Shown here: piece after piece, positions 1-64,000 of the stretch
Position numbering within the stretch: position 1 is the stretch's first letter
Layout: each line of letters begins with the position of its first letter
NCBI GenBank assembly: GCA_963737155.1
Contig: CAVTRN010000002.1
Coordinates: forward strand, 1,280,001 to 1,344,000
DNA length: 64,000 bases
Direction of reading: 5' to 3'
DNA from: Nitrospirota bacterium
Lineage (GTDB): Bacteria; Nitrospirota; UBA9217
Made by a program: the position numbers and the translations under genes
The notes under the pieces: model-generated
The model's input: the letters and a program-made list of their open reading frames with translations, nothing else
The model's database searches: none
What the model was told of the DNA's origin: nothing

Positions 1-1
1 T

Positions 2-442
2 GACGGGAGGGTCATTGTGATCAAGAACATTTTCGAACCGACCTACCTGAAACAGGAAGTAAAGCAGATCAGCATTTTCCTGTCCGTGTTTAATGTCCAT
101 GTGAATCGCTCCCCTCTCGGGGGAATGGTGGAAACCGTAAAATACAACCCCGGGAAATTCCATGTTGCCTCGGTCGACAAGGCATCACTGGACAACGAGC
201 AGACCGCTATGGTCATTGCCGATGGTGGTAAAAAAATACTCGTGAAACAAATCGCAGGCCTCATCGCGCGCCGAATTGTGTGTTATGCCAAACCCGGAGA
301 CAGGATCAATGCCGGTGAAAGGTACGGATTGATCCGCTTCGGCTCGCGGGTCGACATTTTCCTTCCGAAGGACGTCGATCTGAAGGTGAAGGTCGGCGAC
401 CGTATCAAGGGAGCCAGGGACATTATTGCAACGATGAAATAA
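2..442 (+). CDS. psd: Phosphatidylserine decarboxylase (5'-truncated by window)
   Basis: IFLSVFNVHVNRSP and RFGSRVD (autocleavage GS) motifs; next to pssA; frame is open from the window start. Confidence 0.92.
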   Translation, partial: DGRVIVIKNIFEPTYLKQEVKQISIFLSVFNVHVNRSPLGGMVETVKYNPGKFHVASVDKASLDNEQTAMVIADGGKKILVKQIAGLIARRIVCYAKPGDRINAGERYGLIRFGSRVDIFLPKDVDLKVKVGDRIKGARDIIATMK

Positions 443-537
443 TCATCTTTTTCTTCCCTCGATTGCATCATCTCATCCGGGGGCAGGCTTCGGTTCCTCC
501 CCCTTGGGGGAAGTGGCGCGGAGAGGAGCATCGCGAG

Positions 538-1287
538 TTGAGAAAAGGGATATACATACTGCCGAACCTTATCACGCTTTCGAGTATGTTCTCAGGGTTC
601 TACTCCATCGTGGCGGCGTTCAATTCCAACTACGAAGGAGCCGCGTGGGCCATACTCATTGCATCGATATTTGACGTGCTGGACGGCTGGGTCGCGCGAC
701 TGACCCATACAACGACGCGGTTCGGTATCGAGATTGACTCTCTTGCCGATGTCATCTCGTTTGGCGTCGCGCCTGGCATCCTTGCCTATACCTGGACCTT
801 ATCTTCTTTCGGACGTATCGGATGGTTGGGGTCATTTTTTCTTGTCGCCTGCGCCGCGCTTAGACTGGCGCGGTTCAATGTTCAAATGGGCAGCGCCGAG
901 AAAAAGCACTTCACGGGCCTCCCCACTCCGGCTTCGGCTCTCGTGATTGCAACTACAGTGCTGGCATACGCCGATATCATCGAAATACTTGATCGTCTAA
1001 AGCTTGTGTGGCTTGCCGATGCGGTAGGCAAGGACTACTGGGTGCTGGCGCTGACCTTCATCCTCGCGGGACTAATGGTGAGCAACTTCACATACCACAG
1101 CGTGAAAGAAGCGAACTTGAAGGAACGGCGTCCTTTCGGAATCCTCGTCGTTATAGCGGCCTTTTTGGCAGTCGTTGCCTATCATCCTGCTCTCGTCCTA
1201 TTCGTGGTTTCTATCTCCTATGTGCTTGTCGGCATAGCAGAAGCGCTGTACAAGTTACTGAAGAGGGAGAAAAAAGCTGCTGCGTAG
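538..1287 (+). CDS. pssA: CDP-diacylglycerol--serine O-phosphatidyltransferase
   Basis: PNLIT start, DxLDGxxAR...GxxIDSLADxISFG CDP-alcohol transferase motif; TTG start after GGAGAGGAG. Confidence 0.92.
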   Translation: MRKGIYILPNLITLSSMFSGFYSIVAAFNSNYEGAAWAILIASIFDVLDGWVARLTHTTTRFGIEIDSLADVISFGVAPGILAYTWTLSSFGRIGWLGSFFLVACAALRLARFNVQMGSAEKKHFTGLPTPASALVIATTVLAYADIIEILDRLKLVWLADAVGKDYWVLALTFILAGLMVSNFTYHSVKEANLKERRPFGILVVIAAFLAVVAYHPALVLFVVSISYVLVGIAEALYKLLKREKKAAA

Positions 1288-1605
1288 CAGTCCGCCTGAT
1301 TGAATTCGTATTGTTCATAATGACAGCGGGGAGCGATGAGAAATAGACGCAGTCCTCCGTCTCTAGAATTTATTGAAAGGCTATAAAGCAAACAGCTTAT
1401 ACCAGAACCGCATGGCTCCAATATGTCCCCTTCCGCAGCAATTCTGAGCGTTTGTCCGGTTCTGATTGCAAGGATGAACTGATTCCCGATGGCATCGTCG
1501 GGGATGGCACGTAAAGACAGGATGTTGGCGGGTAAGTTCTTTTCTGAGGCGCATTATTATTCTGCATCATGTATGCGGCAATCATCGCATGACATGGAGG
1601 TACAT

Positions 1606-3135
1606 ATGAGCAAGTTCATCCAGATATTTGACACGACGCTCCGAGATGGCGAACAGTCCCCGGGAGCAAGCATGAATGTCGAGGAAAAAATAACCATGGC
1701 AAAGCAGCTCGCACGGCTTGGCGTCGATATTATCGAGGCCGGCTTTGCCATCAGTTCACCCGGAGATTTTGAGGCCATCAAGCGTATCGGGGCCGAGGTG
1801 GAAGGTCCGATCCTGTGCAGCCTTGCCCGCGCGCGGAAGGAAGATATCGACCGCGCCTGGGAGGCGCTTAAGGACGCCCCGAAGCGGCGCATACATACCT
1901 TCCATTCCACATCGGATATTCATTTAAAGCACCAATACCGTATATCGCGCGACGAAGCGCTCACGCGGTCTGTGGAGATGGTCGGGCATGCCCGGTCACT
2001 TGTGGAGGACGTTGAATTTTCCCCTATGGACGCCACACGGACCGATGTTTCCTATCTTCTGGAAGTGATCGAGGCCGTAATCGATGGAGGTGCCGGAACC
2101 ATCAATATCCCGGACACTGTGGGGTATGCTATGCCCGATGAGTTCGGCGCGCTTATCCGGGAGATAAGGACGAGGGTCAAAAATATAAGCAAGGCTGCCA
2201 TCTCGGTTCATTGTCATAACGACCTTGGGCTGGCTGTCGCGAATGTGCTCGCCGCAATCAGGAATGGGGCGACACAGGTGGAATGCACGGTGAACGGCAT
2301 CGGCGAGAGGGCAGGAAACTGTTCCATGGAGGAAGTCGTCATGGCGCTCCGCACGAGAAGGGATTTTTTTGGAGCCGATACGATGATTCACACCGAGGAG
2401 ATTACGCGCACGAGCAGGCTTGTTACCAAGATCACTGGCATCCCGGTTCAGCCGAACAAAGCTATCGTCGGTGCCAATGCATTTGCCCATGAGTCGGGCA
2501 TCCATCAGGACGGACTGCTCAAGGAACGAACCACGTATGAGATCATAAAGCCGGAATCGGTCGGCCTCCTGAAAACCAATTTAGTTCTGGGGAAACATTC
2601 TGGCAGGCATGCATTCCGCGACCGGCTTAAGGAAATGGGGCATGAACTTTCCGATGAAGACTTGAATAAGGCATTCGAACGGTTCAAACGGCTGGCGGAC
2701 CAGAAAAAGGAAGTATTCGACGAGGATCTTGAAGCGATTGTATCCGATGAAATGCAGCAGATCCAGGAGATTTACATCCTGAAGCATCTCAGCGCGGAAA
2801 GTGGCACCGGGATCACACCCAGGGCCACGGTTGAACTGGCGGTGGGCTCAAACTCCATGAAGCAGACAGGCACCGGAGACGGGCCGGTTGATGCAGTGTA
2901 CCGGACGATCGCCGCAATTACCGGCACGAAAAGCAAACTTGACGCCTATCTGGTCAAGGCCATCACCGGCGGCACCGACGCCTTGGGCGAGGTGACCGTG
3001 AAAGTCGAGGAAGAGGGCAAAAAGGTTGCGGGCCACGGCGCCGATACGGACATTATTGTCGCAAGCGCCAAAGCGTACGTCAATGCATTGAACAAACTGG
3101 AGTATTGGAAAAAGGGAAGGCTAAAAAACACTTGA
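1606..3135 (+). CDS. leuA: 2-isopropylmalate synthase
   Basis: [33 protein letters not shown]; C-terminal regulatory domain; GGAGG RBS before ATG 1606. Confidence 0.96.
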
Positions 3136-3169
3136 AACTGGACAAGGGATATTGTATATTTTTCAGACT

Positions 3170-4429
3170 ATGATGACGATAACGGAAAAGATTTTGGCTG
3201 CGCACTGCGGCAAAAAAGAAGTTAAACCGGGAGAATTAGTCAATACCAGACTTGATCTAGTGCTCGCCAACGATATTACCGCGCCTATCTCAATCAAGGA
3301 ATTTCGGGCCGGAGGTGCTAAGAAAGTATTCGATCCCGAGCGGATCGCGCTCATCCCCGACCACTTTGCTCCGAACAAGGATATTGCTTCGGCCGAGCAA
3401 TGCAGCATGCTCCGGCAGTTTTCTCGGGAACATCGCCTTTCGCTCTACTTCGAGGTGGGCAGGATGGGCGTGGAACATGCGCTCCTGCCTGAGCAGGGGA
3501 TCGTGGTACCTGGCGATGTGGTGATCGGCGCCGACAGCCACACCTGCACTTACGGCGGTCTAGGCGCATTCTCGACCGGAGTGGGCAGCACCGACGTTGC
3601 CGCAGCTATGATCACCGGTGAGGCTTGGTTCAAGGTGCCTGAGAGTATGAAGTTTATCTATAAGGGAAAGCTTGGCAAATGGGTCGGCGGAAAGGACATC
3701 ATTCTTCGCACGATTGGCGATATCGGAGTCGACGGCGCATTGTATCGCGCCATGGAGTTCACCGGCGAAGTGATTCGCAAGCTCCCGATGTCCGGCCGGC
3801 TGACTATCTGTAACATGGCCATCGAAGCGGGCGGCAAGAACGGTATCATTGAACCCGATGAGATTACAGAAAAATATGTGACGAAGCGAGCGAGGCGCAA
3901 ATATAAATTCTTCAAGAGCGACAGAAAGGCGAACTATGTCGACGTTCGCGAGTACGATTTGACCGGAATGGAGCCGCAGATTGCCTGCCCCCATCTTCCG
4001 GAAAATGTGAAACCCGTGAGCGGACTTGCTGCCATCAACATTGATCAGTCCGTTGTCGGCTCCTGCACGAACGGCAGGATCGAGGATATCCGGGTGGCGG
4101 CTAAAGTTATCAAAGGGCACAAAGTACATCCCTATGTTCGCATGATCGTCATACCGGCCACACAGGCTGTATACAAGCAGTGCATCAAGGAAGGCCTCGT
4201 CGATATATTCATCGATGCGGGCGCCGCCTTCAGTACGCCGACCTGCGGTCCTTGTCTCGGAGGCCACATGGGCATTCTCGCAGCCGGAGAACGTGCCATA
4301 GCCACGACGAACCGGAACTTCGTCGGCAGGATGGGTTCTCCCAAGAGCGAAGTATATCTTTCCAGCCCGGCGATTGCGGCGGCATCTGCGGTCCTCGGGA
4401 GAATCGGTAGGCCGGAAGAACTGAAATAG
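3170..4429 (+). CDS. leuC: 3-isopropylmalate dehydratase large subunit
   Basis: [21 protein letters not shown] aconitase-family motifs; leu operon context. Confidence 0.95.
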
Positions 4430-4487
4430 CTTTCAGTTCAAATAGGGCGCTTTAAAGGGTTTAATCGATTAGAACATTGAGGTTTGC

Positions 4488-4985
4488 ATGAAATTCAAAG
4501 GCAACGCATGGAAATTCGGCTCCGATGTCGACACTGACGCGATAATCCCGGCCCGTTATCTGAATACCTCTGATCCAAAGGAGCTTGCAACGCACTGCAT
4601 GGAGGATTCCACCACACCCGACTTCATGAAGAGGATGAAATCCGGAGACATCATTGTTGCCGAGAAAAACTTTGGATGTGGGTCATCGCGCGAACATGCG
4701 CCAATCGCGATCAAGGCTGCCGGCGTTGCCTGCGTAGTGGCAAAAAGCTTTGCGCGGATATTCTACCGGAACTGCTTTAACATGGGGCTTCCGATCTTCG
4801 AGAGCGCCGAGGCGGTAGACGGCATCAAAGAAGGAGACCAGATTGAAGTCGATGCCGATGCTGGGGTGATCCGGAATCTTACGTCAAACAGGACATTCAA
4901 AGTTGTTTCAGTCCCGCCCTTCATGCAAGAACTTATCGCCGCCGGCGGGCTTATGGCATACACGAAGAAGAAAGCGGGCTTGTAA
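4488..4985 (+). CDS. leuD: 3-isopropylmalate dehydratase small subunit
   Basis: [31 protein letters not shown]. Confidence 0.96.
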
Positions 4986-5330
4986 TTGACTGCGTGTTTC
5001 AATCTGATGAAGGCGCTCCAGCCGAACGGCAATACGCTTGACCCCGAATCATGCTGTGAACCATGCGTGTATTACATCCGGAACCTCGATTCATCCTATT
5101 CCTCATCCCTCATCCCTTCGCAGCCTGCTTGCGGGTTGGATTTTATCCCCAGCGACGACAACTGTATCGAGATGCGGACGAGTAACTGCAGCGCGAGAAA
5201 AAGATAGCAACCTTTCCCCGGAGAATGAGAGAGCAGTAACTCGTTCTTTTTCGATCTATCTTTTCCCGCTTCAATCTCCATTTCTGCAGCCGGCATCTAT
5301 TATGATTTTATTTGAGAGGAAATTATTCTT

Positions 5331-6407
5331 ATGGTAAAGACCTACAGGATCGGAACGATACCCGGTGACGGCACGGGGCCGGAAGTTGTTCACGAAGCAA
5401 AAAAAGTATTGAATGCAGCAGCATCACGGGGTGCATTTAAACTTGAGTTCACCGAGTTCGATTTCGGCGCTGCACGATATCTCAAAACTGGGGAGACGCT
5501 TCCGGACAGCGCTATTGTTGAATTTAAGAAGTTTGACTCACTGATTCTCGGCGCTATTGGCCATCCTGATGTGAAACCGGGGATTCTCGAAACGGGCATC
5601 TTACTCAAAATACGTTTTGCCCTAGATCAGTACATTAACCTCCGGCCGGTGAAGCTCTATCCCAATGTCGAGACTCCGCTCAAAGACAAGGGTCCTGAGG
5701 ATATCGATTTCATAGTAATCCGCGAGAACACGGGGGGCATCTATACAGGGCACGGAGGGGCGACTCGCGTGGGAACGACCGAGGAGATAGCGACGCAGTT
5801 GATGGTGTATGATCGCCGTACTGTGGATCGATGCCTTAAATACGCGTTCGAACTCAAGAAGAAGCGTAATGCGAAAGACCCAAAATATGCCGCGAAACCA
5901 ATCACGCTTATTCACAAGCGGAATGTGTTGACCTATTGCGGTGACCTCTGGTACCGTGCGTTCGATGAGATGGGCTCCAAACAGTATCCTGAGATCAAAC
6001 GCGACTATAATCATGTTGACGCGGCGAACATGTGGTTCGTGAAAAATCCAGAATGGTTCGATGTCGCAGTCACGGAAAACCTTTTCGGCGACATCATTAC
6101 CGATCTCGGCGCAATGATTCAGGGCGGGCTCGGCGTGGCATCGGGAGGGAATGTTAACCCAGAGGGCGTTTCTATGTTCGAACCTATGGGCGGCAGCGCT
6201 CCGAAATATGCCGGCCAGAATGTGATTAATCCTATGGCGGCCATCGGTGCGGCAATGATGATGCTCGATTCACTGGGTGAAGCAAAGTCTGCACACTCGA
6301 TCGAAGCTGCCATGATTTCCGCAATGAAGAAGATGAAAAGTCAGGCGGCGGGGAAGATGGGATATTCGACCACGGAGGTGGGGGATTTAGTGGCGGGGAT
6401 GGTTTAG
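5331..6407 (+). CDS. leuB: 3-isopropylmalate dehydrogenase
   Basis: [37 protein letters not shown]; follows leuCD. Confidence 0.9.
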
Positions 6408-6445
6408 CTTGGTTCGGGATTCGAAGTTTAAGAATTATCAAAAAA

Positions 6446-6570
6446 GATGCATAAGATCGCGGGCGTTAGCCCGTGGATGAATGCATCCCTCTTGTTTCAC
6501 TCCCCCTTCAGGGAGGATAGGAGGGCGTGCTTTTGTGGTTTCAAGTGCCACGGGCGTAAGCCCGTGGATA
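6446..6570. repeat. REP-like / IS200-IS605-end hairpin doublet
   Basis: Two related palindromes, cgcgggc-gtta-gcccgtgg and ccacgggc-gtaa-gcccgtgg (6548-6567), about 90 bp apart; the first is enclosed by gatgcat...atgcatc. Confidence 0.7.
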
Positions 6571-6596
6571 TCTTTTTATAAAGCAGGAGAGCAATA

Positions 6597-7709
6597 ATGA
6601 TGCGAGTTGGCTTTATTGGTTGGCGCGGGATGGTAGGCTCGGTGCTCATGGGCCGGATGAATGAAGAAAAGGATTTTAATCTTATCGACCCAGTATTCTT
6701 CACAACCTCGAACGTCGGCGGCAAGGGCCCTAAGATCGGCAAGGATGTTCCTTCTCTCAAAGACGCGAAAAACGTTGATCAGCTGAGGGCGATGGAAATC
6801 ATTGTATCCTGCCAGGGTGGCGACTACACCAATGATATTTATCCCAAGTTGCGCGAGGCGGGATGGAAAGGCTTCTGGATCGATGCTGCATCAGCGCTTC
6901 GCATGGAGAAGGATGCCATTATTATTCTTGATCCGGTAAACCTGAATGTGATCAAGGATGGCATGGCAAAGGGCATCAAAAATTATATCGGCGGTAACTG
7001 CACCGTATCGCTTATGTTGATGGCGCTGGGCGGTTTGTATGAAAAGGGTCTGGTGGAATGGATGAGCGCCATGACTTACCAGGCGGCCTCAGGCGCAGGA
7101 GCCAACAACATGCGCGAGCTGCTGAAACAAATGGGCTCGATTCATGGCGCGGTGAAACCTATGCTCGATGACCAGGCGGGAGCCATCCTTGAAATCGATC
7201 GCAAGGTTGCCGGTCATATTCGCTCCGATTCCTACCCCCGGGAATTCTTCGGCGTCCCGCTAGCGGGTTCCGTTATCCCTTGGATCGACAAGCAGCTTGA
7301 GAATGGCCAGAGCAAAGAAGAATGGAAAGGACAGGCCGAGACGAACAAAATCCTAGGCCGCGAAGGGAACCCGATCCCGATCGATGGGACCTGCGTGCGC
7401 GTTGGTGCAATGCGCTGCCACAGCCAGGCACTGACGATTAAAATGACAAAAGACGTTCCGCTCAACGAGATTACAGACATGATCTCCAAACATAATATGT
7501 GGGTAAAAGTGATCCCGAACGTTCGTGAAATCACGATCAAGGAACTGACGCCCGCTGCTATAACCGGGACACTTACCGTGCCGGTCGGCCGACTTCGCAA
7601 GATGAACATGGGGCCGACTTTCTTAAACGCTTTTACTTGCGGCGACCAGCTTCTCTGGGGCGCAGCGGAGCCGCTGCGAAGAATGCTGAAAATCGTTGTG
7701 GAAAAATAA
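6597..7709 (+). CDS. asd: Aspartate-semialdehyde dehydrogenase (gamma-proteobacterial type)
   Basis: [41 protein letters not shown]. Confidence 0.96.
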
Positions 7710-7823
7710 AAAAAGCAGGGGAATTTTAACCAGAGTGAAGAGCGCGATGTTTATTGTTGTAACAGGCCTAGTAGCCCTTCGCGACCTGAGCACCAGAACG
7801 GTATTTTATTCGCTTGTATTCAC

Positions 7824-8837
7824 ATGATTAAAAAAAAGACTAAATACGTTGTTGCCATAGCCGGCGCGACTGGCACCGTGGGCAGAGAAATGGTTGAAAT
7901 CCTTGAGGAGCGCAAGCTCCCGGTGGACGAACTGGTGCTGCTTGCATCGGAGCAATCGGAGGGCGAGCGAATTGCCTTCCAGGGTAGGAACGTAGGCGTT
8001 CGCAAGCTGGCCAAGGATGCCTTTAAGGATGTAGACATTGCTATGTTTTGCACCGGCGCGAAACGCAGTCTCGAGTTCGCTTCGTCCGCAGTCGCGTCGG
8101 GCGCTGTCGTGATAGACGTTTCGAGCGCGTACCGCATGGATCCAAAGGTCCCCCTCGTCGTGCCCGAAGTGAACGCCTATGCTGTCGGAAAACACACCGG
8201 TATCATAGCCGCCCCTAACTGTGCCACGATAGGCATGGTTATGGCATTAAAACCGATTCATGACCGGGTTAAGATAAAACGTGTTGTCGTCACTACCTTC
8301 CAAGCCGTCTCGGGTACTGGCAAAAAGGCCATTGAAGAACTTGCACAGCAGACCGTCGCGCTCCTGAACTTTAGGGAGGTTGAAACGAAGGTATATCCGC
8401 ACCAAATCGCATTCAACTGTATTCCTCACGTTAATTCGTTTCTTGATAACGGCTATACCCAAGAGGAAATGAAACTGGTTGACGAAGCCAGGAAGATCAT
8501 GGAGGACGACTCGATCCGGATAACGGCAACAGCAGTACAGGTGCCGGTGTTCCGTGGCCATTCCGAGTCGGTTAATATCGAAATGGAGGCCAAGGTGTCG
8601 GCCGATGAAATACGGGCAATTCTCGCCGCAGCCCCGGGAATCATGGTATACGACGACCCCAAGAAGAATCTCTATCCCCTTGCAATTGATGTTACGGGAA
8701 AGGATGATATCTATGTGGGGAGGATTCGGGAAGATGAGTCTGTCCCGAGCGGGATCAATCTCTGGATCGTATCTGATAACGTTCGTAAGGGTGCAGCGCT
8801 GAACGCAGTGCAGATTGCCGAATATTTAATAAAATAA
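7824..8837 (+). CDS. asd: Aspartate-semialdehyde dehydrogenase, second (AsdB/USG-1) type
   Basis: GATGTVG, PNCAT, QAVSGTG, GHSE, DNVRKGAALNAVQIAE. Confidence 0.9.
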   Translation: MIKKKTKYVVAIAGATGTVGREMVEILEERKLPVDELVLLASEQSEGERIAFQGRNVGVRKLAKDAFKDVDIAMFCTGAKRSLEFASSAVASGAVVIDVSSAYRMDPKVPLVVPEVNAYAVGKHTGIIAAPNCATIGMVMALKPIHDRVKIKRVVVTTFQAVSGTGKKAIEELAQQTVALLNFREVETKVYPHQIAFNCIPHVNSFLDNGYTQEEMKLVDEARKIMEDDSIRITATAVQVPVFRGHSESVNIEMEAKVSADEIRAILAAAPGIMVYDDPKKNLYPLAIDVTGKDDIYVGRIREDESVPSGINLWIVSDNVRKGAALNAVQIAEYLIK

Positions 8838-8919
8838 AAAAACAGGAGCTGGAAGCTGAAGGCGAGTGATGCGAAGCGACCGGGATTTCGGTTGTCATCA
8901 ATCGACTTCCAATCGTATT

Positions 8920-9759
8920 ATGTATAAACTGATTTCTAAAATATTCGACAGGCTTGAGCGTGGGCTTTCCCCAAGAGAGAAGGTTATTATTGTTTCCCTC
9001 ATGTTCATCATCTCGGCGCTTGGGATTGTCCTTGCAGTGAGATACTATAACTATATTCAAAAAAACCCGGAGTTCTGCAACAGCTGTCACTTGATGGAAG
9101 AAGCATACCAGGCATGGAAACTCTCCGGTCACCGAAATATGGCATGCCAGGATTGCCATCAACTCGGCATGATCGAGCAGAACCGGCTACTCATAAAGTT
9201 TATATTCACGACTAACCGCAAGACGCCAGAACCGCATGGAAACGAGACCCCGTGGAAGACTTGTACAAAGTGTCATTGGGACGAAGCTGAACAGGGTTCG
9301 CTCACAGTGAACAAATCAACGGGGCATGCCCGCCACGTATTCGTGGAAAAGTTGTCTTGCAAGGATTGCCACAGCCGAACCGGGCACTCGTTCAGGCCGG
9401 AAAAGGACGCCTGTCTACGCTGTCATAAGGACTGGAAAATTCATGGAGTCGGTATGGAGAACATATCCTGTCTTCGGTGCCATACATTCTCAGCTAAAAA
9501 GCCGGAGCCGTTTATTCCCGACAGAGAGCGGTGTCTCTCGTGTCACCGGAAGTCATCCCGGACATCTTTTCCGGACAGAGTTCCCATGGCACGGCTGAAT
9601 TGCTACGAATGCCATAAGCCGCATGCTCGCATCAAACCGACGGATGATGACTGTCTCCGCTGTCATACTCGGGAAGTGCTGGCAACCAAGGCAGTGCATG
9701 TGTCTTCCAAGCATTGCAAGGCATGCCATATTCCTCATCGCTGGAGTGCACTGCGATGA
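8920..9759 (+). CDS. Membrane-anchored multiheme c-type cytochrome (10 CxxCH), NapC/NirT-like N-terminus
   Basis: N-terminal hydrophobic helix, PEFCNSCHLM..AY..W..SGH; ten CxxCH motifs counted. Confidence 0.88.
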   Translation: MYKLISKIFDRLERGLSPREKVIIVSLMFIISALGIVLAVRYYNYIQKNPEFCNSCHLMEEAYQAWKLSGHRNMACQDCHQLGMIEQNRLLIKFIFTTNRKTPEPHGNETPWKTCTKCHWDEAEQGSLTVNKSTGHARHVFVEKLSCKDCHSRTGHSFRPEKDACLRCHKDWKIHGVGMENISCLRCHTFSAKKPEPFIPDRERCLSCHRKSSRTSFPDRVPMARLNCYECHKPHARIKPTDDDCLRCHTREVLATKAVHVSSKHCKACHIPHRWSALR

Positions 9760-9772
9760 TAGAGCGCCGAAA

Positions 9773-10021
9773 TTACTTTTTTTTCTGTTTTTTTAGGCCG
9801 TTCGACGAGAAAAGAATGTTTGGCTGGACTTTATAGATACTGCACAACGTAATGAGTTTCATAAGACTTGGGTTGGTTTCCTTACCTGATTCAAGACGGG
9901 ATATGTAGCCCTGCGTAATTCTTCCACGGGCGTCTGGAGCCACCTCGGAAATACGTGCAACCTGGCTCATAGAGAGTTTGTTCTGTATTCTCAATTTCTT
10001 AAGTTTTTCGGAGAGCTTCAT
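9773..10021 (-). CDS. XRE-family HTH transcriptional regulator
   Basis: LKKLR...LSMSQVA...ITQGYISRLESGKETNPS HTH_3 pattern. Confidence 0.85.
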   Translation of the reverse strand: MKLSEKLKKLRIQNKLSMSQVARISEVAPDARGRITQGYISRLESGKETNPSLMKLITLCSIYKVQPNILFSSNGLKKQKKK

Positions 10022-10637
10022 AGTGCGTATTTATACTCTATTTTTATTTGTATGTCAACAGGAAGTTAGAATAAAAACATCTTCTTATCTCTTCAATTTA
10101 TAAATATTTGTATTTCAACACAGGTTAAATTTGCAAATAATTAATCATGGAGGTTACGCCACGTAGTTCTGCTATGAGGTACCTAGTACTTGGAATTCAA
10201 AGGGGTGGCGCAGTGAAGCTAGTATTTTATTTTTAGGTGTAAGTCCCACCATCGCAAAACCCGGGTTGGTGATTTAGTTATTAGAAACGGTTGGAAAATG
10301 GACTCAGTTATGCTGAGAATGCGTGAGATTGCCGATAGGTTCGGAATGCATAAAGTGGCCGTCTCTCGCACATCCAAAAGAGTAAAGATGAAGCCGCGTA
10401 CTGTGAAACTCTTGGCGAATTATCCGGGCTTGGCTAAGAGAGAATCGTCCAGTAATAAAAAAGCCCGTACGAGCTTTTACATCCGTTGTTAAACTGTTCC
10501 CAGCATTGCGGTCACCGATTGGAGAACAAGGGAGGGCAGGACAGCCTTACACTTTTTATTCGTTATGTTCTCATATTTGTATATATTATTATGCTATTGA
10601 TATGTTTCAAGGAAAAAATGTTTTTGGAGGAGAAAAG

Positions 10638-11426
10638 GTGGAGAATATTGTTGCTGTTGCCCGTGAAGCGGCACTGAAGGCGGGTAAAATCCTGCGCGAT
10701 AACATTGGCGGAACGCGCCAGATAACCTATAAAGGAGATATCAATCTGGTTACCGAGATGGATATGCGGTCTGAACGAGAAGTAGTCGAGACTGTACGTG
10801 CCGCCTTTCCCCACCATGGTATCGTTGCCGAAGAAGGGACCGATATCCAGAATGACTCGGGGTTTACTTGGATCATCGATCCCCTAGACGGCACTACGAA
10901 TTACGCTCATGGCTATCCCTGTTTTTCCGTGTCTATTGCGCTTGAACATGAAGGAACCATCGTGGCAGGCGTCGTGTACGACCCCATGCGTGAGGAGCTT
11001 TTTTCGGCGCAAAAAGGCCAGGGGGCTTTTTTAAACGGGGAAAAGGTCAGCGTTTCAGGCACCGATGAACTTATGAAGAGCCTGCTTGCCACGGGGTTTC
11101 CCTATGACCGCAAAGTGAGCGAGAAGAACAATATGAACTACTTCCATGATCTTCTCATGGCATCACAGGAAGTCCGGCGCGACGGTTCAGCGGCGCTCGA
11201 TCTTTGTTCCGTGGCATCGGGTCGATTTGATGGATTTTGGGAGTTGAAGCTGAAGCCTTGGGACGTCGCGGCTGGAAGCCTTATCGTTACTGAAGCGGGA
11301 GGTAGGGTTACTGATTTGTTGGGACAAAAGTTTGACCTGCATGCCGAAGAGATTCTTGCGAGCAACGGCAGAATTCACCGGCAGATGGTTGTGACACTCC
11401 AGGAAGCCTCGAAGCACAAGGGGTGA
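10638..11426 (+). CDS. suhB: Inositol monophosphatase family protein
   Basis: WIIDPLDGTTNYAHG, GSAALDL, WDVAAG; GTG start after GGAGG. Confidence 0.92.
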   Translation: MENIVAVAREAALKAGKILRDNIGGTRQITYKGDINLVTEMDMRSEREVVETVRAAFPHHGIVAEEGTDIQNDSGFTWIIDPLDGTTNYAHGYPCFSVSIALEHEGTIVAGVVYDPMREELFSAQKGQGAFLNGEKVSVSGTDELMKSLLATGFPYDRKVSEKNNMNYFHDLLMASQEVRRDGSAALDLCSVASGRFDGFWELKLKPWDVAAGSLIVTEAGGRVTDLLGQKFDLHAEEILASNGRIHRQMVVTLQEASKHKG

Positions 11427-11466
11427 AGTGAGCTTTTGCTGAAAGCTAGCCTATGAACACACTTTC

Positions 11467-11767
11467 GGCTATTTGTGGAGTTGCTAATTCCTCCTGTTGC
11501 CCCGCTCTTTGCCATCTCTAATGCCAATGAGGTCCCTCACGATGATCGTGGAGACGCCGCGAGCTTCTCATGGTGATAGAACAATCTGTCCCCTGGATAT
11601 GGTCTTCGCCCAGACGGGTTCCCTCAGGCAGACTGAGTTTAAGCTCAACCATAGGTGTGTTGAGTATATCATACTAGTGAGCCTATGTTCTCTTCTTAGT
11701 GGTAAAATCTCATTTGGTTGCTTCGCTACCAGCGCCTTATATCCCCGCCCTGAAGAGGCAGTTTTGC
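11467..11767 (-). mobile_element. Decayed IS200/IS605-family (tnpB) element, copy A
   Basis: Left-end motif ctcttcagggcggggatataaggcgctggtagcgaagcaacca; 11509-11560 matches 55959-56010 at 49/52 nt; reads IIVRDLIGIRDGK with stops. Confidence 0.8.
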
Positions 11768-11783
11768 TACGCAGGAGGATAAA

Positions 11784-12953
11784 ATGTCGGAAGTTTCCCT
11801 GGTGCGCTGTGCTGACTATGAGCGTGAAGGGATCTTGACAGCCATTCGTAGGGCAGTCGATCTTTTAGGCGGGATGAACGCGTTCGTGAAGAGCGGCGAC
11901 CTGGTTCTCATAAAACCGAATTTGCTCAAGGCAAAGTCGCCGGAAAGCGCGGTAACGACCCATCCCGAGGTTGTTCGTGCGGTTATTGGGCTTGTGCGTG
12001 AATGCGGCGGTAGACCTATAGTTGGCGACAGCCCCGGCATGGGCGATCTAAAAAAAGTCGCCGAAAAAGCTGGGATTCTCGATGTTCTCATTGAGGAAGG
12101 CGCAGAACTGGCTGAATTCGATGATGTGGTGCAGGTTAAAAATAATAGTGGTAGGTTTCAACGTTTCGAAGTAGCCCGTGCGGCATTCGATGCCGATGTA
12201 ATTATAAATCTTCCGAAGCTGAAAACCCATGGGATGACGACCCTGACCGGAGCGGTTAAAAATCTCTTCGGGTGCATCCCTGGAAAACGCAAAGTTCAGT
12301 GGCATTTTAATACCGGGGTGAATCACGACCTCTTTATGAAGATGCTTGTGGAACTGTATGCGCTTCTAAACCCACGGCTGACTATCATGGATGCAGTCAT
12401 CGGCATGGAAGGAAACGGACCTGGTAGCGGTGATCCCCGCCAGATCGGTGCAATACTCGCAAGTGGGGACGGTGTAGCGCTTGATGTTGTGGCTGGAAAA
12501 ATGGTCGGGGTGCCCCCGGAAAAGCTTCCCATTATAAAGGCTGCAGCGGCAGCGGGTATCGGAACAACAAAATATGACTGTATCCAGATACTCGGACAGC
12601 CACTGGAACATTTTGTAGTAAGTCAGTATCGCCTTCCACCGCAGACCCATCTTGAGTGGCAGCTTCCGGAATGGGCTCGCAAGTCTCTCAAAAACGCCTT
12701 CACAGCTAAACCGGTGATCAACCATGCGCAATGCATCCAATGCGGTATTTGCCAGGGACAATGTCCGCAAAAAGCCATTCAAAGTACGGGAAAGCACATT
12801 CAGATCCGCTACCGCGACTGCATCCGATGTTTTTGTTGCCAGGAATTTTGCCCCCACGGCGCAATAACTGTCGGTAAAGGATGGATGCTTGCGTTGCTAC
12901 CAATACAGGGGGGAAATAGGGAATGCCATAAGAAAACTGATAATTCAAGCTGA
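11784..12953 (+). CDS. DUF362-domain protein with C-terminal 2x[4Fe-4S] ferredoxin
   Basis: VLIKPNLL, TTHPEV, NLPKLKTH, GAVKNLFG, GMEGNGP; CIQCGICxxxCP and CIRCFCCxxxCP. Confidence 0.88.
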   Translation: MSEVSLVRCADYEREGILTAIRRAVDLLGGMNAFVKSGDLVLIKPNLLKAKSPESAVTTHPEVVRAVIGLVRECGGRPIVGDSPGMGDLKKVAEKAGILDVLIEEGAELAEFDDVVQVKNNSGRFQRFEVARAAFDADVIINLPKLKTHGMTTLTGAVKNLFGCIPGKRKVQWHFNTGVNHDLFMKMLVELYALLNPRLTIMDAVIGMEGNGPGSGDPRQIGAILASGDGVALDVVAGKMVGVPPEKLPIIKAAAAAGIGTTKYDCIQILGQPLEHFVVSQYRLPPQTHLEWQLPEWARKSLKNAFTAKPVINHAQCIQCGICQGQCPQKAIQSTGKHIQIRYRDCIRCFCCQEFCPHGAITVGKGWMLALLPIQGGNRECHKKTDNSS

Positions 12954-13067
12954 CGAACTAAACCGTCAATGCCTCATGAAGAGACGTTAATCCAGTTTAA
13001 GAGCATAATTTATGACTGCAACTGTTTTCATCTTCGGTTAAAAGCCTTTTCCGGAAACGGAGTAAAA

Positions 13068-13946
13068 TTACATTTCCTCAGTCAGACCTTCTTCAGTTCC
13101 CTCATCGCGGTAATTCTCCAGGTTCAGATCGTCATTTTCATCTATTTCATAGATCGGATCCTTACCGACTTTCCCCGGTTCTTCACCCCGCGCAAGCAAC
13201 TCGCGATAAACCAGGGGCTTGACGGTTATTGGAAGAGACGGATCGATATAGAGCTCACGCAAGTCTGTTAGTATCAATGAATGCAGAAACTGCTCCGACA
13301 GTGAGAGAGGCGTGTGTACGTTTCTGATGAGCGCGAATCGCACCGCCGAGCGCAGCGACCAGTTCGGATGTTCGGAAATCATGATGATGGTATTTGCTGC
13401 CGTGTCTCTGCGGCTGACGATCTTGTAGATATTGTTTTCGACGAGCAGTGGATTGTTGAGGCACAGTGCGATTATTTCGGGGTCGCGCTCCTGAAGCAGC
13501 TTGAGCAAAACGTTTCCCGCAGCCATTTTGGCGAGTGATTTTTTCTGACCCGTCGCCATGGTCGGGATCCGCTCATTGATGATGACCTCGACCTTATGCC
13601 GGAATGCGAGCGGGATGAAGGGGCTTCGCGCCATTTCTGCGAGATCTAAGATCCGGAGATGCCTTATGAGAGTGAGCGAGACGGACATCGGGGTTTTCGG
13701 ATTGGCGGCCAGCGCCTTGCGGATGGGGTAACTTTCCGACCAGCGGCTGTCCTTGGCAATCGCGGTGAATACGTCAGGCGGCAGATTTTTCCTGCCCACG
13801 ATAACCAAGATGTCGTCCTCGGTGAGATTCCGATTGCTAAGCAAGGCTTTTATGACGTGCGACGACGAGTCATGGATCAGTGCGATGATATGCTCCACGC
13901 CGGCAGAGGTTGCTTGTTTAATTCTTCTTTGTTCCGCCTCGTTCAT
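13068..13946 (-). CDS. Helical-repeat (LRV/HEAT-like) hypothetical protein
   Basis: Internal duplication (..ALLSNRNL..W...IRKALAANPKTP / ..CLNNPLL..W...VRFALIRNVHTP); acidic tail. Confidence 0.7.
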   Translation of the reverse strand: MNEAEQRRIKQATSAGVEHIIALIHDSSSHVIKALLSNRNLTEDDILVIVGRKNLPPDVFTAIAKDSRWSESYPIRKALAANPKTPMSVSLTLIRHLRILDLAEMARSPFIPLAFRHKVEVIINERIPTMATGQKKSLAKMAAGNVLLKLLQERDPEIIALCLNNPLLVENNIYKIVSRRDTAANTIIMISEHPNWSLRSAVRFALIRNVHTPLSLSEQFLHSLILTDLRELYIDPSLPITVKPLVYRELLARGEEPGKVGKDPIYEIDENDDLNLENYRDEGTEEGLTEEM

Positions 13947-14073
13947 CGTTCCATTATACGGGTTTTCAAACCTATTGACAAACACCAGTATTTTATGTAT
14001 TTTATTTCTTCAAAACAACAATAATTTATTATAGTATTCGGTTCTTCCGCATTGCCAGAATTCGAGGGCTGCA

Positions 14074-14610
14074 ATGGAACGGACGCTCCTCCTTAACGCA
14101 ACATTTGAACCGTTAAAGATTATTTCGTGGCAGAGGGCGATTACCCTGCTCACTCAGGGAAAGGTGGAGGTAATTGATTTCTATGATCGCGACGTGCGAG
14201 CCGTGTCGATTACCTTCAAGCTCCCCTCTATCCTCAGACTCCTCAAACTCGTCAAGGTTAGTCGCACCAGCAAGGAAGTGCGGTTTTCACGGGCCAACAT
14301 TTACCAGCGCGATAAATACACCTGCCAGTATTGCGGAATAAAATATCCGGCTGAAGATCTCACCTTCGATCATGTGATTCCCCAGGTGCAGGGTGGACAG
14401 GCTTCCTGGGAAAACATCGTGACCGCCTGTCTTGCGTGCAACAACAGGAAAGGCGGTCGGACCCCTCAAGAGGCGCGGATGCGGCTGATACGTCCCCCCG
14501 CGAGACCTCGCTGGATGCCGGTTGTAACGATGACTTTCGGAATCAAGAACGCCCCTCTCAGTTGGCGGGATTATCTCTACTGGAACATTGAATTGAGCAA
14601 GGATGGTTGA
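14074..14610 (+). CDS. HNH endonuclease (McrA-like family)
   Basis: LLLNATFEPL, RDKYTCQYCG, TFDHVIP, WENIVTACLACNNRKG. Confidence 0.9.
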   Translation: MERTLLLNATFEPLKIISWQRAITLLTQGKVEVIDFYDRDVRAVSITFKLPSILRLLKLVKVSRTSKEVRFSRANIYQRDKYTCQYCGIKYPAEDLTFDHVIPQVQGGQASWENIVTACLACNNRKGGRTPQEARMRLIRPPARPRWMPVVTMTFGIKNAPLSWRDYLYWNIELSKDG

Positions 14611-14794
14611 GTCCAGATAGTCGTACATCGATTTTTTAGACCCCAACGTTTTAAATCTTCCTTCATCGATGCCTTCGTCGATCGTGGTCCGGTGCCGCTC
14701 TTCCTCGTATAATTATTTTGCTTGTCAACCTAACACTTTGATGCTATATTCCGAGACGCATTCATGCAATATCCATAGTATATGGAGGCAAACT

Positions 14795-15433
14795 ATGACG
14801 AAACGACTCATCTCATTTTTTTTGGTCATCGGAGCCCTGTTGGTGCTGACGGCCGGCCAGTCGGCAGCGGCGGTCACTCATTATTCCGAAAATGAATTTA
14901 TAACTGCCGAGAGTCTCGATCCCGGGATGACCCAGACTGGTATCCAATTCTCACTCGGCGATGACTACAAGTCGTATTACCCTGAAATCCGCTACGGCGT
15001 GGGGGCAATGATGGAAGTCGGCGTCAGGTTTGGCGCCGTATCAGCATCAACGAATAATGGAAACAAACTTGGCGCTCTCATTGGCGGTGATCTGAAATAT
15101 CAGCTGGTGAAGGAGACCGAAGGCGTTCCTCTAGATCTTTCTGTCGACCTAGGGTTCGACAATACGATTATCCACGACAAGAATGCTAGCGAACTGACCT
15201 TTGCCACGGTCGTGAGTAAGAGCTTACCTCTGACTGATCGGGGGTATATGCTTGTCCCTTACGGCGGTCTGGCGATGTCCGCACTCTATGGTTCTCTCCC
15301 TGTGAACAATGAAACCTATATGAACGCTTTCGCGGGTCTTGAATGGAAGGTTAGTCAGAAGTTCATGCTCCTTCTGGAAGTAAAGGCTGGAGAAGGTGTG
15401 ATCGGTGGAGTAGGGATCAGGTTCGAATATTAG
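14795..15433 (+). CDS. Putative outer-membrane beta-barrel protein
   Basis: Signal peptide, alternating beta-strand pattern, C-terminal aromatic (GIRFEY). Confidence 0.7.
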   Translation: MTKRLISFFLVIGALLVLTAGQSAAAVTHYSENEFITAESLDPGMTQTGIQFSLGDDYKSYYPEIRYGVGAMMEVGVRFGAVSASTNNGNKLGALIGGDLKYQLVKETEGVPLDLSVDLGFDNTIIHDKNASELTFATVVSKSLPLTDRGYMLVPYGGLAMSALYGSLPVNNETYMNAFAGLEWKVSQKFMLLLEVKAGEGVIGGVGIRFEY

Positions 15434-15537
15434 GATGGAATACCGACCAACTCGCATTGCCGATGAACCTCAGGTGAATCTCGCCTTCCGAAATACGAAA
15501 TAACCGTTAAGTAGCTATAATCGTCGATATTCAGATT

Positions 15538-16028
15538 ATGTCCATTCCACCATCAGGGCAACTTCGGGAAATATCTCTCTCCTCCATCCTCGAGGATTGC
15601 GGGGCAGGAAGGCTACCGGAACGTTAACGTTGCGCAGGGATGATGTGACTAAAAGCATCCATATCAGGGATGGCCAGATAATCTTTGCCACATCTACGGA
15701 CACAAGCGACCGGCTCGGGGAATGTCTTGTCAAAGCAGGTAAGATTACCCATACCGGTCTGGAGCAAGCTCTCAAGCTATACCAGAAATATTCGGGTCTA
15801 AAGAAAATGGGGGTGATTCTCGTGGAAAGCGGCCTTCTTCCGCCGAGGGAGCTTTTCAGCGGACTCAGGATACAGGTGAAGGATATTATATTCAGCCTCT
15901 TTCTCTGGCGCGAGGGGGATTACCAGTTTGAGAAGCGATTGCCGTCCGATGTTATCCAACTTCAGATTAATATTCAGGAGTTGATTATCGAAATCACCAA
16001 ACGTATGAGGCAGACAAGACAAAGCTGA
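15538..16028 (+). pseudogene. DUF4388-domain protein with a 1-nt frameshift near 15595
   Basis: MSIPPSGQLREISLSSILED in one frame continues as LRGRKATGTLTL...GQIIFA...RLGECLV...W.EG.Y.F in another. Confidence 0.7.
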
Positions 16029-16150
16029 TATTTCCCCCCCGTTCTAGAGAAGACCTGCGATATCACCAATTCTCTGTTTTTTTCTGTTGTCCTTTCCTGC
16101 GGTTACAGGTATAATTTCCACCATCCCTTTGCGCCAGCCGGAGTACCATT

Positions 16151-16720
16151 GTGAAAACCCTCGAGCATATCTCTTTCCCCGAACTGGCTGAACGTGCCTG
16201 CGCGCTATATAGCGAAGAACAGAATGCGCTGCGTCTCGGAGTGTTCGGACAAGAATACCTCATCACACGAGAAGGGGTTTTTCTTCGCGGCCAGAGAGCC
16301 CCCAAGTTGCATACGGCAGTGATATTGAATTATCTATTTGCTCCTGGCAAGGGGCCAATCATGACACCTTGGCGCGCTGTCGGTGATTTTTCCGGAGGAG
16401 CCTCGTCGGATTTCAGAAATAAAATCGAGCTGCCTATTACTCACTATGCGGCGGAGATCATTTCCCGGGCCAACGTCCTTTTGCCGATGATTGACGCCAA
16501 AACAGCGCTAAGCTTCATTGGAAGTGACGTTGCGATTACGGTACGAGCTTTGCCCAAGGTTTATCTGCACATTGAACTGTCCCAGGAAACCCAGGATTTT
16601 CCGGCTGAGGTATGGATCCTCTATTCGAACAATGCCGACACGTTCCTTGATCTGCCGCGCCTTTTGACGCTTGCCGAAATGTTCAAGGATCGCCTCTTGA
16701 GCCTGATTAGAATCTACTAA
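16151..16720 (+). CDS. DUF3786-like hypothetical protein
   Basis: ILNYL...W..., ALPKVYL....DFPAEVWILY pattern; upstream of pyrF. Confidence 0.6.
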   Translation: MKTLEHISFPELAERACALYSEEQNALRLGVFGQEYLITREGVFLRGQRAPKLHTAVILNYLFAPGKGPIMTPWRAVGDFSGGASSDFRNKIELPITHYAAEIISRANVLLPMIDAKTALSFIGSDVAITVRALPKVYLHIELSQETQDFPAEVWILYSNNADTFLDLPRLLTLAEMFKDRLLSLIRIY

Positions 16721-16724
16721 AGGG

Positions 16725-17528
16725 ATGCCAACCATCAACGCTCACACTTCACCGGAAGGAACAAAGGAAGCAAACGCGGGTGACCGCATGGTTCTTGCGC
16801 TGGACGTTGACAACGAACGGGAAGCGCTCAGCCTTGTTACGGAGCTCAAAGACGTGGTGGGAATTTTTAAAGTCGGTCACCAGCTCTTTACGGCTTACGG
16901 TCCGGACATCGTGCGCCGCATTATCGGCCAGGGTGGCCGGGTGTTCCTTGATTTAAAATATCATGACATCCCGAACACCGTCGCGAAGGCATCGGCTGAA
17001 GCTGTGAAGCTGGGGGTCAGCATCTTCAACGTCCACTCCCTCGGCGGACTCGACATGATGGAGGCCGCAGCGGAAGCAGCAAAGGAGACCGCGATACAAC
17101 GCAACGCGCTGGTGCCGATCATCCTAGCCGTGACCGTCCTTACGAGTATGGATGGAATGAGTTTGCGCAGGGAACTGAAAATAACACGGTCGCTGCCGCG
17201 ACAAGTCGCTCATCTTGCGCGGCTTGCTCAGCGCGCAGGCATGAACGGCGTTGTCGCCTCTCCGCAGGAGATCAAAATGCTTCGCAGGGAGGTTCGGGGG
17301 GATTTCGTCATCCTTACACCTGGTGTGCGGCCTGACTGGGCCGACCCGGACGATCAGAAGCGGATTATGACGCCCGGAGAAGCCATCCGGGCCGGCGCCA
17401 ACTACATTGTTGTAGGCAGACCGGTTCTGAAAGCTCGGGACCGGAAAGAGGCTGTATTAAAAATTATTGAGGAAATAACCTTATGCCAGTCAGGCACGAA
17501 AAGAAGCGGCGCGGAAATGTCGAGGTAA
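16725..17528 (+). CDS. pyrF: Orotidine-5'-phosphate decarboxylase
   Basis: LALD, FLDLKYHDIPNTV, TPGVR, DDQKR, VVGRP. Confidence 0.96.
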   Translation: MPTINAHTSPEGTKEANAGDRMVLALDVDNEREALSLVTELKDVVGIFKVGHQLFTAYGPDIVRRIIGQGGRVFLDLKYHDIPNTVAKASAEAVKLGVSIFNVHSLGGLDMMEAAAEAAKETAIQRNALVPIILAVTVLTSMDGMSLRRELKITRSLPRQVAHLARLAQRAGMNGVVASPQEIKMLRREVRGDFVILTPGVRPDWADPDDQKRIMTPGEAIRAGANYIVVGRPVLKARDRKEAVLKIIEEITLCQSGTKRSGAEMSR

Positions 17529-17605
17529 GTTATTGAGGGGCTCGTTCCCGAATTTCACTGTTACGTGCCAAAAATGAAAAGAGAAATGGGGGACAACATA
17601 GTTCT

Positions 17606-18181
17606 ATGACATCGGAAGAAGTATTGGATACCTATAAAAAAACCGGAGCGCTGCTTAACGGCCACTTTTTGCTTTCCTCCGGTCTTCACAGCGAGCTGTA
17701 TTTGCAGTCCGCGCTGGTGTTGCAACAGCCCGATATCGCAACAAAGCTCTGTGCGGCGCTTGCGGATAATTTTAAAAATTACAGGATTGAAGTTGTAATT
17801 GCTCCGGCACTGGGTGGTGTGTTCGTATCACACGAAACCGCCCGGGCGCTTGGCGTTCGAGCAATCTTTGCTGAGCGGGTGAACGGAGAACTCACCCTTC
17901 GCCGCGGATTTACGATCAAACAGGGGGAGCGGGTTCTTGTAGTAGAAGATGTGATCACGACAGGGAAATCCACAAAAGAAACGATTGAGGTCGTGAAAAA
18001 GGCTGGCGGGTTGGTCATAGCCGCCGGATCCTTGGTTGACCGTTCAGGCAGCAAGGCGAATATCGGGGTTCCCTACCAATCCCTTGTAACGTTAATGATT
18101 CCTGCATACACGGCGGAAGCATGTCCGATGTGCAAGGCGGGAGGTTCACCGATAAAACCGGGGAGCAGGGGGTTGATGTAG
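17606..18181 (+). CDS. pyrE: Orotate phosphoribosyltransferase
   Basis: GHFLLSSGLHS, VVEDVITTGKS PRPP motif. Confidence 0.95.
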   Translation: MTSEEVLDTYKKTGALLNGHFLLSSGLHSELYLQSALVLQQPDIATKLCAALADNFKNYRIEVVIAPALGGVFVSHETARALGVRAIFAERVNGELTLRRGFTIKQGERVLVVEDVITTGKSTKETIEVVKKAGGLVIAAGSLVDRSGSKANIGVPYQSLVTLMIPAYTAEACPMCKAGGSPIKPGSRGLM

Positions 18182-18285
18182 ATGCGCGTCCAGGCACTGA
18201 TCCTTTCTTCGGTTTTCCAATATCGAGGATAAACCGAGTTCACCTTTAAAATACAAAGAATGCCTACCGATAATAAAGAGATGAC

Positions 18286-19260
18286 CTATCGGAAAAATTG
18301 AACGATATATTTTAAGGCAAGAGACTCGATCATAATGCCCATCATGAGATTGATGGTTTTTTGAGGGACGAATTTCTGCAGCCTTGCTCCGATATACATG
18401 CCCGCAAACCCACCGGCGCCGAAGAGAAAGCCGAGCAGCCAGTCCGGGGATGCGGAGACTCCGCCCACGAGTGGCAGAACACTGTAAAAAAAGACACCCA
18501 TGGTTGATGTCAGGAATGTGCTGAGGAGCGCTGCGCCGGCGACGGTGTAAATCGGCAGTTGAAAAAAAGCCACGCAGAAGGGCGCAATGATGGCGCCTCC
18601 GCCGATCCCGTAGATTCCACCGATGATGCCCACTAGGAGCGCGAGCAGGAACATGGACGGCACGCTGAAGCGAAACCGTTCTCCCCAGAACTCGTACTCG
18701 ATTTCCTTCAGATTAAAGGTAATGGTTCTGACCACCGCTTCGGGAGGAATTCCCGCCGCGACTTGTGAATGATGCTGTTCTTTGATGCGCTTTACCCGCT
18801 CTCCGAATTTTTTTTCCAGATCGATTCGCTGCGCCTTGTTTGCCTGCGCTCTTCCGGCCGTCTCATAGAGAAGTCTGCTCCCGATATAGAGAAGTACGAT
18901 GCCGACGAATAACTTGAACGTCCGGGGATCGGGCAGATAAAGGATACGGAGATAATAACCGATGAAGACTCCCGGTAGCGTCCCGACAATGATAACCCAC
19001 GTAAGAGGCCATGCCATACGGCCTTCCTTGAAATAGCGGTACACGCCGCTCGGAATGGCGACGAGATTATAGACAAAATTAGTCGAGCTCACTGCTGGTG
19101 TGGTAAAACCAAGCACGCTCATTTGAAAGGGCAGGAGTATGAATGCTCCGGAAACGCCGGCCATCGAGGTGAGCGACGATACGACAAGCGCTACGAGCGG
19201 AGGGAGAAATATCCATGTTTTAACTCCCGATTGCGGAAATAGCAGATAAAGGCTCTCCAT
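18286..19260 (-). CDS. Sulfite exporter TauE/SafE family membrane protein
   Basis: MAGVSGAFILLP, GGIYGIGGGAIIAP, multiple TM helices. Confidence 0.85.
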   Translation of the reverse strand: MESLYLLFPQSGVKTWIFLPPLVALVVSSLTSMAGVSGAFILLPFQMSVLGFTTPAVSSTNFVYNLVAIPSGVYRYFKEGRMAWPLTWVIIVGTLPGVFIGYYLRILYLPDPRTFKLFVGIVLLYIGSRLLYETAGRAQANKAQRIDLEKKFGERVKRIKEQHHSQVAAGIPPEAVVRTITFNLKEIEYEFWGERFRFSVPSMFLLALLVGIIGGIYGIGGGAIIAPFCVAFFQLPIYTVAGAALLSTFLTSTMGVFFYSVLPLVGGVSASPDWLLGFLFGAGGFAGMYIGARLQKFVPQKTINLMMGIMIESLALKYIVQFFR

Positions 19261-19407
19261 TGAAAGGAAGTATAACATAAAAGTGAGTATTGGGGGAATA
19301 GCCATATTATCGGGTGCAGGTGGCATTAATGAAGCGAGTTCGCGAGGTGAGGCCGGGAATCATCATGATCTTTCAGAAAATGTCAATATAAAATTAATGT
19401 TTAATGT

Positions 19408-19437
19408 TTGACCTTCAAATTGTTTTTTTGATATAAT
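19408..19437 (+). promoter_or_regulatory. Sigma70-type promoter for the sigma factor gene
   Basis: TTGACC-18 nt-TATAAT. Confidence 0.65.
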
Positions 19438-19457
19438 TGAAGTGAGGAGCAAATGAA

Positions 19458-20828
19458 ATGCAGAGCATGAATAAAGCGACATTATCGGAAGAAAAAAACG
19501 AATATCCCAACGGCGTGCCGGAAGACGTGCTGGAAGAACTCTCGGACGAGCTTTCTGAAGAGGATGAAGAAGAAGGGCCTACGCCCATAGAGATCGCCGA
19601 AGTTGCAGCTGAGGAGATTGCCGCGGGTGCCGATCTTGTGGATACCTATCTTAAGTCCGTAGGAAGGTTTCCTATGCTCAAGATAGAAGAAGAGCAGGAG
19701 TATGTCCGCATGCTTGAGGCAGGGAAAAACTTGCTCAAGAAAATCGCGTTGAGCTCGCCACTCGCAATCCCGCGGGTTTTTGCCTTGGGGGCAAACATAA
19801 AGCAGGGGCTTGTGAAAGCCCAGGATGTACTCAGGTTTCCCGGCGAATGGAACGATTCATACGAAACCGAATTCATGCGACTTTTTAACCGGCTTAAACG
19901 CCAAGTAGCACGGCGGGACATGGAGCGGGCAACCACGACGCTAAATGAAATGAGCCTTTCGTTCCGCGAGATCGAGAAGATGCTCAAGAAACTCGTGACT
20001 CTTGGCAAACAGGCAGAGCGCGGTTACAGCGCGGAGGTGGAGAAACTCGGCCTTGATGAGCAGACTCTGTTCGACATGGTGAACCGAATCGAAGAGGAGG
20101 AGGTCAGGGTAAAGATAGCGAAAGACGAACTGATCAAGGCCAATCTCAGACTGGTCGTGTCGATAGCCAAAAAATATGTGAACCGCGGGCTCACGCTCCT
20201 CGATCTGATCCAGGAAGGCAATATCGGGCTCATGAAAGCAGCGGACCGGTACGAATCGGGAAAGGGCACCAAGTTCAGCACCTATTCCACCTGGTGGATC
20301 AGGCAACGGATTACCCGCGCTATCCTTGATCAGGCGCGCACAATTCGACTGCCCGTTCATCTGATTGAAGAGAGCACCCGCATCAGCCGCATTTATACGA
20401 AGTTCATGCGAGAAAAAGGACGGGAGCCTTCTCCCGAGGAGGTGGCTAGGATTATGGGTCTCTCGGTGGTGCGGGTGAATGAGATTCTGCGGGCAATTCA
20501 GGAGCCTGTGTCCCTGGAGACGCCAATTCTCTCGGAAGAAAAGGAGTTGAAAGACGTTATCATTGACGAAAAATCGGTTTCTCCTTTTAAGACTTTGGAA
20601 AACAGCGAGGCGGCCAACCGCATAGAGCAGGTCCTTTCCTCGCTGACTGAACGAGAGGAGAAAATAATCCGCATGCGGTTCGGCATTGGTGTTGGCAGCG
20701 AACACACCCTTGAGGAGGTCGGCAAGTACTTTAATTTAACTCGTGAACGCATCCGTCAGATCGAAATCAAGGCACTTAAAAAACTGCGTCATCCTGCCCG
20801 CAGCAAATTTCTACGTGAATACGTATAA
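19458..20828 (+). CDS. RpoD/SigA-family sigma-70 factor (probably a paralog)
   Basis: ANLRLVVSIAKKY, DLIQEGNIGLMKA, KFSTYSTWWIRQ, TLEEVG..F.LTRERIRQIE. Confidence 0.92.
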   Translation: MQSMNKATLSEEKNEYPNGVPEDVLEELSDELSEEDEEEGPTPIEIAEVAAEEIAAGADLVDTYLKSVGRFPMLKIEEEQEYVRMLEAGKNLLKKIALSSPLAIPRVFALGANIKQGLVKAQDVLRFPGEWNDSYETEFMRLFNRLKRQVARRDMERATTTLNEMSLSFREIEKMLKKLVTLGKQAERGYSAEVEKLGLDEQTLFDMVNRIEEEEVRVKIAKDELIKANLRLVVSIAKKYVNRGLTLLDLIQEGNIGLMKAADRYESGKGTKFSTYSTWWIRQRITRAILDQARTIRLPVHLIEESTRISRIYTKFMREKGREPSPEEVARIMGLSVVRVNEILRAIQEPVSLETPILSEEKELKDVIIDEKSVSPFKTLENSEAANRIEQVLSSLTEREEKIIRMRFGIGVGSEHTLEEVGKYFNLTRERIRQIEIKALKKLRHPARSKFLREYV

Positions 20829-20971
20829 AGAAGCATCATGACATTCTCGTCAACTATCAGAAAAAAGAGGAACATATCGGCCACTACAACTGTGAGGATA
20901 TATTGATGGCGTCAAATGCATCTATTGTTTGGATAAGGACTTGCGGTGGGCTCTTGTAAATTTTCTGCAAC

Positions 20972-21008
20972 ACGACTCCGGTCGGATTTTAAAAATTACT
21001 GGAGTCGT
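20972..21008. terminator. Hairpin between convergent genes
   Basis: acgactccggt ... actggagtcgt inverted repeat. Confidence 0.4.
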
Positions 21009-21052
21009 CCTTCGGTATTGATATTAACACTTGACTGTTTTTTTGCTGATAA

Positions 21053-21499
21053 TTAATCGTTCGGAGACGGGATGAACTCGATATCAGCGACGATACGCGA
21101 GGCCTCGTCGAGGTAAGGCATATCGTTGTCAGGGCTGCTGATAAAGGCAGCCATGAGGGCACGGGTTTTGTCGACCAGAACCCATATCCGCCAATGAGTG
21201 GGTTCCTGCTCGGACTTGAATGTATAGTCAAGACTGGCTATGCCCATATCTCTCCGGTCCTCAACCTTCACCGCTTCGCGAGGGAAGGGAACGTCCCGTT
21301 CCTCCATGGTATCCTCCAGGAGAACTTTAGCTGCTTCCGGAGGCGGAAGTTTCGTTTCATCGCGCTCGATGAAAGAAAGCTGCACCATACCGGGCCAGCC
21401 CTCCTTCTCAAGCATGATAAATCCCATTTCTTCCCGTTCATTCCAGCCATCCGGTAAGTAAAGGTTTATCCACCGTTCATACGTTACTTTTTTTCCCAT
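21053..21499 (-). CDS. Hypothetical protein (PsbP/DUF3805-like fold possible)
   Basis: 148-aa ORF; LYLPDGWNEREE and HWRIWVL pattern. Confidence 0.6.
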   Translation of the reverse strand: MGKKVTYERWINLYLPDGWNEREEMGFIMLEKEGWPGMVQLSFIERDETKLPPPEAAKVLLEDTMEERDVPFPREAVKVEDRRDMGIASLDYTFKSEQEPTHWRIWVLVDKTRALMAAFISSPDNDMPYLDEASRIVADIEFIPSPND

Positions 21500-21566
21500 G
21501 GCACTATTCTATAGGAGCTGCCATGGTCAGTCAAATGAGTTTCGCAAATAGGCAGTAAAAAAGTGT

Positions 21567-22094
21567 TTATACGTATTCAAATTTTTTTAGTACAGCGAGA
21601 ATAGCGTCGGCACCGCTGTCCGGGGAAGACTGTCCATTCAGGGTAATTTCCGCATTTAGAGGTGGTTCATAAGAGACTTGCATCCCGGGTACGGCCGTTG
21701 TTTCACCGGCTGCGGCCCGGCGGTAGATTCCCTTGGGATCGCGCTTCACGCAGATATCAAGGGAACAGCGAACGTAAGCTTCTGCAAATTTTTCAATGCG
21801 TGAACGGGCCCTGTCTCGGTAATGCCGCTTGTTTGCCGTTGCGTCAAAAACCACGGAAATTCCATTTCGTGTTATCATCTCACCAATCGACACCAGAGTA
21901 TGGTAGAATCGGTCGCGTTCCTCGGGGCTGTATGTCGCCTCGGGGGTCAGGATGGCGCGCATTTCATCGGATTCGAGCACTACCACGGCAACGCCAAGCA
22001 CTCTCAGTTTTTTTACGAGCTCCCTTGTAATGGAACTCTTTCCCGAGGCCGGAATCCCTGTTATCCAGACCGCAAAGCCCTGCTGAGAATTCAT
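21567..22094 (-). CDS. Adenylyl-sulfate kinase-like P-loop kinase
   Basis: VWITGIPASGKSS, RDPKGIYRRA, YEPP (CysC-like). Confidence 0.82.
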   Translation of the reverse strand: MNSQQGFAVWITGIPASGKSSITRELVKKLRVLGVAVVVLESDEMRAILTPEATYSPEERDRFYHTLVSIGEMITRNGISVVFDATANKRHYRDRARSRIEKFAEAYVRCSLDICVKRDPKGIYRRAAAGETTAVPGMQVSYEPPLNAEITLNGQSSPDSGADAILAVLKKFEYV

Positions 22095-23176
22095 GTGAGG
22101 TACCTGTTCGCGTCCATCGGGTCGAACCTCTCGGCCGCCAAAACATTTTCTATGAAATTAAAAACAGATCTTCGCACAGCCGGAGGCAGGTGAGGATACC
22201 AGACTGGACTGCCGATGACCAGCCCACGCCAGGCATAAAACGGAGCAGCAATGTCAAGCATTTCCCGATCGTTCGTCTTGCCGAGATAGTTGTCCCAAAA
22301 TAGGAAAAACATTTTTTCAAATGCACCTTCGAGCTTTCCGGAACGTAGGAGGGATGAGAAAAGGTAGTTGATACTGAGGCAAGTCATGTCGTCGGCCGGT
22401 TCTCCCCATTCACCACGCGATCGGTCCAGCATCGTGAAGTCGGTCCCCTCTCGGAAAAGGAGGTTCCATGGGTGAAAGTCGCCGTGAACCTGGCAAAGGC
22501 GGTGAACGCGGCCTTTCACACGCCAACGCCACTCAACACATTGTTGCTCGATCTTTTTGAGGAGCAGCGTGTCTATGAACTCGAAGGTTTTGGGATAGTT
22601 GTCGATGAGCCCCATAATACACTCGCCGTGGCCCAGCAAATCACGGATCCTCCGCGTGTAAAGCCCGGGGGCGTCGAGTTTCCGCGCGTGGATCCCCACA
22701 AGGCAATCGGAAAGTGCGCGCACGCGGTTTATGTCATCGTCCGTTACTGAGCCTGTGTTCCTGATGCGCTCAAGGTCCTTGAAATATCCTTTCCCGGCGA
22801 CGAATTCGGTGAGCAGGAAGAACTCCTCCGCTTTCCCCGTAGAGATGATGGCGTCCGATATGGAAAATGCCCCGCAATCAAGAGAGCGCACATGGCCCGG
22901 AAGGTTGTTGAAGGCGGAATTCTGCCACAGGATTGCCTGAGCACGGTCTGAAAAATGATCGTGCCCGTAGGTTGAAGGCGCAATGGTTTCGAGCACAACT
23001 TTTCTCCGTCGATTGCCGACCTCAAATTCGATGAATAGCGGCGTGCCGTAGCCAAAGGCCTTGATGTCCTCGCCGGTTTCCTGCTTCCCTTCCGTCGTCA
23101 TGGAAAGAATGCGAACTGAAGCGGCATAGAATGCCTGCAGATAGTTCGCGACTGCCTGGATAGAAATGATTGGCAT
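22091..23176 (-). CDS. Aminoglycoside phosphotransferase (APH)-family kinase
   Basis: HGDFHPWNLL and LDRSRGEWGEPADD; overlaps the next gene by 4 nt. Confidence 0.8.
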   Translation of the reverse strand: MPIISIQAVANYLQAFYAASVRILSMTTEGKQETGEDIKAFGYGTPLFIEFEVGNRRRKVVLETIAPSTYGHDHFSDRAQAILWQNSAFNNLPGHVRSLDCGAFSISDAIISTGKAEEFFLLTEFVAGKGYFKDLERIRNTGSVTDDDINRVRALSDCLVGIHARKLDAPGLYTRRIRDLLGHGECIMGLIDNYPKTFEFIDTLLLKKIEQQCVEWRWRVKGRVHRLCQVHGDFHPWNLLFREGTDFTMLDRSRGEWGEPADDMTCLSINYLFSSLLRSGKLEGAFEKMFFLFWDNYLGKTNDREMLDIAAPFYAWRGLVIGSPVWYPHLPPAVRRSVFNFIENVLAAERFDPMDANRYLT

Positions 23177-23255
23177 GCAGACCTCTCTGCCAGCGCAGTG
23201 CCACTCCGCGATCTCATATCGAGACCCGGGCGGGTTCTGATTATCACCTGAGCCG

Positions 23256-23729
23256 AAAAGCCCGTTTCTTCAGTGTGGTGAAATAAGGCGCTGGTTGCAA
23301 AAGCAACCATGTAAGTATTATTTTTGCAAACAATGCTCCTGCACAAGGACAGACTAAAACGTATCCGCGTTGTGAAAATGGAGGAAAACTACGCGAGCGA
23401 GACTTGTTGCATACAAAATGAAAGACAAAAGTCCGGCCGCGTGTATCACGGAATCTATATTTGCAAACAATGCGGTGCTATAATCAACGCCGACGAGAAC
23501 GGAACAATCAACATCAAAAGGGACCTCCCGGATCAAATAAGAGTCTTCCGGAGTAGTGGCTAAGATCAACTGTTTTGCCTGGAGAATAACCAGGCCCTCA
23601 ATGCAGGTCACAAACCGGAGACATGACAAACATCTCTGCCCCATCCGCGAACAGAATCTGTGGTGACTCTCACCAGCAACATATTTTGATTTGGAAGTCC
23701 TCGGTTTTTCTGGATGGGGAGGATGTGAA
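23256..23729 (+). mobile_element. Decayed IS200/IS605-family (tnpB) element, copy B (internal deletion)
   Basis: Left-end motif, TnpB Zn-ribbon remnant (ENYASETCC...YICKQCGAIINADENGTINI), right end ...ggggaggatgtgaa. Confidence 0.82.
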
Positions 23730-23825
23730 TAGTCTATCATGATTCGAGAAGCAGCGGGTGGATTTTTCCGTTGTCGGAGCAAAGGTGCGAAAGCTCTTCG
23801 GGGAAAATCATTTGCGGAAGAGGAA

Positions 23826-24824
23826 TCAGTTTTCCGCCCCAACCCGCTTTAAAGGGTAACCGTTTATGGGGAGTGGTTCTCCGGGGTTGAAAATATCATT
23901 GCCATAACGGATAAGAAATGTACGGCCGGGAACCTGCTTACTATAGGTGATAATAAGTCGTCCAATGGTATGCTTGATATCCTGGGTGGGGGTACCGCTC
24001 AGCAGGGCGACGGGGCCTGGAAAACCCTGAGGTATGAAAAGATGATACCCGCGTGGCGCTAGATTAATGAGCATACTGTTCTCCCTGTTATCGCGGCCGA
24101 GGACAATTTTGTTACCTTCATCGAATCGGAAGTGGCGCCCCATGGTAAGGAGCCTTACGTCATCTGACGTAACATGCTGTTTTTCGGAGAAAAGGTCGCG
24201 CAATTTTTCAGAGAAATTTTTGTCTGTCAGCAGACATCCACCCGCAGGCGTGGAATAGCCGCGGATACCGTACCGTTCCGCGAGCTGCATCTGCACGGTG
24301 CGTGACCGGCCGCTGATGCCCAGCAGTGTTTCTCTCCAGATGAGGCCGTCCTGTTCGGCTTTGGTCGGTGGCAGAAGGGTTGCCGACAGCGGACGGACAA
24401 TCATGCCGCGCATATCCGCGTCCCGCTCGATGATATGGAACGTGTCACGTCGCTGAGACATGGGCCGCTGACCCAGGACCTCACCAGTAATTACGAAGGA
24501 AGAATTCACTTCCTGCATGACGGATTTGGCGCGCCGCAGCATGAGAATTTTGCAGTCTATGCAGGGGTTTATGTTCTTTCCGTAACCGTGAACGGGTTTC
24601 CGGACCAGGTCGATGTATTCCTGCCCCATATCGAAGATGCGGAGATCGATGCCGATGGCTTTTGATACACGGGCGGCATGGGTTTCATCCTCGTTACCAT
24701 AACTCTTGGAAAACGCGGATGTGAAGTAAAGCCCGATCACATCAAAACCCTGCTCCATGATAACCTTGGCTGCTAGCACGCTGTCCAGGCCGCCCGAGAT
24801 GAGAGCGACTGCTTTTTTGCTCAC
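23826..24824 (-). CDS. ThiI/MnmA-like PP-loop tRNA-modifying protein (DUF814-like C-terminus)
   Basis: ISGGLDS, NPCIDCK, TGEVLGQRPMSQ, PAGGCLLTD, GRHFR. Confidence 0.85.
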   Translation of the reverse strand: MSKKAVALISGGLDSVLAAKVIMEQGFDVIGLYFTSAFSKSYGNEDETHAARVSKAIGIDLRIFDMGQEYIDLVRKPVHGYGKNINPCIDCKILMLRRAKSVMQEVNSSFVITGEVLGQRPMSQRRDTFHIIERDADMRGMIVRPLSATLLPPTKAEQDGLIWRETLLGISGRSRTVQMQLAERYGIRGYSTPAGGCLLTDKNFSEKLRDLFSEKQHVTSDDVRLLTMGRHFRFDEGNKIVLGRDNRENSMLINLAPRGYHLFIPQGFPGPVALLSGTPTQDIKHTIGRLIITYSKQVPGRTFLIRYGNDIFNPGEPLPINGYPLKRVGAEN

Positions 24825-24988
24825 GACAATTTCCTCCTTGACGAATTTGCAACATTATAAATCTCCGGCCATCGGTTTAGCAATAGAGAAGAACGTATTC
24901 GGAAATATTTATAATAGTTCGATAAAAAGCAGGGATAGTCGGCAACGTGTATAATTGTCATTAAGAAGCATGAAGAGGAGGGGCAATT

Positions 24989-25525
24989 ATGGCGATATGG
25001 ACGATTGATCCGGACCATTCCTGTGCGGCATTTGCTGTCAGGCACTTGGCTCTCGCTAATGTACGCGGCCAATTCACGAATCTTAAAGGTACCATCAATT
25101 TTGATCCTGCTGACAAATCGCATGCATCGGTAAATGTTGACATAGATGTTGCCAGCGTAAATACGGGCGTCACGAAGCGCAATGAACACCTACTAACGGC
25201 AGATTTTTTCGACCGGGAGAAGTACCCGACCATTGAATTTAAGAGCTTATCAATTGATTTTCTATTGGACAATCACTGTCACGTAAGCGGTAACCTGACG
25301 ATCCATGGCACGACCCTACCGGTTACGTTTGAAGGTGAATATGCGGGGCCGCGAAGGAATCCGTATGGAGATGAAACCACTATAGGATTTTCCGGCACTA
25401 TCACGATCAATCGTGAAGATTTCGGAATCCTGTGGGGAAGTGAGCCTATGGAGGGCGGGGGACTGGTTGTGGGGAAAGAAGTCCATATTTACCTAGATGT
25501 TGAGGCTGATATATCAGATAAATAA
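24989..25525 (+). CDS. YceI-family protein
   Basis: WTIDPDHS...VRH...VRGQF, RNEHL...FFD...YPTI.F, GNLTIHG. Confidence 0.92.
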   Translation: MAIWTIDPDHSCAAFAVRHLALANVRGQFTNLKGTINFDPADKSHASVNVDIDVASVNTGVTKRNEHLLTADFFDREKYPTIEFKSLSIDFLLDNHCHVSGNLTIHGTTLPVTFEGEYAGPRRNPYGDETTIGFSGTITINREDFGILWGSEPMEGGGLVVGKEVHIYLDVEADISDK

Positions 25526-26016
25526 CATATATTAACGGTTTAGTGGGGTTTATGCATTGTCGATATGAACGCCTTCACTGTTGTTTAGTTACGGGTTTTT
25601 GAGGATTGACGGGTTTATCGAGATGGCGCCATAATTTTGAGGCCCGGGAGGAACGGACATATGTATCAGGCGTCTTCTCCGATGCGTCATCAATTGTCAA
25701 TGAGTAATTGAGAACGCAGAAAAGTATAGGGATTAAGGAGTAAATGAATAAAAATCAAGACAGCAGGTAGGAAAATTGCAACGGAGAGTCCAGTGGACAC
25801 AGAGAAAGGATATGAAAGTTGTTTGAAAAACTCACCTCTTTTTGTATTTTTCCCCCATCTTGCCTCTGTGACATAATCTTTTCTGGTTCATACCCATTAG
25901 TGTTATTTCACCTCCTCATGAATAATTCAGATTTCTGATATTAGAAGGCAAAAGTGAAATGTAGGTTAGAACTCCGATATCACTCGTTGTATTATCGTAA
26001 CAAACTTAATTTACAA

Positions 26017-26045
26017 TTGACTTCCCCAGCACATCTTGCTAATAT
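26017..26045 (+). promoter_or_regulatory. Sigma70-type promoter upstream of the pilM-like operon
   Basis: TTGACT-17 nt-TAATAT. Confidence 0.55.
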
Positions 26046-26225
26046 AACAAACTGCTTCTGGGTTTAGTGTGGGATACTACCAAATGGTGCCAACATTTGG
26101 CTTCCTCAAACTGCATAAGCGATTGAGAATATAGATAATTCCTATTCAATATCCAGGGGTTCTGCTCTGTTTCTCATGCGTTATTTTGGGCTACCCGCAC
26201 TCATTCCGGAAGGACCTATAATACG

Positions 26226-27173
26226 ATGTTTCGATTTGCTGTGCGAAAACCTGTCTTGGGAATAGAAATATGTGATTCCGCAGTGCGTCTGGCGGCTCTT
26301 TCGGGAAAGGGAGCAGGTCTCTCTGTGGATTATATGAAGATGGCCGATCTGCCCTCTGGGATGGTAACCGCAGGCTATGCATCACCGAATATAATCGACA
26401 CCAAGGGGCTTGCGCAGACACTGCATGCATGTCTGCCCGACTCCTCGCGGTCTGTTCGTCGATGCGCCCTCAGCCTTCCCGATAGTGTGTTCCGCGTCCA
26501 AGTGCTCGATTTCGATCAGCTTCCGTCAAAACATGAGGAACGCGAGCGGCTTATCAGATGGCGCATCGAAAAAACCGCTGCGTTTGACCTGACCGAAACA
26601 GTCCTTCGCTACCAGGAATTGCCGAAAAAAGGAAAAGGGTTTGCCCTATTGGTCTGTGTGGCGAAGCAGGCGGTCATCGCGCAGTATGAAACGGTGCTTC
26701 AGGAGGCGGGGTTCGAACCGTGGAGTATCGGTATATCCTCTTTCCATATCCTAAACTTCTATTACCCCCTCCTGGCGAAAAAATCATCTGTTTTTGCTCT
26801 CACTCATCTTACAGAAGAGTCCTTCACGACCATCATAGACGAGGGAGGGAGAACCCAGTATTTCCGGTATAAAGAGCTGAAGCGGGGAAATCCGGTGGAG
26901 ATCAGAACCCGCTTCATGCGCGAGATCGAGGATTCCCTCCACTTTTATACCCACCGGGACCGCATGCAGACCTGTGAAATACAGCAACTCTATCTGACTG
27001 GCGAATCAACGTTATCCTTCGAACTTGCCAAAGGACTGAGCACGATTTCATCACTCAATGTCGAAGTATTGTCTCCCGACGACATCATTGCGCGGAGCGG
27101 GCGCGAAGGGACCGCTGTATCCTATCCGGCGGTCATGGCGGCGACGCTGGGCGCCGGGGGTGCATTATGGTAA
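26226..27173 (+). CDS. PilM-like (actin-fold) assembly protein
   Basis: LGIEI, ALSLPD, LYLTG motifs; first gene of a PilMNO-secretin cluster. Confidence 0.75.
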   Translation: MFRFAVRKPVLGIEICDSAVRLAALSGKGAGLSVDYMKMADLPSGMVTAGYASPNIIDTKGLAQTLHACLPDSSRSVRRCALSLPDSVFRVQVLDFDQLPSKHEERERLIRWRIEKTAAFDLTETVLRYQELPKKGKGFALLVCVAKQAVIAQYETVLQEAGFEPWSIGISSFHILNFYYPLLAKKSSVFALTHLTEESFTTIIDEGGRTQYFRYKELKRGNPVEIRTRFMREIEDSLHFYTHRDRMQTCEIQQLYLTGESTLSFELAKGLSTISSLNVEVLSPDDIIARSGREGTAVSYPAVMAATLGAGGALW

Positions 27174-27712
27174 CCATCAATTTCGCAAGCAGAAATTACC
27201 GCGCTGTTGCGTCCGCCGTGCGGGTGCTGTTCGGGGCGGCTGTTGTACTTGCCCTCATTGCATTGGGTATGCTCTGGAAATCTGCATTGCTGCGTAAGGA
27301 CTTATCCGAGATGAATCAGAAACTCACAGTTGCGGAGACAGAAGACAAGCAGGTGAAGTTCACGCTGCTCGAACGTGAAAAGCTCGTGAATGACCTCAAT
27401 GAGATGTCTGGCCTAGTCGAAGCGCGAAAGTTTTCATGGACACTTGTTTTCACGAGTCTTGAGGAGGCCGTACCTACAGGGGTGGCGCTCAAGAATGTAA
27501 CGTTCAGTCCGAAGGACCGGATACTCAGCATCGAGGGGATGGCGCAGTCGCCGGAGGCTCTTCGCGATCTGATGGTAGGACTAGAGAAATCGACTTCCTT
27601 CACCAAGCCGTATTTGAAACATCAGTCACTAGAAAAGGGGATTCTCTCATTCAATGTGGTCGCGGTATATCAAAAGCATAAGAACTCCGGCATGGCTGAA
27701 CTGGAAAGATAA
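27167..27712 (+). CDS. PilN-domain protein
   Basis: INFAS N-terminus, TM helix, coiled coil, SW...LE..VP.GV.L. Confidence 0.78.
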   Translation: MVTINFASRNYRAVASAVRVLFGAAVVLALIALGMLWKSALLRKDLSEMNQKLTVAETEDKQVKFTLLEREKLVNDLNEMSGLVEARKFSWTLVFTSLEEAVPTGVALKNVTFSPKDRILSIEGMAQSPEALRDLMVGLEKSTSFTKPYLKHQSLEKGILSFNVVAVYQKHKNSGMAELER

Positions 27713-28196
27713 AAGACTTCGCGCAGCTTTGCTGTTTTTTGTGGGGTTCTTTGTTCTGGATCTCGTTCTGTACAACGCGTTCATTGTGCCCCCTGCGTCA
27801 GAGCTTTCTGCCGGCGAGGTTCGGTACCGCATACTGAGAAAAAGACATGTCGAAGCGGTGCTGTTCAACAAGCAAAAAAACGCGTTCAAAGGGATCATTA
27901 AGGGGATGCCTGCTCAACAGGATATGCCGCTTCTGCTCAAGAGCCTCGTGCAAATGGCACACCAGCTAAACCTGTCGGTGTCCTCGGTAAAGTATGACAT
28001 CCCGCAGGAGAGCGGGGAATTTACCATGCTGTCCTTCTCTTTCCCGGCGGAAGGACAGTACGGCAATGTAAAGCGATTCATTTACGATGTGGAAACCTCG
28101 GATCGGTTGGTTGGCATCCAGGAATTGAAAATGGACTCGGATAATGGCTTGGTGAAAATGGAGATGAAACTCCTCACCTATATCAAGGGACAATGA
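27654..28196 (+). CDS. PilO/GspM-like protein
   Basis: TM helix; EGQYGNVKRFIYDVE pattern; operon position. Confidence 0.72.
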   Translation: MWSRYIKSIRTPAWLNWKDKRLRAALLFFVGFFVLDLVLYNAFIVPPASELSAGEVRYRILRKRHVEAVLFNKQKNAFKGIIKGMPAQQDMPLLLKSLVQMAHQLNLSVSSVKYDIPQESGEFTMLSFSFPAEGQYGNVKRFIYDVETSDRLVGIQELKMDSDNGLVKMEMKLLTYIKGQ

Positions 28197-28894
28197 GCGC
28201 GATGTTCAAACTTTCACAAGAACAGGAAAAAAAAGTACTGGCCGCCGTGCTTGCAGTCCTGATGCTTCTCATAATCTACCGCGTGGAGACGGCGGACAAG
28301 CCCAGAACCGCTCCGCTCGCCTATGCACCCGGAGCAGTCGCTCATTCCGGCATACGGCAGGAGCCGGAGGATGCCGCATCTAACGCCGATCCCTTGAACG
28401 TGTTTCTCGCGAGGAGCGAGGAAAAATTCCCCGGTGTTTCACGGGACATTTTCAGGATGGCAAACCCGGCGCCCAAGCCGAAACTGAAGCCAGTTGTTGC
28501 GCTTCCTCCTCCTCCGCCTCCCGTTCCACAGAGGACTCCCGAGGAAATTGCCGCAGACCAGGCCCGTGCCGACCTCGCCAAGTTCCAGTTCCTCGGGTAT
28601 CTAACCTCTAAAGACAAAACCCTTTTTTTGTCCAAGGATGGGGAGCTGTTTGTCGTGCAAATCGGAGACAAACTGCTTAAGAGCTACCAGGTGAAAGAAG
28701 CGAGCGCGGACTACGTTGAACTTATCGATACGGCCACGAAAGTGGCGGTGCGCGTCGGTTTGGCGGGAGCAGGGCCATCGTTCGTGCCCTATGCTACGGT
28801 GCAGCATCAGCAGACGCAGCCGAATCCAGATACGACGCAGCAGCCTCCGGTGACCCGGCAAATACTGCGAAGGTTGAGGGGTGTCAGAAACTGA
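28193..28894 (+). CDS. T2SS accessory protein (PilP/GspC-like), Pro-rich
   Basis: TM, RDIF, poly-Pro, F.FLG.....FLSKDGELFVV..GD. Confidence 0.6.
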   Translation: MSAMFKLSQEQEKKVLAAVLAVLMLLIIYRVETADKPRTAPLAYAPGAVAHSGIRQEPEDAASNADPLNVFLARSEEKFPGVSRDIFRMANPAPKPKLKPVVALPPPPPPVPQRTPEEIAADQARADLAKFQFLGYLTSKDKTLFLSKDGELFVVQIGDKLLKSYQVKEASADYVELIDTATKVAVRVGLAGAGPSFVPYATVQHQQTQPNPDTTQQPPVTRQILRRLRGVRN

Positions 28895-29034
28895 AGAGAA
28901 TGTTCCCTGGCTGTCCTGAAACCGGCTGGCCGATAAAGCTTTTTACGCAAGATTAGATCACATCGCTTCGGGTGGATAGGCTTATTCTTTCTCCCCGAGT
29001 TTGGACTGATGAAAAGGTTAAAGCGAGGAGGCTG

Positions 29035-31467
29035 ATGATGAAAAGGATTATGCTGCAGCTGACAGCTTTGGTGCTCTCAGCGTTGCTGCTGAGCTGCGCC
29101 GGCTCACAGTCGTTCCTGCGGGGAGAGCGGTATGCCGACCGAGGCGACTGGGACCTAGCGGTGAAAGAATACCGGGATGCCCTCAAACGCCAGCCTACCG
29201 ATATCGAGTACCGCTCGGCCTTGATCCGTGCCGAAGAAACGGCGGCGAACCAGCACCATAAAAAGGCGACGGATTTTCTTAAGGAGGGAAAACTCGACCA
29301 GGCTATCACGGAGCTACAAGAGGCCATCTACATGAATCCCACAGACCTGGCGGTTCAAAGCGAACTCAAATCTGCCTTCAATATAAAACAGGCCGAGGAA
29401 GACTATCGCACATCCCTCACTTTCGTGGAACTTAATAGGCTTGGCGAGGCCATCAACGAAATAAACCATGCCATCGAACTGGACCCCGAAAACGTAAAAT
29501 ATCTTGATTTCCTAAACAACCTCCAGAAAAAGAAGACCGAAAGCGGACCCGAGAATGCACTTTCCCTCGCATCGAATCAGCCCATCACGCTTAATTTCAA
29601 AAGCACCAATATCAAGGATGTCTTCGAATTTCTCTCAAAACTATCGGGCATCAACATTCTTTTCGATGAAGATGTAAAGGCACAGCCCGTTACCGTTTTC
29701 GTGAAGGATGTCTCATTCCAGTATGCCCTTAACCTACTCCTTTCAACAAACAAGCTTTTCATGAAGCAAATCAGCGCCGATACCATCATTATCATTCCGA
29801 TGAACAAGGCAAAGATTGATCAGTACCAGGACTTGGAGGTCAAAACCTTCTATATCAACAATGCAAAAGCTAAGGATATGATAAATGTAATCCGAACTAT
29901 GCTCGATATCAAGAAGGCATATGTGAACGAGACTTTGAATTCAATCACGATCAGGGAAACACCAGACAAAATGAAGCTGGTGGCGAAGGTCATAGCCGCC
30001 AACGATCTCAAGGAGGCTGAAGTCATCCTTGACATCGAAATCCTCGAGATTTCACGCAACAATTCGCTAAGTTACGGTTGGAACTTCCAGCCGGGTCTGT
30101 CCGCAACCGCCTCTATAGCGCCATTGAATACCACTACTGCTGCTGTCACGACATCGAGCACGGGGGCGGTCGCTCTGAGCCAGCTCACGCACCTAAACGG
30201 TGATAGCGTGTTCGTCTCGGTACCCAGCCTCGTCGTGAATATGATCAAGCTGGATTCGGACGCTCAGACACTGGCGAACCCGCGGGTACGCGTGATGAAT
30301 CACCAAATGGCAAAATTTCATATTGGGGACAAAATCCCGGTTCAGACATCAACCATCCAATCTACTGCCACGGCGGCAGTTACCTCGACCTTCGAGTATA
30401 AGGATATCGGCATCAAGCTCAATATTGAACCGATAATCCATCTCAATAATACGGTCACTTTAAAGCTTGGTTTGGAGGTCAGCACCCTCGGCGCCCCTCT
30501 GACTTTTGGAAACGGCCAGACACAGTATGAGTTCGGAACGCGGAACGTCGATACAATCATGAATCTTCGCGACGGAGAGACTGTGATCATCGGAGGCCTG
30601 ATCCAGGACAACGAGTCGAAGACGATGTCAAAAATCCCAATCCTGGGTGACCTCCCGGTTTTGGGCAAGCTTTTCTCGTCGACGGACAACGAGGGGGTTA
30701 AAACGGACGTTCTCATGTCAATCACGCCGAATATCGTGAGCAATATGGAGCTTCCTGATAAGGATACGCAGCTTTTCTGGTCAGGAACGGAAGATCAATT
30801 CGACATCAAACCGATCTTCGCCTCCGAGACAGGCAATAGCACAAAAGCGGTTGAAAAGCCCTATGACAAGGCTGCACTGCTGGATCTCCTGAGTCAGCGG
30901 GAACAGGCCGGCGTCGCCGGAACGAAGCAAGCGCTTGTGTCGGCGCCGGTAGCGACCGCGGCTGGACAACAGGCCGGCGTAGCCGGAACGAAGCAAGCAC
31001 TAGTCTCGGCACCGGTCGTGACTGCGGCGGGGCAACCGCCAGCCGGCGCTCTGGAGGCGCTCACGGAAGTGAAGCCGGCCGAAATTGCTTTTCCCGTGGG
31101 CCAGGACGCGCGGTTTGAGATTTCTACGGGAACTGTCAAGGGCCTTTACGGCGCGATCATGACCCTGAGCTACGATCCTCTGATCGTGGATTTCAAATCT
31201 GCTAGTGAAGGCACGCTCTTGAAAAAAGACGGCCAGCAAACGTCATTTCTGTTTTCAAACAATGCGAAGGCGGGCACTGTGGATATTTACATGACTCGCA
31301 TCGGCAATGTGGGCGGCATAAACGGTTCCGGAACGCTCTGCGATATCGTATTCCAGGGGAAAACCGCTGGAACGAGCGAACTTCATGTAACGACCGTGAA
31401 GCTGACGAATTCGAATCACGAGCCGATCAAAACCGGCACCAAGGGCGCTCGGCTGACCGTGAAATAA
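29035..31467 (+). CDS. Secretin (GspD/PulD-like) lipoprotein with N-terminal TPRs and C-terminal cohesin-like domain
   Basis: Lipobox LLLSC, TPR helices, LANPRVRV, LRDGETVIIGGLI, KIPILGDLPVLGKLFS. Confidence 0.9.
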   Translation: MMKRIMLQLTALVLSALLLSCAGSQSFLRGERYADRGDWDLAVKEYRDALKRQPTDIEYRSALIRAEETAANQHHKKATDFLKEGKLDQAITELQEAIYMNPTDLAVQSELKSAFNIKQAEEDYRTSLTFVELNRLGEAINEINHAIELDPENVKYLDFLNNLQKKKTESGPENALSLASNQPITLNFKSTNIKDVFEFLSKLSGINILFDEDVKAQPVTVFVKDVSFQYALNLLLSTNKLFMKQISADTIIIIPMNKAKIDQYQDLEVKTFYINNAKAKDMINVIRTMLDIKKAYVNETLNSITIRETPDKMKLVAKVIAANDLKEAEVILDIEILEISRNNSLSYGWNFQPGLSATASIAPLNTTTAAVTTSSTGAVALSQLTHLNGDSVFVSVPSLVVNMIKLDSDAQTLANPRVRVMNHQMAKFHIGDKIPVQTSTIQSTATAAVTSTFEYKDIGIKLNIEPIIHLNNTVTLKLGLEVSTLGAPLTFGNGQTQYEFGTRNVDTIMNLRDGETVIIGGLIQDNESKTMSKIPILGDLPVLGKLFSSTDNEGVKTDVLMSITPNIVSNMELPDKDTQLFWSGTEDQFDIKPIFASETGNSTKAVEKPYDKAALLDLLSQREQAGVAGTKQALVSAPVATAAGQQAGVAGTKQALVSAPVVTAAGQPPAGALEALTEVKPAEIAFPVGQDARFEISTGTVKGLYGAIMTLSYDPLIVDFKSASEGTLLKKDGQQTSFLFSNNAKAGTVDIYMTRIGNVGGINGSGTLCDIVFQGKTAGTSELHVTTVKLTNSNHEPIKTGTKGARLTVK
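30904..31035 (+). repeat. 66-bp tandem duplication in secretin linker
   Basis: QAGVAGTKQALVSAPVATAAGQ / QAGVAGTKQALVSAPVVTAAGQ. Confidence 0.9.
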
Positions 31468-31572
31468 GTTATAGAAATGCGGAAAATGGAAGAACAGACG
31501 GGACACCCCTTTTTATGCTTCCCTTCGGGCGGAAAGACCGAAGGGTCGAAGGACTGCGGAAAAGGGGAATTC

Positions 31573-32052
31573 ATGTGCCGCGGCTTTACCTTAATCGAAA
31601 TGATCGTCGTGATGGTGATCATGGGGATTCTCGCAAGCGCAGTATTACCTTTGTCGCGCATGACCGCAAAACGTGCGAAAGAAATAGAGCTTAGAAGCGG
31701 TCTAAGAACGCTGCGTACGGCGATCGATGCGTTCCAGAAAGACTGTATCGAGAAAAGACTGGCAAGTGATTATTGCGATCCCGAGCAGGATAATTACCCT
31801 GAATCGCTCGAACAGTTGACGAAGCCTCTGGATTTGACCGGCTCGGTAGCAGGCAAAACCAAAAAGTATTTGAGGACAATTCCGCGCGATCCCATGACTC
31901 CGCTTGATTCGCCCGACAATCCAAACAACTGGGGTCTTCGTTCCTACAGCGATGAGCCTGATTCCGCGCAATGGGGCGGCGGCAATGTATTCGACATTTA
32001 TTCGAAAAGCGACGGGATCGCGCTCGATGGGTCTAAATACAGTACGTGGTAA
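31573..32052 (+). CDS. Type II secretion pseudopilin (GspG-like)
   Basis: GFTLIEM prepilin motif; KYLRTIPRDPM, Y..W C-terminus. Confidence 0.88.
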   Translation: MCRGFTLIEMIVVMVIMGILASAVLPLSRMTAKRAKEIELRSGLRTLRTAIDAFQKDCIEKRLASDYCDPEQDNYPESLEQLTKPLDLTGSVAGKTKKYLRTIPRDPMTPLDSPDNPNNWGLRSYSDEPDSAQWGGGNVFDIYSKSDGIALDGSKYSTW

Positions 32053-32072
32053 CTGCACGTGCGGAATGAAAA

Positions 32073-32471
32073 ATGATGAAACGGTTATTGTCCCAAAAAG
32101 GGTTTACGCTTCTTGAACTTATGATCGTTCTGTCGATCATCGGCGTTCTTATTACGATTGCCCAACCGGACCTCAAGCGGTCCATCATTAAAGCGCGTGA
32201 GACGGTTCTCAGAGAGGATTTGTTCCAGATGCGCGATGCCATTGATCAGTATTACTCAGATAACGGGAAATATCCAGCCAACCTGGCTGATCTGATCAAT
32301 ACCCAGGAACATGGAAAGAGCTACCTGCGGGACATACCGAAAGATCCTTTTACCGGTGATTCCAATTGGATAATTGTGGCCCCCGAAGAGAGCGACGAAG
32401 GAGGCGTCTTGGATGTGCACAGCGCAAGCCCTTTTCTCGCCTTGGACAACACTCCGTACAACACCTGGTAA
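32073..32471 (+). CDS. Type II secretion pseudopilin (GspG-like)
   Basis: GFTLLEL; AIDQYYSD.GKYP..L.DL; YLRDIP.DP. Confidence 0.9.
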   Translation: MMKRLLSQKGFTLLELMIVLSIIGVLITIAQPDLKRSIIKARETVLREDLFQMRDAIDQYYSDNGKYPANLADLINTQEHGKSYLRDIPKDPFTGDSNWIIVAPEESDEGGVLDVHSASPFLALDNTPYNTW

Positions 32472-32751
32472 TATTTACGTCAAGCCGCCAAATCTGTTTC
32501 ATTTACAAACATCTTCCGTCCACTCGATCCTTCTGTCCAAGATTAGAGCATTGGCAATGCAGCAGATCGTTGATCTTAGGACCGAAATGATTATGCCAAT
32601 ATGCAGATGATCCCGTTCTGGCAGCATCTTTCGCCGACCTACGACGCCTTTCAGTCCTGGTAAAGTATTTTCTTTTTATCTTGGCTTCTTCCGCAAAGGC
32701 TTTCTTAAAAAAAGCTTGCAACCTCAAAGTAAAATCAGTAATATTACAAAC

Positions 32752-33378
32752 GTGAAAAAAATCAGGGTATTTTTAAAAAAATATTTTATCACCGGCCTTC
32801 TCGTCATCTTGCCTGTGTGGGCGACTTATTATGTACTGACTGCACTTCTCGGCGTAATCGACGGCATCCTAGGTGACTTACCGGCTCATATTTTGGGGCG
32901 CAGAGTCCCCGGGCTGGGAATTGTCACGCTGATTCTCTTTATTTTGATCACGGGTGTTCTTTTCGCCAATTATGTGGGCAGCCGGATTGTCAGTATAAGC
33001 GATGAATTGCTGCATAGGGTACCCCTCGTTCGTGGCGTTTATTTTACCATAAAACAGGTCATGGAAACGTTTTCCATGAAGCACCAGTTTCACGGTGTTG
33101 CCCTTGTTGAATATCCCCGGAAGGGTTGCTGGAGCGTGGGTTTCATGACCGGTGAAACACAGGGTGGATCTCTTGGTTTGGCTGGAAAATTCGTGACGGT
33201 CTTTGTACCTACCACGCCGAATCCGACGGCGGGATTCCTCCTCATCCTGCCCGAGGCCGAAGTCAAACGTCTTGACATGACCGTGGAACAGGGAATGAAG
33301 TTCATAATTTCCTTAGGTCTCGTGCCAATGAATGAGATTAAGTCGCACAAACTGAGAAACCCGACCCAGGAGGTATAG
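32752..33378 (+). CDS. DUF502-domain membrane protein
   Basis: YFITGLL..LP, LVEYPRKG, VFVPTTPNPTAGF. Confidence 0.88.
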   Translation: MKKIRVFLKKYFITGLLVILPVWATYYVLTALLGVIDGILGDLPAHILGRRVPGLGIVTLILFILITGVLFANYVGSRIVSISDELLHRVPLVRGVYFTIKQVMETFSMKHQFHGVALVEYPRKGCWSVGFMTGETQGGSLGLAGKFVTVFVPTTPNPTAGFLLILPEAEVKRLDMTVEQGMKFIISLGLVPMNEIKSHKLRNPTQEV

Positions 33379-33381
33379 CAC

Positions 33382-34767
33382 GTGCAGCCGACAGTCATTA
33401 TTCTTGCCGCGGGTCTCGGTACGCGCATGAAGTCAGGCCTTGCTAAGGCACTTCACTCGGTTGCGGAAATGCCGCTGATCCACCATGTTCTGAATGCCGC
33501 ATTAGGTCTGGTGCCCGAGAAAATCATTGTCGTGCTGGGGCATCAAGCGGATAAAGTAAGTAATGCCGTCGGCGATGACCGCATCGAGATCGTGCTCCAG
33601 ACAGAACAGCTCGGAACAGGCCACGCCGTTCAGCAGGCAAGCGGCGCTATCTCCGGACGATCAGGGCCGATCGTGATCCTCTGCGCCGACACGCCGTTGC
33701 TGACGAGCGTGACATTGAAGTCAATGATCGATCTTCACCAGAAGACCCGTGCGGTGATAACGCTTGTCACCGCACAGGTTGAAAATGCTTTCGGATATGG
33801 CAGAGTAGTGCGTGGAAAGTCAGGCGTTATACGCGTTGTTGAGGAAAGGGACGCGACTGCCGCGCAGAGGAAAATACGTGAAGTAAACGCGGGAATCTAC
33901 TGCTTTGATCGGAATTTTCTGCTTTCATCCCTGTCGCATCTCGGAAAGAACAACGCACAGGGAGAGTACTACCTTCCCGATGCGATATTGCTGGCCAGAA
34001 AGAAGAAGCGTACCGTGGCAACGCTGCTCTGCAATGACCCTGACGAAATAATGGGCGTGAATTCCCGATACGATTTAAGCCGCGCTGAGGCCATCATGCA
34101 GCAGCGCATAAACCGGCGCTGGATGACCGAAGGCGTAACGATGCTTGACCCGGACACGACCTTCGTAGGAACCGAGTCCCTCCTGGGTCGCGACGTCATG
34201 CTCTATCCGAACGTCAGGATCGAAGGGACGACAAAGATAGGGGATGGATGCGTAATCTACCCGGGTTCGCGGATCCATAACAGTGTGATCGCGAAGAGCG
34301 TGACGGTTAAGGACAATTCGGTCATCGAGGAAAGTCACATTTCCTCAGGCGCATCGATTGGCCCCTTTGCACACCTGCGACCGGGGTCGGTTATCGGTGA
34401 AGGGGCACGAATCGGGAATTTTGTCGAACTGAAAAAATCGACAATCGGTGACGGGAGCAAGGCGAACCATCTTTCGTATATAGGAGATTCTATTGTAGGG
34501 AAGCAGGTAAATATCGGTGCAGGCGTCATTACCTGTAACTACGACGGTTATGACAAACATCGCACAGTGATCGAAGACGGCGTTTTCGTAGGCAGTGATG
34601 CGCAGCTCGTTGCTCCTGTAACGATCGGTCACGGCGCTGTTATCGCAGCAGGCACCACGATAACCCGTGATGTTCCTGCGGACGCCTTGGCTATCAGCCG
34701 CGTACCTCAGGAAATCCATGAAGGCTATGCAGAACGAAGACGAAAATTGAAACAGAAGAAACATTGA
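33382..34767 (+). CDS. glmU: Bifunctional UDP-GlcNAc pyrophosphorylase / GlcN-1-P acetyltransferase
   Basis: LAAGLGTRMKS, EYYL.D, hexapeptide repeats, HLSYIGD, CNYDG. Confidence 0.96.
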   Translation: MQPTVIILAAGLGTRMKSGLAKALHSVAEMPLIHHVLNAALGLVPEKIIVVLGHQADKVSNAVGDDRIEIVLQTEQLGTGHAVQQASGAISGRSGPIVILCADTPLLTSVTLKSMIDLHQKTRAVITLVTAQVENAFGYGRVVRGKSGVIRVVEERDATAAQRKIREVNAGIYCFDRNFLLSSLSHLGKNNAQGEYYLPDAILLARKKKRTVATLLCNDPDEIMGVNSRYDLSRAEAIMQQRINRRWMTEGVTMLDPDTTFVGTESLLGRDVMLYPNVRIEGTTKIGDGCVIYPGSRIHNSVIAKSVTVKDNSVIEESHISSGASIGPFAHLRPGSVIGEGARIGNFVELKKSTIGDGSKANHLSYIGDSIVGKQVNIGAGVITCNYDGYDKHRTVIEDGVFVGSDAQLVAPVTIGHGAVIAAGTTITRDVPADALAISRVPQEIHEGYAERRRKLKQKKH

Positions 34768-35042
34768 ACATCACCGGCTGAAAATACAAGCGCCAGGAAG
34801 TAAGCGGGGATGTTTACGTCTCAATAATTTCGGAATCGTCAAAATGTATGTCAGTCTGTTGTTGACGTCATTCAGGCGTGCGCGGAAACGCTGCTTCCTC
34901 ACACAGTATCTGGAAAAAGGATTTTACCCGGGTTTAGCTGTGCAGAACAGGCTTAGTGCCGGGGGAGATTATTTTTTTAACGTATTTATCAAAGGTCCCT
35001 TTCCGATTTTCAGGCCTGCATTCCATTCAAGGAGAGCAACCT

Positions 35043-36872
35043 ATGTGCGGTATTATTGGTTATATCGGTAAGGAGCCGGCGGTCCCGATCCTGATCGAGG
35101 GCCTTAAAAAGCTTGAGTATCGGGGCTATGATTCGGCAGGCGTGGCAGTGCTCCAAAATGGAAAGTTCGAAGTCCGGAGGGCCGTGGGCAAACTCCACAA
35201 CCTCGAGACCCTCTTGCGCGGCGAAACGCTTACCGGGAAAATTGGCGTTGGGCATGTGCGATGGGCCACACACGGAAGGCCGTCGGAGGAAAATGCCCAT
35301 CCGCACCGCGCGGGCAGCATCGTGGTCGTGCATAATGGCATCATCGAAAACTATACAGTGCTCAAGAAACAACTCGAAGCCCAGGGCCGCGTCTTCCATT
35401 CAGAAACTGACACGGAGGTCATTGCGCACCTGATCGACAGTATTGCGCTGAAGGGACCTACGCTGGAAGAGGCGGTGCGCCAAGCTGCTCGGTTACTGGA
35501 AGGCGCATATGCTATTGCTGTCATCGACGAACGGGATCCTGATGTCGTCCTGGGCGCACGCAAGGGAAGTCCCCTTGTGGTCGGCCTCGGCGAGGGCGAG
35601 TTTTTCCTTGCCTCCGATATCCCCGCCGTTCTACACCGAACTAGAGATGTACTGTTCCTGAATGACGATGAAATGGCGATCCTCACTAATGAGGGAGTAC
35701 GCATTACCAATCTTAAGGGGACGACGATAAACCGGGAAATCTCACGGGTTATGTGGAACCCCGTAATGGCGGAGAAAGGCGGCTATCGCCATTTCATGCT
35801 CAAGGAAATCTACGAGCAGCCGCGCGCCATCATGGACACTATGAGGGGCAGGATATCCCAGGAGACCGGAGTTATCCATCTTGGGGAGATTGGTCTTTCG
35901 TCGGATCAGATCAAAAAGGTCAAAAAAATATTCATCGTTGCCTGCGGTACTTCATGGCACGCCGGGCTGGTGGGTAAGTACATGTTTGAGGAGCTAGCCA
36001 AGATTACGACCGAAGTAGATATTGCATCGGAATTCCGCTACCGTAGCCCACTCGTCGGCAAAGACGACCTGTTTATTGCTATTACCCAGTCAGGAGAAAC
36101 CGCAGACACGCTCGCAGCCATGCGGGAAGCGAAGAAGCGAGGGGCTGACGTTGTTTCCATTTGTAATGTGGTAGGGTCAACGGCGAGCCGTGAGGCCACA
36201 GGAGTGATCTACACCCACGCCGGTCCGGAAATCGGTGTGGCTTCGACCAAAGCGTTTACCGCTCAATTAACGGCACTCTATCTTTTCGGGCTTTTTCTCG
36301 GCGGTTTGCGTGGAAATCTTTCCTCGGAAGAAGTGAAAAAACATCTAACTGACCTTATCCACGTTCCTTCCTTGGTTGAGCGATGCCTTGAAACTGATGA
36401 AAGCATTGGGGAAATTGCCAAACACTATTTCAAAGCTTCTGATTTTCTTTATCTCGGCAGGGGACCCAATTTTCCGGTGGCACTTGAGGGCGCGCTCAAA
36501 CTGAAGGAAATTTCCTATATCCATGCCGAAGGCTATCCTGCGGGAGAGATGAAACATGGACCGATCGCGCTCATCGACGAGAACCTTCCGGTCGTGGTGC
36601 TGGCCGGGAAGAACAGCGTCTACGAAAAAATCCTCGGCAACATCGAGGAAGTGAAAGCACGAGGAGGCATCGTAATCGCGATCACGACCGAAGGCGATAA
36701 GGAAATAACAAAAAAGGTGCATCATGCCATTGCCATTCCGGATATCAATCAGCTGCTTATGCCGATTCTGATGGTTGTTCCGCTCCAGCTCCTTGCTTAT
36801 CACATCGCAGTGCTGCTCGGCGCGGATGTGGACCAGCCGAGGAACCTTGCGAAAAGCGTGACCGTGGAGTGA
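35043..36872 (+). CDS. glmS: Glutamine--fructose-6-phosphate transaminase
   Basis: [22 protein letters not shown]-terminal [11 protein letters not shown]. Confidence 0.97.
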
Positions 36873-37043
36873 TCATCGTCACAAAAGAAAAAACAGAAGG
36901 CGGACTTGCTGTATTTATCGGGCATCCAACTTCCGAATTATGAATGAAAGAGATTATTTTGAAAGATGAACTCATTACGTTCTGTTGCCTCTCTGTCTCG
37001 GGGCCTCAATGTCATAGGGATTATAAAAAAGGGGCATTAAACG

Positions 37044-38816
37044 GTGAAAGTACACAAAAAAACGCATACCTGCGGAGAACTTAAAAAGAAGGATGTAGGC
37101 GCAATTGTGACACTCATGGGGTGGGTGCATACGAGACGTGACCATGGCGGCCTCGTGTTCGTGGATTTACGCGACCGTGGTGGAATCACACAGGTCGTTT
37201 TGAATCCGGAAACGTCTGCAGAATCCCACGAACTGGCGCATGATATTCGAAGCGAATACGTGCTCGCTGTGACCGGAACGGTTTCGCTGCGGCCGTCTAA
37301 CACAATAAACGAAAAGCTTCCGACCGGAGAGATCGAAATCGTGGTGAGCGATCTCCGAATTCTGAACACGGCCAAGACCCTGCCGTTCATGATCGAGGAC
37401 GAGACGGACGTGGCCGAGATGTTGAGGCTTAAATACCGATACCTGGACCTCCGGCGACCGAGCCTCCAGAAAATGCTTATGACGCGCCACGTCATTACGC
37501 AGATCGTGCGGCGCTTTCTTGACAGCCATGGATTCATCGACATTGAAACGCCGTTCCTCACGAAGAGCACTCCTGAGGGAGCGCGTGACTATCTTGTTCC
37601 GAGCAGGGTAAATCCCGGCATGTTTTTTGCGTTGCCGCAGTCTCCCCAGCTTTTTAAGCAGATCCTCATGGTAGCGGGTTTTGAACGTTACTACCAGATT
37701 GTAAAATGCTTCCGTGACGAGGATCTGCGCGCCGATCGCCAACCCGAATTCACCCAGATCGATCTTGAAATGTCTTTTATCGACGAAGATGACATCATCG
37801 CTCTGATGGAGCAATTACTGACGGCGGTTGTGAAGGAAATAAAAAACATCGATATAACGACGCCTTTCCCGAGGCTTCCGTACCGTGAAGCCATGGACCG
37901 TTATGGCTCGGATAAGCCGGACACTCGATTTGGCCTTGAACTGAAGGATATTTCTGATATCGCCAAAATATCGGACTTCAAGGTTTTCATTCAGGCCGTG
38001 GAACTGGGCGGCAAGGTGAAGGGTTTTGCTGCTCCCGGCATGGCAGACCTCTCACGCAAGGAAATGGACAACCTGACGAACGAAGTGAAGGTTTTCGGAG
38101 CAAAGGGCTTGGCTTGGATCAAGGTAAATGCATCGGGCTTTGAATCTCCGATCGTGAAGTTTTTCAAGGACGGACAGGTCGAATCTATTGCTGGGCGGCT
38201 CGATGCAAAACCGGGCGATCTCATGATGTTCATCGCTGACAGTCCCAAGATTGTAACGGACACGCTTGGTTATTTGCGCCTGCTCATAGGCAGACGACTG
38301 AAGCTCATCGATGAACGTAAGTTGAACTTTCTTTGGATCACTGAATTTCCGCTGGTGGAGTGGAACGCTGATGAGAAGCGCTACGATTCCATGCACCATC
38401 CCTTTACCGACCCGAGGGAAGAGGATCTTGAATTCATGATGACTGATCCGCTCAAGATCAGGGCCAAGGCCTATGATATTGTGCTAAATGGTTCGGAGAT
38501 CGGCGGAGGCAGCATCCGTATCCACCGTTCGGAGGTGCAGTCACAGATCTTCAATTTACTGAATATTGCAGACGTCGACGCTCGAAACAAATTCGGTTTC
38601 CTCCTCGAGGCGCTTGAGTACGGCGCCCCGCCCCATGGCGGCCTAGCCTTCGGCCTAGACCGGATCACTGCGATATTGACCGGCGCTCAATCCATCCGTG
38701 ACGTCATTGCCTTTCCGAAGACGCAGAAGGCCGTCTGCGTCATGACCGAAGCGCCTTCACGCGTGTCCCCGGCGCAGCTTCGGGAGCTGTCGATCAAACT
38801 GGATATTGTGGAATAA
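37044..38816 (+). CDS. aspS: Aspartate--tRNA ligase
   Basis: RRDHGG, LPQSPQLFKQ, FRDEDLRADRQPEFTQ, PPHGGLAFGLDR. Confidence 0.97.
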   Translation: MKVHKKTHTCGELKKKDVGAIVTLMGWVHTRRDHGGLVFVDLRDRGGITQVVLNPETSAESHELAHDIRSEYVLAVTGTVSLRPSNTINEKLPTGEIEIVVSDLRILNTAKTLPFMIEDETDVAEMLRLKYRYLDLRRPSLQKMLMTRHVITQIVRRFLDSHGFIDIETPFLTKSTPEGARDYLVPSRVNPGMFFALPQSPQLFKQILMVAGFERYYQIVKCFRDEDLRADRQPEFTQIDLEMSFIDEDDIIALMEQLLTAVVKEIKNIDITTPFPRLPYREAMDRYGSDKPDTRFGLELKDISDIAKISDFKVFIQAVELGGKVKGFAAPGMADLSRKEMDNLTNEVKVFGAKGLAWIKVNASGFESPIVKFFKDGQVESIAGRLDAKPGDLMMFIADSPKIVTDTLGYLRLLIGRRLKLIDERKLNFLWITEFPLVEWNADEKRYDSMHHPFTDPREEDLEFMMTDPLKIRAKAYDIVLNGSEIGGGSIRIHRSEVQSQIFNLLNIADVDARNKFGFLLEALEYGAPPHGGLAFGLDRITAILTGAQSIRDVIAFPKTQKAVCVMTEAPSRVSPAQLRELSIKLDIVE

Positions 38817-38900
38817 GGAATAAACAGGGGAATAGTGTGGAGAGACGACGGTTAACCGGTGTCTACTCCGTTGATTTCCATGCCCTCTGCCCCATGCTAT

Positions 38901-39077
38901 ATGTCAAATATTAAGTGCAAAGTGTGTGGCAAGAAGGTCGATCTTCGGATCAACTGAAGAACTGTAACTTTTCGCTGCACGGGATGCGGCAAGGAATTCT
39001 CAATCAAAGAATATATCGACGAGATTAATGATGAAATGTGGGAAAAAATATCCCGCAGACCTTGCAACAGAGCATGA
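38901..39077 (+). CDS. Small dual-CxxC (seleno)protein, in-frame TGA at 38955
   Basis: MSNIKCKVCGKKVDLRIN-U-RTVTFRCTGCGKEFSIKEYIDEINDEMWEKISRRPCNRA; SECIS-like hairpin 38974-38990. Confidence 0.75.
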
Positions 39078-39179
39078 ATAATGTTAATAACCTACCTAAG
39101 CGAGTTGTTCTCTCTTCCAAAAATAAAGTAAAAAAACAAGCTTGGTCCGAGTATTTCGGCGCAAGGCGAAGGGACCGTA

Positions 39180-42100
39180 TTATCCTAGCTTCTCGATCAA
39201 CTCCCTCACTGTAACAAAAAGATCTCCCTCGATCGGATGGACTATCGGTGCATGCCGGTTCTGGTTCAGCTTCATCAACGGTGCATCCGGGTCCTTGTTG
39301 AAGCAAAGGATCTCGGTGCGAGTTCCCACATAGTCTATGTGCTGCGGCGCTCCCGAGATGCCCAGGGCGATGATGAGCTTTGGGTTGACACGGATACCGG
39401 TCTGTCCGATTTGTGCATCAAGCGGCAGCAGCTTTAAATCCTGCGTGACTTTTCGTGTCGCGCCGAACAATGGCGCAAGACCCCGTCCTTCCAGAACTGA
39501 CTTGAGTTCCTGCGCCAGTTCGAATCCTGCGCGGTCCCTGATACCGTATCCGAGGTCGATAATTATGTCGGCTTGTGAGAGCGTGGTCAATGCTTCTGGC
39601 GGGAGAGGCATAAGCCACTCACTCGACAGAGGATACTCGAGCGCAACAGCTGTGAAATTGCTTCGCATCTCCGGTGCACCGAATTCGGCATTCCGGGGAA
39701 TAGTAAGGAATGCCGATTCTTCTCCCAGACGCTCTTTTCTGATAAGCCTGTTGTCATAGGCGGCCATTGAAATTCTCATGGATCGGTCTTCCTGGTACAC
39801 GATTGACCCGATATCCCCGTAAACGTGAACGTGCCGTCCTGTGGAAAATAGCTGAGCGGCAACTACGCCAAAAGCATCAAGCCAGTAGGAACCTCCCAGA
39901 ACTAACGGCTTATCCGATGTTTTGGTGATGACGCGAAGCAGTTCCTCCTTTCCCTCAATAGACAACATACTATCTCCAGTGTCCAGGCAGAAAGCCCGGT
40001 CAGCCCCGTTCGCGCGCGTCAGTCCCAACAGCATGGACCAGAACGCCCTTGGGGCAGCGACGACGGCATTCATCGGTCTGCTGAAACCATCGGCAATTTT
40101 TCTCCCTGCTCGAAGGATCGCGGCATTAGCCTTCTGCTCGCGCGGGTCAAGAATTGCCCAGATCGCGTGGTCGTCAGACAACCTGCCTCGGACTATTTCT
40201 CCCTGATACTCTTCCGCCTGCGCCGAGCGCGCTTGGGCAGCATAGTTACCGAGATATTCAGCAGCAGCCTGAACTGTGGTAATTGTTGCCGCCGGAGCAG
40301 CAGCTCCCGCTGGCCGCTCGAATCGGGGTGTTTGTGCTGCGGCGGATTGAATAGCGGAATTAATCACCATAATATGCGCGAATGACGATGTCACTGTCAT
40401 CGATATATCCTGTTCAGACGGGGCAGTGACACCAGTAATGCTGAGAACGGCCGGTGGGGCAATTTGCTCAAGACCCATCCCATCAGGGCGGGCCAGGAAC
40501 CGCGACTTTCGGTAATGTGTTCTAGAAAGAGCTCCGGCCAGATAGGCGCCGGCTCCCTGCTCGCCATTCAGGCATGAAGATCCTATGGTAATAAGATCGT
40601 ATTGGTTCATTACTTCCAGAGTATGTACAGTGCTTGCAATTTCTGCAGGAGTCGCAAAATTGCAGTTCAACCGGATAAGTCGGTCTGCAGAGGCGGCGGC
40701 TGAACGAAGGAGTTGTTCGTGTCCGGCGTTGCCGATAAGAAGCGCATCGACATAGACCATATTACTACTTTCTGCTTTGAGTGAAAGAGCTTGAGTGACG
40801 CCAGAGAGATCTAAAGGATCAGTGATCTCGACGATCTCTTTGATCGAACCGTGCTCCAGTCTGGGTTTCGGTGACAGATCGAAAACAGGCCGAAGTATGC
40901 AGAGTATCCTGAGTTGAGCCTTGAGAGGGGCTGAAGTTTCGAAGACTGTTTCGACCTGCAAGTATGCCCGGCCAAGCGCTGCATCCGCTGCGCGTACTTC
41001 AGCTAGATCGAGGTTCTGCCTTACCTGCTCCCATGCATATTTAAAGCGGTCCCTGATTGCCGCAAGGCGGGCCAGTGTGCGTTCAGCAGCGCGATCTCCC
41101 GCAATGAGCAGCAAGGGAACATATTCGGGATCGGATTGCTCAAGAAGTTTTTTTCGACAGCCGAGCCATTCCATCCTGTAGTAAATACATTCGAGTCGCA
41201 GAATCTCTCCTGCCATATCCGCGAGCGGGAACAGGGCAGGCTGGAGCATGGCATCGGACCATGATAAATCGCCGAGCAGGGCTACCGCATCTTTAACGAA
41301 TGTACGAAGCATGTTTTTCCATTCGGCAAGCACCTGAGCGCTGTTGTCCCTTGATTGTGCGGTCAGCTCGGGCCATGTCTGCGCCTGGGTGATCAGGTCG
41401 CGTAGGATCAGGAAGCGCTGCACTTCGTTCGTTCCTTCGTAGATCGTAAGGATGCGGGCGTCACGCCGCGCTTTTTCGAGCAGGAAATGTTCCGTTTGCC
41501 CCTGAGGGCCGAAAGCGTATTCGACGAGCGTGAGGAGTTCGTGGATGTCCTCGGAACAGGCGTATTTGGCAATGGCAGACTCCATGCGCACCGATTCGTG
41601 AGGGCGGTCAAAGAGGCCAATGAGATAGAAGGCAAGAGACTCGCTCCCGAACAGGATTGCGGCGGCTTCGCCGAGAAGTTTATCCCGATCGGGAGAAGGA
41701 GTGAGCTGTGAACGCGCTTCATCGAGGAGCTTATGCATGAGCGCTCCGGAGACAACGGCGAGCCCGCAGCGTCCTACATTCAGCGTTTCGAGCGCGTTGG
41801 CCTGTCCATGGCCCTCGTAACCGATTACGGCTTCGCGCGGGACGCGGACATTGTCGATTGATATCTCGTTCGTAGGTGAACCACGCTGACCCATCTTCTT
41901 TTCATCGGCGCCGACCTTGAGCCCTTCGCTGTGGCGGTCCACGAGAAAGCCGGTTACGCCCTCGTCCGTTCGGGCAAAAAGACAAAACTGGGTGGCAATG
42001 CTGCCGTTGGTGATCCACATCTTTGCACCGGTCAGACGGTAATATTCATACATCGGTTTGGTCCCCGCCATTCGCGACTGGCCAATGTCGTGAAACTCGC

Positions 42101-45100
42101 ATACGCTTCCCTTGTAGTGGTAATACCGTGTTCCCCGGTCCGAGGTGTAATCATAATGGTCGTAGTGAATCAAAGAGGATTGTCCATCGGGTGTGCCGTA
42201 TGCAATGCCCTGGCGCGTGAACAGGATTCTGTCCGCATCGATCAGGTAACGGATGTTCTTCTCATCTATCTCGTCGACATAGAAAGCATATCTCCCGTCC
42301 TCAAGCGGTGTGAGCTCCGCGACTGAGAGCCTTGCAATAGTCTTAATACCGCCAGAATCAGATCCCGCCGTGGGTTCAGTCAAGGCAAAGGCGCTCACAC
42401 CGCTGTGGCCGAGATAGCGCAGGAAGAGTTTATGGCATCGCTCCCGGCGAGGCAGCTCATCAAGCGCAGCCACTATATCAGGCATGACATGCTCAAAGAG
42501 TTCTGTGGCATGCTTAAGGGCTGTTATGAATCCATTGAAATCCCCGCGTTGTCCGGCAACACCGGCGCTGTAAAAGGCGCGCAAGAAATTGGAGCTTAAG
42601 TACTTAACCACACGCGTATGACGAATGCGATCGTCCACAAGCTTCATGATCGATTCATACTCTTTCCTGATCCAGGCAGGATCGGGGGAGGAAAAGGATT
42701 TAATGATCCCCGCGAGTCGCTTGCTTATCTCGCCCAAATGCCGGGAGTCATGTGCCAGTGGCGCAAGCTCCTCGCGCACGCGAGGTAACTCATCTTCCAA
42801 CCCGAGAAGGATCGGTGTCGTGCCGATGCTTGTGCTGGCCATGATGAGCAGATTTATTGCCGCATCTCCGAAATTCCCTGCTGCTGAGTTCAGGATATAA
42901 TATTCGGCTTTATGCCAGCCGAGACCGTTTTCGGCTTGTGGAATGTAGGTCGCGAGCCATTTGTGCTCTTTTATTGCCGTGATTACCTCATCGGGCAGGC
43001 TGTGGTCCCGCTCAATTGCGCGTTCAATGAAGAGACCGCCGAAAAATTTATCCCGGCAGTTTATTTTGAACCAGTCGGTAAGTTCAAGCCATCGCGCTCG
43101 CAAATGAGGATCGTGGAGCTGAATTTCAGGAAGATAACGGGGAGAGCGGTCGAAGACGTTCTTCAGAAAGCTACCAGAGGAATGAGGAACTCCCGGAGTT
43201 GTGCAGAACGTTTTGTAATCACTGTCCAGTGCCACTGAGGGAAGGATCGGCTCAGCAGGGAACAGGGCTGATGGTGAAACACGACCGCGTCCAGCTGACA
43301 ATAGAGCTTCCTGAAGCATAGTTTTTGCCTGTCCTAGCAGCACTTCAGCCGCGGCTGCTTCGGCTTCCCTGCTTGTGCCGTTTTCGAGTGCAAGCTCAAT
43401 TTTATGGAGTACGATGCGGATACCAATGAGGAGCGCTTTAACCTGCCCCGCCAGCAGGGAATCCACGTCTTCAGGTAGATCAATGCAGAGAGTTTCGAGC
43501 TCCTCAAGCTGCTTCGCGCGTTTTTCGAGCGGTTCTCCCCGAATAGTCATCGATTTCCAAGATTGGAAAATTGACCTGTCTCTGCCTCGTAAACGGAGAA
43601 GGGCATGCAAAGATGCAGCCGCTCCGTAACCGGGAGAAAGGAATCGGAACAGCGCACTGTCGCGGTAGAATCTCGAGAGCAGATCATCCTCGGAATATGC
43701 AAAACCGCCGAAAACCTGGCCGGCATCGTAGCCTAGGCTGCCGGGCTCAGGGCCGAAAGCAGCAGCGGCGAGGGTTGAAGATATAAGATCAAGTTCGGTG
43801 TCTGGTGTCTCGAGTTCAGCGAAAGAATCAAAGAGCGTTTTTAGCAGCAAGCGCCAGGCTTCGATCCTGCTGATCATGGCTTTTACCGCGCCGAGTTTGG
43901 CGATGCCGTCACGGCCTTCCGTATCGAGCATCTGGCCAGGGAACTGAATGCGGCCTATCGCGTGCTCCGCAGCTCTTCGCGAAAGATAATCAGCGGCTCC
44001 AAGGGCAACGGCAAGATAGGAAAAAGCGCAAGGGATCCCATTATTGTCATGGGCGAGGACGTCGTGTCTTTTCACGCTGCAGTCTAGCGTAACATCGGAA
44101 AATGACGCCGCTCTGAAGCCGATTGTCGGCGTGCTCGTGATCATAACACCGTTTGTGGTTAGCGGTATGATATTTCCCCTCCCTCCCGCTATGAGAAGGA
44201 GTGTATGACATGCGGCAAGTGGAACAAAATTTAATGTGCCCCGGATTCGGACACTTTCAAGACCCTCCTCTATCACGAGATGCTCTGCTCTCACGGCGCA
44301 GATCCCGGGATTGAGCATGGTGCCTGCTGTCCTTAGCGTCTTGATCGCTGCAAACTGGTGTGCTGCAATGAGACCGAGTGCTGGGCTGATTGTTGAGAGC
44401 GCCCTGACCGCTTCATGCGGAGAGTCGGTGTGGTCCGCAATAAATGTGTGCAGCATTGCAGCTCCTGCTGCTCCCAGCGGTTCCTCCTCCCATTGCTTGA
44501 CCACGCGATCCGGAAAGAGAAGTGATATCGATTCATAAGATATGGTCCCGGTGCTTCGTCGCGCCTTTGCGGTCGTCGCAGGAGGTTCGACATCGCGTAC
44601 CCCTCTCCATGTCAAAAGGCGCTGTTCCAAGGTTCGACAGTTGTAGAACACATGGAACAGCTTTCCCTCCATCAGCCGTAATTCGATGGCGGTTTTATCC
44701 GAGTGGATCAGCTGGGATAACCCCTCCCTGCTGTCATTCGAGAGCGCCGTCTCTAGATGCCCGAGCTTTTCGATCAGCCGTTTTCCAATCAAGAGGGGCC
44801 AGGCTTTTCTACTTTTATCCCCGGAGGAAGGAAATTGTTTCACAGCATCCATGAAAGCCAACGTCGCATTCAAGGCAGACCGGCAGGCAGCCTTGATGTT
44901 GTCACTCAGATACCAAACCGTTTCATCGAGTGCCCGTATGATTGCATGCCCAGCCTCAGAAGGGCGGAACCTTGGAGAGGAATCCCTGAGCGAATTCAGC
45001 AGCAGCGATATGGTTCCGCTCTCGGGTCGGTAAATGAGTTTATGGTCCGTGTGTCGGCCCCAGAGTGTGCGGGCCGGCTCGGCGCGCCAGCACGTTTCGC

Positions 45101-47090
45101 ACTTGATACAGTTTTCGTAGTTCACCGTTACCTTGCCGCGTCCCATGAGCGGAACGTCATAAATATAAACCCGGGCGGGACAAACCCACCAGAGTGCCGA
45201 CTTGGACATCTCCTGCTGCTCCGCAAGGGAGTCCGGCCAGAGGGTTTTTATGTGGGACGGGGTGCCCACACGGTATGTGTTGGCAGCGAGCTTTGTCTCC
45301 AGATTTTCACGGACCTTTACTGATTCGAGATTCCGCGCTTTCCTCTGTGATTCGCCATAAGCACTAACTGGTTCGGCTAGAAATTTGTCCACGGGCGTTT
45401 TTATCACGTAAAAACGAAAAGCGTCCCAAACGCCCGTCCAAAGGGCAATCAGAAAGAGCGAGGTGCCAAAGAGGGGAAGGATGAGGAGGTCGCTCAGGTT
45501 CAGGCCGCGTATGACGAGGAGAACGGCCTTTGATAATTTCTTATCTAGCGTCTGTCCGTCATGGGAATAGACCTGCTCGAGCGCGAGCAGGATTGCGGGC
45601 GAAAGCCGTTTGATGAATGAGTTTACAGGCCAAGGCAAATTTGAGGGGTCGATTGTCCCGTTGTTGATGCGAAGCAGGATGCCCAGCTTCGGGTCGGGGG
45701 CGGGTGTTTTTGTGAAGACATTGGCAATCCAGTGCCCGATTGTGGCCGGGTTGAATACGGACATCATAATTGGCTTCCATAGCCTGAGCGATCTGATCAT
45801 CTTCGAGTTGTCCGAAATGGACTCCCTGAGGCCGCGCCAGGAAAGAAGGTGGTTTCTGAGGAACCGTCCTGTTTGAATATAGCTTCCGCTTGATAAGAAA
45901 TGCGCTGATCCGCAGACGATGTCGACAGTCCTGCCGAAGAGGGCCGATGAACCCCCAAAATACTTAGGCCACGTTGACAGATACCGGGCATTTTTGCCGT
46001 ACGCACTGGCCTGGAGTGGCGCAAGATATTCCTGCTCGAGATTTTTCGCATCCGGCGTACGACCTCGGCCCAGTATTGCTTTCACGGCCCGAGCGAAGTA
46101 AAGTCCGGTTGCAGATGCCGGGCCGGTGAAATTCGGGAAGGGGAAGTCGATACCTAATCCGACAGGGGCTCCACCCACGGCAAGGCCGTCTTCAACCAGA
46201 ACAGGCCGTTCGGTCCATCCGCCACTCCTGATGAGCTTAGCTCCATAAGCGGAGAGTTCTGCGCTTCCGGCAAGTTCCTTTATATAGGGTAGTCCCCGCA
46301 ACCACTCGAAAAGTCTGTCGTGGTCGCCGTGGTAATGCTTTTTCAAATTGTCCAAGGGGACCACATATCCGAGAGACAGGCTGTCGCTGTTTGTATACAG
46401 GAACCCCCCGATATTAAGTCTAGCCGTCTTTCCGGCGATTGAAGCATTCCGGATGAGAAGCTCATAGGCGCATCCTTCGCCGGGTTGCAAATTGAACCGA
46501 GATTCGATGTCAGAAGGCTTGAGCGATAGCACTGCTTTCACACCCTGGAGATAATGAGGTTCCGAAACACGTTCGAGCTGTTCTGACCGAATCAGATGGG
46601 AAGCGTCGCCTTCGGCGATAAAAACGATGTCCGCATAAAGTGGCCCGCGGTTTGTCTGGACCCCGACGACTCTTCGACCCTTCCGAAGAAGTGCAAAAAC
46701 TGTTGTTTCGGTGATATGAACCGCACCTTTTCTGTGTGCAAGGTGCGCAAAGTAGGGGTCATAGATGGGTCTGAGCACAGTGTAGCAGTTTTTAAACGCA
46801 TCGGCGTTCATGAACTCCACGCCAACGACGTCAAGACCGTTATGCATGAGAGTTCCGCGCCGGATTACCCGCCGTTCAAAGGGTGCGGTCTCAACGGCTT
46901 CGCGGCCGAAGCAGTCATTTTCAGCAAGAATTTCGGTAAAGTAAACGCATCCCGACCAGTTTTCGGAACCTGCATAAACACCTGCTTCGATCAGCGCAAC
47001 GGATATACCCGCATTGGCAAGAGCGCCAGCAGCGGCGACACCCGCGGGACCGGCCCCGACAACAATGACATCGAATTTATACCGGATCAT
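39180..47090 (-). CDS. Giant fusion: FixC-like FAD oxidoreductase + FixX-like ferredoxin + two acyl-CoA dehydrogenase domains + EtfB + EtfA
   Basis: Unbroken 2636-aa ORF with GAGPAG; CPARVY..NCIKCETC; QVFGGFAYSED; FALTEPTAGSD, KMWITNG, IYEGTNEVQR; GATR, QIGQTG, GISGAPQH. Confidence 0.9.
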   Translation of the reverse strand: MIRYKFDVIVVGAGPAGVAAAGALANAGISVALIEAGVYAGSENWSGCVYFTEILAENDCFGREAVETAPFERRVIRRGTLMHNGLDVVGVEFMNADAFKNCYTVLRPIYDPYFAHLAHRKGAVHITETTVFALLRKGRRVVGVQTNRGPLYADIVFIAEGDASHLIRSEQLERVSEPHYLQGVKAVLSLKPSDIESRFNLQPGEGCAYELLIRNASIAGKTARLNIGGFLYTNSDSLSLGYVVPLDNLKKHYHGDHDRLFEWLRGLPYIKELAGSAELSAYGAKLIRSGGWTERPVLVEDGLAVGGAPVGLGIDFPFPNFTGPASATGLYFARAVKAILGRGRTPDAKNLEQEYLAPLQASAYGKNARYLSTWPKYFGGSSALFGRTVDIVCGSAHFLSSGSYIQTGRFLRNHLLSWRGLRESISDNSKMIRSLRLWKPIMMSVFNPATIGHWIANVFTKTPAPDPKLGILLRINNGTIDPSNLPWPVNSFIKRLSPAILLALEQVYSHDGQTLDKKLSKAVLLVIRGLNLSDLLILPLFGTSLFLIALWTGVWDAFRFYVIKTPVDKFLAEPVSAYGESQRKARNLESVKVRENLETKLAANTYRVGTPSHIKTLWPDSLAEQQEMSKSALWWVCPARVYIYDVPLMGRGKVTVNYENCIKCETCWRAEPARTLWGRHTDHKLIYRPESGTISLLLNSLRDSSPRFRPSEAGHAIIRALDETVWYLSDNIKAACRSALNATLAFMDAVKQFPSSGDKSRKAWPLLIGKRLIEKLGHLETALSNDSREGLSQLIHSDKTAIELRLMEGKLFHVFYNCRTLEQRLLTWRGVRDVEPPATTAKARRSTGTISYESISLLFPDRVVKQWEEEPLGAAGAAMLHTFIADHTDSPHEAVRALSTISPALGLIAAHQFAAIKTLRTAGTMLNPGICAVRAEHLVIEEGLESVRIRGTLNFVPLAACHTLLLIAGGRGNIIPLTTNGVMITSTPTIGFRAASFSDVTLDCSVKRHDVLAHDNNGIPCAFSYLAVALGAADYLSRRAAEHAIGRIQFPGQMLDTEGRDGIAKLGAVKAMISRIEAWRLLLKTLFDSFAELETPDTELDLISSTLAAAAFGPEPGSLGYDAGQVFGGFAYSEDDLLSRFYRDSALFRFLSPGYGAAASLHALLRLRGRDRSIFQSWKSMTIRGEPLEKRAKQLEELETLCIDLPEDVDSLLAGQVKALLIGIRIVLHKIELALENGTSREAEAAAAEVLLGQAKTMLQEALLSAGRGRVSPSALFPAEPILPSVALDSDYKTFCTTPGVPHSSGSFLKNVFDRSPRYLPEIQLHDPHLRARWLELTDWFKINCRDKFFGGLFIERAIERDHSLPDEVITAIKEHKWLATYIPQAENGLGWHKAEYYILNSAAGNFGDAAINLLIMASTSIGTTPILLGLEDELPRVREELAPLAHDSRHLGEISKRLAGIIKSFSSPDPAWIRKEYESIMKLVDDRIRHTRVVKYLSSNFLRAFYSAGVAGQRGDFNGFITALKHATELFEHVMPDIVAALDELPRRERCHKLFLRYLGHSGVSAFALTEPTAGSDSGGIKTIARLSVAELTPLEDGRYAFYVDEIDEKNIRYLIDADRILFTRQGIAYGTPDGQSSLIHYDHYDYTSDRGTRYYHYKGSVCEFHDIGQSRMAGTKPMYEYYRLTGAKMWITNGSIATQFCLFARTDEGVTGFLVDRHSEGLKVGADEKKMGQRGSPTNEISIDNVRVPREAVIGYEGHGQANALETLNVGRCGLAVVSGALMHKLLDEARSQLTPSPDRDKLLGEAAAILFGSESLAFYLIGLFDRPHESVRMESAIAKYACSEDIHELLTLVEYAFGPQGQTEHFLLEKARRDARILTIYEGTNEVQRFLILRDLITQAQTWPELTAQSRDNSAQVLAEWKNMLRTFVKDAVALLGDLSWSDAMLQPALFPLADMAGEILRLECIYYRMEWLGCRKKLLEQSDPEYVPLLLIAGDRAAERTLARLAAIRDRFKYAWEQVRQNLDLAEVRAADAALGRAYLQVETVFETSAPLKAQLRILCILRPVFDLSPKPRLEHGSIKEIVEITDPLDLSGVTQALSLKAESSNMVYVDALLIGNAGHEQLLRSAAASADRLIRLNCNFATPAEIASTVHTLEVMNQYDLITIGSSCLNGEQGAGAYLAGALSRTHYRKSRFLARPDGMGLEQIAPPAVLSITGVTAPSEQDISMTVTSSFAHIMVINSAIQSAAAQTPRFERPAGAAAPAATITTVQAAAEYLGNYAAQARSAQAEEYQGEIVRGRLSDDHAIWAILDPREQKANAAILRAGRKIADGFSRPMNAVVAAPRAFWSMLLGLTRANGADRAFCLDTGDSMLSIEGKEELLRVITKTSDKPLVLGGSYWLDAFGVVAAQLFSTGRHVHVYGDIGSIVYQEDRSMRISMAAYDNRLIRKERLGEESAFLTIPRNAEFGAPEMRSNFTAVALEYPLSSEWLMPLPPEALTTLSQADIIIDLGYGIRDRAGFELAQELKSVLEGRGLAPLFGATRKVTQDLKLLPLDAQIGQTGIRVNPKLIIALGISGAPQHIDYVGTRTEILCFNKDPDAPLMKLNQNRHAPIVHPIEGDLFVTVRELIEKLG

Positions 47091-47421
47091 GAGTTCTCCT
47101 GTGAACGAGAGAAGGATGCATGGAACATGAAATTGAAATGAGGAAGGTTTGCTGAGTATTCTTTGGTTAGATTATAGCAAATATTCGCACAGCAAGTTAA
47201 TGCCAAGAGGAGAAATAATTCCAGAATTCGTAATTTTCAAGGGTAATGCGGTCTTGAGATATTGTTTATCATAGACACTGCACCTGCCATTTCTTTCTAC
47301 GCAAGAAGTCCTGATAGTATTTAAACCGCAACTTGACAAAATGCTCTTTCCAGAAAGAATCTCGTGAATGTGTTGGCTTAGGCTTACACTGCCTGAGTTA
47401 CAGATTTTTTCAATTATCATC

Positions 47422-47450
47422 TTGACATGGTGGCGCGACTAATGTATGCT
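47422..47450 (+). promoter_or_regulatory. Sigma70-type promoter of cold-shock gene
   Basis: TTGACA-17 nt-TATGCT. Confidence 0.6.
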
Positions 47451-47508
47451 TAGCCATCCGTGGACATGTTCCCGGGTAATTTCAAAAACGAAGCAGAGGA
47501 GAAACAGA

Positions 47509-47709
47509 ATGGCAAATGGTGTAGTGAAGTGGTTCAACAACAGCAAGGGGTTTGGGTTCATCACGCAGGAAAATGGTGAGGATGTGTTCGTTCATTTTTC
47601 GGCGATCCAGGGTGATGGTTTCAAGTCCCTGAACGAGGGCGACAAGGTGACCTTCGAAGTTGTGAAGGGGCCCAAAGGCCTTCAGGCAGCCAACGTAAAT
47701 AAGGCTTAA
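47509..47709 (+). CDS. Cold-shock protein (CspA family)
   Basis: [30 protein letters not shown]. Confidence 0.96.
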
Positions 47710-47742
47710 TAAGATTCGGAGAAAATAATACTTAAACACTCC

Positions 47743-47773
47743 AAAAGCCCCTGAAAAATCAGGGGCTTTTTTT
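47743..47773 (+). terminator. Rho-independent terminator
   Basis: aaaagcccctga-aaaa-tcaggggcttttttt. Confidence 0.85.
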
Positions 47774-47859
47774 ATATCCTTGGCGTTTGCGGGAGGGCGG
47801 GTACTCACCGATTTCTTTGTTGCGGATTCTAAATATTCTTATTTTTATAAAAAACATCC

Positions 47860-48400
47860 TTGAATACCCAGCAGCTTGCTGCTGGGATGAAAAGGATATC
47901 CTGACGAAGTCAGGATGATTTTCTGATACAATACGGGCCATGAGCCCATTGAGAAGAAGCAGACATTGTGTCTATGATCTCAAGTACCATTTCGTATGGA
48001 TACCGAAATATCGTAAAAAACTGTTCGACGTTCGGATGACGAAACGATTGAAAGAAATCTTTCGTGAGATAGCTGAACAGTACGATTTGGAAATAGATAC
48101 GATGGAAGTCATGGATGACCATGTACACTTGTTTTTGGTTGTTCCTCCGAAGTATGCGTCTGCGAAGGTAGTACAAATGATTAAAAGTATCTCCGCCAGA
48201 ATAATGTTCCAAGAGTTCCCGGAGATAAAGAAAAAGCTCTGGGGAGGGGAACTGTGGAACGATGGTTACTTTGTCCGTTCGGTTGGCGACAAAGTAACGG
48301 CGGAAGTGATTAGAAACTATATTCGGTATCAGCATGATGAGCAAATAGGTTTTAGATTCTAGTCAAAATGCCTCGCAGCTTGCTGCGGGGTTATTTACTT
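47860..48400 (+). mobile_element. IS200-type element with subterminal hairpins
   Basis: cccagcagc-tt-gctgctggg (47867-47886) and cctcgcagc-tt-gctgcgggg (48371-48390) flank tnpA. Confidence 0.85.
47940..48362 (+). CDS. tnpA: IS200/IS605-family Y1 transposase
   Basis: YHFVWIPKYR, DHVHL (HUH), LW..GYFV.SVG, YIRYQ catalytic Tyr. Confidence 0.95.
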   Translation: MSPLRRSRHCVYDLKYHFVWIPKYRKKLFDVRMTKRLKEIFREIAEQYDLEIDTMEVMDDHVHLFLVVPPKYASAKVVQMIKSISARIMFQEFPEIKKKLWGGELWNDGYFVRSVGDKVTAEVIRNYIRYQHDEQIGFRF

Positions 48401-48439
48401 TGAGGGGGGCAGACACTTCGCAGCCTCATTATTGCCTCA

Positions 48440-48739
48440 GCTTTATACGCGGCTGTCTATCTCACTGACTACAGCGGTACCCAGAAGACATACTCGACGA
48501 CCGTACCGCGGTCCGCTACGATGTGAATCGCAGGAGATTCCTATCTCACTCCCTATGACACTTGCGACGTGCACGAACAACGTCTGCTTCGAGCTCACTA
48601 CCCATCAACTTATGTGGAGCAGGATCAGCGCCCCGACGCTTCCGAAATAGAATCCCGGCATGAATCCGAGTTCCATAAACATCAGACCGCCAATAGTTGC
48701 TCCAATTTTCATTCCTGCTTTTACCGGTTCGCGCTTCAT
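48440..48739 (-). pseudogene. Decayed small Gly-rich membrane protein
   Basis: MKREPVKAGMKIGATIGGLMF...PGFYFGSVGALILLH, then frameshifts (KLMGSELEA..., LLGTAV). Confidence 0.5.
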
Positions 48740-48809
48740 GTGGAAGTACTATCTGCAACATAATTGACCGTTTGTTCCGCTTGCACCGCTATGCTTCGAT
48801 ACTTCCATC

Positions 48810-49070
48810 GTTCAGCCGAAGATCCTGGACGCGGCGGAGGATGAAGTTACAATTTCTATTCCCTCGACCGGAACGCCGACGAGCACGGATGCGAATAGGA
48901 TGGCCTTCGGCAGAATTTTCGGTTCGAGCGCCAATCCGAATATCATTCATGCGAATTTTATTCCCGGTGATCCTCCGAGGAGACTGCCGGGAAGAGCATT
49001 TATCGTGCGAATACCACAAGATATAACAAGGCGCTTCCGAGGCTGATTTTGTTGAGATTGAGATCTTCAT
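48810..49070 (-). pseudogene. Decayed paralog of the adjacent small membrane protein
   Basis: AAGGAG RBS + MKISISTK, then shifted frame LPGSLLGG..GIKFA*MIFGLALEPKILPKAILFASVLVGV. Confidence 0.5.
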
Positions 49071-49338
49071 GTTTGCATACTCCTTTTTATTTTGCCTTGC
49101 TTTCTGAAATTGCACGAGCCATGTCAAAATATGACCATGTGAATTTACCGGGTGTTCTGTGCGCGTATCTGCAGAGTTGAGAAAAGGGATTAATCTTTTT
49201 TTAGAAATTCAAAGGGAAGAGGTTATATTTAAACGATGGGATGCCAAGAAGTGAGTTAAAAAGCGCTGACGTGCTGTGTTTGTCTTCATCAAAGGGTTGT
49301 GAAAGGAGAAAGCGTTGTCCTGTGCATTGTTGGGCGGG

Positions 49339-50316
49339 TTATTGAGTAAAAAGGAAAACGAATTTTTCGAACAATTCCTTGTGAAAGTTTTTCACCAGGG
49401 TTTCCTTCATGAGTTTGAGCGCTCCGAATGTGTTGAGCTTTTGCTGGTACGAGCGGTCCGAAGTAAGTGCGTCATAAACATCGGCGATGCAGCAGATGCG
49501 GCCGTAGGTGTGAATCTGGTCCTCTTTGAGCCTTCCCGGGTAGCCAGAACCATCCTCTCGTTCGTGATGTTGCATGACGATGATCATGCATTCCTCGGTC
49601 AGCTGATTAGTTTCCTTCAGGATATTGTATCCCTCGGTGGGGTGTAATTTCATAGTGTGCATTTCTTCTTCCGTGAGTTTCCCCCGTTTGTTGATGATGG
49701 AGGGGTTGATGCGGACTTTGCCGATGTCATGCAGAAAAAAACCGGCGCCGAGCTCGTGCATGTCATGGGCATCGGACCCCTTGAAGGCCGACTTGGCGAG
49801 TAAAACCGAAAAGACGCCCACATTCACCGAATGGGTATAGGTGTAGAAGTCATAACATGTGATTTTGAGTAATTCCCTCGATGTAACATCATCGGCTATG
49901 ATGAGGTCAACGATTTCCGAGATGTTTTTTTTTGCTTCGCGGATATTTTCCGCTCTCGGGTCCTCAAAGAGTCGCTCCACGAGAACGCGCGAAGCTTCGT
50001 ATACAAGTTTTGATTTTATTTCCGGCGGAAGCGACAGGTCGTGTATGATCTCGCGAAATTCGGGTGGGACCAGCGTTTCAGGCGACCACGTTTTCGGTGG
50101 AACGATTGTCGGGGGCCCGACCGGAGGTAAATCAGTCCATTCTCCTTTATCCGTATTGATAACTATTTCGGTGATGCCATGGTCGATGATCTTGTCAATC
50201 TGGTCTTGTGATTTTATGATGAACTCGTTTTTTAAAAAAGGGTGCTTGAACCAAGATACGGGCAGCATGATGTACATGCCGACCGCGAGGTCCTGTACTT
50301 TGATCGTCTTATTCAT
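49339..50316 (-). CDS. HD-GYP c-di-GMP phosphodiesterase with DUF3391-like N-terminus
   Basis: DLAVGMYI..SW..HPF; YTYTHSVNV, HDIGK, HHEREDGSGYP, DVYDALTSDRSY. Confidence 0.9.
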   Translation of the reverse strand: MNKTIKVQDLAVGMYIMLPVSWFKHPFLKNEFIIKSQDQIDKIIDHGITEIVINTDKGEWTDLPPVGPPTIVPPKTWSPETLVPPEFREIIHDLSLPPEIKSKLVYEASRVLVERLFEDPRAENIREAKKNISEIVDLIIADDVTSRELLKITCYDFYTYTHSVNVGVFSVLLAKSAFKGSDAHDMHELGAGFFLHDIGKVRINPSIINKRGKLTEEEMHTMKLHPTEGYNILKETNQLTEECMIIVMQHHEREDGSGYPGRLKEDQIHTYGRICCIADVYDALTSDRSYQQKLNTFGALKLMKETLVKNFHKELFEKFVFLFTQ

Positions 50317-50422
50317 AGAGAAACATATTACCACAAAAAGGAAAAAAAAAGCACACCTAAGATGAAGTTTGGTCAACCTTCTCGCGGTGTGCCTTAAAAC
50401 GACTTACCGTTTATAAAAATAC

Positions 50423-51814
50423 TTATGTCCAGCGGCTCTGCCGGGCCGGTTTGGTTGATCTGAAATCGGAGAATTTCCCTTCATCCGTCTTTCGGCTTCT
50501 CTTCTCATCTCTCGTGAACCGAGAATCCCTGTTTGATTTCCCGGCGGGTCGAGCAGCGAAGGAGTTTTTCGGTGCCATGCCTTGACCGTACCGTCTTGCT
50601 GCGGTTTCGCTTTGCCCGCGCTTGCCCGATGAAGGGCCTGGCCTGCTTGCGGTAAAACCTCTGCGAAGCGGGCGGGAAGGTTCCAGACCCGGGATCACCT
50701 GCTGCGGAATAGTCTGGCCGATGTAGCGCTCGATCTGGCGCAGGGAATCAACTTCTTTAGAGGAAGCGAAGGAGATTGCAATGCCCGATGCTCCGGCTCT
50801 GCCGGTGCGGCCGATGCGATGAACGTAATCCTCGGCGTTTTTCGGTAGATCGAAATTGATCACGTGGGTGATACCGTTGACATCGAGTCCTCGCGCCGCG
50901 ACGTCGGTTGCCACGAGAAGGCGGATTTTGCCGCGCCGCATGTTCATGATCGTCCGGTTCCGAGCGTTCTGGTTCATATCGCCGTGCAAAGCCGCTGCCG
51001 AATGTCCCTGCGCCGAAAGTTCACGGGCAATCTGATCGGCATTGCGCTTCGTTCCGGAAAAAATGATCGCCCTAGTCATGCCGCTGTCGGCGATCAGGTG
51101 ATTCAGTATCCTGTTCTTATGCTGCATGTCGTCTGCGGTGTGCAGACGCTGTTCGATCGCTTCAAGGGTGGTCTTCTTTCCGGCGATTTCGATGCGCACA
51201 GGGTCTTTAAGCAGGCGCCGGGCAAGTTTCGCCATCGCATTGTCCATAGTCGCTGTGAACATCAGGGTTTGGCGCGAAGCCGGTGTGGCCGCGGCGATAG
51301 TGTCCACTGCGTCGCTGAAACCCATATCGAGCATGCGGTCGGCTTCATCAAGGATGAGAAGCTCAAGACGGGTGAAATCAATTCGTCCTCTTTCCATATG
51401 GTCCATGAGACGTCCCGGCGTGGCCACAATGAGGTCTACGGGCTGGGACAAGAGCCGCTGCTGCTCGAAGTAGGGCATGCCACCAAGAATGGCGCCGCTC
51501 CGGATGCGCATAAACTTTCCGTAGGTGCTTACCGCCGCTGTCACCTGATTGGCCAGTTCGCGTGTGGGTGTGAGCACGAGCACGCGGGGTCCTTTGGATT
51601 TTTTCATTGACGTCGACGGCACGCACAGGCGCATGAGTGCCGGCAGCACGAAAGCTGCGGTCTTGCCGGTGCCGGTCTGGGCCGTGGCGATCAGATCTAG
51701 ACCTGCCAAAGCCTTGGGAATGGCCTGCTCCTGGATCGGTGTGGGTGCGGCATAGCCACACAGTTTAACCGCCTTGAGGATTGCTTCGTTAAGCTGCAAG
51801 GTAGAAAAAGACAT
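50423..51814 (-). CDS. DEAD-box RNA helicase (RhlE-like)
   Basis: AQTGTGKT, PTRELA, TPGRL, DEADRMLDMGF, ARGLD, HRIGRTGRAG. Confidence 0.95.
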   Translation of the reverse strand: MSFSTLQLNEAILKAVKLCGYAAPTPIQEQAIPKALAGLDLIATAQTGTGKTAAFVLPALMRLCVPSTSMKKSKGPRVLVLTPTRELANQVTAAVSTYGKFMRIRSGAILGGMPYFEQQRLLSQPVDLIVATPGRLMDHMERGRIDFTRLELLILDEADRMLDMGFSDAVDTIAAATPASRQTLMFTATMDNAMAKLARRLLKDPVRIEIAGKKTTLEAIEQRLHTADDMQHKNRILNHLIADSGMTRAIIFSGTKRNADQIARELSAQGHSAAALHGDMNQNARNRTIMNMRRGKIRLLVATDVAARGLDVNGITHVINFDLPKNAEDYVHRIGRTGRAGASGIAISFASSKEVDSLRQIERYIGQTIPQQVIPGLEPSRPLRRGFTASRPGPSSGKRGQSETAARRYGQGMAPKNSFAARPAGKSNRDSRFTRDEKRSRKTDEGKFSDFRSTKPARQSRWT

Positions 51815-52257
51815 ATTACTCCTTTGATTTCGTGCCCCGGAATATCGTAAGTGAGTCCGGATGCAGAAATCCCGTTAGGGGTTTGCGTGCAGGCCGCAGG
51901 GACACATGGTATTCCTGAGAGCGAAAATGATACCAGCACAAATATGACCGGCATAACTCCATCGTTCGCCAACCATAAGTGCTACTGCATTTTCAGAGTG
52001 AGGGCTGAAAACAAGGGGGGTTGATGATCGATGATATGAAGGGCAGAGAAGATGATGACGTGTGAGTGTACTTCAGTCAGATTCCTGCCACATTGTTAAA
52101 CAGTCGGTTTGTATGATACAGATATTCTTTGAAATAGCAAGAACTATTTTTAAACGCGCGGATCACTAAGAAGCGTAACCCCTCATGCCACGAGAAGGAG
52201 ATGGCTCACGAGGGAGTTATCTTCGCCCAACCTGCGTTTGCCCTCTGTAGCCATGAC

Positions 52258-53262
52258 TCAGAGCGGCATGGTGGGGCGGGGGTTTAAATCGAGTTTCGAT
52301 GTTTCGCCGCGCTTGTAATGAAGATAACCCGTGAGTGCGATCATGGCGGCATTGTCGATGCAGAGGCCCATGCCCGGGAGGTAGAGCGCGATACTCCGTT
52401 TCTCCGATTCCGCTTGCATTTTTCCCCTGAGCGAGCTGTTCGCTGCGACGCCGCCTGCGACTACGATCTTGTCCACGCCTGTTTCAAGCGCTGCCTTCAA
52501 GGTTTTCTCGACGAGAGTATCCACAACTGCTGCTTGAAACCCAGCAGCCACATCCCTGATGTTAAGATCCGGATCGATACCCCTGTCCTTGCTCATGAAA
52601 AGTGCGATATGGTTTCTCACCGCGGTTTTAAGACCGCTAAAGCTAAAGTCGTAACCTTCAAGATGGCAACGCGGAAACTTTATGGCCGTGGGATCGCCTA
52701 CCTGGGCGAGGCGGTCAACCACCGGGCCGCCGGGATATTCGAGACCCATGAGCTTGGCGACTTTGTCAAAAGCTTCGCCCGCTGCATCATCCCTGGTTTG
52801 TCCGAGCAGGCCATACTCACCGAGTCCCCTGACTTGGTAGAGCGCTGTATGGCCGCCCGAAACGAGTAGGGCGATGTAAGGGTAACCGATAACAGGATAT
52901 TCGATATGCGCCGCAAGGATATGCCCTTCACCGTGGTGCACGCCGATAAAGGGGATGTTAAGTGCATAAGCAATGGATTTGGCGACTGATACCCCGACGA
53001 GCAAAGCCCCGATCAGACCGGGCGTGTAGGTCACGGCCACAAGGTTGATGTCGCCGAGTGAGACCGAAGCCGAGACGAGCGCCTCGCGGATGATAGGTAC
53101 CAAGTTTTTCAGGTGCTCGCGGGATGCAAGCTCGGGAACCACGCCTCCGTATTTCTTATGGATGTCGATCTGTGAAGACACGATGTTTGAAAGGACTTTT
53201 TCGTCCTGAAGCACCGCAGCCGCGGTTTCATCGCATGAAGTCTCTATCCCGAGGATAAACAT
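52258..53262 (-). CDS. tsaD: tRNA N6-threonylcarbamoyltransferase
   Basis: GIETSCDET, GGVVPELASREH, HHGEGH, VSGGHT, DDAAGEAFDK, DNAAMI. Confidence 0.96.
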   Translation of the reverse strand: MFILGIETSCDETAAAVLQDEKVLSNIVSSQIDIHKKYGGVVPELASREHLKNLVPIIREALVSASVSLGDINLVAVTYTPGLIGALLVGVSVAKSIAYALNIPFIGVHHGEGHILAAHIEYPVIGYPYIALLVSGGHTALYQVRGLGEYGLLGQTRDDAAGEAFDKVAKLMGLEYPGGPVVDRLAQVGDPTAIKFPRCHLEGYDFSFSGLKTAVRNHIALFMSKDRGIDPDLNIRDVAAGFQAAVVDTLVEKTLKAALETGVDKIVVAGGVAANSSLRGKMQAESEKRSIALYLPGMGLCIDNAAMIALTGYLHYKRGETSKLDLNPRPTMPL

Positions 53263-53371
53263 GGTTTGGTAATCGTAATACTGTCAGGATTACAGTGGGA
53301 CAAGGGACAGGCGGCAAGAGTCAAATAATAAAGTCCTATTGACCTATGGTGCCTGACTCGTGACTCTGTGT

Positions 53372-54328
53372 TTACTGCATTAACCACGATACCGGCACGA
53401 TCTCGAAGCCTTGGTTTCCCGCATCTGCGAGCCACTTGCGGAGTTCAATGATTGTATCAGGATGGGGATGGCCGATACCGATGGCCTTTCCATTTTTTCG
53501 GGCTATTTCGACAAGCTCATCGAGCTGTTTCCGGATGGATGCGGGATTGTCGAAGTCATTGTCTAAGAAAACATCACGTTTTCCGGATCTGAGGCCGAAC
53601 TCTTTTGCCGTGGCGTAGGCAACACTCTTCGCGCTGGTGAGACTATCGAGAAACATCAGGTTCCGCGCTTTGAGATCCGCCATCAGGAACTTCATGGCTT
53701 CTTTATTCTCCGTGAGCGCTGATCCTTCATGATTGTTGATGCCGACTGCACCGGGAACCGACTCGACATCGCTACTCACGGTATTCAAAAATTCCATGGG
53801 GGTCATGTTAGACCGAAGAATCCCGGGCGCCGGCTTCCCGTTCTTGCCCCGGTATTCCATGGGCACGTGGATCAAAACTTCATGACTGCTTTGTTCTGCC
53901 AGCTCCGCAACGTTCTTGGACTGGGCCAGCCCGGGCATGACGGAAAAAGTGATCTTGGCAGGCAGTGAAAGTATATTCCGTGCCTGTTTCACGTCCATGC
54001 CGAGATCGTCGATCACGATGGCGATTTGGACGGTCTTTGACGGCGAGGCGCTGCCTAAAAGTGTTGGGACTGGTTTGTGTTTTAGTAGTTCTCTTTTTGG
54101 CTGAGGCACAGATGGTTTTTCGGGAGACTTTTTGGCAAATGGAGCCATCTCCTGCTTCCTGACCTTCTGTGCCTGCTTCTTTTCCTCTAGGGGATGGAAC
54201 CTGTGCAAAGGTCTCCACAGTACAGCCATGATCAGTACGAGGGAAATCAGGATTCCAGCTATAAGCCAGTGGTCGAAATGGCTGCCTCCCCTTTTTTTCG
54301 CAGGGTGCTTCTTTGTTTTTTTTGCCAT
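53372..54328 (-). CDS. Divergent polysaccharide deacetylase (YibQ-like)
   Basis: IAIVIDDLG, HVPME, NNHEGS, FLDSLT, RDVFLDN, AIGIGHP; N-terminal TM. Confidence 0.9.
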   Translation of the reverse strand: MAKKTKKHPAKKRGGSHFDHWLIAGILISLVLIMAVLWRPLHRFHPLEEKKQAQKVRKQEMAPFAKKSPEKPSVPQPKRELLKHKPVPTLLGSASPSKTVQIAIVIDDLGMDVKQARNILSLPAKITFSVMPGLAQSKNVAELAEQSSHEVLIHVPMEYRGKNGKPAPGILRSNMTPMEFLNTVSSDVESVPGAVGINNHEGSALTENKEAMKFLMADLKARNLMFLDSLTSAKSVAYATAKEFGLRSGKRDVFLDNDFDNPASIRKQLDELVEIARKNGKAIGIGHPHPDTIIELRKWLADAGNQGFEIVPVSWLMQ

Positions 54329-54423
54329 GCAAACATTTTATACATTATTGTGACGAAAAAAACCAGTTTTTTTTACTATCACGGTGGAAACGGTCGTATT
54401 TTACCGCAAAAACTTTTTTTGAC

Positions 54424-54452
54424 TTGACTTAGTCAAATGCGGATTTTATACT
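54424..54452 (+). promoter_or_regulatory. Sigma70-type promoter with palindrome over -35
   Basis: TTGACT-17 nt-TATACT; TTGACT-T-AGTCAA is a perfect inverted repeat. Confidence 0.55.
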
Positions 54453-54501
54453 GCAACCATGCAATGCAACCGTATCATGCAGGGAAAGATTGGAGAACCC
54501 C

Positions 54502-55530
54502 ATGAGTTTTGAGTATATTCGTGAAATACCGCGGCCCGAAGAAATTATTGCCGCAATTCCGTTGTCGCCAGAACTGAATGCTGTCAAGAAGAAACAGGAT
54601 CGGGATATCCGGGGAATATTTAACAATGAGACGAGCAAGTTCGTCCTTATCATCGGGCCGTGCTCGGCCCATGACGAAGATGCTGTGTGCGATTATATTT
54701 CGCGGCTTGCCCAGGTCCAGAACGAGGTCAGGGATAAGATCGTTATTATCCCCCGGATATATACCAATAAACCTCGGACAACCGGCATTGGTTACAAGGG
54801 CATGGCTCATCAGCCGAACCCGCAGGAAGAGCCTAATATCGTCGAAGGCATCAAGGCCATCAGAAGAATGCACCTTCGGGCGCTCAAGGAATCCCATCTT
54901 CCAGCGGCCGATGAAATGCTTTATCCCGGAAACTACCCTTATCTTGAGGACGTGCTGAGCTACGTTGCTGTTGGCGCCCGCTCCGTGGAAAATCAGGCTC
55001 ATCGGCTGACCTGCAGTGGTCTCGACATCCCTGTAGGCATGAAAAACCCGATCTCAGGCGATATGGAAGTGACGCTCAATTCCATTCAGGCCGCACAAGC
55101 TCCCCATATTTTCAGCTACAATCGATGGGAAGTAAAGACACCGGGAAATCCCCTAACCCATGCCGTGCTTCGGGGGGCCGTAGACTATCATGGCCTCGCA
55201 GTTCCAAACTATCATTACGAGGATCTCGTCATCTTCGCTGAGTCGTACAAAAAGCGTGGTCTGACCAATCCCTCAATCATTGTGGACACGAACCATGCCA
55301 ATTCGAATAAAAAATTCGCTGAACAGCCCCGCATTGCAAAGGAAGTGATGCGGAGCCGTCAGCATTCTCTATTATTGAAAAGCATGATCAAGGGCTTCAT
55401 GATCGAGAGCTTCATAGAGGAAGGGTCGCAGAAGGTGATGGACAATGTGTATGGAAAATCCATTACCGATCCCTGCCTGGGCTGGAAGGATTCGGAGAAA
55501 CTGATTCGCGATCTGGCCGAGATGGTATAG
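54502..55530 (+). CDS. 3-deoxy-7-phosphoheptulonate (DAHP) synthase, class I-alpha
   Basis: IGPCSA, KPRTTG.GYKG, GARS, GMKNP, LRG, HANS, KSITDPCLGW. Confidence 0.93.
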   Translation: MSFEYIREIPRPEEIIAAIPLSPELNAVKKKQDRDIRGIFNNETSKFVLIIGPCSAHDEDAVCDYISRLAQVQNEVRDKIVIIPRIYTNKPRTTGIGYKGMAHQPNPQEEPNIVEGIKAIRRMHLRALKESHLPAADEMLYPGNYPYLEDVLSYVAVGARSVENQAHRLTCSGLDIPVGMKNPISGDMEVTLNSIQAAQAPHIFSYNRWEVKTPGNPLTHAVLRGAVDYHGLAVPNYHYEDLVIFAESYKKRGLTNPSIIVDTNHANSNKKFAEQPRIAKEVMRSRQHSLLLKSMIKGFMIESFIEEGSQKVMDNVYGKSITDPCLGWKDSEKLIRDLAEMV

Positions 55531-55577
55531 GTTAGAAAATACAACACTAAGCGCCGAGTTTTATCACCCATGGTTTT

Positions 55578-56543
55578 AAAAAACCGTCTCTTCACGGGGG
55601 GCTAAGGCGCGGGTCGCGAAACAACCAGAAAAGTATCGTTCTAATGCGATGTGGATAAATGTCTGCCTCCCTGATATACTGAGGGAACTGTCTGGCCGAA
55701 GACAATATCTATACACGGCGTCAAATATAATTGCTCATAAACTTCCATTTTTGGCTTGATATCTGTTATTTTGCAATAAGGACATGCGCAACTATTTATG
55801 ACGCTGAGTATAGATAGCCAGACTGGTCTATCACCATGACGAGTGGTATGTCCATCTCGTCTATGCAATTCCCAGAAAGCATCCAGTCTTAACCAAAAAC
55901 GGTCTCGTCAACGTTCCCACCTGTTTCACGGCTTAACCAAAGCTCTTGTCAGCGATGTGCGGCGTCTCCACGATCATCGTGGGGGAACTCAATGGCATTA
56001 GAGATGGCAAGGGATGGGGGAACAGAGAATCAGAAAAATCACAAATGGCCTTTGACCTGATCATCAAAATGCTCACGCGCAAAGACAGCTTAAAGGTGTC
56101 CGCGCTGTGAAAATAGACGGAGCTACACGAGCCAAACCTGTTGTATTGTCATGCAAAGCGAAAATCCAATCGTGATCATGGTGGTCTCTACGTTTTGCAA
56201 CCAATGCGTCGCCGTAATAAATGCTGACGTAAACGGGGTAATCAACATCCTGAAAAGGTGCCTTTCTCCGTTTGTTCAAAAGAAGCGGGGCCAATATGTA
56301 TTTGGAGCCACCCTCCTGGTATCTTCTAGGGCAAATAAATGTCTCCTGGAGTAATGGTTGCTTGGCACAGCCCGCGGTCAGCCGGTTTGTCTGGAGAAAT
56401 ATACCAGGTTAGTGACATCAGCTCATAAGCGGGGGACGTGGCAAACATCTTTGCCGCATCTGCGAACAGAATCTATAGTGGCTTGGAGCAGTTGCAGCGA
56501 CTGATTCGGGAATCCCCGGCCTTCAGGCCGGGGAGGATGTCAA
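55578..56543 (+). mobile_element. Decayed IS200/IS605-family (tnpB) element, copy C (longest)
   Basis: Left-end motif; frameshifted TnpB pieces (WYVHLV, HLFHGLTKALV, IIVGELNGIR, YTSQTCC, INADVNG..NI); right end gaatccccggccttcaggccggggaggatgtcaa. Confidence 0.88.
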
Positions 56544-56620
56544 GATAATATTGTAACCATGTTAATAGGGTAACCACTTAAATCATCATCGCAGTTGATA
56601 AATAGCACGGGAGGTTGGCC

Positions 56621-57016
56621 ATGAAATGGAAAAAGTATCTTCTGACAGCGTTGTTGCTAATCGTATCTGGCCTGCTGGTATTATCAGCAGTGGCAGAGGA
56701 ACGACAAGCAACAGCGGTAGAGAAATCCCAGCAGAAGGAGCAGTACGAAAAGAGCATGGAAGAACGGCTCAGGAAGCTCGGGAAACAGTTAGATGAACTA
56801 AAATCCAAAGCTGCAACCATGGCAGAACGAATGAAAAAAGACACGAAGGAGGATCTGAATGCTGCTGAAAAAAAGAGGAAGATTGCTTCGCAAAAGCTGG
56901 AACAAATGAGAAACGAAACTGAAGAGAAATGGAAGAAATTTTCGAAGAAAATGAACGAAGCGGTATATGACTTCGAAAAGGCCTATAAAAAGGCGAAATC
57001 CCACTTTAAAGAGTAG
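56621..57016 (+). CDS. Secreted coiled-coil protein (sll1863-like stress family)
   Basis: Signal peptide; KEQY...L..L...L.K...W.....AY..AKS.F pattern; GGAGG RBS. Confidence 0.7.
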   Translation: MKWKKYLLTALLLIVSGLLVLSAVAEERQATAVEKSQQKEQYEKSMEERLRKLGKQLDELKSKAATMAERMKKDTKEDLNAAEKKRKIASQKLEQMRNETEEKWKKFSKKMNEAVYDFEKAYKKAKSHFKE

Positions 57017-57194
57017 GCATCCAAAGATGTCTTCATGAAAAAAGTTGTCATTCCCGTCTACCAGAAAAGCGCAAAAGAATGAGAAAGCGCGGACTGAGAA
57101 AATCATCAACATTTCCGTCCGGAATCAGCGCGTTTCAGGGAATGCTCTTGGTAAACGTGGGTTTGAAACTGAGATGAAGAAGGATAGTTTCTAT

Positions 57195-57362
57195 ATACCA
57201 GCGGGTTCTGCGCGTGGATATCAATTTATTTTAACTTGCAATTCCCTGTAGCTTGCTACAGGGAATTGCATAGAGGGAAGAGTTTGAGAAACTGCAGGTT
57301 TCTCAAAAGATAATCGTCTTCCTTTTTATAGATACCCCGCAGCTTGCTGCGGGGAGGTTCAA
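57195..57362. repeat. Cluster of REP-like hairpins related to the IS200 ends
   Basis: tgcaattccctgtagc-tt-gctacagggaattgca (57237-57270), tttgagaaac..gtttctcaaa, ccccgcagc-tt-gctgcgggg-aggttcaa (57335-57362). Confidence 0.8.
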
Positions 57363-57368
57363 TAGAAC

Positions 57369-58664
57369 TTATCGTTCTCTTCCTCTTCCGCGGGTGGGAA
57401 TAGAATTTGGCTTTCTCTCTTTTGCTTTTTGAGACAGCCCATCTTCGGGTAATTCCGTTCCCTTTGCTATCACTACAATGCCCGACGGTGTCACATGATA
57501 GTGCTTCCTGTCTGTCTCGACATTATAGCCGATTTCGGTTTCCGGGGGAATGATCACATCCTTGTCGATGATCGCATTTCGAATGCGGCTGTGCCTGCCG
57601 ATATCGACATTCTCCAAAAGAATTGAATCGTGGACTTCGCTGTAGCTGTTAACGCGCACATTGGGTGACAGCACCGAATTCTGAACCCGGCCGCCGCTGA
57701 TGATGCAGCCGTGCGAGACAATAGAGTCTAGGGCAAGGCCGAGTCTTCCGCCTCTCTTTTCTTGGGCGAACACAAACTTGGCTGGAGGGTTCTGCGCCTG
57801 ATAGGTGCGAATAGGCCAGGCCTTGTCATACAGGTTCAGCAACGGGTCCACGCTCACCAGGTCCCTGTTCGCTTCCCAATAGGCATCGATGGTCCCTACG
57901 TCGCGCCAGTACTTTGCTTCTTTCTTGTTCTCGTCTTTGAAATTGTAAGCGCAAACCCGGGAAGTCTTCATCATCTGCGGAATGATGTTTTTGCCGAAAT
58001 CATGGGCCGTGTCCTGAAGGGCATCCGATTGCAGATATGCGATCACGGTTTTGGTATTGAAGAGATAAATGCCCATGGATGCAAAAACCAGGTTCGGCTG
58101 GCCCGGAATATGCTTGGGATTCCGTGGTTTTTCCTCGAACCCCACAATCCGACAGCCATCCTTTCGATCAACCTCGATAACGCCAAAGGCAGCTGCGCTT
58201 TTTTTCGGGATTTCAATCGCGGCAACAGTCGCATCCGCTTTCTGCTCCTGGTGGAATCTGTACATTTCGGAATAATCCATCTTATAAATATGGTCGCCGG
58301 CTAGCACGAGTAAATGATCGGGAGCGTCCTTCTCGATCATATAGATGTTCTGATAGATAGCATCGGCCGTTCCCTGGTACCACTTGTCGCTCACACGCTG
58401 CTGGGGCGGAACGGAAATGATGTACTCATCCAATTCTCCCGAAAAAAGATTCCATGCTAGCCGCAAGTGCTTGTCCAGAGACAGAGACTTGTACTGAGGC
58501 AGAACGGCAATTTTGCGAATCCCGGAATTGATGCAGTTTGATAACGTAAAATCGATGATCCGGTAGATCCCGCCAAAAGGGACTGCAGGTTTTGCTCGGT
58601 GGATGGTGAGGGGATGCAGCCGTTCTCCCTTGCCGCCTGCAAGTATCATTGCAAGAATACCCAT
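57369..58664 (-). CDS. glgC: Glucose-1-phosphate adenylyltransferase
   Basis: LAGGKGERL.PLT..RAKPAVPFGG.YR, WYQGTADA, GDHIYKMDY, DFGK, YWRDVGT. Confidence 0.96.
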   Translation of the reverse strand: MGILAMILAGGKGERLHPLTIHRAKPAVPFGGIYRIIDFTLSNCINSGIRKIAVLPQYKSLSLDKHLRLAWNLFSGELDEYIISVPPQQRVSDKWYQGTADAIYQNIYMIEKDAPDHLLVLAGDHIYKMDYSEMYRFHQEQKADATVAAIEIPKKSAAAFGVIEVDRKDGCRIVGFEEKPRNPKHIPGQPNLVFASMGIYLFNTKTVIAYLQSDALQDTAHDFGKNIIPQMMKTSRVCAYNFKDENKKEAKYWRDVGTIDAYWEANRDLVSVDPLLNLYDKAWPIRTYQAQNPPAKFVFAQEKRGGRLGLALDSIVSHGCIISGGRVQNSVLSPNVRVNSYSEVHDSILLENVDIGRHSRIRNAIIDKDVIIPPETEIGYNVETDRKHYHVTPSGIVVIAKGTELPEDGLSQKAKERKPNSIPTRGRGRER

Positions 58665-59055
58665 GGATAATCGTTCTCCTGTAAACAGTAATTACAAGTA
58701 AAATAATAGCAGGAGGCAGCGCCAGTGTCAATCAAGGGGGGTAGGCATTTCATAACTCTCCTGCTCCTATCCCTGGCGGATGCGTACGAATGGAAAATCG
58801 CAATTTTCGCATGAAATTTATTTATAGTATTTATGAATCATTCAGGTACGGGGTTGGCTAAAGAAAAGTCTTACGTTCCGGTCTCCGATGTAGTATATAT
58901 GTCATAATCTACGAATCTATCAGGTATCGAGGTTGAACGTTTGCTGCGATTTAAAAATCGAATTTTCTCCGCAGAGGCTTGGCCTGCTATCATGATGACG
59001 TATGTCTTATGGCAGACCCATAAATGGCCTATTGTGTATTTATTAGTATTTAGAC

Positions 59056-59084
59056 TTGATTTTTTATTTGATGGTTGTTAAAAT
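59056..59084 (+). promoter_or_regulatory. Sigma70-type promoter of the nuoE-like operon
   Basis: TTGATT-17 nt-TAAAAT. Confidence 0.45.
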
Positions 59085-59209
59085 ACATCTCCTTCAATTT
59101 CTATAAAATTGGGTTTTTTCTCATAGTTACAAAAAGCAACCCCATGCAATTTTGCATAACGCGAAAGTACTATGCCTTATGTATCTAATTATTAAGGGAG
59201 GTCGCAAAC

Positions 59210-59698
59210 GTGCTCCAGCAGGAAGATTTAAAAAAGGTTGAGACAGTTCTTGATGATGCTGCCGGACAGCGAGGCATTCTCATCGCCGTACTCCAGAGAG
59301 TCCAGGAAAAGATTGGCTACTTGCCAGAAGAAGCCATGGAAATGATTGCCGAAAGGCTGAATTTGTCCCTGAACAACGTGTATGGTGTCGCATCATTCTA
59401 CAAGCATTTCCATTTTAAACCGCGGGGCAAAAATGTGGTCAAGGTCTGCATGGGCACGGCATGCCATGTGAGAGGAGCAAGGGCGGTGCTAACCGAAATG
59501 GAGAACAAACTCGGGATCAAGGAGGGCGAGACCACGAAGGATCTTGCAGTCACGCTCGAGACTGTGGGATGCGTCGGGTGCTGCGCCCTGGCACCAGTAG
59601 CTACGGTGAACGATCAGGACCTTTACGGCGAACTCACCGCGAAGATGGTGGATGACATTGTAGTAATGGCGAGGAGCGAACATGGATCTCACGTTTAA
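59210..59698 (+). CDS. NuoE/HydC-like [2Fe-2S] subunit
   Basis: GYLP, VASFY, VCMGTACHVRG, CVGCCALAP. Confidence 0.92.
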   Translation: MLQQEDLKKVETVLDDAAGQRGILIAVLQRVQEKIGYLPEEAMEMIAERLNLSLNNVYGVASFYKHFHFKPRGKNVVKVCMGTACHVRGARAVLTEMENKLGIKEGETTKDLAVTLETVGCVGCCALAPVATVNDQDLYGELTAKMVDDIVVMARSEHGSHV

Positions 59699-61580
59699 GA
59701 GAATAGAGAATGTCAGCGAGTTGGCTGCCCTTCGTGCAAAGCTGCAGCAGGAGCGAAAGGATGCCGATGTTCACCGCGTGCGTGTCTGCTGCGGGACGGC
59801 ATGCCATGCTTCGGGATCGAACAAGCTGATCAAAAAGTTCGAGGAAGAGGCCGCCCAGAAGCAGGTTAGTCTGGAGATCGTCAAGACCGGATGCCAGGGG
59901 TTCTGCCAGCGAGGTCCGGTTGTGATTCAGGAACCTCAAGAGACCTTTTATCAGAAGGTTAAAATTGGCGATATCCCCGGCCTGTTCTCCGATTCGGTGC
60001 TTCACAATGTGCCCTATCGGAAGCAGCTGTACAGGGAATTCCCGCTTGACGAGCCGAATGTCGCGATGCAAGACATCCCGTTCTACAAAAAACAGAAGCG
60101 CCTAGCGCTTCATCGGAACGGGATAGTCGATCCGTGTAATATTTATGATGCTATACGCGAAGACGGCTATGCGGGCCTGGCCAAGGTTATCGCCGAGATG
60201 AACCCCGACGAAGTCATCGACATCGTCAAGAAGTCCGGTCTTCGCGGCCGCGGCGGCGCAGGCTTTCCCGCGGGACTCAAATGGGAACATACAAAAAAAT
60301 CGGACGCGAAAGTCAAAGCAGTCGTGTGTAATGGTGACGAGGGCGATCCGGGTGCGTTCATGGATCGCTCGCTCATGGAAGGCGATCCTCATTCAGTCAT
60401 TGAAGGGATGCTCATTAATGCCTACGCCATCGGCGCGCAGCATGGATATATTTATGTGCGCCATGAGTATCCTCTTGCCGTTAAGAACCTCGGCATTGCC
60501 ATAAAGCAGGCAGAGGCGCTTGGGTTGCTAGGAAGGAACATCCTCGGGAGCAACCTCGAATTCACTATGGAAATCAAGGAAGGCGCCGGTGCTTTCGTAT
60601 GTGGCGAGTCGACGGCGCTGGTGGCGTCGATCGAGGGGGAACGCGGCATGCCGCGTCCACGACCGCCGCGGCTCTCAGTAGCGGCCGGCGGTCTCTGGGG
60701 CATGCCCACGAACCTAAACAATGTCGAGACCTTTGCCAACGTGCCCACCATCATCACTAAGGGGCTGGATTACTATACGTCGATCGGGACCGAGAAATCG
60801 AAGGGCACGAAGGTGTTCGCCCTGACCGGCAAGATCAAAAATACTGGTCTCATCGAAGTACCGATGGGCATCACGCTCAGAGAAATTATTTTTGACATCG
60901 GCGGTGGCATGCTGAACCCGGACAAACAGTTCAAGGCCGTCCAGACCGGAGGTCCTTCCGGAGGATGCATTCCCGCTCAGTTCCTTGATATGCCCGCAGA
61001 CTTCGATACCCTCGCCAATGTGGGCTCGATCATGGGTTCCGGTGGCATGGTGGTCCTCGATGAAGATGACTGTATGGTGGATGTGGCGAAATATTTCCTG
61101 TCCTTTACCAAGAGTGAGTCATGCGGCAAGTGCCCGCCCTGCCGTGTCGGCACTTGGCAGATGTACGAGATTCTGGATAAAATTACCAAAGGGCAGGGAG
61201 AGTCGGGGGATATCGATCGGCTCGAACAGATGGGCAAGCTGGTTGTCGCCGGTTCGCTCTGCGGACTCGGCAACAGCGCCCCCAACCCCGTTCTTTCGAC
61301 AATCAAATATTTCCGCGAGGAATATGAAGAGCACGTGATTGACAAATACTGTCGCGCGAAGCGCTGCCAGGGTCTAGGGACGTTTCGCATCCGGCCTGAA
61401 CATTGCATCCTTTGCGGTCTGTGCAAACAAGCATGCGCATTCGATTCCGTGATTGAACTCAAGGACAAATTCTATATCGACCAGGATTACTGCACCAAGT
61501 GTAAGGCCTGCTACAGTGTCTGCCCCACGCAGGCAATTGTGATCGAAAAGGGAGGGGCCTATGTCTCAACAGGAAAATAA
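59682..61580 (+). CDS. NuoF/HydB-like FMN/NAD(P)H-binding subunit with N-terminal 2Fe-2S and C-terminal 2x[4Fe-4S]
   Basis: GLRGRGGAGFP, NGDEGDPGAFMDR, ESCGKCPPCR, CILCGLC / CTKCKAC. Confidence 0.93.
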   Translation: MDLTFKRIENVSELAALRAKLQQERKDADVHRVRVCCGTACHASGSNKLIKKFEEEAAQKQVSLEIVKTGCQGFCQRGPVVIQEPQETFYQKVKIGDIPGLFSDSVLHNVPYRKQLYREFPLDEPNVAMQDIPFYKKQKRLALHRNGIVDPCNIYDAIREDGYAGLAKVIAEMNPDEVIDIVKKSGLRGRGGAGFPAGLKWEHTKKSDAKVKAVVCNGDEGDPGAFMDRSLMEGDPHSVIEGMLINAYAIGAQHGYIYVRHEYPLAVKNLGIAIKQAEALGLLGRNILGSNLEFTMEIKEGAGAFVCGESTALVASIEGERGMPRPRPPRLSVAAGGLWGMPTNLNNVETFANVPTIITKGLDYYTSIGTEKSKGTKVFALTGKIKNTGLIEVPMGITLREIIFDIGGGMLNPDKQFKAVQTGGPSGGCIPAQFLDMPADFDTLANVGSIMGSGGMVVLDEDDCMVDVAKYFLSFTKSESCGKCPPCRVGTWQMYEILDKITKGQGESGDIDRLEQMGKLVVAGSLCGLGNSAPNPVLSTIKYFREEYEEHVIDKYCRAKRCQGLGTFRIRPEHCILCGLCKQACAFDSVIELKDKFYIDQDYCTKCKACYSVCPTQAIVIEKGGAYVSTGK

Positions 61581-62166
61581 ATGCCCGTTGGCGGCCACGA
61601 AAAATAAACTCGAAAAATTCTACAATGACGACTCGAAGGACGGCATGTGTTCCAAATGCCATCCCTGCAAGCTCGGGATTTATGACGCTATCAAAATTTT
61701 TGAATTGATACAGGCGGGCAAAGGCGCCGAGAAACACATTGCCCAGCTTCAGCGGATTGCCGTGGATGTTAAGGACGGCGGCATGTGCAAGAAAGGCAAG
61801 GATCATGCGGATATTCTCGGCATCTTTCTAAAGGATCATTCTGAGGATCTTAATCGCCACATCAAGGGCGTGTGCTTAAGCTTGGAGTGCAAATATCTTG
61901 TCCGCTACGAGATCAATCCTGATACATGCACGATGTGCGACAAGTGCCGTGAGGTCTGTAAGGACTTCGCAATCGAAGGCATGAAAGCAGTGCAGTACAA
62001 GGGCGGGTATACGCCCTACCGCATCCGGCAGAAGCGTTGCACCCATTGCGGGGAATGCATTAAGGTCTGCCCTGAAGGGGCTGTTTTCGTATCCGAAGTC
62101 GCGCTCGCGGTTGAGAAAGAGCACGCTAGCCCGGAACGCCATGCAGTCGGGACATGCCCGATATAA
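61561..62166 (+). CDS. Stand-alone NuoF C-terminal Fe-S domain + 2x[4Fe-4S] ferredoxin
   Basis: MCSKCHPCKLG...MCKKG...CLSLEC; CTMCDKC; CTHCGEC..VCP. Confidence 0.82.
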   Translation: MSQQENKCPLAATKNKLEKFYNDDSKDGMCSKCHPCKLGIYDAIKIFELIQAGKGAEKHIAQLQRIAVDVKDGGMCKKGKDHADILGIFLKDHSEDLNRHIKGVCLSLECKYLVRYEINPDTCTMCDKCREVCKDFAIEGMKAVQYKGGYTPYRIRQKRCTHCGECIKVCPEGAVFVSEVALAVEKEHASPERHAVGTCPI

Positions 62167-62262
62167 TAAATCACCCACACAAAAACCGCAGAGGCGGGTA
62201 CTAACAGACTGTGCATCTTTATGTTGTCGACATCCAAAGTTACGGATAATCCGGAGGATAAT

Positions 62263-64000
62263 ATGAACAAGATGGTGAATATGGAATTTGACGGCAAGGC
62301 GGTATCGGTCCCCGAGGGAATGACCCTCGTCGATGCCGCGGCGACTGTCGGGATACACATCCCGAACCTGTGCCACATTAAGGAACTGCGCGGCGTAGGT
62401 GCCTGCCGCATGTGCATGGTCGAAATTGAGGGCATGAAAACGCCGGTTACCGGCTGCACGACGCGCACGAAGGAGGGCATGAAGGTCCAGACCAAGACCG
62501 CCAAGGTCGAGGAAATAAGGAAATTCGTGACCGACCTGGTCCTGTCTTTCCATCCGCTCGATTGCATGACCTGCCCCAAGGCGGGAAGTTGCGACCTCCA
62601 GCGGTATGCAGCAGACCTCGGCATCCGAGAATCATCCTTCGGGAGAAAGAGCTTCAATTACGAGCTGAATGACCGCAGTCCCTTCATCACCATCGACAAT
62701 AACTACTGTATTCTTTGCGGCCGTTGTGTGCGTGTCTGCAAGGAACAGGGAACGAATGTGCTCGATTTCATGGGCCGCGGTATCATGACTAAGGTTTCCA
62801 CGGCAATGGACAAGCCCCTTCATGAGTCAGGATGCACGTTCTGCGGGTCCTGCGTGGATGCCTGCCCTGTAAACACGATCATGGAACGTGACCGCTGGCA
62901 GCACGGCAGGGAATGGGACCTCGAAAAGCACGACACGGTGTGCACGGCCTGTGCTTCCGGCTGCAGCGTCACTACGAGCAGCAAAGATGGCAAAATCATA
63001 AAAGTAAACGCAAAGGAAGACAACGGGTACATCTGTGCCATCGGCCGGTTCGGATTCGACTCTCTTCACTCCTCAAACCGCATCACTACGCCGATGAAAA
63101 AGCAGGGCAATAAACTCGTTCCCACCACTTGGGAAGATGCTTTGGAAATAGCGGCAACAGGCCTCAAAAAAGCAGGCGTCAACGCAGGGTTCATTGCCTC
63201 CGGCTCGATTACCACTGAAGAGGCCTATGCCGTTCAATCGCTCGCCCGCGACGTATTGGGCAGCGGCAATATTGACACATCGTCGTCCTCTTATGCATCG
63301 GGCCTCATTTCCGCGCTCCGTATCATGCATGGCAACAGCGGGGTGAGCATTGCGTCTCGTGCTGACCTCCATGGCGCCGATTGCGTGGTCGTGATCGGTT
63401 CTGATCCTTCGCAAAAAAAACAGTCACTCCAGGAAATGGACGTTATGATCCGGAGACGGGCCCAGGCAGGTGCAAAAATAGTTGTAATCAGCACGGTCAA
63501 GACAGACCTTGCCAGCCACCAGAACGCCATCCATATCCAATTGAAACCGGGCACGGATCGTATCTTGCTCGCGGGGCTAATGTCGGCGGCCCTTGCCGAA
63601 GGTGCGGCTCCGTCGGCAAAAGGGCTAGATGCGCTCAAGAAGTCCTTGGTTAGCGTCGATGAAGCGGCAGCCGGATCAGGCGTTTCAACAGACCAGATTG
63701 TTGCCGCCGCCAAGGTTTTTGCTGCAGCTAAACAGCCCGTCGTTGTGATCGGGACAGGGATCTCCGCTGCTGAAGAAGCTTCGCTGCAGGCCCTCAATCT
63801 GGCATTGATCAAAAACGCTGGTGTGCTGCCGCTGATGCCCGAAGTGAATGTTCTGGGTGTCCTTCAGGCGGGATGCCGGTCTGACATGAAACCGGGCTTT
63901 GCCAAAGTTCAAATATCCGGTACTGGATATCAGGACATGAAGTCAGGCATGAAGGCGCTGTTGATAGTGGGCGCGCTTCCTGACGCTGACTTCAATTCGG
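62263..64000 (+). CDS. NuoG/FdhA/SfrA-like Fe-S protein with molybdopterin-oxidoreductase-like fold (3'-truncated by window)
   Basis: Not in ORF track (no stop in window); IPNLCH..GACRMC, HPLDCMTCPKAGSC, CILCGRC, CTFCGSC, CTACASGC...CAIGRFG. Confidence 0.88.
   Translation, partial: MNKMVNMEFDGKAVSVPEGMTLVDAAATVGIHIPNLCHIKELRGVGACRMCMVEIEGMKTPVTGCTTRTKEGMKVQTKTAKVEEIRKFVTDLVLSFHPLDCMTCPKAGSCDLQRYAADLGIRESSFGRKSFNYELNDRSPFITIDNNYCILCGRCVRVCKEQGTNVLDFMGRGIMTKVSTAMDKPLHESGCTFCGSCVDACPVNTIMERDRWQHGREWDLEKHDTVCTACASGCSVTTSSKDGKIIKVNAKEDNGYICAIGRFGFDSLHSSNRITTPMKKQGNKLVPTTWEDALEIAATGLKKAGVNAGFIASGSITTEEAYAVQSLARDVLGSGNIDTSSSSYASGLISALRIMHGNSGVSIASRADLHGADCVVVIGSDPSQKKQSLQEMDVMIRRRAQAGAKIVVISTVKTDLASHQNAIHIQLKPGTDRILLAGLMSAALAEGAAPSAKGLDALKKSLVSVDEAAAGSGVSTDQIVAAAKVFAAAKQPVVVIGTGISAAEEASLQALNLALIKNAGVLPLMPEVNVLGVLQAGCRSDMKPGFAKVQISGTGYQDMKSGMKALLIVGALPDADFNS

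What the first reader, a model, noticed from the sequence alone, without database searches (positions are those of the whole stretch)
39180..47090. One-polypeptide acyl-CoA-to-quinone electron chain (FixC-FixX-ACAD-ACAD-EtfB-EtfA)
Seen: a stop-free 2636-aa ORF. Approximate modules: FixC/ETF-quinone-oxidoreductase-like FAD domain (47090-45860), hydrophobic segment (45420-45500), FixX-like ferredoxin (CPARVY...CIKCETC, 45330-45020), ACAD-like domain 1 (44520-43620), ACAD domain 2 (43130-41390), EtfB-like (40920-40370), EtfA (40200-39180). Established: acyl-CoA dehydrogenase, ETF and FixCX/ETF-QO normally form this chain as separate proteins, and partial ACAD-ETF fusions exist. Inference: the whole pathway is hard-wired into one membrane-associated enzyme that channels electrons from a dedicated acyl-CoA to quinone. 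I know of no characterised example. It has no beta-oxidation neighbours here, so its substrate is unknown.
Basis: partly seen in the sequence, partly recalled or inferred. Interest (0 to 1): 0.92.

Follow-up and report, generated by a model that had tools for sequence, protein, structure and literature searches.

The report
One-chain acyl-CoA-to-quinone flavoenzyme
A single 2636-residue protein joins an acyl-CoA dehydrogenase, its electron-transfer flavoprotein and the quinone reductase that normally work as separate proteins; it is conserved in uncultured bacteria of several phyla, and I found no study of it.

Summary
Window 39180-47090 (minus strand) is one intact 2636-aa ORF.

It is not an assembly artefact. 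48 of 68 related loci carry one open frame of at least 2400 aa. These loci are MAGs titled Nitrospirota, Planctomycetota, Acidobacteriota, Verrucomicrobiota and Gemmatimonadota.

Refinements:
- The N-terminal FixC-like flavoprotein plus FixX-like domain has only one 4-Cys [4Fe-4S] site. That is the ETF-QO pattern, not the two-cluster EtfX pattern.
- "ACAD domain 1" is a non-catalytic pseudo-ACAD. It keeps only the motifs that, in α2β2 ACADs, contact the partner's FAD, and it is predicted to pair in cis with the catalytic ACAD.
- The ETF module keeps the electron-transfer FAD site but lacks the bifurcating-FAD signatures.

Best reading (inferred, no assay): acyl-CoA → ACAD FAD → ETF FAD → [4Fe-4S] → FixC FAD → (mena)quinone, with the enzyme held at the membrane by a conserved hydrophobic segment. 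Substrate and direction are unknown.

The genome also has ordinary ACADs and EtfAB sets, so this is an extra, specialised system. Six literature searches found no paper on it. Verdict: a new variant of a known kind.

The parts
39180..47090 (-). Whole ORF, 2636 aa plus stop codon (P0001)
   Evidence: Full-length homologs.
47171..47200 (-). Promoter-like site TTAACT-18-TATAAT (10 of 12, TG before -10). A Shine-Dalgarno AGGAG lies at 47096-47100.
   Evidence: Consensus matches only.
45783..47090 (-). FixC/EtfC-like FAD domain (residues 1-436), the putative quinone-reducing flavin
   Evidence: 7koe_C residues 3-437, E 9.2e-50. PRK10015, E 1.3e-47, below the curated cut-off. GxGxxG kept in 47/49.
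45309..45782 (-). Family-specific insertion (residues 437-594). It contains a conserved hydrophobic segment at residues 522-560 (window 45411-45527).
   Evidence: the only strongly hydrophobic 19-residue windows besides two short ones in the N-terminal Rossmann motif and ACAD 2. KD19 >= 1.6 in 45/49; alignment.
45021..45308 (-). FixX/EtfX-like ferredoxin domain (residues 595-690) with one 4-Cys [4Fe-4S] motif: C637, C661, C664, C667
   Evidence: 7koe_D E 7.5e-5, 2gmh_A E 1.5e-3. The 4 Cys are kept in 49/49. Pfam Fer4_ETF_QO scores 16.9 bits, below its cut-off of 24.
44538..45020 (-). Helical linker (residues 691-851), poorly conserved
   Evidence: 1 of 175 columns >= 90%; helices in the model.
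43551..44537 (-). ACAD-like 1 (residues 852-1180), a pseudo-ACAD. It has the alpha/beta/alpha ACAD fold pattern and keeps RxQF and QxFGG. It has no TEPxAGSD or WITNG motif. Glu at the catalytic position occurs in 1/49.
   Evidence: 2dvl_A E 1.6e-11. DSSP; motif counts; predicted pairing with ACAD 2.
43071..43550 (-). Helical linker 2 (residues 1181-1340)
41391..43070 (-). Catalytic ACAD (residues 1341-1900). It has an enlarged N-domain and a roughly 95-residue insertion in the beta-domain (1587-1682). FAD motifs are TEPTAGSD at 1571-1578 and WITNG at 1692-1696. The catalytic Glu is E1885 in YEGT.
   Evidence: Pfam N, M and C domains over their cut-offs. CarC E 1.1e-50; alignments; 49/49.
40941..41390 (-). 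Post-ACAD helical extension (residues 1901-2050), VLCAD/ACAD9-like
   Evidence: ACAD9 and VLCAD matches run to profile position 1951, and 3owa_A to 1994. ACAD9 and VLCAD are the top folds.
40191..40940 (-). EtfB-like domain III (residues 2051-2300), poorly conserved
   Evidence: 4kpu_B E 6.8e-26, 1o94_C E 2e-25. EtfB chains; 4 of 250 columns >= 90%.
39606..40190 (-). EtfA domain I (residues 2301-2495), poorly conserved. The bifurcating-site Arg is not kept.
   Evidence: alignments. Arg in 4/49; 0 of 195 columns >= 90%.
39183..39605 (-). EtfA domain II (residues 2496-2636), the electron-transfer FAD site (R2546, QIGQTG, SGAPQH)
   Evidence: ETF_alpha E 5.7e-18.; 47-49 of 49.

Best explanation
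The gene encodes a self-contained, non-bifurcating acyl-CoA:quinone oxidoreductase of about 290 kDa.

Proposed electron path:
- The catalytic ACAD (residues 1341-1900, base E1885) oxidises an acyl-CoA.
- Its FAD site is completed in cis by the upstream pseudo-ACAD (852-1180). This resembles the beta subunit of alpha2beta2 ACADs, which contacts only the ADP-ribose part of the partner's FAD.
- Electrons pass one at a time to the FAD on the mobile EtfA domain II (2496-2636). That domain sits on a degenerate EtfB/EtfA-domain-I base.
- From there they go to a single [4Fe-4S] cluster in the FixX-like domain, then to the FixC-like FAD, and finally to membrane quinone. The quinone is probably menaquinone, because the genome has MqnA/D-family genes.
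- A conserved hydrophobic segment (522-560) holds the quinone-reducing end at the membrane.

What is shown: the domains, their order, the conserved motifs, and the spread of the fusion.

What is inferred: cofactor loading, direction of flow, the quinone as acceptor, the swinging head domain, and the substrate.
For: Modules:
- FixC-like domain matches 7koe_C over its full length, E 9.2e-50.
- FixX-like domain matches 7koe_D and ETF-QO 2gmh_A.
- ACAD N, M and C Pfam domains score over their cut-offs.
- EtfB and full-length EtfA are matched by profile and by fold. The model has pLDDT 88.4 and pTM 0.79. Foldseek hits EtfA chains down to E 3.7e-15 and EtfB chains down to E 9.1e-9.

Motifs in a 49-sequence alignment (P0001 plus 48 loci):
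- Four FixX Cys: 49/49.
- ACAD 2 TEP..GSD, WITN and YEGT: 49/49.
- EtfA domain II R2546: 48/49. QIGQTG and SGAPQH: 47-49/49.

Complementary degeneration of the two ACAD units:
- ACAD-like 1 keeps R1047, Q1049, F1050, Q1125 and G1129 in 49/49, but has Glu at the YEGT-equivalent position in only 1/49.
- ACAD 2 lacks the RxQFG motif (R1793 in 19/49) (alignments).
- The same division of labour is described for ChsE4-ChsE5 and ChsE1-ChsE2 (PMC11153573, passages read).

Predicted cis pairing:
- Chains were ACAD 2, ACAD-like 1 and FAD. The score was 0.81, against 0.00 for the best of 3 controls.
- That mark was reached by 58 of 80 solved complexes and 2 of 110 mismatched pairs.
- The runs agree in at least 100% of contacts, and the partner's pLDDT is at least 86.
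- The interface joins the ACAD 2 TAGSD loop (1574-1578) to ACAD-like 1 residues 1048-1051 and 1121-1135.

Not bifurcating:
- The column aligned with the Arg of the RPxFGG motif holds Arg in 4/49.
- No conserved RxGV or GxxSPTxV is seen in the EtfB-like part. The motifs are as given in the main text of PMC10734219.
- Columns conserved at >= 90%: EtfB-like 4/250 and EtfA domain I 0/195, against EtfA domain II 39/141 and FixC 124/436.

Conservation of the fusion:
- 48 of 68 loci hold an intact frame of at least 2400 aa.
- Divergent variants of 2285-2442 aa keep the same order.
- No convincing split forms were found: 44 shorter hits, mostly on short contigs or pieces of frameshifted copies.

Menaquinone pathway genes (MqnA/D family) are present in the genome.
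Against: - There is no biochemical or expression evidence of any kind.
- No gene context is conserved across phyla, and there are no beta-oxidation neighbours here.
- The genome already has three ordinary ACADs, two other EtfA genes, two FadB-like genes and an EtfAB cluster with a Fer4+CCG oxidoreductase. The need for this enzyme is therefore unexplained.
- In P0001 itself, Pfam Fer4_ETF_QO is below its cut-off (16.9 vs 24 bits) and PF01012 is not detected. The FixC NCBIfam scores are far below their cut-offs.
- Acyl-CoA oxidation with menaquinone is uphill under standard conditions. The -74 mV value for MK is from PMC10734219. The value of about -10 mV for enoyl-CoA/acyl-CoA is recalled.
- A single 20-25-residue hydrophobic helix that crossed the membrane would put FixC and FixX on opposite sides. 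The topology is unresolved.
- The complex prediction may pass by likeness to solved ACAD dimers. It also used my own alignment and a ligand, unlike its calibration.
- The weak conservation of the ETF base leaves open whether domain II still moves as in free ETF.
Confidence: 0.62

Rival explanations
1. Same wiring, opposite direction. Under this reading it is a quinol-dependent (or otherwise reductant-fed) enoyl-CoA reductase, used as an electron sink or in lipid synthesis.
For: - ACAD-ETF complexes such as CarCDE and Bcd-EtfAB, the best PDB matches of the ACAD and EtfA parts, work in the reductive direction.
- With menaquinol the reduction of enoyl-CoA is downhill (potentials partly recalled).
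- The same genome places another ACAD+EtfAB set inside its fab operon. This suggests that reductive use of ACADs occurs in this organism.
Against: - The known reductive ACAD-ETF systems take electrons from NADH at a bifurcating FAD, whose signatures are absent here.
- No fab or other biosynthetic neighbours are conserved.
- ETF-QO/FixC modules are known as quinone reducers.
Confidence: 0.12
2. The dehydrogenase acts on something other than a free acyl-CoA, for example a carrier-protein-bound acyl group or a bulky lipid- or steroid-like thioester. It still delivers the electrons to quinone.
For: - ACAD 2 is below the curated cut-off of every NCBIfam ACAD equivalog. Its hits include carrier-protein dehydrogenases such as ProlPCPDhRedW and PigA.
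- It has an enlarged N-domain and a roughly 95-residue insertion in the beta-domain.
- One-active-site heteromeric ACADs are described for bulky steroid substrates (PMC11153573).
- Lineage-level neighbours are GlpD-like and GDPD in Verrucomicrobiota loci, and patatin-Omp85 in Acidobacteriota loci.
Against: - The best matches are ordinary straight-chain or VLCAD-type ACADs.
- No carrier protein, ligase or steroid genes were seen beside it.
- The neighbour hints are lineage synteny only.
Confidence: 0.13
3. It is an electron-bifurcating or confurcating Fix/EtfABCX-like enzyme. It would use NADH and couple the quinone and acyl-CoA/enoyl-CoA couples to ferredoxin or flavodoxin.
For: - The closest solved relatives of the FixC, EtfA and ACAD parts come from bifurcating complexes: 7koe, 6fah and 5ol2.
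- The EtfB-like part scores as well against bifurcating EtfB (4kpu_B, 94.9 bits) as against canonical EtfB (1o94_C, 93.4 bits).
Against: - The Arg of RPxFGG is kept in 4/49.
- No conserved RxGV or GxxSPTxV is seen.
- The two domains that would hold the bifurcating FAD and NADH are the least conserved catalytic-type modules: 4/250 and 0/195 columns >= 90%.
- The distal cluster of EtfX is missing.
Confidence: 0.05
4. It is an assembly artefact or a decaying fusion pseudogene.
For: - A few loci from other assemblies are broken into two or more frames (L022, L025, L034, L036, L039).
- An IS200-like gene lies about 850 bp upstream (by eye).
Against: - 48 of 68 independent loci are intact.
- Identity falls to about 30% with catalytic motifs invariant.
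- In the parts covered by independent metagenome contig pieces, no insertions or deletions were listed (cover is partial).
Confidence: 0.01

Closest known systems
Classical ACAD + ETF (EtfAB) + ETF-QO chain of mitochondria and aerobic bacteria
   Same: Same set of redox modules and the same inferred order: ACAD FAD, ETF FAD on domain II, one [4Fe-4S], a quinone-reducing FAD. It also has a single-cluster 4-Cys motif like 2gmh_A and no bifurcating site.
   Different: Here all modules sit on one polypeptide. The ACAD is a cis pseudo-heterodimer. The ETF base domains are degenerate. The quinone reductase is closer to FixC (7koe_C, E 9.2e-50) than to ETF-QO, and it carries a roughly 160-residue insertion with a hydrophobic segment.
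Thermotoga maritima EtfABCX / FixABCX (PDB 7KOE; PMC10734219, abstract and passages read)
   Same: Best structural relative of the N-terminal module. Both have an EtfC-like FAD, an EtfX-like ferredoxin and an EtfAB-like module, and both are membrane-associated quinone reducers.
   Different: EtfABCX has four subunits, two [4Fe-4S] clusters, a bifurcating FAD fed by NADH, and no ACAD. This protein has one cluster, lacks the bifurcating-site motifs and carries its own ACAD.
ACAD-EtfAB complexes: CarCDE (6FAH) and Bcd-EtfAB (5OL2)
   Same: Best sequence matches of ACAD 2 (CarC, E 1.1e-50) and of EtfA (CarE, E 1e-33). An ACAD docked to ETF domain II is the expected geometry.
   Different: Those are separate subunits, homotetrameric ACADs, NADH-driven and bifurcating, with no quinone reductase.
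Fused EtfB-EtfA monomeric ETF of Sulfolobus acidocaldarius (SaETF; PMC12042025, passages and section 3.7 read)
   Same: Same EtfB-then-EtfA order in one chain.
   Different: SaETF is a roughly 600-aa bifurcating ETF that stands alone beside ACAD and FixCX genes. Here the ETF is the C-terminal quarter of a 2636-aa chain and lacks the bifurcating signatures.
alpha2beta2 heteromeric ACADs (ChsE4-ChsE5, ChsE1-ChsE2; PMC11153573, passages read)
   Same: One unit binds the isoalloxazine and holds the catalytic Glu and the substrate. The other only contacts the ADP-ribose of that FAD. The same split of motifs is seen between ACAD 2 and ACAD-like 1.
   Different: Those are two genes and form tetramers. 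Here the two units are fused, about 160 residues apart, and further fused to ETF and a quinone reductase. No sequence affiliation to the Chs proteins was tested.
VLCAD / ACAD9-type long ACADs
   Same: Top fold matches of the 761-1960 model (8phe_A, 8ca1_A). The helical extension after the ACAD core is shared.
   Different: VLCAD is a homodimer of about 600-aa chains with two active sites. ACAD 2 has extra insertions and a pseudo-partner.

Membership tests
ETF-QO / FixCX-type ETF:quinone oxidoreductase | FixC/ETF-QO flavoprotein domain with an N-terminal GxGxxG FAD fold | tested here: met
   7koe_C matched over residues 3-437, E 9.2e-50. GxGxxG kept in 47/49. However, NCBIfam PRK10015 scores 162.5 bits against a cut-off of 466.
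ETF-QO / FixCX-type ETF:quinone oxidoreductase | 4-Cys [4Fe-4S] ferredoxin-like domain (CPxxxY ... CxxCxxC) | tested here: met
   C637, C661, C664 and C667 kept in 49/49. Aligned to 7koe_D and 2gmh_A. Pfam Fer4_ETF_QO is below its cut-off in P0001.
FixX/EtfX (two-cluster form) | A second (distal) [4Fe-4S] cluster | tested here: not met
   Where EtfX has its extra Cys, the family has no conserved Cys. That EtfX holds two clusters is from PMC10734219.
ETF-QO / FixCX-type ETF:quinone oxidoreductase | Reduces membrane quinone | not testable with these tools
   Only a conserved hydrophobic segment and MqnA/D-family genes in the genome.
Acyl-CoA dehydrogenase (catalytic) | N, middle and C-terminal ACAD domains | tested here: met
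   Pfam PF02771 (23.2 vs 22.9), PF02770 (61.2 vs 33.3) and PF00441 (65 vs 22.4). Fold matches.
Acyl-CoA dehydrogenase (catalytic) | Catalytic Glu in the YEGT motif, and FAD loops TEPxAGSD and WITNG (the meaning of these motifs is recalled) | tested here: met
   49/49 for E1885, T1571-D1578 and W1692-N1695. Aligned to CarC and VLCAD.
Acyl-CoA dehydrogenase (catalytic) | Membership in a named substrate class (NCBIfam equivalogs) | tested here: not met
   All equivalog scores are far below their cut-offs. The best is FadE-Bacillus at 135 bits against 600.
alpha2beta2-type heteromeric ACAD (works-like comparison) | One unit carries the flavin ring, the Glu and the substrate site. The partner contributes only contacts to the ADP part of that FAD. 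| tested here: inconclusive
   Motif pattern fits. Predicted pairing scores 0.81 against 0.00 for the best control. No structure or FAD count is available.
Electron-transfer flavoprotein (EtfAB) | EtfB domain III plus EtfA domains I and II | tested here: met
   Profile hits to EtfB (4kpu_B, 6.8e-26) and to full-length EtfA (6fah_A, 1e-33). Foldseek hits to both. Pfam PF01012 was not found in P0001 itself.
Electron-transfer flavoprotein (EtfAB) | Electron-transfer FAD site in domain II (Arg, QxGQTG, SGAxQH) | tested here: met
   PF00766, E 5.7e-18. R2546 in 48/49, and the other motif positions in 47-49/49.
Bifurcating ETF (group 2) | RPxFGG Arg next to the bifurcating FAD | tested here: not met
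   The aligned column holds Arg in 4/49. The motif is from PMC10734219.
Bifurcating ETF (group 2) | RxGV and GxxSPTxV motifs of the small subunit | tested here: not met
   No such conserved columns in A5. The SPTQV of 6fah_B aligns to unconserved positions. The supplementary alignments of the source paper could not be seen.

The most novel reading that the evidence does not exclude
A single chain is a complete respiratory entry module: the first ETF whose donor and acceptor are both tethered in cis. The head domain would shuttle inside one polypeptide between a one-active-site ACAD pseudo-heterodimer and a single-cluster quinone reductase. The fusion may exist to force channelling of a thermodynamically marginal acyl-CoA -> menaquinone step, for an unusual and perhaps bulky lipid-derived acyl-CoA, in uncultured soil and groundwater phyla.
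Probability: 0.35. Interest if true: 0.8.

Novelty: new variant of a known kind. Interest (0 to 1): 0.68.

Why it matters
ACAD, ETF and ETF-QO are a textbook three-protein relay. How the mobile ETF head domain chooses and visits its partners is still studied with transient complexes. A natural single chain that holds donor, carrier and acceptor in fixed stoichiometry would be a convenient object for cryo-EM and kinetics of the whole path from thioester to quinone.

It also offers a ready-made fused example of the one-active-site ACAD heterodimer.

For microbial ecology, it marks an unannotated catabolic (or reductive) capacity shared by uncultured Nitrospirota, Acidobacteriota, Verrucomicrobiota, Planctomycetota and Gemmatimonadota. 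Current pipelines name it only "acyl-CoA dehydrogenase family protein" or "ETF-quinone oxidoreductase".

Tried and rejected
**Context**
- I clustered flanking ORFs of the 68 loci plus the window and ran Pfam on 10 recurring neighbours.
- I found only lineage-level synteny. aspS lies convergent in 13 sources (12 Nitrospirota-titled loci plus the window). An amidohydrolase recurs in 9 Acidobacteriota-type loci. GlpD-like, GDPD and a sugar transferase recur in 6-7 Verrucomicrobiota loci.
- No partner is shared across phyla.

**Split forms**
- A search among shorter proteins with residues 845-1560 gave 44 hits.
I did not inspect each one.

**Reads**
- The look-up of sequencing runs listed 10 runs, 6 of which hold part of the stretch (shares 0.13-0.27). 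All are labelled soil metagenome and come from 3 studies. No RNA holder was listed.
- Read laying on X1-X4 laid 16, 8, 12 and 10 contig pieces of about 150-590 bases, mostly 99% or more alike.
- No piece spans the stretch, many bins have no cover, and no insertions or deletions were listed. One 90-base 'skip' at 41912-42003 has sides of only 18-21 letters and loose ends, so I take it for other organisms' conserved ACAD sequence.
- This neither adds to nor subtracts from the junction question. That question is settled by the 48 intact loci.

**Bifurcation**
- PDB bit scores do not discriminate bifurcating from canonical ETF, so I used the motif columns instead.

**Structure**
- Only two folds were allowed, so residues 1-760 were not modelled. 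The topology of the hydrophobic segment is open.
- I could not read model coordinates, so cofactor distances were not measured.

**Literature**
- Six searches found no paper on this fusion.
- The library lacks most subscription journals. Garcia Costas et al. 2017 (10.1128/JB.00440-17) is not held, so its ETF groups are not used here.
The motif alignments of PMC10734219 (its Figures S4 and S5) could bear on the bifurcation test.

**Substrate**
- Nothing I ran could resolve the substrate.


Full report
**1. Observation**

One search lists one ORF at 39180..47090 on the minus strand, 2636 aa, with an ATG start. One search translates it without an internal stop (P0001). An AGGAG lies 6 nt before the ATG. 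A promoter-like site TTAACT-18-TATAAT lies at 47200-47171 (a consensus match only).

The flanks:
- Downstream is a convergent aspartyl-tRNA synthetase gene (37044-38816 +).
- Upstream are small ORFs that I read by eye as a cold-shock protein (47446-47709 +) and an IS200-type transposase (47940-48362 +) (not scanned).
- Then come an HD-domain protein and a DEAD-box helicase.

There are no beta-oxidation genes nearby. The gene looks monocistronic.

**2. Reality of the fusion**

A word-indexed search over the whole length found 432 proteins at E <= 1e-3 among 8000 scored candidates. The 120 listed are 1547-2919 aa and 34-80% identical, and most cover 100% of the query. Sources name them "acyl-CoA dehydrogenase family protein", "FAD-binding protein" or "electron transfer flavoprotein-quinone oxidoreductase".

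A scan of one genome per species returned 68 distinct loci. By record title they divide as follows:

| Group by record title | Loci |
|---|---|
| Nitrospirota-type (including Nitrospiria, Leptospirillia) | 38 |
| Verrucomicrobiota | 10 |
| Acidobacteriota | 7 |
| Planctomycetota | 5 |
| Gemmatimonadota | 1 |
| Betaproteobacteria/Alcaligenaceae-labelled | 2 |
| Unclassified | 5 |

All are metagenome bins.

- 48 of the 68 carry one open frame of at least 2400 aa.
- The other 20 end at contig edges or are broken into two or more frames (for example L022, L025, L034, L036, L039). I did not inspect each of these.
- A search among shorter proteins gave 44 hits that look like fragments, not natural split forms.
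- A profile of the family-specific pseudo-ACAD module found 80 representatives at E <= 1e-30 among 1.84 billion cluster representatives. In the long ones the module sits at about residues 760-950.
- Four of the most divergent, shorter ones (2285-2442 aa) keep the order FixC-like ... ACAD ... ETF_alpha.
- Within a 301-genome sample of the window's phylum, the family-specific region (residues 691-1340) was found in 48 genomes. These are family f1 (40 of 63, plus the window's own genome) and f5 (7 of 7). None was found in the other sampled families.

**3. Anatomy, N-terminal third**

Residues 4-436 match the FixC/EtfC subunit of T. maritima EtfABCX over its whole length (7koe_C 3-437, E 9.2e-50). 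The NCBIfam FixC models hit at E 1e-47 but far below their cut-offs.

A family-specific insertion follows. It contains the hydrophobic stretch at residues 522-560. Apart from two short 19-residue windows in the N-terminal Rossmann motif and in ACAD 2, this is the only strongly hydrophobic stretch in the protein. Its sequence varies, but it is hydrophobic in 45 of 49 aligned members (alignment).

Residues about 595-690 align to EtfX (7koe_D, E 7.5e-5) and to the cluster domain of pig ETF-QO (2gmh_A, E 1.5e-3). Four Cys (C637, C661, C664, C667) are invariant in 49/49. The additional cysteines of EtfX, which holds two clusters (PMC10734219, passages read), have no conserved counterpart.

The cofactor set of this third is therefore that of ETF-QO: one FAD and one [4Fe-4S].

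**4. Anatomy, the two ACAD units**

*ACAD 2 (1341-1900).*
- It passes the three Pfam ACAD domains.
- It is closest to CarC, VLCAD/ACAD9 and Bacillus-type FadE.
- TEPTAGSD, WITNG and YEGT (E1885) are invariant.
- It has an enlarged helical N-domain and a roughly 95-residue insertion between the TEPxAGSD loop and the WITNG strand.

*ACAD-like 1 (about 852-1180).*
- It has the alpha/beta/alpha pattern of an ACAD in the model. The model has pLDDT 87.1 and pTM 0.85.
- It matches ACADs by profile (2dvl_A, E 1.6e-11).
- It has no TEPxAGSD or WITNG equivalent, and Glu at the YEGT-equivalent position in only 1 of 49.
- It keeps, in 49/49, R1047-x-Q1049-F1050, Q1125 and G1129. These align with the RxQFG and QxxGG motifs of canonical ACADs.

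ACAD 2 has lost exactly those motifs (alignment to VLCAD). From recall, those motifs contact the FAD of the other subunit in ACAD dimers. From a paper (PMC11153573, passages), in the alpha2beta2 ACADs ChsE4-ChsE5 and ChsE1-ChsE2 the alpha subunit holds the isoalloxazine, the Glu and the substrate, while the beta subunit contacts the ADP-ribose.

A complex prediction of ACAD 2 plus ACAD-like 1 plus FAD gave:
- A score of 0.81, against 0.00 for the best of 3 controls.
- That mark was reached by 58 of 80 solved complexes and 2 of 110 mismatched pairs.
- The runs agree in at least 100% of contacts, and the partner's pLDDT is at least 86.
- The interface joins the TAGSD loop of ACAD 2 to the RxQF and QxFGG regions of ACAD-like 1.

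Caveats: the pass may come from likeness to solved ACAD dimers. My own alignment and a ligand were used, unlike the calibration.

I read the pair as a cis pseudo-heterodimer with one active site.

**5. Anatomy, the ETF quarter**

A profile of residues 1961-2636 hits EtfA chains over their full length (6fah_A E 1e-33, 5ol2_A, 7koe_B, human 1t9g_R) and EtfB chains (1o94_C, 4kpu_B, 6fah_B, 1efv_B). An EtfB-only profile raises these to E 7e-26. The model (pLDDT 88.4, pTM 0.79) hits both subunits by Foldseek.

Domain II keeps the electron-transfer FAD site: PF00766 at E 5.7e-18, and R2546, QIGQTG and SGAPQH in 47-49 of 49.

The signatures given for bifurcating ETFs in the main text of PMC10734219 are not kept:
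- The Arg of RPxFGG aligns to a column with Arg in 4 of 49.
- No conserved RxGV or GxxSPTxV is present.

Column conservation points the same way:

| Module | Columns at >= 90% |
|---|---|
| FixC | 124/436 |
| FixX | 17/65 |
| ACAD 2 middle | 41/78 |
| ACAD 2 C-terminal | 47/142 |
| EtfA domain II | 39/141 |
| EtfB-like | 4/250 |
| EtfA domain I | 0/195 |

The base of the ETF looks like a scaffold, not a second catalytic site.

**6. Mechanism proposed**

The proposed path is acyl-CoA -> ACAD 2 FAD -> ETF domain II FAD -> [4Fe-4S] -> FixC-like FAD -> quinone.

Shown: the modules, their order, motif conservation, and the absence of bifurcating signatures.

Inferred: cofactor loading, direction, the acceptor, and movement of the head domain.

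The genome encodes two MqnA/D-family proteins, two heme-copper oxidase subunit I genes and dsrAB-like genes. Menaquinone is therefore the likely quinone, in a versatile respiratory setting.

With menaquinone (-74 mV, PMC10734219) the oxidation of acyl-CoA (about -10 mV, recalled) is uphill under standard conditions. Tight channelling is one possible reason for the fusion, but this is speculation.

A single membrane-crossing helix would separate FixC from FixX. I therefore expect a monotopic or re-entrant anchor. This was not modelled.

**7. Place in the genome**

The window lies in a 4.84-Mb genome of 2 contigs. That genome also holds:
- Three ordinary ACADs.
- Two other EtfA genes.
- Two FadB-like genes.
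- An EtfA/EtfB pair next to a 615-aa Fer4+CCG protein, which is EtfD/HdrD-like.

No other FixC-like or Fer4_ETF_QO-like sequence was found. The fusion is therefore an additional system, not the organism's only route from acyl-CoA to quinone. Its substrate is not given by context. Neighbours are conserved only within lineages.

**8. Comparison and novelty**

It works like the classical ACAD/ETF/ETF-QO relay. Its parts are closest in sequence to subunits of EtfABCX and of ACAD-EtfAB complexes.

Partial fusions are known. One is an EtfB-EtfA single chain (SaETF; PMC12042025, passages and section 3.7 read). That paper also notes ferredoxin-EtfA fusions and an EtfA domain II within a butyryl-CoA reductase.

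I found no paper describing the whole chain in one polypeptide. The library lacks most subscription journals, and supplements were closed.

I rate it a new variant of a known kind. Every module is known. What is new is the complete fusion, the cis pseudo-heterodimeric ACAD and the stripped-down ETF base.

**9. Limits**

- The 'pdb_via' library was unavailable.
- Residues 1-760 were not folded.
- Model coordinates could not be read, so no cofactor distances are given.
- No expression data were found.

Noticed in passing
L069 (own genome G000:C2:1404000-1420000), 3245-12139, minus strand: A canonical 385-aa ACAD, a 261-aa EtfB and a 405-aa EtfA with an N-terminal two-cluster ferredoxin domain (CarE-like) sit inside a fatty-acid-synthesis operon. 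The order is plsX, fabH, ACAD, etfB, etfA, fabD, fabG, fabF. This could be an ETF-dependent enoyl reductase standing in for FabI.
   Followed up: partly
L070 (own genome G000:C1:662000-678000), 7404-11123, minus strand: An EtfA (307 aa) and an adjacent 267-aa ORF (not scanned, presumed EtfB) lie next to a 615-aa protein with Fer4 and CCG domains. That protein is an EtfD/HdrD-like candidate ETF:quinone oxidoreductase.
   Followed up: partly
window 47446-47709 (+) and 47940-48362 (+): By eye from the translations, these are a cold-shock-protein-like ORF and an IS200/IS605-type transposase-like ORF just upstream of the giant gene. Neither was scanned against a family library.
   Followed up: no
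window 28972-31467 (+): An 831-aa secretin with N-terminal TPR repeats and a C-terminal cohesin domain, followed by a prepilin-type N-methylation-motif protein at 31477-32052.
   Followed up: no
L046, L048, L049, L050, L061, L062, L068 (Verrucomicrobiota loci); L043, L053, L054, L055 (Acidobacteriota loci): The homolog lies near a GlpD-like glycerol-3-phosphate dehydrogenase and a glycerophosphodiester phosphodiesterase in Verrucomicrobiota loci. In Acidobacteriota loci it lies near a patatin-Omp85 protein. This is a faint hint at lipid turnover, but it is lineage synteny only.
   Followed up: partly
L035 8001-16325; L022, L025, L034, L036, L039: In L035 the longest frame (2410 aa) starts after the FixC FAD domain, which lies in another frame. 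Five other loci are broken into two or more frames. Whether these are sequencing frameshifts or real splits was not examined.
   Followed up: no
G000:C2:1107884-1110090: dsrA- and dsrB-like matches in the window's genome. The dsrA match is reported with one TAG inside it.
   Followed up: no
P0001 residues 1587-1682 (window 42045-42332, minus strand): A conserved, strand-rich insertion of about 95 residues in the beta-domain of the catalytic ACAD. It contains the invariant residues R1614, D1618, R1655 and D1668. Parts of it are deleted in some Verrucomicrobiota and other distant homologs. Its role is unknown.
   Followed up: partly
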